Numbered from the stretch's first letter, positions 1 to 28,143 are shown. The stretch is 28,143 nucleotides of DNA from an uncultured Dehalococcoidaceae bacterium (GCA_964547155.1 CAZJMM010000002.1:1-28143); one strand, 5' to 3'. The notes: a model not told the origin generated them from the sequence alone. Translations and numbers: made by a program.

Positions 1-165
1 CACCCCAAATGCTTGCTGACCGAAACCGGCAAACATGCCCGTCGTTGGTACACAGTAGCCTATAAGGATTTCTTCTGGACCTGCTGGTGGTGCTGGAGCA
101 CAAGCGCTAAAGATTACAGCGCCAATCGCTGCCACCACCAAAAAGACAATGAATACTTTTTTCAA
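1..165 (-). CDS. Partial (5' end only) branched-chain/aromatic ABC substrate-binding lipoprotein, paralog of 528..1850
   Basis: Manual translation from TTG at 165: MKKVFIVFLVVAAIGAVIFSACAPAPPPGPEEILIGYCVPTTGMFAGFGQQAFGV, running off the window. AAGGAGG SD upstream, lipobox-like FSAC, and 'TGMFAGF' shared with the 528 gene. Absent from the ORF track. Confidence 0.9.
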   Translation of the reverse strand, partial: MKKVFIVFLVVAAIGAVIFSACAPAPPAGPEEILIGYCVPTTGMFAGFGQQAFGV

Positions 166-310
166 CGCTTATTCCTCCTTTCTTTACTATTGAAGACGGT
201 CAATCAATCGTCGAACTCTTAGTAAATTAGCCCATCTATCACCTCCCTTAAAAGAGTAGTTCGCTTAGATGGTCAAGTTTTTTGAAATCAATCGCTTCAG
301 CTAAGTCAGA

Positions 311-338
311 ATTATACACCTTGGGAAGCTACTGTCAA
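311..338 (-). promoter_or_regulatory. sigma70-type promoter for the leftward SBP gene
   Basis: Minus strand TTGACA (338-333), 16-nt spacer, TATAAT (316-311); both hexamers are perfect consensus. Confidence 0.75.
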
Positions 339-527
339 GAGCCTGAAAAATCTGAATAAAAAAGTTACTTGGATGCCACCACATTGACAATTATGATACA
401 ATAATTAACTGACTACCAGCCAGCAAATGAGGAAAAGCCAAAATGGGGGTGGGAATTGACATAGGCAGATTATGCTTCAGATTATACTAAGGAATAAAAG
501 TGGGAATCAGAAGAAGGAGGTTAAAGC

Positions 528-1850
528 GTGAAAAAGTTACTTTTAATCTGTGCCGTGATTGCTGTAGTAACCAGTTTAGTTTTAGTTGGTTGTGCTCCAA
601 AACCGGCACCAGCAGGTGAAATCGTTGTTGGCGTTGTGGCACCACTTACAGGCATGTTTGCTGGGTTTGCTGAAGGCATTCTTTTCGGAATACAAGCTGC
701 TGTCGAGGATATCAACAAGCTGGGTGGAGTAAACGTGGGGGGAACCATGATGAAGATTAAGCTTGTAGTTGTTGATTACGAGAGTGACCCTGCCAAGGCA
801 GGGGCTCTTGCTGAAGACGTAATCCTCCGCAGCAAAGTACAATTCATCGTTCATGGCATTGAGCCACCGCACGTACGCGCCCCTATAGCGGTAAAATGTG
901 AAGCGCACAAGGTGCCCCATGTCACAGGAGTCGGTCCCTTTGAAGCCTGGATGGGTCTGAGGGCAGAGGCGCCAGTGCCATGGACATATACCTGGGCAAT
1001 CAGTTTTGCCATAGCCACCCCGGCTCCACCGGGAGATTTTCGGCATGGCAAGATTGGCTATAACATGATGGACTCCTGGACTTCTGCCCTCAAGGAAATC
1101 GAACCTCTGACCAATAAGAAAGTAGCCGCCCTCGCCTCTGATGAGCCAGACGGCAGAGGTTGGTATCTAGCCTTCAGCCCAGTCTTAAAAGAGATGGGCT
1201 GGGAGGTCTATAAGGTGGAGCAGAGATTCGGTTTGGTCCCTCTGGAGACCATCGACTTCTCGCCCCTTATAAAGGAATGGAAAGACGCTGACTGTGAAAC
1301 ACTCTGGGCAAACTGCCCCGCACCCTGGTTTGGAGTATTCTGGAAACAAGCTTATGCTATGGGTTTCAAACCCAAGATGGTGTACGCTACCAGAGCAGGC
1401 CTGTTTTATTCCGATGTCTTTGCTTGGGGGCCTGACCTGGTTCATGGCATAAGCAACGAAATGTTCTGGAACCCGGCTATCAAAGACTCTCCGGGCATCG
1501 GCGGCACAACCCCCCAATCCTTCGCTGACAGATGGGTAAAAGAGAAAAAACAGCCCTATAGCCAAGTTATGGGGTCCAGCTATGCCGCCGTCCAAGTGCT
1601 GATTGATGCCCTTCAAAGAGCTGGCTCTACCGAGCCTGAGAAGGTCAATGCTGCTCTTGCCAAGACCGATTTGATGACAATATATCACCGGGTAGTCTTT
1701 GATAAGGACCAGTTCAGCCGTGTGCCGGTTGGTTTTGGCCAGTGGATAAAAGTGGATAAACCGTGGCAATTGGAAAATCCCATAGTTATTTCCCAACATG
1801 ACTTCATGCCCATTATGGCACCGCTGTTGTTCCCAATTCCATACGAATAG
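528..1850 (+). CDS. livK: ABC transporter substrate-binding lipoprotein, LivK/PBP1 type
   Basis: 440 aa, GTG start after AAGGAGG, lipobox LVGC, 'VGVVAPLTG...G...AVEDINKLGG' N-terminus, neighbours livGFHM. Confidence 0.9.
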   Translation: MKKLLLICAVIAVVTSLVLVGCAPKPAPAGEIVVGVVAPLTGMFAGFAEGILFGIQAAVEDINKLGGVNVGGTMMKIKLVVVDYESDPAKAGALAEDVILRSKVQFIVHGIEPPHVRAPIAVKCEAHKVPHVTGVGPFEAWMGLRAEAPVPWTYTWAISFAIATPAPPGDFRHGKIGYNMMDSWTSALKEIEPLTNKKVAALASDEPDGRGWYLAFSPVLKEMGWEVYKVEQRFGLVPLETIDFSPLIKEWKDADCETLWANCPAPWFGVFWKQAYAMGFKPKMVYATRAGLFYSDVFAWGPDLVHGISNEMFWNPAIKDSPGIGGTTPQSFADRWVKEKKQPYSQVMGSSYAAVQVLIDALQRAGSTEPEKVNAALAKTDLMTIYHRVVFDKDQFSRVPVGFGQWIKVDKPWQLENPIVISQHDFMPIMAPLLFPIPYE

Positions 1851-1874
1851 ACTCACAGTAGCAGCCTTGTTGCA

Positions 1875-1903
1875 AAAGCCCCTCTCTTTAAGAGAGGGGC
1901 TTT
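1875..1903 (+). terminator. Intrinsic terminator-like hairpin after the SBP gene
   Basis: AAAGCCCCTCTCT-TTA-AGAGAGGGGCTTT, a 13-bp perfect inverted repeat 25 nt after the stop. Confidence 0.75.
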
Positions 1904-1947
1904 CATAAATGTCATATTGCGATTTATGTTGAACCTAAGTCAAAGAG

Positions 1948-1976
1948 TTGACATGCCGGCAGTAGACTAATATTAT
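1948..1976 (+). promoter_or_regulatory. sigma70-type promoter for livGFHM
   Basis: TTGACA (1948-1953), 17 nt, TATTAT (1971-1976). The -35 is also one arm of a GTCAA-N4-TTGAC palindrome (1939-1952). Confidence 0.6.
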
Positions 1977-2015
1977 TTAACATTGATTTTGCCTCATTTT
2001 AGTTGTCCCAAAAAT

Positions 2016-2735
2016 ATGGACGAACCAATACTTTCAATCCAAGGGATAACCAAACGCTTTGGCGGATTAGTTGCTCTCCAGAATGTCAGTTTCGACGTAA
2101 AAGCTGGTGAAATTGTTGGTTTGATGGGTCCCAACGGTGCTGGTAAGACAACTCTGTTAAATATCATAGCTGGTGAATACGCGCCTGACTCTGGTGAAAT
2201 TAGATTTAAGGGACGTAATATAACAAATTGTCCACCCCACGAAGTTTGCCGCCTTGCCATTGCCAGGACTTATCAGATTCCCCAGCCCTTTGTCACTCTA
2301 TCCGCCCGTGATAATCTCCTGGTTTCGGCAATTTTTGGTAGGAAGCTTACAAAACCAGTGGCTGAGCTCGAAAACAGCAAGATTTTGGATTTGGTGGGTC
2401 TTTCAGAGAAGAAAGATTTACCGGCTACTGACCTGCCCACGCTATTGCTCAAAAAACTCGAGTTAGCCAGAGCCTTAGCCCGCGACCCGGAGCTATTATT
2501 GGTCGATGAAATAGCCGCAGGCTCCACCGAGGCAGAAATCCCTAAGATACTGGCTACCATTGCAGAAATTCGCAAAATGAGGAAAACCGTAGTTCTCGTA
2601 GAGCATGTTATGAAAGTGATGGTTAATGCAGTGGACAGAATTGTAGTGATAGATAAGGGGATGAAAATAGCCGAAGGTGAGCCACAGGCAGTAATGAACG
2701 ATAGCAAGGTGATTGAAGCTTATTTTGGTGCTTGA
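2016..2735 (+). CDS. livG: ABC transporter ATP-binding protein, LivG-like
   Basis: Walker A GPNGAGKTT, 'LELARALARDPELLLVDE', H-loop LVEH. ATG 2016 preferred over TTG 1983; neither has a clear SD. Confidence 0.9.
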   Translation: MDEPILSIQGITKRFGGLVALQNVSFDVKAGEIVGLMGPNGAGKTTLLNIIAGEYAPDSGEIRFKGRNITNCPPHEVCRLAIARTYQIPQPFVTLSARDNLLVSAIFGRKLTKPVAELENSKILDLVGLSEKKDLPATDLPTLLLKKLELARALARDPELLLVDEIAAGSTEAEIPKILATIAEIRKMRKTVVLVEHVMKVMVNAVDRIVVIDKGMKIAEGEPQAVMNDSKVIEAYFGA

Positions 2736-2772
2736 TAAATAAATCGTGTTTATAGAGGAGGTTTAGTTACAA

Positions 2773-3498
2773 ATGAAAATGGCTCAAGAAGTGCTGTTGG
2801 AAGTCAGCAACATAGACGTATTCCATGGTACATTTCAAGCCTTATGGGATGTATCACTGGAAGTAAGACGCGGTGAAATGCTGGCTCTTATTGGCAGCAA
2901 TACGGCAGGTAAATCCACGCTGCTGGATACAATTTCAGGCTTACTCCGACCCGCCAAAGGGCACATTGAATTTGAAGGCAAAGATATCACCAGATTAGCC
3001 CCCTACCAGATAGTCGAGCTCGGAATCACACAAGTCCCTGAGGGTAGAGGTATCTTCCCCGAAATGTCTGTATTAGACAATCTTATCATAGGCTCTTATA
3101 GCCGTAAAGCAAGACGAAAGAAAGAAGAAAATCTCAAGATGGTATATGAGCACTTTCCCATATTAGAAAAAAGGAAGAGACAAACTACTAAGACACTTAG
3201 CGGTGGAGAGCAACAAATGCTCGTCATTGGGCGTGGTTTAATGGCAGACCCCGAGTTAATGCTTCTCGATGAGATCTCCCTCGGGCTGGCTCCTATAGTT
3301 GTCAATGAGTTGTTCAAAGCTTTGATGGAAATTAGACAAAGAGGTATTACTATTCTCTTCGTGGAGCAAAACGTAAGGCGAAGCCTACAGGAAGCAGACA
3401 GAGCGTACATATTGGAGAATGGTCGTGTCACTCTCAGTGGCACCGCTGCTGAACTCCAAGAGGAAGAGGAGGTCAAGAAAGCATACTTCGGAATATGA
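2773..3498 (+). CDS. livF: ABC transporter ATP-binding protein, LivF-like
   Basis: Walker A GSNTAGKST, LSGGEQQ signature, LLDE, VEQN. Confidence 0.92.
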   Translation: MKMAQEVLLEVSNIDVFHGTFQALWDVSLEVRRGEMLALIGSNTAGKSTLLDTISGLLRPAKGHIEFEGKDITRLAPYQIVELGITQVPEGRGIFPEMSVLDNLIIGSYSRKARRKKEENLKMVYEHFPILEKRKRQTTKTLSGGEQQMLVIGRGLMADPELMLLDEISLGLAPIVVNELFKALMEIRQRGITILFVEQNVRRSLQEADRAYILENGRVTLSGTAAELQEEEEVKKAYFGI

Positions 3499-3524
3499 GA
3501 ATTTCGGGTATGGATGTGTGATAA

Positions 3525-4391
3525 ATGGCAGGTCTTGGTGACATAACTACTCCCCTTGTAATGGGGATCTTACTGGGCGGGTTATATGCTCTCATTGCCT
3601 TAGGTCTTTCCCTGGTTTTTGGAGTTATGAGATTGATAAACCTCGCCCACGGCGATTTTGTTATCTTGGGTAGCTATCTTGCTTACGCCTTAATGACCTT
3701 CCTGGGAATGGACCCGGTCATAAGCCTGGTTATATGCATACCAGTCATGTTTGCCCTGGGCTTTGGAGTCCAGAGGTATCTCATGAGTCGCGCCTTTGCC
3801 ATATCAATGGAAGCCCCGTTGATAATTGCCTTTGGTATTGCCCTGATACTCCAAAATACTAACCAGATTATCTGGACACCACTGTCAAGAGGATTAACCA
3901 CATCTTATTCCCTCGCCAGCTTTAATCTGGGACAGCTTCAATTTCCGCTGTCATATCTACTCGACTTTATTGCTGCTCTGATAGTAATGTTAGCCTTGCG
4001 CGAATTCCTTATGAGAACTTACTTAGGAAAAGCGATTACCGCTGCTTCACAAAATAAAAGAGCAGCCCACTTAATGGGTATCAATACTGACCGCGTATAT
4101 GGCTTTGCCTTCGCTATCGCTATGGTATCTGCTGCTGTAGCCGGCGTTTTCCTGGGGATGACATTTCCCTTCACTCCAGTCTCAGGAGTGTCTTTCCTCA
4201 TAATTGCTTTTGGTGTGGTGATAATAGGAGGTTTGGGCAGCATGTTAGGAACGTTTATCGGAGGCATTATCCTCGGATTAGTTCAAACGCTTAGCGGGGC
4301 ATACTTGGGTCCAGCTTATCAGATGCTCATTCTATACGTTATGATTCTTGTAGTATTAGCCATAAGACCTCAAGGTCTATTTGGTCGTTAG
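3525..4391 (+). CDS. livH: Branched-chain amino acid ABC permease, LivH-like
   Basis: 'GGLYALIALGLSLVFGVMRLINLAHGDF' motif; hydrophobic; ends RPQGLFG. Confidence 0.92.
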   Translation: MAGLGDITTPLVMGILLGGLYALIALGLSLVFGVMRLINLAHGDFVILGSYLAYALMTFLGMDPVISLVICIPVMFALGFGVQRYLMSRAFAISMEAPLIIAFGIALILQNTNQIIWTPLSRGLTTSYSLASFNLGQLQFPLSYLLDFIAALIVMLALREFLMRTYLGKAITAASQNKRAAHLMGINTDRVYGFAFAIAMVSAAVAGVFLGMTFPFTPVSGVSFLIIAFGVVIIGGLGSMLGTFIGGIILGLVQTLSGAYLGPAYQMLILYVMILVVLAIRPQGLFGR

Positions 4392-4397
4392 AAGAAA

Positions 4398-5390
4398 ATG
4401 AAGTTTCGTATTCCTCTGTTAAGGGTAGGACTGATCCCGCTGCTGGTAATAGTAATTCTGCTGGCGCTATTCCCTGTAATAGGAGTACCACATAGCTGGT
4501 TACTTTATGTCTTCCTCTTTTTTATCTATCTGGCTATGGCTAATATGTGGAATTTACTTGCGGGGTATTCCGGTCTGCTGTCACTATGTCAGCCTGCATT
4601 TCTTGGTTTAGCGGGATATACCTTGGCGATAGGCACCTGGGTTAATATACCATGGTGGGCAGGACTGATAGGCGGCGCTATCGTAGCGGCAATATTTGCT
4701 TTCTTGATTTCTATCCCTGTTTTTAGGCTTAGGGGTATATACTTCGCCATTGGCACCCTGGTTGTGCCTGAAGCGCTGAGGATTGCCTTTTATCTATGGA
4801 AACCGGTTGGGGGGGAAATACACGGTGCCGGTGCAGGCTATATGATAAAGGGTATCGCAGATGTCTCCATGACGCAAATTTACTGGATGGCTTTCATTAT
4901 CGGGGTTGCATCGGTTTTCCTCATGAGATTTATTCTCAAATCAAACTTGGGGCTGGGTCTCGCGGCAATCCACGATAATGATAGAGCAGCTGCCAGTTGT
5001 GGAGTAAACGTTTTCAGACTTAAGCTGTATACATTCATCATTGGCGCTGTAGTTACAGGATTGGCTGGAGCTGTTTTCTATCTCTACCAAGGTTATATTG
5101 AACCATCGGCTACTTTCAACGTGAAGTGGACTATGACACTTTTGTTAGCTACGGTCATAGGTGGCATGCGTACAGAGGAAGGACCTATTATCGGTACTAT
5201 TATTGTAGTCTTCCTGTATTTCTATCTGGCTCGATATGCTGGCTATAGTCTGCTTATACAGGGTGCAATACTGATTTTCGTCATGTTGGCATCACCACAA
5301 GGTATTGTAGGTATAATACGCAATACTGGGTTCTATAGATCACTCTCCCAGTTAGCCAATAGACGATTGGTCAATCTCAGAAACGGGTAA
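4398..5390 (+). CDS. livM: Branched-chain amino acid ABC permease, LivM-like
   Basis: 'WNLLAGYSGLLSLCQPAFLG', 'RLRGIYFAIGTL', 'PQGIVG' motifs. Confidence 0.92.
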   Translation: MKFRIPLLRVGLIPLLVIVILLALFPVIGVPHSWLLYVFLFFIYLAMANMWNLLAGYSGLLSLCQPAFLGLAGYTLAIGTWVNIPWWAGLIGGAIVAAIFAFLISIPVFRLRGIYFAIGTLVVPEALRIAFYLWKPVGGEIHGAGAGYMIKGIADVSMTQIYWMAFIIGVASVFLMRFILKSNLGLGLAAIHDNDRAAASCGVNVFRLKLYTFIIGAVVTGLAGAVFYLYQGYIEPSATFNVKWTMTLLLATVIGGMRTEEGPIIGTIIVVFLYFYLARYAGYSLLIQGAILIFVMLASPQGIVGIIRNTGFYRSLSQLANRRLVNLRNG

Positions 5391-5608
5391 AACAAAACAA
5401 CATGGTTCATCGTAATTATTCTCCTTGACACACGTATACATTATCTTTACCTTCCCTGCTTCTCTGAATACTGCCAGCTACACCTGTATTGTAATTTCGA
5501 ATCTGCCGTTATTCCAATAGCTTTTGCAGTCTAAATAAAATATATGAAATTTGGCCCAGCTTTTTCCCTTCCACACTCGTTATTCATCTTCTATACTGGT
5601 AAATATCA

Positions 5609-7570
5609 TCAGGACTTTAGGTCTTCAATTTGAGCAAAGAAATCTAATGATTGCGGATTGACCAATGCGTCCCTATTCAGCACGGGCTTGCCATGTATGA
5701 TGTTTGTAACTGCGCTCTCTACCTTTTTCATATTGAATGTATATGGTATATCAGGTACTTCAATAATTTTAGCAGGGACATGTCGAGGCGAGGCATTATC
5801 CCGCAGCATTTTTCTAATCTTGTTCCTCAATTCCTCTGTCAATTGGTATCCAGGAGCCAGCTTAACAAAGAGAATTAGACGCTGGTCTCCCTGCCAGTTT
5901 TGCCCAATAACGAGGCTATCAACAATCTCCCCCAGCTTCTCCACCTGATTATATATCTCAGCTGTCCCGATACGCACACCTGAAGGTTTCAGGACTGAAT
6001 CAGATCTCCCGAGAAAAGTATATCCGCCAGTGTCACTGTGGCGAATAACATAATCGCCGTGACGCCAGACATTCTTGCTAGGATAGAAGTCGAAATATGT
6101 TTCGCGGTACTTCTTATTCCCAGGATCATTCCAGAAGTACAGTGGCATGGGGGGAGCGGGAGCTTCACAAACAAGTTCTCCCTCTTTATCAGCAATTGGA
6201 TTTCCTTTCTCATCATAGACGTTAATCTTCATACCGAGGCCTGGACCCTGTAGCTCACCAGCATAGACCGGTAAATCTGGACTTCCAATTGCAAAGCAGC
6301 CGTTTATATCCGTCCCACCGGAGATGGAGTTGAAATGCAGGTCTTTTTTTATTTCTTCATAGACATATTGGAATCCTTCAGCTGAAAGCGGTGAACCCGT
6401 CTGGGATATCTGGCGCAATGAAGTTAGATCATACTTCGTACCGGGTTTGGCGCCTTCACTTCGCAGGGTGTTTATGAAGGTTGCACTACAGCCAAAAATG
6501 GTGATTCTTTCATCTTGGATCAACTTCCACATTGCATTCACATCAGGGTAAAGAGGATTCCCATCGTAGAGAACAATAGTTGCTCCTGTAGCGAGTGAGC
6601 TGAGCAGCCAGTTCCACATCATCCAGCTACATGTTGTTATATAGAAAATAATATCCCCTCGGCGCAAGTCGGAGTGAATAACTAGTTCTTTAAGATGATT
6701 GACCAGTATACCGGCTGTACCCTGCACCATACATTTGGGTTTCCCGGTTGTACCAGAAGAAAACATAATATAGAGGGGATGGTCCGATGGCACCTGCTCA
6801 AATACCATGTCGGTATCCTTTTGTTTGGAAAGAAACTCATCAAAATATACTGAATGTGAGATATGGCTTATATCTGGCTTCTCGTCCAAATAGGTTGAAA
6901 TGATTACTTTCTTCAAAGAGGGCATTCTTTTAACTAGTTCAGTTGCATTTGGTATACTTGTAAATGCCTTCCCTTTGTAAAAATACCCGTTAACAGTAAA
7001 TAATACCTTTGGTTCTATCTGGCTGAAACGATCCAGCGCAGCATCAGGGCCAATATCCGTAGCACACGATGCCCATGTCGCACCAATGCTAGTAGCGGCA
7101 AGCATCGCCTCAGCTGTCTCTATCATGTTTGGCATGTAGCCAACGACACGGTCGCCGGGTGAGACGCCTAAATCACGCAACGACCTGGCTAATCTCGCCA
7201 CAGCGGTATAAAGCTCAGTATATGTTAACGTCGTCCTTTTCTGGGTCTCACCTATAAATATGAATGCTGTTTTGTTATCTCTATAACGAAGGAGGTTCTC
7301 AGCAAAATTCAACCGTGCTCCGGGGAACCACGCAGCACCGGGAAATTTTGATAAGTCATCCACAACCATGTCGTACCTTTTGGATGCTTTTATGCCAGTA
7401 AATTCCCAAACCGCCGACCAGAAGTCCTGTATGCTTGTTACCGACCAATCATATAGCTCGAAATAGGAATGAAAATCATACCCATATCGTTTATTTACAA
7501 AAGCCATGAACTTAGTTGTGTTAGCACTAATCTTTCGTTCTTCTGAGGGTGCCCAAAGCATTTTACTCAT
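5609..7570 (-). CDS. Acetoacetate-CoA ligase (acetoacetyl-CoA synthetase)
   Basis: 653 aa; 'WFPGARLNFAENLLR', 'MFSSGTTGKPKCMVQG', 'TTCSWMMWNW', 'SISGGTD', 'GRSDSVLKPSGVRIGTAEIY' are typical of AacS. Confidence 0.92.
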   Translation of the reverse strand: MSKMLWAPSEERKISANTTKFMAFVNKRYGYDFHSYFELYDWSVTSIQDFWSAVWEFTGIKASKRYDMVVDDLSKFPGAAWFPGARLNFAENLLRYRDNKTAFIFIGETQKRTTLTYTELYTAVARLARSLRDLGVSPGDRVVGYMPNMIETAEAMLAATSIGATWASCATDIGPDAALDRFSQIEPKVLFTVNGYFYKGKAFTSIPNATELVKRMPSLKKVIISTYLDEKPDISHISHSVYFDEFLSKQKDTDMVFEQVPSDHPLYIMFSSGTTGKPKCMVQGTAGILVNHLKELVIHSDLRRGDIIFYITTCSWMMWNWLLSSLATGATIVLYDGNPLYPDVNAMWKLIQDERITIFGCSATFINTLRSEGAKPGTKYDLTSLRQISQTGSPLSAEGFQYVYEEIKKDLHFNSISGGTDINGCFAIGSPDLPVYAGELQGPGLGMKINVYDEKGNPIADKEGELVCEAPAPPMPLYFWNDPGNKKYRETYFDFYPSKNVWRHGDYVIRHSDTGGYTFLGRSDSVLKPSGVRIGTAEIYNQVEKLGEIVDSLVIGQNWQGDQRLILFVKLAPGYQLTEELRNKIRKMLRDNASPRHVPAKIIEVPDIPYTFNMKKVESAVTNIIHGKPVLNRDALVNPQSLDFFAQIEDLKS

Positions 7571-7696
7571 GCTGTTTTTCCTTTCTCTTCTGTCTGCGAT
7601 TCACTGGTTAGGGATTATGTTGAGGATCATGAAAGAGCCCAAGTACCTTGAAATAGAGCAGACTTTTACCAAGAAATCTTAATCAGGACTGGAGAG

Positions 7697-7725
7697 ATTT
7701 TATTTAAACATTTTGTTAAAGTCAA
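7697..7725 (-). promoter_or_regulatory. sigma70-type promoter for the acetoacetate-CoA ligase
   Basis: Minus strand TTGACT (7725-7720), 17 nt, TAAAAT (7702-7697). Confidence 0.6.
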
Positions 7726-7824
7726 CTGTCTACACGAGTTCTACCAAAAGTGGTAGTTATGTTGTAGAATAAGCATGAATAACACTGAACCAAGAATTCA
7801 TTTTCATAAAGAGGAGGTTTAGGC

Positions 7825-8619
7825 ATGAGATTTATTGACCCTCATCTTCACACAGATATGATAGATGACATAAACCTTGAAAAACTGGCTATGGCAGGTA
7901 TGGAGGCAGCGGTCATCCCATCCCCACACATGTTAAAAGGGCTATTCACGGCAGAGACAGTTCTCCAACTATGGAGGAGATTATTAGACTTCGAAATCAA
8001 GAGCCTTAAGTCCATGTGTGTAGAGGGGTATGTGGCGCTAAGCATACCATTTTATGGGTTGACTCCAGAAGCTGTTGAGGAATGTCTCGAACAGCTTCCT
8101 AAATACCTTAAAAACGAACGAGTAGTAGGTATGGGTGAGATAGGTCTTGACGTTGGTATCGAAGATGAAGCGAAGCTTTTCAGAGCTCAACTGAGGCTTG
8201 CTAAGGCTCATAATCTCCCCATAATAGTGCATTCTCCCATTCGGCTAGCGCCTCAAGCACCTACGGTAATAAAGCAAATAGTAAATGTTATAAATGAAGA
8301 AAAGTTTCCCTTAGACAGGGTGATTCTGGACCATACTGGAGAGAGTACGTTTGATTATCGTGTCAATACGGGTGCTATGGTTGGACTAAGCGTATGTCAC
8401 GATAAAATGCCTCCTGAGATTGCTGCGCAATATGTGTTTAAAAACCTAGATAAGCGAAACAAGTTGGTTATCAACTCCGAACTCGGATATGGAAATGATG
8501 GTTATTTCTCAATTCCAAGAGTAATCTTAGCCATGAGAATACTGGGGCTAAAAAGAGAGGAGATAGAGAAAGTTATTTTTGAAAACCCGAAGAAATTCTT
8601 TAATCTGCCAATTGATTAG
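7825..8619 (+). CDS. TatD-related metal-dependent TIM-barrel hydrolase (COG1099-like)
   Basis: DPHLH, VGMGEIGLD, IIVHSP, VILDH and INSE motifs; GGAGG SD. Confidence 0.8.
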   Translation: MRFIDPHLHTDMIDDINLEKLAMAGMEAAVIPSPHMLKGLFTAETVLQLWRRLLDFEIKSLKSMCVEGYVALSIPFYGLTPEAVEECLEQLPKYLKNERVVGMGEIGLDVGIEDEAKLFRAQLRLAKAHNLPIIVHSPIRLAPQAPTVIKQIVNVINEEKFPLDRVILDHTGESTFDYRVNTGAMVGLSVCHDKMPPEIAAQYVFKNLDKRNKLVINSELGYGNDGYFSIPRVILAMRILGLKREEIEKVIFENPKKFFNLPID

Positions 8620-8719
8620 ATTTGGGACCAATTCGATTGTAATCACTGAGAATCAAGAGGATTTTACTGATCTTTATTAGTCCAACTTAGCAAGCGTAGA
8701 ATAATTGATGTAGAAAGTG

Positions 8720-8758
8720 ATAGGGAACTGATACTCGAAAGTTTCAGTCCCCTGTTTT
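8720..8758 (+). terminator. Possible terminator hairpin between tatD-like gene and the convergent pseudogene
   Basis: AGGGAACTGATAC-TCGAAA-GTTTCAGTCCCCT imperfect stem followed by GTTTT. Confidence 0.4.
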
Positions 8759-8823
8759 CCTACTGGTTAGTCACCGCTAAGTTACAAATTTATCGCTTAG
8801 ATTGTATGTCCATCCGATAGTCG

Positions 8824-9330
8824 CTATTTTCTGTATTTGCTCCTCCTCTTTTTTTCAAGTTCGCGGAGTAGACTTTCCATTTTTTTCTCATCCTCCGCCA
8901 TTCTTTCCCGAAAGTCTAGGCCAACTTTGGTATGGTCTTCTCTATCCATAATCACCCACAGAGGGAAGGGTTCTGCTGGTGGGTACCCCGGAAAACACTC
9001 CTTGTCCACTATATTTCTTAAGGCAGTCACCTATGAGGTCCTTACCTGGCTTCACGTTTTTGGGAAGTTCTTTCTTGTGACCGACAACGATGGAGATACT
9101 CCTGTTTTTATCGTATTCACCTGATGCCTTAAGTTTCTCCATATTGAGAGCAAGCAAACCCTGGCAACTACTGCAACTACCTTCCAGATAGAAATCATAT
9201 TCAGGCCACGCATCAAATCCTTCCAGGTACGGTAACTACAGCTTCTTGAATACCTCCTTTATAGATTTACCACGGACTTCAAAATCGATTTCTCTTCGTA
9301 ATTACCAAGACCCAAATTTTGTTCACCGAT
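8824..9330 (-). pseudogene. Decayed C-terminal remnant of a DUF362-like Fe-S protein
   Basis: Joined frames read GEQNLGLGNY /fs/ EIDFEVRGKSIKEVFKKL*LPYLEGFDAWPEYDFYLEGSCSSCQGLLALNMEKLK...KDLIGDCLKKY /fs/ ECFPGYPPAEPFPLW. Two frameshifts, in-frame TAG at 9238-9236, no N-terminus. Family call is from memory of CxxC...GDC...GCPP tails. Confidence 0.65.
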
Positions 9331-9435
9331 TATATCACAATCTTTTTTCTTATAAGATGCCTGAATTCAAAGACCCTCTAGAGCTGTAGTTATTAAATTA
9401 GCTTCAGTCAAAATTGTACACTCAAGTCTCGACTG

Positions 9436-9465
9436 TTGACATCACATTGATAAGTCGTTTATCAT
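9436..9465 (+). promoter_or_regulatory. sigma70-type promoter for the USP gene
   Basis: TTGACA (9436-9441), 18 nt, TATCAT (9460-9465), upstream of the SD at 9478-9482. Confidence 0.5.
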
Positions 9466-9488
9466 TCAAGTCAGAAAGGAGGAGCAAG

Positions 9489-9968
9489 ATTTATAGGAAG
9501 GTTTTAGTTCCATTAGACGGGTCCAAACTGGCGGAGTGCATTCTTCCCCACGTGGAGGAACTGGCAACACACAACATGGTCGAGGAAGTCATCTTGGTTA
9601 GTGTCACAGAACGCATCCCGGGCTATAGAGCATGGGCGGACTACAGCCAGCCGCAGGAGGAACGGTTAGCACCTGAAGCTGTGGGTAAGTTAGAAAGACA
9701 GGCTCAAAAATATCTTAACAGGATAGCAAAAGGATTGGAAACTAAAACTAAAGGGATTAAGATACTAACAGAGGTGCTCTTGGGTAATCCTGCTGAAGAG
9801 ATTGCATTCTATGCAGAAACCAAAGGTTGTGACCTTATTGTTATGGCAAGCCATGGTCGTTCTGGCATAAGCAAATGGGCTCACGGAAGTGTTGCCGATA
9901 AAGTACTGAGATCCAGTCGTATCCCAATCCTCATGGTTCGGGCGCCAGGCTGCATAGCTGGGATTTGA
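9489..9968 (+). CDS. Universal stress protein (USP), probable ATT start
   Basis: (M)YRKVLVPLDGSKLAE...LIVMASHGRSGISKWAHGSVADKVLR; GGAGG-6 nt-ATT at 9489. The track's TTG at 9414 lies upstream of the predicted promoter. Confidence 0.88.
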   Translation: MYRKVLVPLDGSKLAECILPHVEELATHNMVEEVILVSVTERIPGYRAWADYSQPQEERLAPEAVGKLERQAQKYLNRIAKGLETKTKGIKILTEVLLGNPAEEIAFYAETKGCDLIVMASHGRSGISKWAHGSVADKVLRSSRIPILMVRAPGCIAGI

Positions 9969-10050
9969 TTCTAAAGCTTCATTGTATGAACAGCCTTGAA
10001 GGCTATTGCCAAATGATGGCAGTTTGCGTTATTTCTTCGTCAGGTTCCAT

Positions 10051-10986
10051 CTAGTAGTTGACCTTGTCTTTCCCCTTCAACCCAAGAATGCTCCTGGCTT
10101 CGTCAGGGGTAGCAATTTCTCTCCCCAGTTCCCTGGCAATTCTAACCACTTTTTCTACCAGTTCAGCGTTACTCTTAGCCAATACCCCTTTGCTGACGTA
10201 GATATTATCTTCCAGCCCTACCCTAGCATGTCCACCCATCATAATCGATAGGGTCGCCAGGTTGAACTCGGCGGGATAACCAGCGCCAATGACCGACCAC
10301 TTGTAGTTTTCCGGCCCGAACAATCGGTCACTGGTCTGCTTCATATACATGATATTTTCTAAATCGGCACCAATCGCCCCCAGAATTCCGGTGACAAATT
10401 GCACCCAGATGGGGAACTGCACAAGCTTTCTCCTGACACAGTACTGTATGTTGTACAGGTGCCCCACATCATATGCTTCATGTTCAGGTTTGGTGTTATT
10501 CTCATTCATGGTCTTGCAGAAGTGTTCAATATCACCAAAAGTATTGCGGAAGATAAAATCTATAGTGCTGGTGGCAAATTCTTTCTCCCAAGGATATTTG
10601 TAGTCTGAGTCCTTATACCTCTCTGCTATTGGATGAATCGAGAAGTTGATTGAGCCCATGTTAAATGTTGCCAACTCCGGTTTAAGAGCCGGGACAACCC
10701 TTATCCTTTCCGCCGCCGTCATTTCCATCGTACCGCCGGTGGTTACGCAGACAATAACATTGCTTTTTGACTTGATGAGGGTGGCAATCTCTCGGTAGAC
10801 CGCTGGGTCAGTAGTTGGTTTGCCGGTCTGTGGGTCTCTACCATGGACGTGCACCGAAGCCGCGCCGGCATTGGCGCACCTTACCGCATCATCGGCGATT
10901 TGTTGCGGTGTAAGCGGTAGATAAGGTGTCTGCGTTGGTAGGGTGATATTACCAGTCAAAGCAGCTGTTATGATGAGTTTTTCCAT
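10051..10986 (-). CDS. BKACE/DUF849 beta-keto acid cleavage enzyme; candidate triacetate acetoacetate-lyase (TAL)
   Basis: 'KLIITAALTG', metal-binding HVH in 'SVHVHGRD', 'TTGG', 'GGHARVGLEDN'. Confidence 0.92.
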   Translation of the reverse strand: MEKLIITAALTGNITLPTQTPYLPLTPQQIADDAVRCANAGAASVHVHGRDPQTGKPTTDPAVYREIATLIKSKSNVIVCVTTGGTMEMTAAERIRVVPALKPELATFNMGSINFSIHPIAERYKDSDYKYPWEKEFATSTIDFIFRNTFGDIEHFCKTMNENNTKPEHEAYDVGHLYNIQYCVRRKLVQFPIWVQFVTGILGAIGADLENIMYMKQTSDRLFGPENYKWSVIGAGYPAEFNLATLSIMMGGHARVGLEDNIYVSKGVLAKSNAELVEKVVRIARELGREIATPDEARSILGLKGKDKVNY

Positions 10987-11083
10987 CTATGTATTCCTCC
11001 TTACATTGTTGATTATTAGCATACGTTCTGTAGTATAGCTATACATCATGAGTTAATAGTGTCAGTTATGGATTTGCCTTCCC

Positions 11084-12040
11084 TCAAATTTGTTGGCTCT
11101 GTTGTCTTTGCGAATAATCAATAAGGTATTTCGTAAGCCTTTCTCTAGTGCGTTTTATGCTTTCTGGTGTCCAGTTGTCATAAAAACCTTTTCCAGATTT
11201 GAACCCAAGTTCACCTTTCTTTACCTTGTCCTTTAAAAGTGGTGAGGGGTTTGGAGAAGTCTCTAAATCCTTCAAAACGGTATTGTGGATCGCTAGAACT
11301 AAATCTAGCCCAGCCATATCGGCATTCTCAATTGGCCCCAGAACCGCAATCCGGATACCGAAACTTTGCTTAATAGCATCGTCAACAGTAGCTGCATCAG
11401 CAATGCCTTTTTCTACAATTGAGATAGCCTCTCGCCACAGGGCATGCTGGAGGCGGTTAGCCACAAATCCTGGAACATCCTTTAAGCACCTGATGGGATA
11501 TTTCCCGGCCTTTTTCATGAATTGATAGGTTATTTCCATTGTCTCATTAGAAGTATCCTTTCCCTTTACCACTTCAACCAGGGGGATAAGATATGGTGGA
11601 AACCAAAAGTGTGTTCCAAGGATTCTGTCCCTATTCTTGGCTTTAGACGCTATCGCGGTTATACTGATTACCGATGTATTTGTGGCCAGAATAACATCCT
11701 TAGGGCACATCTGGTCTAATTCCTTAAATAAGTCTTGTTTTACTTTTAGATTTTCGGCCACTGATTCGATAATAATCGGAGCCTTCGCAATCACTTCGTC
11801 TAAGTTCCTGGTTATTTTAATCCTGCTTATAATCCTTTGTATTTCATCCTCTGCGCCCGCTTGTCCTTGCAGCAAGGTGGGGAGATTTGACTTGATACTT
11901 TCCACGGCTTTGTCCAGAGTTTGCTGAGTCCGGGAGTATAAAGAGACCTGATAACCAGCCTTGGCAAAATGCAGTGCCAGTCCGTGCCCTATCATGCCCG
12001 CTCCCAGCAAAGCAACGTGATTGATCTCTTCAACTTTCAT
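11084..12040 (-). CDS. Single-module 3-hydroxyacyl-CoA dehydrogenase-like protein; candidate 3-hydroxy-5-oxohexanoate dehydrogenase (TfD)
   Basis: GAGMIG, 'ESVAENLKVKQ', NTS, 'HFWFPPYLIPLVE', 'GFVANRLQHALWREA'. Confidence 0.88.
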   Translation of the reverse strand: MKVEEINHVALLGAGMIGHGLALHFAKAGYQVSLYSRTQQTLDKAVESIKSNLPTLLQGQAGAEDEIQRIISRIKITRNLDEVIAKAPIIIESVAENLKVKQDLFKELDQMCPKDVILATNTSVISITAIASKAKNRDRILGTHFWFPPYLIPLVEVVKGKDTSNETMEITYQFMKKAGKYPIRCLKDVPGFVANRLQHALWREAISIVEKGIADAATVDDAIKQSFGIRIAVLGPIENADMAGLDLVLAIHNTVLKDLETSPNPSPLLKDKVKKGELGFKSGKGFYDNWTPESIKRTRERLTKYLIDYSQRQQSQQI

Positions 12041-12092
12041 AAGATGCTCCCCCTTTCGCTATTTTTTGATCTGTACTACGTATCCCTGGAAA

Positions 12093-12377
12093 TTACAGAT
12101 ATCCTGTTAAGCGGTATAAGACTCTCTGAGGTGGCGCAGCGGCACCGGTGCAGATAAACGGCTTGCCGTCCTCACGGTTGTTCCGAGTTCCATGCCTAGT
12201 CAGGCACGGTGTATAAATGATGTCTCCTTCCCTTACTTTATGCCGGGAGTCTCCCAGGAAAACCTCCCCTTTCCCCTTAACAACCTCAGCAATATCTTCG
12301 GAAATGGGGTGGGCATCATAAAGGCACCTCTTTGCACTCGGCACGATTCCTAATGGGGTAATAAGTAACAGGGCCAC
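12093..12377 (-). pseudogene. Second cupin-fold ORF, probably 5'-truncated or degenerate
   Basis: Motif 2 (GDIIYTPCLTRHG) is intact; motif 1 reads DAHPISED. No SD, and the GTG is directly preceded by an in-frame TGA. Confidence 0.5.
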
Positions 12378-12397
12378 TCAGGACCAAGCTGATTCAC

Positions 12398-12736
12398 TTA
12401 ATAGTTAACAATTACCAGCATAGTTACGGGCTTATTGGTCTTGTTGATGACCTCTCTCCCTTCATGGGGCGCAAGGTAAACGGATTCCCAGGGACCTAAG
12501 GTAGTCTCTTCTTTCTTAGTCTTAATGGTAATTTCTCCGTCTAAGACGAAGTATACCTTCTCCGTAGGTGAATCTTCGTAGGCATATTCAGCCCCGCCTC
12601 CGGGGAGGAAGTGCGACATGCCTACCCAAAACTTCTGAGAGCCTGTTTCTTCTTTGCTATGGAGCCTAAGGGCGACCATCTTGAAATGGCCGGGTGGGTC
12701 ATAGGGTTTAGCCTGTTCCAATCGGACCTTTTTCAT
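12398..12736 (-). CDS. Cupin-domain protein
   Basis: 112 aa, 'SHFLPGGGAE...EKVYFVLDGEITI...LGPWESVYLAPHEGREVIN'; strong AGGAGG SD. Confidence 0.88.
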   Translation of the reverse strand: MKKVRLEQAKPYDPPGHFKMVALRLHSKEETGSQKFWVGMSHFLPGGGAEYAYEDSPTEKVYFVLDGEITIKTKKEETTLGPWESVYLAPHEGREVINKTNKPVTMLVIVNY

Positions 12737-12770
12737 AATATTCTCCTCCTGATATCGTTAGCTGAGAGCA

Positions 12771-13535
12771 TTACTGGTCACCTTCGTCTACGATGGCTAC
12801 TAACCTTACCATGGAACCATCACCTTTTACCCATCGGATAGGAAAGCCAGCGATGGTAACCCTCTTGCCCACCACTTTGTCGATGTCACCACCGACGTTC
12901 TCCCATCCCATAATGCCATTTTTCAAGATAATGTTATGGCAGGGCTCCCAGAGTGGAAAATCGTCTATCACTTTGCGTCCGGTTTCTCTTTCATACTCGG
13001 CACACACATCTGGTCGTAGTGGGCCCAATCCATGGGGACCTATAGCGGTAGCTAACGGGTGGTCTAATGCCTGCTGGTCAACCCCGACAGCCTTAACACC
13101 CTTCTCGACAAACCAGTCGCCGGCTTCTTTGTATAGCCCTGGAGAGTAGCAAAAATATCTTACAGTATCTACATAATAATATATATGCCAGTGGGTGTGT
13201 ATGATAACGATATCACCCTTTTCAATCTTGGGTCTGGCTTTTTCCAGGTCATCAGGGGTAATAACACCCCACTTGTTCTTTGGAATGTCTACAACGACGC
13301 CAGTGCCATAATACTTCTCCAGCGGTATCTCGTCAGTATATATGCCCCCCTCAAAAACATGTGCCGGGGAATCAGCGTGTGTTGCACAGTGCATAGTAGT
13401 TGTAAGCCTTTGGGTCAGTACTCCTGCTTTAGCATGATAGTGTATGCGCTCGATTTGGATATCCGTAAAATACGGCCATAAGGGTACACCAAAACCATAA
13501 GGCTGACTTAGATCAACCAGTTTGACTTTTCCCAT
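12771..13535 (-). CDS. Cyclase/kynurenine-formamidase-family metal hydrolase; candidate dihydrophloroglucinol cyclohydrolase (DPGC)
   Basis: 'VDLSQP', metal motif 'HCATHADSPAH', 'KGDIVIIHT', 'ENVGG', 'FPIRWVKGDGSMVRLVA'. Confidence 0.9.
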   Translation of the reverse strand: MGKVKLVDLSQPYGFGVPLWPYFTDIQIERIHYHAKAGVLTQRLTTTMHCATHADSPAHVFEGGIYTDEIPLEKYYGTGVVVDIPKNKWGVITPDDLEKARPKIEKGDIVIIHTHWHIYYYVDTVRYFCYSPGLYKEAGDWFVEKGVKAVGVDQQALDHPLATAIGPHGLGPLRPDVCAEYERETGRKVIDDFPLWEPCHNIILKNGIMGWENVGGDIDKVVGKRVTIAGFPIRWVKGDGSMVRLVAIVDEGDQ

Positions 13536-13576
13536 AGTGAATACCTCCTTAGATTTTAGTTTTATTTAACTTTATC

Positions 13577-14341
13577 CTACCACGTAGTGACACCACCATC
13601 AATATAAAGAACCTGTCCGGTGATGAAATCTGAGGCCTTTGAGGCGAAAAATATTGTGGCGCCTACAATGTCCTCCGGTGTTGCCCAGCGTCCCAGCGGA
13701 ATCCGTGCTTTCATACTTTGGGCAAATGCCGGGTCTGCTAGTGCTGGGCGGGTCAATTCAGTCTCTACAATTGTAGGAGCAACCGCATTTACTAGAACAT
13801 TATGCTTAGCCCATTCACACGCAAGAGTCCTTGTCAAGGAATCCACGGCACCTTTGCTGGCACAGTAAGCTGCATAGTTTGCAGGCAAACCGTATCTCCC
13901 TCTTACTGATGATAAGTTTATTATCTTGCCGCTATGTTGTTTGATCATTTCCCGTCCTACCGCCTGGCAACAAATAAACGTACCCAGAGTATTGATATCC
14001 ATGACCTGCTGCCACTCATCAATTGGAAAGGTCTCAGCAGGCTTGCGAATTGCCAAGCCGTGAGCATTCACCAGAATATCAATACGAGGGAATGCCTCTA
14101 GGATTTTCTTTACCATATCTGCCACTGACTTCTCCTGTACGACGTCTACAGTAATCGCCAGCGCTTTTCTACCTTTAGCCCGTATCTCTCCAGCTACCTT
14201 TTCCAAGGGCTCGAGTTTGCGGCTTGCGATGACAACATCAGCACCAAAATCAGCCAGACCCAAAGCTAGAGCACGTCCAATGCCACCATGACCACCAACT
14301 ACCAAAGCTACCTTGCCTGTCAAATCAAATAAATCGGTCAT
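13577..14341 (-). CDS. Classical SDR oxidoreductase, NADP(H)-type; candidate phloroglucinol reductase (PGR)
   Basis: GGHGGIG, basic 'ASRK' after beta2, 'NLSSVR', catalytic YCASK. Confidence 0.9.
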   Translation of the reverse strand: MTDLFDLTGKVALVVGGHGGIGRALALGLADFGADVVIASRKLEPLEKVAGEIRAKGRKALAITVDVVQEKSVADMVKKILEAFPRIDILVNAHGLAIRKPAETFPIDEWQQVMDINTLGTFICCQAVGREMIKQHSGKIINLSSVRGRYGLPANYAAYCASKGAVDSLTRTLACEWAKHNVLVNAVAPTIVETELTRPALADPAFAQSMKARIPLGRWATPEDIVGATIFFASKASDFITGQVLYIDGGVTTW

Positions 14342-14425
14342 GCTATACCTCCTAGTAATGCCTGAGTGTGGATAACCTTAACCCGTATGGCGTATTGCAC
14401 TCCTGCCTACCGAGCGTCAATCAGT

Positions 14426-14454
14426 ATTATATTACATCAGTTAATAAGCTACAA
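14426..14454 (-). promoter_or_regulatory. sigma70-type promoter for the SDR-cyclase operon
   Basis: Minus strand TTGTAG (14454-14449), 17 nt, TATAAT (14431-14426). Confidence 0.55.
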
Positions 14455-14507
14455 CTCTCTGTCGCCTCTTAATGTCGAAAAGAAAAGCCCTATTCGAGTG
14501 CACTCTA

Positions 14508-14536
14508 TTAACATCTAGACCTTCATTTGGTATACT
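14508..14536 (+). promoter_or_regulatory. sigma70-type promoter for the dehydrogenase complex operon
   Basis: TTAACA (14508-14513), 17 nt, TATACT (14531-14536) with extended -10 TGn. Confidence 0.55.
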
Positions 14537-14654
14537 AAACTCGAAGATTCCCCACACCAAGAAAACTATTTGCGGAAATTAGAAATGAACTGTGTAAATG
14601 CTACGGCTTCAGCAACTGTGTCAACTTTTGTGAAAAGGTTAAAGGAGAGAGTTT

Positions 14655-15629
14655 ATGCAGGGAATAGAAAACGAGAAGCTTAAAGAAATTTATATCACAA
14701 TGGTGAGGATTCGGGCTTTTGAGGAGAGGGCAATAGCAGAATACCGCAAGGGACTCTGCCCCGGTTTTATCCATTCCTCAATTGGGCAAGAGGCAATCCC
14801 AGCTGCTGTTTGCGCATTTCTTAGGAAGGATGACTATATTTTGACTACCCATAGGGGCCACGGCGATATCATCGCTAAGGGAGCTAGATTCGATAAAATG
14901 TTTGCCGAGCTCTTTGCCAAGGAGACAGGATACTGCAAAGGTAGAGGAGGCTCAATGCATATTGTGGCAACAGACCTCAACATGCTTGGGGCTACTGCCA
15001 TTGTTGGTGCAGGTGTACCTATAGCTAGTGGGGTTGCCCTCGGCTGCAAGATGCAGAACTTGGATAGGGTAACAGTTTGCTTCCTTGGCGATGGTGCAAC
15101 CTGTACTGGAGCTTTTCATGAGGGTCTTGGCTTGGCGACAATTTTTGAGCTACCAGTAGTCTTTGTCTGTGAGAACAATCAGTACGCGATGAGCACTCCC
15201 CAGAAGGACTATACCAAGCTTAAGCATCTAGCTGATAGAGCAAAGGCATATGGGGTTCCCGGGATAACCGTGGACGGAAACGATGCTGTGACTGTTGCCA
15301 AAGTAGCCAATAAAGCAATTGAAAAGGCTAGAGGAGGTAGGGGACCTACCCTTATCGATGCAGTCACTTATAGATATTACGGGCATCACATGGGTGACCC
15401 CGGAATAAGCTACAGAACCAAAGAAGAAATTGAGGAATGGAGAAAGCGCGATCCTATCAAAAGGCTCCAAAACCATCTTTTAGAGGCAAAGTTAATTACT
15501 GAATCAGAGATTAATGAAATCCAAAGTAGTGTAACTAAGGAGCTTGACAAGGCAGTCAAGTTTGCTACCGAGAGCCCCGAGCCGAGGACTGAAGACGCCC
15601 TTAACGATATCTACTTTGTGGCAGAATAA
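14655..15629 (+). CDS. ThDP-dependent 2-oxoacid/acetoin dehydrogenase E1 alpha
   Basis: 'THRGHG', 'GRGGSMH', ThDP motif GDGA...ENN, 'TYRYYGHHMGDP'. Confidence 0.93.
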   Translation: MQGIENEKLKEIYITMVRIRAFEERAIAEYRKGLCPGFIHSSIGQEAIPAAVCAFLRKDDYILTTHRGHGDIIAKGARFDKMFAELFAKETGYCKGRGGSMHIVATDLNMLGATAIVGAGVPIASGVALGCKMQNLDRVTVCFLGDGATCTGAFHEGLGLATIFELPVVFVCENNQYAMSTPQKDYTKLKHLADRAKAYGVPGITVDGNDAVTVAKVANKAIEKARGGRGPTLIDAVTYRYYGHHMGDPGISYRTKEEIEEWRKRDPIKRLQNHLLEAKLITESEINEIQSSVTKELDKAVKFATESPEPRTEDALNDIYFVAE

Positions 15630-15646
15630 TGTCAAGGGAGTGAAAA

Positions 15647-16639
15647 ATGCGAGAGTTAACCTACAGAGAAGCGTTGCGTGAAGCGCTCAGGGAGGAGTTG
15701 AGGCGTGATGAGTCAGTTTTCCTCTTGGGTGAAGATATAGCTGAATATGGCAGCGCCTATAAGGTAACACAGGGATTGGTGGATGAATTTGGTCACGATA
15801 GGGTAAGGAATACACCTTTGGCCGAATCAGCGGTAGCTGGTGCAGCGCTGGGAGCTGCCTTAGTAAGGATGCGACCGGTAGCCGAGATAATGTATATTGA
15901 CTTTTCTCTCCTCGCCTTGGATCAAATCTTCAACCAGATAGCAAAGTTTCGCTATATGACTGGTGGCGGAGTCAAGATACCGCTGGTGATACGAACCCAG
16001 GGTGGTGGAGGTAGGTCTGCCGGGCTTCATCATTCTCAGTCTTTAGAGGCATTATATGCTCATATTCCAGGGCTCATAGTGGTTATGCCGTCCACTCCGT
16101 ATGATGCCAAAGGCTTGCTCAAGTCCAGCATAAGAGACGATAATCCGGTCATATTTATCGAGCACAAAGGGCTCTATGCCCAGTCAGGGATGGTTCCTGA
16201 GGAAGAGTATCTGGTGCCGCTGGGAAAAGCGGAGGTTAAGCGTCAGGGCAAAGACATTACTGCCATTGCTTACTCAAACAGCCTTATCCTAACTTTGAAA
16301 GCTGCTGAGGCGCTAGAAAAGGAAGGTATATCTTTAGAGGTGGTTGACCCGCGGACGCTAAGGCCTCTAGATAAGGATACCGTACTGAATTCAGTAGAGA
16401 AGACGGGCAGAGTAATGATAATTCATGAAGCTTGTAAGACGGGGGGATTTGGTGCGGAGATAGCCGCTATTGTTGCCGAGGAGGCTTTTGATTACTTGGA
16501 TGCACCGATAAAGCGAGTGGCGGCTCTGGATTCGCCTATTCCCTTCAACCCTAAGTTAGAAGATTATGTCCTCCCCAACGAGAATGACATTATAAGGGGA
16601 GCGTTAGAATTGATGGGAAAGAAAGTCCCTGTGCAGTAA
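15647..16639 (+). CDS. 2-oxoacid/acetoin dehydrogenase E1 beta
   Basis: 'GEDI', 'RVRNTPLAES', 'HHSQSLE', 'PVIFIEHK', 'VDPRTLRPLD'. Confidence 0.93.
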   Translation: MRELTYREALREALREELRRDESVFLLGEDIAEYGSAYKVTQGLVDEFGHDRVRNTPLAESAVAGAALGAALVRMRPVAEIMYIDFSLLALDQIFNQIAKFRYMTGGGVKIPLVIRTQGGGGRSAGLHHSQSLEALYAHIPGLIVVMPSTPYDAKGLLKSSIRDDNPVIFIEHKGLYAQSGMVPEEEYLVPLGKAEVKRQGKDITAIAYSNSLILTLKAAEALEKEGISLEVVDPRTLRPLDKDTVLNSVEKTGRVMIIHEACKTGGFGAEIAAIVAEEAFDYLDAPIKRVAALDSPIPFNPKLEDYVLPNENDIIRGALELMGKKVPVQ

Positions 16640-16703
16640 TCTAATTAAGCCGACGCTTCAATTTCAAAGGCAAAACCATAAGAAGGCTAACGGAGATATA
16701 AGG

Positions 16704-17939
16704 ATGGCTACCGCGGTAATATTACCTAAACTTGATGAAGCAATGCTTACAGGAAAAATCGTAAGGTGGCTGAAGAAAGAGGGGGACTGGGTGGAAAAGG
16801 GCGAAGGCATTGTTGAAATAGAAACCGAGAAGGTAACTTTCGAGGTTGAAGCGGAGGAATCCGGTATCTTAGGTAAGGTAATGGCAAAAGAAGGGGACGA
16901 GGTACCGGTAGGGACAATTATTGTCTTTATCCTTCAGCGGGGAGAAAAAGCGCCTGAGGTTGCAGAACCTGTAATGGTGATTGAAAGAAAGGCAAAGGCT
17001 GAAATGCCCATAGCCGTAGCTAGGGAAGAGATTCAGGTTAAAGTACCCGAGGCACCAAAGGAAGCCCAAGCTATAAAAATCACCCCTGTGGCAAGGAAGA
17101 TAGCTCAAGAATATAATATTGATATAACTGCCATAAAGGGAACGGGTCCGGAGGGGAGGATAGTCAAGGAAGATGTCCTGCGAGCCGTAGAGGAAAGCAA
17201 GGTGGCAGCAGCTCAACCTGTCCGGGAGGAGCCAGAATTGGCTGAAGAGCAAATGGCACCACTATCTTCTATGCGGAAGGTTATTGCCAGGCGCATGACA
17301 GAGAGCTTTCAAACACCGCATTTCTACCTGACGGTGGAGGTTGAAGCTCGGGAACTGGTGAAAACTAATAAACAGTTGATGCCACTTATAGAGGACAAAA
17401 CTGGAATAAGACCGACCATTACTGATTTGATTGTTAAGATGGCAGCGAAAGCGCTGGAGGATAACCCTTCTATGAATTGTGCCTATGTTGATGGGTCTGT
17501 CAAGTTATTCAGGCGAATAGATATAGGATTGGTTACCGCCGTCGAAGGAGGGCTGGTTGTCCCCGTTATCCGTCAGACCAACAAAAAGTCATTGGCGGAG
17601 ATTACTCAAGCCCGGTTTGAGCTAGTTCAGAAGGCAAGAGATGGCAAACTGACTATGGCAGAAATGAGAGGTAGTACTTTCACTATTTCCAACTTGGGGA
17701 TGTTCGGGATAGACCAGTTCAGCGCCATCCTCCAACCTCCTGAAGCGGCTATTTTAGCTGTTGGTCGGATCGCAGACAAACCAGTGGTGCGAGAGGGACA
17801 GATAGTAATAAGACCCATGATGACGCTGACTTTGTCCATTGATCACCGCGTTCTTGATGGCGTTATCGGAGCCCGGTTTCTGCAGAGCCTGAAGAATTAC
17901 ATTGAAAATCCTGCATTGTGCTTTTGTAGTACGACTTAA
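16704..17939 (+). CDS. Dihydrolipoamide acyltransferase E2 with one lipoyl domain
   Basis: Lipoyl site 'EIETEKV', E3-binding 'TPVARKIA...GTGPEGRI', catalytic 'DHRVLDG'. Confidence 0.94.
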   Translation: MATAVILPKLDEAMLTGKIVRWLKKEGDWVEKGEGIVEIETEKVTFEVEAEESGILGKVMAKEGDEVPVGTIIVFILQRGEKAPEVAEPVMVIERKAKAEMPIAVAREEIQVKVPEAPKEAQAIKITPVARKIAQEYNIDITAIKGTGPEGRIVKEDVLRAVEESKVAAAQPVREEPELAEEQMAPLSSMRKVIARRMTESFQTPHFYLTVEVEARELVKTNKQLMPLIEDKTGIRPTITDLIVKMAAKALEDNPSMNCAYVDGSVKLFRRIDIGLVTAVEGGLVVPVIRQTNKKSLAEITQARFELVQKARDGKLTMAEMRGSTFTISNLGMFGIDQFSAILQPPEAAILAVGRIADKPVVREGQIVIRPMMTLTLSIDHRVLDGVIGARFLQSLKNYIENPALCFCSTT

Positions 17940-17973
17940 ACCTCCTTAATCCACAGAATAAAGGGGCAAATCA

Positions 17974-19359
17974 GTGGCTAAGAATATCGTAATCGTTGGT
18001 GGGGGGACCGGTGGCTATGTAGCTGCCATTCGAGCTGCCCAGTTAGGCGCACAAGTTACTCTTATCGAAAAGGACACTCTTGGGGGAACATGTGTCAACC
18101 GAGGTTGTATTCCAACCAAAGCATTACTTCAATCAGCCGATATCTTGGCAAAAATCAGGCATGCTGAAGCCTTTGGTATCTCAGTGGATAAAGTCTCCAT
18201 AGATTTCTCAGTGATAACTAAACGGAAGGAAGCAGTGGTGAAGCGATTGGTGGATGGCGTAGCCTATCTAATGAGGAAGCACAGGATTAAGGTCATTAAA
18301 GGCATTGGCACCTTGATTGATTTCAAGACAGTGAGCATTTTAGGAGAGAATGACAAAATAAATGCTGATAGCATCGTTATCGCTACCGGCTCAAAAGCGT
18401 CTACAGTTCCCATTAAGGGCATTAATGAATCTGGAGTCATGACGAGTGATGAAGCTTTAACCATGAGCCAACTTCCTAAGAGTATTGTCATCATTGGCGG
18501 AGGGGTGATCGGACTGGAATTTGCCCAGATTATGCATAGGCTGGGAGGTAAAGTAACTATTGTAGAGATGATGCCTCAAGTACTGCCCACCGAGGATTTG
18601 GAAATTGCCAACATGCTTGAAGACAGACTAAAGAAAGAAGGCATTGAGATATTCACCGGTGCCACGGTCACCAGCATCAAGCCTGACAAACAAGAGGGGA
18701 AGGTGGTTTCGTTCACCGCTAAGGATGACAACACTGAACGAAAAATTATAGGGGACAAAGTACTGCTTGCCGTGGGGAGACGTCCTTATACCGATGACCT
18801 GGGAGTAGATAAGCTGGGTCTTGTCACGGATAATGGCAGGCTTGTTGTCAATGAACGGATGGAGACTAATGTACCGGGCGTCTATGCCATTGGCGATGTG
18901 GTGGGGGGACTCATGTTGGCTCATGTGGCAATGAATGAAGGTATATGTGCCGTGGAGAATATCATGGGTGCTGGGAGGAAGATAGATTATCGGGCTGTCC
19001 CTCGATGCGTCTATACTACTCCTGAGGTAGCGGGGGTTGGGCTAACTGAGATGGAAGCCAAAGAAGAGTATGGGAATATTAAGGTCGGCCGGTTTCCCTT
19101 TACAGCTAGTGGTAAAGCACTGATACTGAATGAGACAGCGGGTATGGTGAAAATCATTGCTGATGCCAAATATGGAGGAATTCTGGGTGTGCACATCATC
19201 GGTCCTCAGGCGACTGAGTTAATCGCTGAGGCTGTTCTCGGAATGAGAATGGAAGCCACTCTTGAAGACATTGCTTCTGCTATTCACGCTCACCCCACAC
19301 TCTCAGAAGCAATGATGGAGGCTGCCCTGAACGCTGGAGGAAAGACCATCCATTTCTAA
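17974..19359 (+). CDS. lpdA: Dihydrolipoamide dehydrogenase E3
   Basis: GGGTGG, redox disulfide 'GGTCVNRGCIPTK', GGGVIG, 'HAHPTLSE'. Confidence 0.95.
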   Translation: MAKNIVIVGGGTGGYVAAIRAAQLGAQVTLIEKDTLGGTCVNRGCIPTKALLQSADILAKIRHAEAFGISVDKVSIDFSVITKRKEAVVKRLVDGVAYLMRKHRIKVIKGIGTLIDFKTVSILGENDKINADSIVIATGSKASTVPIKGINESGVMTSDEALTMSQLPKSIVIIGGGVIGLEFAQIMHRLGGKVTIVEMMPQVLPTEDLEIANMLEDRLKKEGIEIFTGATVTSIKPDKQEGKVVSFTAKDDNTERKIIGDKVLLAVGRRPYTDDLGVDKLGLVTDNGRLVVNERMETNVPGVYAIGDVVGGLMLAHVAMNEGICAVENIMGAGRKIDYRAVPRCVYTTPEVAGVGLTEMEAKEEYGNIKVGRFPFTASGKALILNETAGMVKIIADAKYGGILGVHIIGPQATELIAEAVLGMRMEATLEDIASAIHAHPTLSEAMMEAALNAGGKTIHF

Positions 19360-19384
19360 ACCACTGAAAAGGGAGGGAGAACTT

Positions 19385-20077
19385 ATCTCTAAAGCAAATC
19401 TGTGTCGGGCATACAACTTGGGCCTTGTCGAGTATGAGAAGGCATTACAATTGCAGAATAATCTGGTCTCAGCCCGTCTTGCTGGTGAGATTCCGGATGT
19501 AATCCTGCTGCTTCAGCATCCTTCAGTAGTGACGATTGGAGTATCCGGAAGTGGTGAAAACATCATTGCCTCCCGAGATTTGCTGGCTGCCGAACGAATA
19601 CCCGTCTTTCATACTGATCGTGGAGGAGATGTTACTTACCATGGACCGGGGCAATTGGTGGGGTATCTAATTCTAAACCTAAAAAACAAAGGAATAGGCA
19701 TTCATCAATATGTGAGTAACCTTGAGGAGGTTATCATACGAACCTTGGATGTTTTCTCTATTCCGGCTCATCACGACTCTCAGTACCCCGGTATCTGGGT
19801 AGGACAGGATAAAATTTGTGCCTTGGGAATCCGAGTAACTCACTGGGTCACCAAGCATGGGTTTGCCCTGAATGTAAATACTGATCTGAGGTACTTCACC
19901 TATATTACTCCTTGTGGCATTAACGATAGACAAGTAACCTCAATGTCGCGATTACTGGGATATGACATTGCTTTAGAAGATGTAATTCCATGCATACTCG
20001 AACAATGCACACAGGTTTTCAATATGAATATCAGGCAAGAATTTGCTCAGGAAATCAACAGCTACTATGTCCGGTAG
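19385..20077 (+). CDS. lipB: Octanoyltransferase LipB; start uncertain (ATC 19385 or TTG 19418)
   Basis: 'LLQHPSVVTIG', 'DRGGDVTYHGPGQLVGY', 'KICALG', 'HGFALNV', 'PCGI'. Confidence 0.92.
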   Translation: MSKANLCRAYNLGLVEYEKALQLQNNLVSARLAGEIPDVILLLQHPSVVTIGVSGSGENIIASRDLLAAERIPVFHTDRGGDVTYHGPGQLVGYLILNLKNKGIGIHQYVSNLEEVIIRTLDVFSIPAHHDSQYPGIWVGQDKICALGIRVTHWVTKHGFALNVNTDLRYFTYITPCGINDRQVTSMSRLLGYDIALEDVIPCILEQCTQVFNMNIRQEFAQEINSYYVR

Positions 20078-20963
20078 GCATCCAGAGTGGTTGAGAAAGA
20101 AGGCTCCATCTCCGTCTATCCTTGCTGAGATGAAGGCACTACTTGACGGGCTATCGCTTCATACTGTTTGTCAGAGTGCCCTATGTCCCAACTTAGGGGA
20201 GTGTTTTTCGCACCAAACTGCAACCTTCCTTATCATGGGAGATATTTGCACCCGTAACTGCCGTTTTTGTGCTATTAGAAGTGGAAAAGGCTTTCCCCTT
20301 GACCCAGATGAGCCTTGGAATGTCGCTCGAGCAGTAGGTAAACTAAAGCTGAAGCATGTTGTCGTCACTTCAGTAACCAGGGATGACTTACCTGATGGAG
20401 GAGCTACACATTTTGCCAGAACGATAAACGCTGTCAGACAAACCAATCCACAGACCACCATTGAGGTTCTTATTCCTGATTTTGAGGGTTCTTCCGATGC
20501 GTTAAGAATCATTGTTGACAGCTTTCCGGAGATTATCACTCACAATGTGGAAACTGTCCCTTGCCTATATGCTGAGGTCCGTCCCAATGCTAATTACTAT
20601 CGCTCGCTCAATCTGCTACAGGCAGTGAAATCCATGGATGGGAAGATATTGACGAAATCGGGGCTGATGCTGGGGTTGGGAGAAGAACATAATGATGTGG
20701 TAGCGGTAATGGAAGACCTCCGTGCCGTATGGTGTGACTTCTTGACTATTGGGCAATACCTGGCGCCCTCATCTAAGCACCATCCAGTGATAAGGTATGT
20801 TACCCCTGAGGAGTTCGAACAATATAAAAGCCTGGGAGAAAGAATGGGCTTTAGCTGTGTAGCCTCAAGCCCCTTTGTACGCAGCTCCTTCAGGGCAGCA
20901 GAAATGTTGGCAATGTTGGGGCATATTGTGTCACGGAATGGACAACCGCTGGTAAGCAATTAG
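20067..20963 (+). CDS. lipA: Lipoyl synthase LipA (radical SAM)
   Basis: 'HTVCQSALCPNLGEC', 'CTRNCRFC', 'GQYL', 'RSSF'; the ATG at 20067 overlaps the end of lipB. Confidence 0.95.
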   Translation: MSGRHPEWLRKKAPSPSILAEMKALLDGLSLHTVCQSALCPNLGECFSHQTATFLIMGDICTRNCRFCAIRSGKGFPLDPDEPWNVARAVGKLKLKHVVVTSVTRDDLPDGGATHFARTINAVRQTNPQTTIEVLIPDFEGSSDALRIIVDSFPEIITHNVETVPCLYAEVRPNANYYRSLNLLQAVKSMDGKILTKSGLMLGLGEEHNDVVAVMEDLRAVWCDFLTIGQYLAPSSKHHPVIRYVTPEEFEQYKSLGERMGFSCVASSPFVRSSFRAAEMLAMLGHIVSRNGQPLVSN

Positions 20964-20988
20964 TTCTTGATGCTAATCCTAATAGCTG

Positions 20989-21016
20989 TTGCCTCTAGTT
21001 TGTTCATTCTTATACT
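20989..21016 (+). promoter_or_regulatory. Possible sigma70-type promoter for AOR
   Basis: TTGCCT (20989-20994), 16 nt, TATACT (21011-21016), followed by AAGGAGG. Confidence 0.45.
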
Positions 21017-21036
21017 AACTATAAAGGAGGTCAGAA

Positions 21037-22806
21037 ATTAAAGGGTTCTTCAATCGAGTGCTGCACATAAATCTAACGAACTGCCAATATTGGGCACAAG
21101 AAATAGGAGATGAAGTTCTTGCTTCTTGGCTCGGAGGTCGGGGCCTAGGATGTTATTTGTTGTGGAAGAATTTAAAGCCAGGCATTGACCCCCTGTCTAG
21201 TGAAAATGTGCTCATCTTTGCTACTGGACCAGCTACTGGGACAAGAATGTTTGGCTCGAGCCGTTACGGCGTTTTCAGCAAATCGCCTTTGACTAACTTC
21301 TTCGCTGATTCTTATGCTGGTGGTCATGTTGCTCCAGCAATGAAAAGAACTGGTTACGACGCTGTAGTTATCCATGGCTCTTCTCCTTCTCCTGTTTTTC
21401 TTGAAATCTCACCCAAGGAGGTGAGGTTTCGGGAGGCTTTGCCCCTGTGGGGCAAGGATACCCACCAAACAGAAGATGGGTGTCTGAAGGAAGTTAACAT
21501 TCCAGGAGCTCAGGCAGTGGTCATTGGACCAGCCGGAGAGAAACTGGTGAGATTCGCTTGTATCGCGAATAACTATTGGCGGAATGCTGGCAGAACTGGT
21601 ATGGGAGCAGTAATGGGCTCCAAGAAGCTAAAGGCTATAGTGTTTCACGGAGATAAACAACCGGAAATAGCTGATTCCCAGTTGCTGGAAGACCTGGTTG
21701 AGGAAATTTTACAAAAGGGTAAAGTTGACCCTGTAGCTCGCCGATATAAGGAGCTGGGAACTCCAATGTTAGTCACTATAACAAACCAGGCTAGGGCTTT
21801 CCCGACAGAATACTGGTCAATTGGGACGATAGAGGGTTGGGAAAAGATTTCGGGTGAAACGATGATTACAAGATTTAGAGTCAAGCCAAAAGCCTGCCCG
21901 AGGTGTTTTCTTGCTTGCGGAAAGCTAACCTTAATAACCGAAGGCAGACACAAAGGCTTAACCATCGAAGGACCTGAATATGAGACTATCTACAGTTTTG
22001 GTGGATTATGCAAGATCTTAGATTTAGGTGAAATTGCTTACTTGAATAATCTCTGTGACAGGTTAGGAGTAGACACTATTACCACTGGGAATCTCATAGC
22101 CTTGTGCATGGAATTATACAAGAGGCGAAGGCTTCCTGAGAAAGTAGAATATGGAAATCCTGACCATGCCGCCGATTTATTAATGAGAATTTGCCAAAGA
22201 GAAGGATTAGGGCAGACCTTAGCCGATGGAATACGAAAGGCAAGCCAGGCCCTAGATGCTGAAGATTTAGCTATTCACGTCAAGGGATTGGAACCAGCAG
22301 GATATGACCCTAGGGTGCTCAAGGGTATGGCTCTTGGCTATGCTGTCTCGCCTCGTGGTGCTTGCCATTTGCCAGCGACCTTTTACATATTTGAATTGCG
22401 TGGTGTTGTTGAACCCTCACGGGTCGAAGGCAAAGCAGCACTGTTTATCAAGTACGAGGACAGGCTTACTATTATGGATACAATGATCTCGTGCCGATTT
22501 TTCAGAGACTTAATAGGATGGGAGGAATTAATCAAAGCGGTACAAGCTACAACGGGGTTGGAAGTGGACGCAGAGCAACTGCAAAAAATAGCCAGCGACA
22601 TCACTACGCTCAGGCGTTTAATAAACCTGCGAGAAGGTTTAACAAAGCAAGATGATATGCTACCACAACGATTCTTTGACGAGCCGAGAACCGATGATGG
22701 TCAGAGGATTATTAAGGACGAATTCCTACATATGCTGGAAGAATATTATTCTCTTAGGGGTTGGGACAAGGAGGGGAAACCACTGAAAAGTCTCATAATA
22801 ACATAG
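21037..22806 (+). CDS. Tungsten-type aldehyde:ferredoxin oxidoreductase (AOR family), probable ATT start
   Basis: 'LGGRGLG', 'KSPLT', 'IGPAGEKLVRFACI', 'GRTGMGAVMGSKKLKA', CPRCFLAC, 'GPEYET', 'GACH'; N-terminus (M)KGFFNRVLHINL. Confidence 0.92.
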   Translation: MKGFFNRVLHINLTNCQYWAQEIGDEVLASWLGGRGLGCYLLWKNLKPGIDPLSSENVLIFATGPATGTRMFGSSRYGVFSKSPLTNFFADSYAGGHVAPAMKRTGYDAVVIHGSSPSPVFLEISPKEVRFREALPLWGKDTHQTEDGCLKEVNIPGAQAVVIGPAGEKLVRFACIANNYWRNAGRTGMGAVMGSKKLKAIVFHGDKQPEIADSQLLEDLVEEILQKGKVDPVARRYKELGTPMLVTITNQARAFPTEYWSIGTIEGWEKISGETMITRFRVKPKACPRCFLACGKLTLITEGRHKGLTIEGPEYETIYSFGGLCKILDLGEIAYLNNLCDRLGVDTITTGNLIALCMELYKRRRLPEKVEYGNPDHAADLLMRICQREGLGQTLADGIRKASQALDAEDLAIHVKGLEPAGYDPRVLKGMALGYAVSPRGACHLPATFYIFELRGVVEPSRVEGKAALFIKYEDRLTIMDTMISCRFFRDLIGWEELIKAVQATTGLEVDAEQLQKIASDITTLRRLINLREGLTKQDDMLPQRFFDEPRTDDGQRIIKDEFLHMLEEYYSLRGWDKEGKPLKSLIIT

Positions 22807-23120
22807 GGGGCTGAGCAAGCTCTTAACCGGGGAACAGAAAATCAAAGAACTTAAATACAGGACTTGCATTATTCTTTCATTAGGAGGCGATTGTTCAGTA
22901 TCGGTGTAGCTCGCATCGCCTGCTCCAAAAGCTATACTGTCAGCAACTATGCTAGTGGGATTAACTTAGACATCGATATAATGTATAGGGGCAAGACTGT
23001 GATTCACAAGAAAGCGCCAGCAAATCAGATAGACTCTGCCCCTAACTCCTCGTCAACGGCTTTCTCGCCCCTTGGCTAAGCGGGTCTTGAAGGGGATAAT
23101 CTTGGTGAGGTCTCCTACCT

Positions 23121-23342
23121 CTAGCACCATGATACCATGAGTGGTGCGTACTTATCGGGTGAAACGTATATTGCATCTACTGGACAGTCAAGTTCACAAT
23201 AGTCGCAGCACATACACTCCTCCGGATATTTGATGATGGCCTTCTCGCCTTTCTCGTCCATCCTTATCACATCCATGGGACAGCTGTTGATGCATATGCC
23301 GCAACCAGTGCATAACTCGGGGTCAATCCGCTCAATGGACAT
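23121..23342 (-). CDS. 2x[4Fe-4S] ferredoxin (AprB-like)
   Basis: CTGCGICINSCP and CMCCDYCELDCP; ATG at 23342 follows a GGGAGG SD (preferred over 23369). Confidence 0.9.
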   Translation of the reverse strand: MSIERIDPELCTGCGICINSCPMDVIRMDEKGEKAIIKYPEECMCCDYCELDCPVDAIYVSPDKYAPLMVSWC

Positions 23343-23425
23343 CGTAGTTACCTCCCTATGATCACTCAATTTAAGTTATTTTTCACACATGTGCCTTCGT
23401 CAGCCCACCTAATAAACAATTGCGG

Positions 23426-25159
23426 TCACTCCACAGGCTCCCCAGGGAACCGCAAATCATACCTCTCTTTGTATGGCTTCGAAAGGTCTGGCCACCATTC
23501 CTTTGGAACTGGCTCTTTCAAAACGTTCATCCTGCCCTGCTCCTCTCTAATCTTTGTCCACGCCAGCCAGGTTGGATCGTCTCTTTGCGGATAGTCTTCC
23601 CGGTAGTGGGCTCCTCTGCTCTCAGTCCTGAAGAGTGAGGCTCTCAGCATCATTTCGGCGCTAACAACCATGTTTTTAGTCTCGTGGACTAAACGTAGTT
23701 CGTGAGCATCCTTGGCTATCAATTTAGGAACTAAGTGGTCCCTTAGGAACTCAACTATTGTTAGCGCTGCCTGCAACCGCTCCCCGTGCTTAATATATAC
23801 TATGAAATATGGCATCACGGTGTTCTGAAGTAGCTGCGTCACCCACCTCGGGCTGAAGCCCCCTTTCCGTTCAGTAGGCGCATACACAACCTTCTTTAAC
23901 CTTGCCAGCTCTTCCTCATCTACTATTAGCTTTTCGGCTTGTAAGGCATACTCAGCAGCCCCTGCCCCAGCCCTTCTACCGGTAACTGCTGAGGGGCATG
24001 TACCCAACCCCGGGTTAGTAAGATAACTTCCGTTGTATCTTGTACCGCCACAGTCACCAGCGGCGTAAAGCCCGGGAAGACTTGTGGCGCCTTTTGTGTT
24101 AATAACCCATACCCCCGATGCCCCCACATGTGAATATCCCGCAGGGCCACCGACTATTGGAATCTTACCGCGACGGCTCAGGTCAAGTCCTATCCGTTCA
24201 TGCTCTATGAGCCGGTATCCTGAGTTCGCCTCTCCTCTTTGTGCTTCCTTTATGTCCTCATCAGTAGCCGAGGCAAGGTCCCATAATACCGGTCCACTAC
24301 CGACATGGGCTAAAAACTCCCAGTTAAGCTTCCACTCCCGGCGAAAACTTTCCGCACCCGGTTGAAGATAATCGGTAAAAGGGAATGCGTTGTTGCCTTC
24401 TCCATCAATAGTAAGACGAGGGAAGAGGTTTAGGTAGCCCCAAGTGACACGCCCCCAAAGAGGATAAGTGGCTATAGTAGGAAATGTAGAGGGGAATTCC
24501 TTACCGGTAATCTCAGCCCCAGCTCTATAAGCCATCCCTTCCCCATCACCAGTGATAGACCACATGGCAAATAGTGGCGGCTTATAGCTGCTGCCACCGG
24601 CAGTTAAGGCAGTTGCTTTTGCCTTAAAGATATACAAATCGCCGGTGTCAAAGGAAAAGCCGATGGCTCCGACCACCTTACCATCCTGCTTCAGCAGGTC
24701 TGTACACATAATTCTATCCATAATCCTAACGCCAACCTTTTCAGCCTGTCTCCTCAGAGCCGGCGCCGTTTTTCTAAACTTTGGGCGTATGCCAGTGAAT
24801 GGTGGAAACATATGTATGCATTCATGCCAGTCGGGATGAAATTCGACACCCCAGGAAACAAGGTCCTGATAAATAGCCAGCGAATCCTTCAAGATGATCT
24901 CACACCACTCACGGTTGTTGATATACTCACCGCTTTTAACAAATGTATCCATCAACAGGTCAAAGTCTGCTCCCCATTCAGGATTAAAAACCATCCAGAA
25001 TATTTGAGCAGCGATACTAGCGCCTGATTTACCGGCATAGGCCTTATCTACAATGGTCACATGGAGCCCCTGCTCTTTAGCCTTTATTGCCGCAAAACAA
25101 CCCGCTATGCCTCCCCCGATAACCAGAACATCAGTTTCCACCACATTTTCTAGTGGCAT
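23426..25159 (-). CDS. FAD-dependent oxidoreductase, AprA/SdhA/FrdA superfamily, unknown substrate
   Basis: 'DVLVIGGGIAG', 'TSLPGLYAAGD', 'RTESRGAHYREDYP'; upstream of a ferredoxin. Confidence 0.85.
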   Translation of the reverse strand: MPLENVVETDVLVIGGGIAGCFAAIKAKEQGLHVTIVDKAYAGKSGASIAAQIFWMVFNPEWGADFDLLMDTFVKSGEYINNREWCEIILKDSLAIYQDLVSWGVEFHPDWHECIHMFPPFTGIRPKFRKTAPALRRQAEKVGVRIMDRIMCTDLLKQDGKVVGAIGFSFDTGDLYIFKAKATALTAGGSSYKPPLFAMWSITGDGEGMAYRAGAEITGKEFPSTFPTIATYPLWGRVTWGYLNLFPRLTIDGEGNNAFPFTDYLQPGAESFRREWKLNWEFLAHVGSGPVLWDLASATDEDIKEAQRGEANSGYRLIEHERIGLDLSRRGKIPIVGGPAGYSHVGASGVWVINTKGATSLPGLYAAGDCGGTRYNGSYLTNPGLGTCPSAVTGRRAGAGAAEYALQAEKLIVDEEELARLKKVVYAPTERKGGFSPRWVTQLLQNTVMPYFIVYIKHGERLQAALTIVEFLRDHLVPKLIAKDAHELRLVHETKNMVVSAEMMLRASLFRTESRGAHYREDYPQRDDPTWLAWTKIREEQGRMNVLKEPVPKEWWPDLSKPYKERYDLRFPGEPVE

Positions 25160-25225
25160 TTCAGCTTTCTCCTGATCTTAAAGTTCATCTCGCCTAACTG
25201 GTAATTGCTAGTAGATCATCCCTTC

Positions 25226-25273
25226 TGGCATTGGGAGCGAAGACGGAGTGATCTAGTCAGGCAGTCATTGCGA
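25226..25273. repeat. Degenerate REP/RPE-like palindromic repeat copies
   Basis: TGGCATTGGGAGCGAAGACGGAGTGATCT plus GTCATTGCGA resemble the widespread GTCATTGCGAGGAGCGAAGCGACGAAGCAATCT-type repeat (consensus from memory). TAGATCA/TGATCTA arms at 25212-25218 and 25249-25255. Confidence 0.4.
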
Positions 25274-25334
25274 AAAAGATGATATGGCTCTTGCCTTAGA
25301 CTTTCAGCTATACTTTCGGCAATGTCAAGTTCAC

Positions 25335-26030
25335 TCATACTGTCATAAGCTCTTTCAATCTGTCAACTGCCGCCGGCAGTACCTCACCAGTTCTCTCCCA
25401 GAACCGTAGATGAGCGACTGGATCAAAGGGAGTTTCGCCCTGATTAATGATCACCAACTTAGCTCCCGATTGAAGAGCCGTTCTGGGCATGTCCGCAGCT
25501 GGTGTCACAACAAGGCTAGAGCCAGCGACTATAAATAGGTCGCATTTCCGTGAGTGCCCATAAGAATCCGTCAGGTCTTTCCGAGGTAAGGGGTCACCAA
25601 AATTGACTATACTGGAAACCAGTCTCCCACCGCAGGAACATCTATCTATGCCGATGGACCTATCCACTTGGGATTCGCAACGAACGCATCGCAACTTGGT
25701 AACATTGCCGTGCAGTTCTGCCAACAAATCTGGCCGGATTCCTGATCGCAAGTGCAGATTATCGACATTTTGTGAGATGAGAAAGCTCAACTTGCTAAGC
25801 TTTTGTAGCTCAACAATAGCGAGGTGCCCAGCATTGGGCTCTACCGATGAGAAATCTCGCGGTTGGGTGGGCAGTCCTTTTGCTTTTCGTGTCCAAATGC
25901 CATCTGGTCCTCTAAAGTCAGGCAGACCCGACTCAGTGCTGATACCAGCACCGGTAAAGACAACTAGATATTTTGAATCAAATATCCATCGAGCTAGACT
26001 ATCGATTCGCCGGTAAAACTCTGATGACAC
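25335..26030 (-). CDS. Sirtuin (NAD-dependent deacylase)
   Basis: 'TGAGISTESGLPDFRG', 'SQNVDNLH', 'ELHGN', CxxC...CxC zinc site, 'GSSLVV'. Confidence 0.94.
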   Translation of the reverse strand: MSSEFYRRIDSLARWIFDSKYLVVFTGAGISTESGLPDFRGPDGIWTRKAKGLPTQPRDFSSVEPNAGHLAIVELQKLSKLSFLISQNVDNLHLRSGIRPDLLAELHGNVTKLRCVRCESQVDRSIGIDRCSCGGRLVSSIVNFGDPLPRKDLTDSYGHSRKCDLFIVAGSSLVVTPAADMPRTALQSGAKLVIINQGETPFDPVAHLRFWERTGEVLPAAVDRLKELMTV

Positions 26031-26087
26031 TGTATTCCCTATTTAACCAACTCCACAAATTATCCACTTTAGTTATTTACATCAATG

Positions 26088-26117
26088 ATTTTAGCGTTGC
26101 CCCGCTTTGATTATCAA
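26088..26117 (-). promoter_or_regulatory. Possible promoter for the sirtuin gene
   Basis: Minus strand TTGATA, 18 nt, TAAAAT. Confidence 0.4.
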
Positions 26118-26134
26118 GTTGACTAGGAATCGTA

Positions 26135-26163
26135 TTGAATACTGCTTCCGTCGTTGGTAGAAT
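26135..26163 (+). promoter_or_regulatory. sigma70-type promoter for the DUF369 operon
   Basis: TTGAAT (26135-26140), 17 nt, TAGAAT (26158-26163) with TGn extension. Confidence 0.6.
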
Positions 26164-26205
26164 TTCTGAAGAGGTTAACTACCAAATTATCAGGGGTTTA
26201 GCAGG

Positions 26206-26586
26206 ATGGCGAGAAGAATTCGGATAAGAGTCAGTCGGATTGAGGCAGTAGCCGAATTAAATAAGACCAAGACAGCTCAAGCGATTTGGGAGGCGCTACC
26301 AATCAGAGGTCGTGTCAATCTTTGGGGAGAGGAAATATATTTCTCAATCCCCCTCACCCTCGAATTAGAAGCCGGGAAAGAACTTGTAAACATCGGGGAT
26401 TTGGGTTACTGGCCTCAAGGCAGTGCTTTTTGCATCTTCTTTGGACCGACTCCTATTAGTCGAGGAAGCAAAATTCGCCCGGCGAGTCCGGTTACTGTTT
26501 TTGGAAAGGTCATTGGCGATGCTACCGTATTCAAACACGTAGCCTCTGGAACAGAAATCACCATTGAGAAGGAGGGAAATGAATAA
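26206..26586 (+). CDS. Cyclophilin-like fold protein (DUF369/COG2164-type)
   Basis: 'VNLWGEEIYF', 'GDLGYWPQGSAFCIFFGPTP', 'PASPVTVFGKV'. Confidence 0.8.
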   Translation: MARRIRIRVSRIEAVAELNKTKTAQAIWEALPIRGRVNLWGEEIYFSIPLTLELEAGKELVNIGDLGYWPQGSAFCIFFGPTPISRGSKIRPASPVTVFGKVIGDATVFKHVASGTEITIEKEGNE

Positions 26587-27196
26587 GATGGTCAAAAGGC
26601 TGGTCTATTACTTCGATGAACCGGGGGAGGGAAATACTGACTTAGTAATTGAGGCTGTTTCTCAGCGATTAGAAGCTGGGGGAATCAAAACAGTTATCGT
26701 TGCCAGCACTTCTGGTGAGACAGCAGCTAAATTTGCCCGTAGCCTCAGCGGTAAGGTTGAGCTGGTTTGTGTTTCCGAGGCACCATACCGGCGGGAATGG
26801 GGCGAAAGGTGGCCTTGTCTAAAACAGAGATTCAGACGAGAGCTACAGAGACTAGGAGTTGCGGTTATTGATAAAGCACCCTACGTTTTCCACAATTCAG
26901 TATTAGAGACTGCCCCGTGGTCCGGTGCCTTTCCTGAGCGCCTGGTGAGGGAGACACTATACTGCTTTGGACAGGGGATGAAGGTAGCTGTGGAGGTTGC
27001 TCTGATAGGAGTTTCTTGTGGCTATGTGACTCCTTATGAAGATGTAATAGCTGTTGGCGGGTCAGGGGGAGGTGCAGATACAGCCATTGTGCTTCGAGCT
27101 ACCTATCCTGCCTGCCTTTTTGACAAAGACCCGGGGAAAAGGCTGGAGATAAAGGAAATAATCGCCATGCCTATTTCCAAAAAGTGGTGGGAATAA
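26579..27196 (+). CDS. Pyruvate-kinase C-terminal-like domain protein (COG1751/MTH1675-type)
   Basis: 'YFDEPGEGNT', 'IVASTSGETA', 'FGQGMKVAVEVALI', 'GGGADTA'. Start is ATG 26579 or 26588. Confidence 0.8.
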   Translation: MNKMVKRLVYYFDEPGEGNTDLVIEAVSQRLEAGGIKTVIVASTSGETAAKFARSLSGKVELVCVSEAPYRREWGERWPCLKQRFRRELQRLGVAVIDKAPYVFHNSVLETAPWSGAFPERLVRETLYCFGQGMKVAVEVALIGVSCGYVTPYEDVIAVGGSGGGADTAIVLRATYPACLFDKDPGKRLEIKEIIAMPISKKWWE

Positions 27197-27257
27197 GTTC
27201 AAGTTGTGCCATCAGAGTGGCAAGTGGCTCAAATAACGCCGTTGTGTGCCCTTGTAT

Positions 27258-27316
27258 TGTTATTGCAAGGAACGAAGCAACCTCGCTGGGGTCTGCCCAG
27301 ATAGGCGGTCAAATCT
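27258..27316. repeat. Degenerate REP/RPE-like repeat copy with an internal hairpin
   Basis: TGTTATTGCAAGGAACGAAGCAAC...CAAATCT resembles the copies at 25226-25273. Confidence 0.35.
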
Positions 27317-27342
27317 GAGAGCCGAGAAAGACTTGAGTCTAG

Positions 27343-27487
27343 AGTCATTCATTTTGGGCTAGGCACCCCATTTTTGTATCTGTGGTGGGCCTTGGGGGAC
27401 AGTTCCCGAACTCCTGTTTGAGAAGAAGGGGCTGATTCCAGCCGTACAGCAGCTGTTGGTTTCCTACACGCGGCCCAGGCACTGACT
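27343..27487 (-). ncRNA. Candidate structured ncRNA, possibly 6S-RNA-like
   Basis: Nested end-to-end pairing (AGTCA/TGACT, TGGGC/GCCCA, TAGG/CCTA, ACC/GGT), internal hairpins, and a promoter whose predicted +1 falls at the first paired base. Confidence 0.45.
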
Positions 27488-27491
27488 TCAT

Positions 27492-27519
27492 AGCATACCT
27501 CGGTTGCTTCTCACAACAA
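27492..27519 (-). promoter_or_regulatory. Promoter for the ncRNA candidate
   Basis: Minus strand TTGTTG (27519-27514), 16 nt, TATGCT (27497-27492). Confidence 0.45.
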
Positions 27520-27548
27520 TTGCTGAGATGGCCGTTAGGGGATACAAT
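27520..27548 (+). promoter_or_regulatory. Promoter for a probably leaderless membrane-protein mRNA
   Basis: TTGCTG (27520-27525), 17 nt, TACAAT (27543-27548); the ATG begins 8 nt after the -10. Confidence 0.55.
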
Positions 27549-27555
27549 GTAGAAG

Positions 27556-28053
27556 ATGAATGCTAACGCCATTTATGAAGAACGCATCTATTCCAGATGG
27601 CTGACAACCGCTTTGGTTATTGTCGCATGCATTCTGTTTGGTATGCTTATCTACCAGCATCTAGTCGGACCGGTGGGCACACGCCCAGCACCAGACTGGA
27701 TTTTGCTAGCTATAGCTTTGCTTCTCCTGGCCGTTATGGTCAACTTTGCCACACTCACTATCAGGTTGACTCAAAGTGGAATTTCTGTTGGCTACGGCAT
27801 CATCAGGCACAATATCCCTTGGAGCAATGTATCTGATTGCTATCAGGACAAGGCTTCAGCGGTATGGTACGGTGGCTTTGGCGTCCGACTGGGACTGGTT
27901 AACGGGAAGTGGAGGCTGGTCTATAACACCATCGGGAACCCACGCGTGGTGATACGAAAGAGACAAGGGCAAGTCCAGGAGTTTGTTTTCTCCACCAATA
28001 ATCCAGATGAGGTGATGAGAAGAATCAAGGAGAGGATTGGGGTAAGAGGATAG
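27556..28053 (+). CDS. Membrane protein: two TM helices plus a PH-like C-terminal domain (DUF3093-like)
   Basis: Two hydrophobic stretches, then 'LTIRLTQSGISVGYG...IPWSNV...GGFGVR...FSTNNPDE'. Confidence 0.7.
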   Translation: MNANAIYEERIYSRWLTTALVIVACILFGMLIYQHLVGPVGTRPAPDWILLAIALLLLAVMVNFATLTIRLTQSGISVGYGIIRHNIPWSNVSDCYQDKASAVWYGGFGVRLGLVNGKWRLVYNTIGNPRVVIRKRQGQVQEFVFSTNNPDEVMRRIKERIGVRG

Positions 28054-28099
28054 ATTGAGGTGAAAAAGAGTAGTTCTATCTAGAAAAGGAGTTGCTAAT

Positions 28100-28143
28100 A
28101 TGAAGATAGCTGTTATCGGTGCGGGAGCTATTGGAAGTGTAAT
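28100..28143 (+). CDS. Partial Rossmann-fold protein, probably ketopantoate reductase
   Basis: AAGGAG SD, then MKIAVIGAGAIGSV; truncated by the window end. Confidence 0.65.
   Translation, partial: MKIAVIGAGAIGSV

Follow-up and report, generated by a model that had tools for sequence, protein, structure and literature searches.

The acetoacetate–CoA ligase (AacS) gene that lies beside a putative phloroglucinol operon in a Dehalococcoidia-like genome probably serves to convert the acetoacetate released by triacetate acetoacetate-lyase (TAL) into acetoacetyl-CoA. The gene resides in the window analysed here, which is the entire 28,143-bp contig C2 of a 1.57-Mb, 285-contig metagenome-assembled genome (MAG). 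We consider acetoacetate salvage the most likely role because the pairing of AacS with phloroglucinol operons recurs in other bacteria. Judged from its sequence, the gene product is a canonical AMP-forming acetoacetate–CoA ligase. Its in vivo substrate, joint expression with the operon and any preference for the ligase over the CoA-transferase that the genome also encodes are inferred from genomic context.

In the scenario that we propose, a second AacS paralogue would have been drawn into the anaerobic degradation of phloroglucinol. Phloroglucinol would be processed to triacetate via phloroglucinol reductase (PGR), dihydrophloroglucinol cyclohydrolase (DPGC) and TfD, and a BKACE enzyme acting as TAL would turn triacetate and acetyl-CoA into acetoacetyl-CoA and free acetoacetate, as is known for TAL (PMC10470551). 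AacS would then activate the acetoacetate to acetoacetyl-CoA at the expense of one ATP, which is split to AMP and PPi. Thiolases encoded elsewhere in the genome would cleave acetoacetyl-CoA to acetyl-CoA, one molecule of which would re-prime TAL, and the six ring carbons would all end as acetyl-CoA.

The ligase gene and its surroundings

Table 1. Positions of the AacS gene, its neighbours and two upstream sequence elements in the window
Feature	Position	Strand	Basis or remark
LivK-type ABC transporter: binding protein, two ATPases, two permeases	528–5390	+	Pfam; convergent with AacS
Acetoacetate–CoA ligase (AacS), second paralogue of the genome	5609–7570	-	TIGR01217, 4WD1 alignment
Sigma-70-like promoter match TTGACT-17-TAAAAT	7697–7725	-	10/12 match, 127 nt before the AacS start codon
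Palindrome CTACCA-N4-TGGTAG	7741–7756		Just upstream of the -35 element; sole exact copy in the window
TatD/amidohydrolase-like hydrolase, divergent from AacS	7825–8619	+	PF01026, 51.8 bits
Universal stress protein (Usp)	9414–9968	+	PF00582
BKACE, probable TAL, source of free acetoacetate	10051–10986	-	PF05853, 351.6 bits
3-Hydroxyacyl-CoA-dehydrogenase-family enzyme, TfD-like	11084–12040	-	3HCDH_N + 3HCDH
Two small cupins: cupB (12093–12377) and cupA (12398–12736)	12093–12736	-	Cupin_2
DPGC, cyclase family	12771–13535	-	PF04199
SDR, candidate PGR	13577–14341	-	adh_short / adh_short_C2

The AacS open reading frame starts with ATG and encodes 653 amino acids with the Pfam domains ACAS_N and AMP-binding. 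With 856 bits it clears the cut-off of the NCBIfam equivalog TIGR01217 (520.9), and with 881.5 bits that of NF002937 (639); the rival models Acs (296.6) and PrpE (196.6) stay far under their cut-offs. Since the NCBIfam alignment spans model positions 4–652 of 652, the protein is full length, as an earlier note on this DNA had claimed. The Streptomyces lividans AacS structure 4WD1 aligns to it end to end (E 5.5e-174). Its ANL adenylation motifs comprise SSGTTGKPK at residues 271–279 and GRSDSVLKPSGVRIG, and the catalytic A10 lysine, K615, corresponds to K617 of 4WD1. Where the acyl pocket of Salmonella Acs has V310, T311, V386 and W414, the window enzyme has M317, M318, T391 and G418, all identical to the pocket residues of 4WD1. 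The enlarged pocket of the solved AacS, in which glycine takes the place of Acs Trp414, is thus found here as well.

The same note had put the gene about 2.5 kb from BKACE on the same strand, in a window without thiolase or CoA-transferase, and had credited it with a consensus promoter of its own. The first two points hold: the gap is 2,481 bp with both genes on the minus strand, and a domain scan of window ORFs of at least 80 aa returned neither a thiolase nor a CoA-transferase. The promoter did not live up to its description, because the element listed in Table 1 falls short of the consensus and is one of 16 promoter-like matches in its region, compared with 9.9 ± 2.7 in shuffled sequences; it is weak evidence for a promoter of AacS. 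An archaeal origin, which would void the sigma-70 promoter claim altogether, was considered and rejected, as the organism has sigma-70 genes and no TBP; it is a bacterium. The nearest relatives of the gene cluster are Dehalococcoidia.

Because the plus-strand TatD-like and Usp genes sit between AacS and BKACE, AacS forms a separate transcription unit outside the operon. Homologues of these two intervening genes occur in 0 of 80 DPGC loci from other genomes; speculatively, the TatD-like hydrolase may be a type of lactonase. A comparison of the sequences upstream of AacS, the operon and the transporter for a shared operator motif yielded only Shine-Dalgarno-like words. Copies of the palindrome with two mismatches are not above chance in the window.

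Pfam confirmed the adjacent genes of the SDR, cyclase and 3HCDH families, which correspond to PGR, DPGC and TfD. Together with BKACE, they are taken, on family assignments, to make up the pathway that Zhou et al. 2023 described for anaerobic phloroglucinol degradation (PMC10470551). The DPGC homologues in other genomes are 75–91% identical across phyla and lie in clusters that also bear pyrogallol transhydroxylase. The best NCBIfam match of the window BKACE is NF053538, a model of the 3,5-dioxohexanoate enzyme, with 412.5 bits, i.e. just below the cut-off of 430, followed by Kce with 282. The residue aligned near Glu14 of Kce is hydrophobic, as would be expected for an amine-free substrate.

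A side observation concerns cupA, a small cupin of about 112 aa that comes immediately behind DPGC in the majority of clusters, across phyla. With homologues in 42 of the 81 loci, cupA stands next after DPGC in every gene map examined. A Clostridium scatologenes cupin of the same size as the cupA homologues, CSCA_1081, is listed in the supplementary proteome of phloroglucinol-grown cells of PMC10470551 and is not discussed in the text.

On the other side of the operon, divergent from the SDR gene, lies an E1a/E1b/E2/E3/LipB/LipA set followed by AOR. Genes 48–57% identical to the E1a/E1b(/E2/E3) genes, which resemble those of 2-oxoacid or acetoin dehydrogenases (window 14655–20963), are present at most 10 kb from DPGC homologues in three loci (L053, L084, L085) that are without PGR, TfD and TAL.

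Given these neighbours, AacS might serve an adjoining pathway instead, acting on a keto acid or acetoacetate that is imported by the convergent ABC transporter, or in conjunction with the E1/E2/E3 complex and AOR. The convergent orientation of AacS and the transporter operon would agree with this, as would a Deltaproteobacterial locus (L022) in which AacS sits between catabolic and transporter genes. In about 12 other loci, however, among them L012, L022, L044 and L048, homologous transporter genes stand beside the DPGC cluster, and in L012, L044 and L048 that cluster has no AacS; the transporter is therefore better assigned to the phloroglucinol cluster. As for the E1/E2/E3 genes, none of the other loci combines them with AacS. 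We regard a role of AacS in a neighbouring pathway as far-fetched.

Linkage of AacS to DPGC in other species

For comparison, we collected 80 of more than 524 DPGC loci, with 10-kb flanks, from 79 species genomes. ORF clustering, over 81 loci, revealed recurrent families: PGR, TfD, the small cupin, BKACE, the large and small subunits of pyrogallol transhydroxylase, IclR, ABC transporter parts, AacS, DUF362 and phloretin/DAPG hydrolase. The clustering thus shows the collected loci to be genuine phloroglucinol/pyrogallol clusters. A PGR-type SDR is found in 52 and a TfD-type 3HCDH in 44 of the 81 loci. AacS is one of about 15 ORF families that are present in at least eight of them, the rest being pathway, transporter and regulator genes and DUF362. 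The DUF362 protein is itself encoded in eight DPGC loci (L026:8405–9658 and seven others). ORF cluster 8 was discarded as an artefact of antisense ORFs over DPGC in GC-rich genomes.

The earlier note had proposed a survey of AacS linkage across genomes, and its outcome favours the association. Eight of the 79 other species, from three phyla, have AacS within 10 kb of DPGC (L013, L015, L021, L022, L027, L060, L069 and L072), so the linkage is not unique to the window genome. The linked proteins are 49–70% identical to the window AacS, and all six that were scanned exceed the TIGR01217 cut-off. An AacS above this cut-off is encoded in 35 of the 79 DPGC genomes, mostly as a single copy. From AacS copy numbers, genome sizes and locus lengths we computed a chance expectation of 0.17 linked loci, which the eight observed ones exceed about 46-fold (Poisson P ~2e-11; P = 8e-4 if only three events are counted as independent).

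The arrangements differ among lineages. Three Desulfobacterota MAGs carry AacS as the last gene of the catabolic array: in L021 (Desulfobacteraceae) and L022 ('Deltaproteobacteria') the order on one strand is DPGC-cupA-BKACE-SDR-HCDH-AacS, with 156 and 223 bp, respectively, before AacS, and L027 (Syntrophobacterales) has DPGC-cupA-SDR-HCDH-AacS on the same strand, in a cluster without BKACE. Such an uninterrupted same-strand array (gaps of 156–223 bp) is seen in these three loci and not in the window. In the actinomycetotal locus L015, AacS comes after the transhydroxylase genes, and in three Chloroflexota loci (L060, L069, L072) after DPGC-cupA. In the nearest relatives of the window cluster, namely L012 and two genomes of the same order, G316 and G364, the cluster occurs without AacS at its side; G316 encodes no AacS at all.

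The BKACE-less layouts bear on a different role for the ligase, in which it would activate one of two C6 intermediates, triacetate (3,5-dioxohexanoate) or (S)-3-hydroxy-5-oxohexanoate, and thereby open a CoA-dependent thiolytic branch that runs parallel to TAL or replaces it. A triacetyl-CoA route has reportedly been proposed for Pelobacter acidigallici. In L060, L069 and L072 the AacS-class gene directly follows DPGC-cupA in loci without BKACE and TfD, BKACE was not detectable in the whole genomes either, and in L069 the ligase gene is followed by one for an enoyl-CoA hydratase; the BKACE-free cluster of L027 points in the same direction. The BKACE-less copies, however, are a clade of their own in which motifs next to the pocket are altered (WVMW, GGTEAIACF), whereas the window AacS carries the canonical WMMW, TGSP and GGTDINGCF. 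As the window enzyme has this canonical pocket, and intact TfD and TAL are already at hand for C6 acids, C6 activation is very unlikely in the window, although other lineages may well employ it.

The three Chloroflexota clusters (L060:9190–15181, L069:9190–15024, L072:9989–13120) are worth recording in their own right. Their layout is (PGR)-DPGC-cupA-(OYE-type flavoenzyme)-AacS-like, with a phloretin/DAPG hydrolase nearby, and they may represent a TAL-independent, CoA-dependent route. One could go further and suppose that AacS-family ligases were recruited repeatedly for two jobs, namely acetoacetate salvage in TAL-bearing clusters and activation of the C6 ring-opening product by the pocket-modified clade in BKACE-less Chloroflexota, with the window paralogue also accepting triacetate and thus providing a TAL bypass; taken as a whole, we find this combination quite unlikely.

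Seven loci of Dehalococcoidales (L063, L070, L074, L075, L076, L079, L081) combine SDR-DPGC-cupA with a family-III CoA-transferase that is 72–100% identical among these loci. Some of them also bear a bicupin, RidA and a cupB homologue. All seven are without BKACE and 3HCDH genes and apparently represent another variant of the lower pathway.

Two AacS paralogues in one genome

The window genome has two AacS genes, located on contigs C2 and C238. The C238 protein is 80–83% identical to the AacS of relatives and nested among them (SH-aLRT 100), whereas the window AacS is only 68–72% identical to these proteins. The latter instead forms a clade (support 100) with the metagenomic proteins P0122 (80% identical), P0124 and P0128. 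About 2 kb separate the P0122 gene from a BKACE gene at a contig end, and P0128 belongs to a same-strand MarR-BKACE-AacS array in which the gap is 110 bp; DPGC is absent from the 10 kb around this array. BKACE linkage is consequently seen in all three clade members with informative context, the contig of P0124 being too short. The housekeeping AacS genes of eight relatives, by contrast, have unrelated neighbours, and BKACE is absent from the 9 kb around them. On phylogeny and gene context, the window AacS is best classified as an extra paralogue from a BKACE-associated clade, and the C238 copy as the housekeeping orthologue. The two-paralogue assignment rests on the binning of a MAG with 3.55% contamination, in which mis-binning is possible, although the composition of both C2 and C238 is typical of the bin.

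Two archaeal AacS by annotation, P0194 from Hadarchaeales and P0223 from Bathyarchaeota, are 72–73% identical to the window protein. The phylogeny of AacS is blurred because, as these sequences illustrate, the family is either unusually conserved or exchanged across domains. A sequence alignment revealed no positions that separate the window clade from unlinked or housekeeping AacS, and therefore there is no sequence sign of a new specificity or substrate.

It is against this background that a general-purpose AacS has to be weighed, one that functions in ketone-body or PHB turnover or in lipid synthesis from acetoacetate and that lies next to the operon by accident. Among 401 genomes sampled from the class, AacS occurs in 32 and DPGC in five. 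The two occur together only in the window genome and in G364, unlinked in the latter, and 30 of the 32 AacS-bearing genomes are without DPGC, which indicates general roles for AacS. With AacS in two of five DPGC genomes versus 30 of 396 others, co-occurrence in this sample is uninformative. P0125, P0127 and P0123, which are 74–75% identical to the window AacS, stand in thiolase and acyl-CoA dehydrogenase contexts, and the separate transcription unit without an operator in common with the operon would likewise suit a gene of general use. Yet C238 already provides the housekeeping orthologue, the window clade is BKACE-linked wherever its context is informative, and the excess of DPGC linkage over expectation has arisen in several phyla and layouts. 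An accidental neighbourhood is accordingly rather unlikely, and we retain acetoacetate salvage as the probable role of the window paralogue.

Ligase, CoA-transferase and known pathways

Genes for ScoAB/CtfAB-like CoA-transferases were found in six DPGC loci, none of which contains AacS. The occurrence of AacS and ScoAB/CtfAB in separate loci fits two alternative solutions for one step. According to the earlier note, the organism uses an ATP-dependent ligase instead of a CoA-transferase. This claim stands in part: the recurrent AacS linkage and the BKACE-associated paralogue speak for the use of the ligase, but 'instead of a transferase' is not supported because the genome also encodes a 3-oxoacid CoA-transferase of the ScoAB/PcaIJ type on contig C4. 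Several thiolases are encoded on other contigs of the genome.

The ScoA/ScoB genes on C4 of this genome (L100:763–3564 of G000) adjoin an acetophenone/acetone-carboxylase delta-like gene and a methylmalonyl-CoA epimerase gene. This neighbourhood suggests a second route to acetoacetate in the same organism, by ketone carboxylation.

In the searchable full-text literature there is no paper that links acetoacetyl-CoA synthetase/ligase to phloroglucinol degradation. The ligase-bearing cluster is a plausible and comparatively well supported, if modest, variation on the published pathway, in which a non-orthologous enzyme takes over a peripheral step, and because such a replacement is predictable, specialists will find it useful rather than surprising. 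In the published pathway an ATP-neutral CoA-transferase closes the carbon balance, which suits fermenters. The ligase in the clusters described here would be irreversible and ATP-spending, and it is found in lineages other than those of the fermenters examined to date, namely Dehalococcoidia, Desulfobacterota and Actinomycetota. This suggests an energetic trade-off in which scavenging at low substrate is favoured over ATP yield. For tools that annotate polyphenol metabolism, AacS offers an extra marker of the last pathway step.

Characterised acetoacetyl-CoA synthetases have been studied in the contexts of ketone bodies, PHB or growth on acetoacetate. With these enzymes (4WD1; EC 6.2.1.16) the window AacS shares full-length homology, ANL motifs, the catalytic lysine and the pocket residues; unlike them, it is a second paralogue beside an aromatic-degradation operon.

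The cluster of C. scatologenes comprises PGR, DPGC, TfD and TAL as well as CtfAB and a thiolase (Zhou et al. 2023, PMC10470551). There, acetoacetate is re-activated without ATP cost by the cluster-encoded acetyl/butyryl-CoA:acetoacetate CoA-transferase (PMC10470551). The four core enzyme families are common to this cluster and the window, but the window has neither CtfAB nor thiolase, and an AMP-forming ligase adjoins instead. A ligase, synthetase or AMP-binding neighbour goes unmentioned in the text and accessible supplements of PMC10470551.

All BKACE reactions set acetoacetate free, and for the oxidation of deoxyribonate Price et al. 2019 noted the need to activate it by a CoA-transferase or a CoA-synthetase (PMC6365646). 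In both pathways the acetoacetate from BKACE would need re-activation and thiolysis. Whereas the activating genes of deoxyribonate oxidation are unlinked and redundant (PMC6365646), AacS is physically coupled to BKACE in the window, in P0128 and in the two desulfobacterotal loci L021 and L022.
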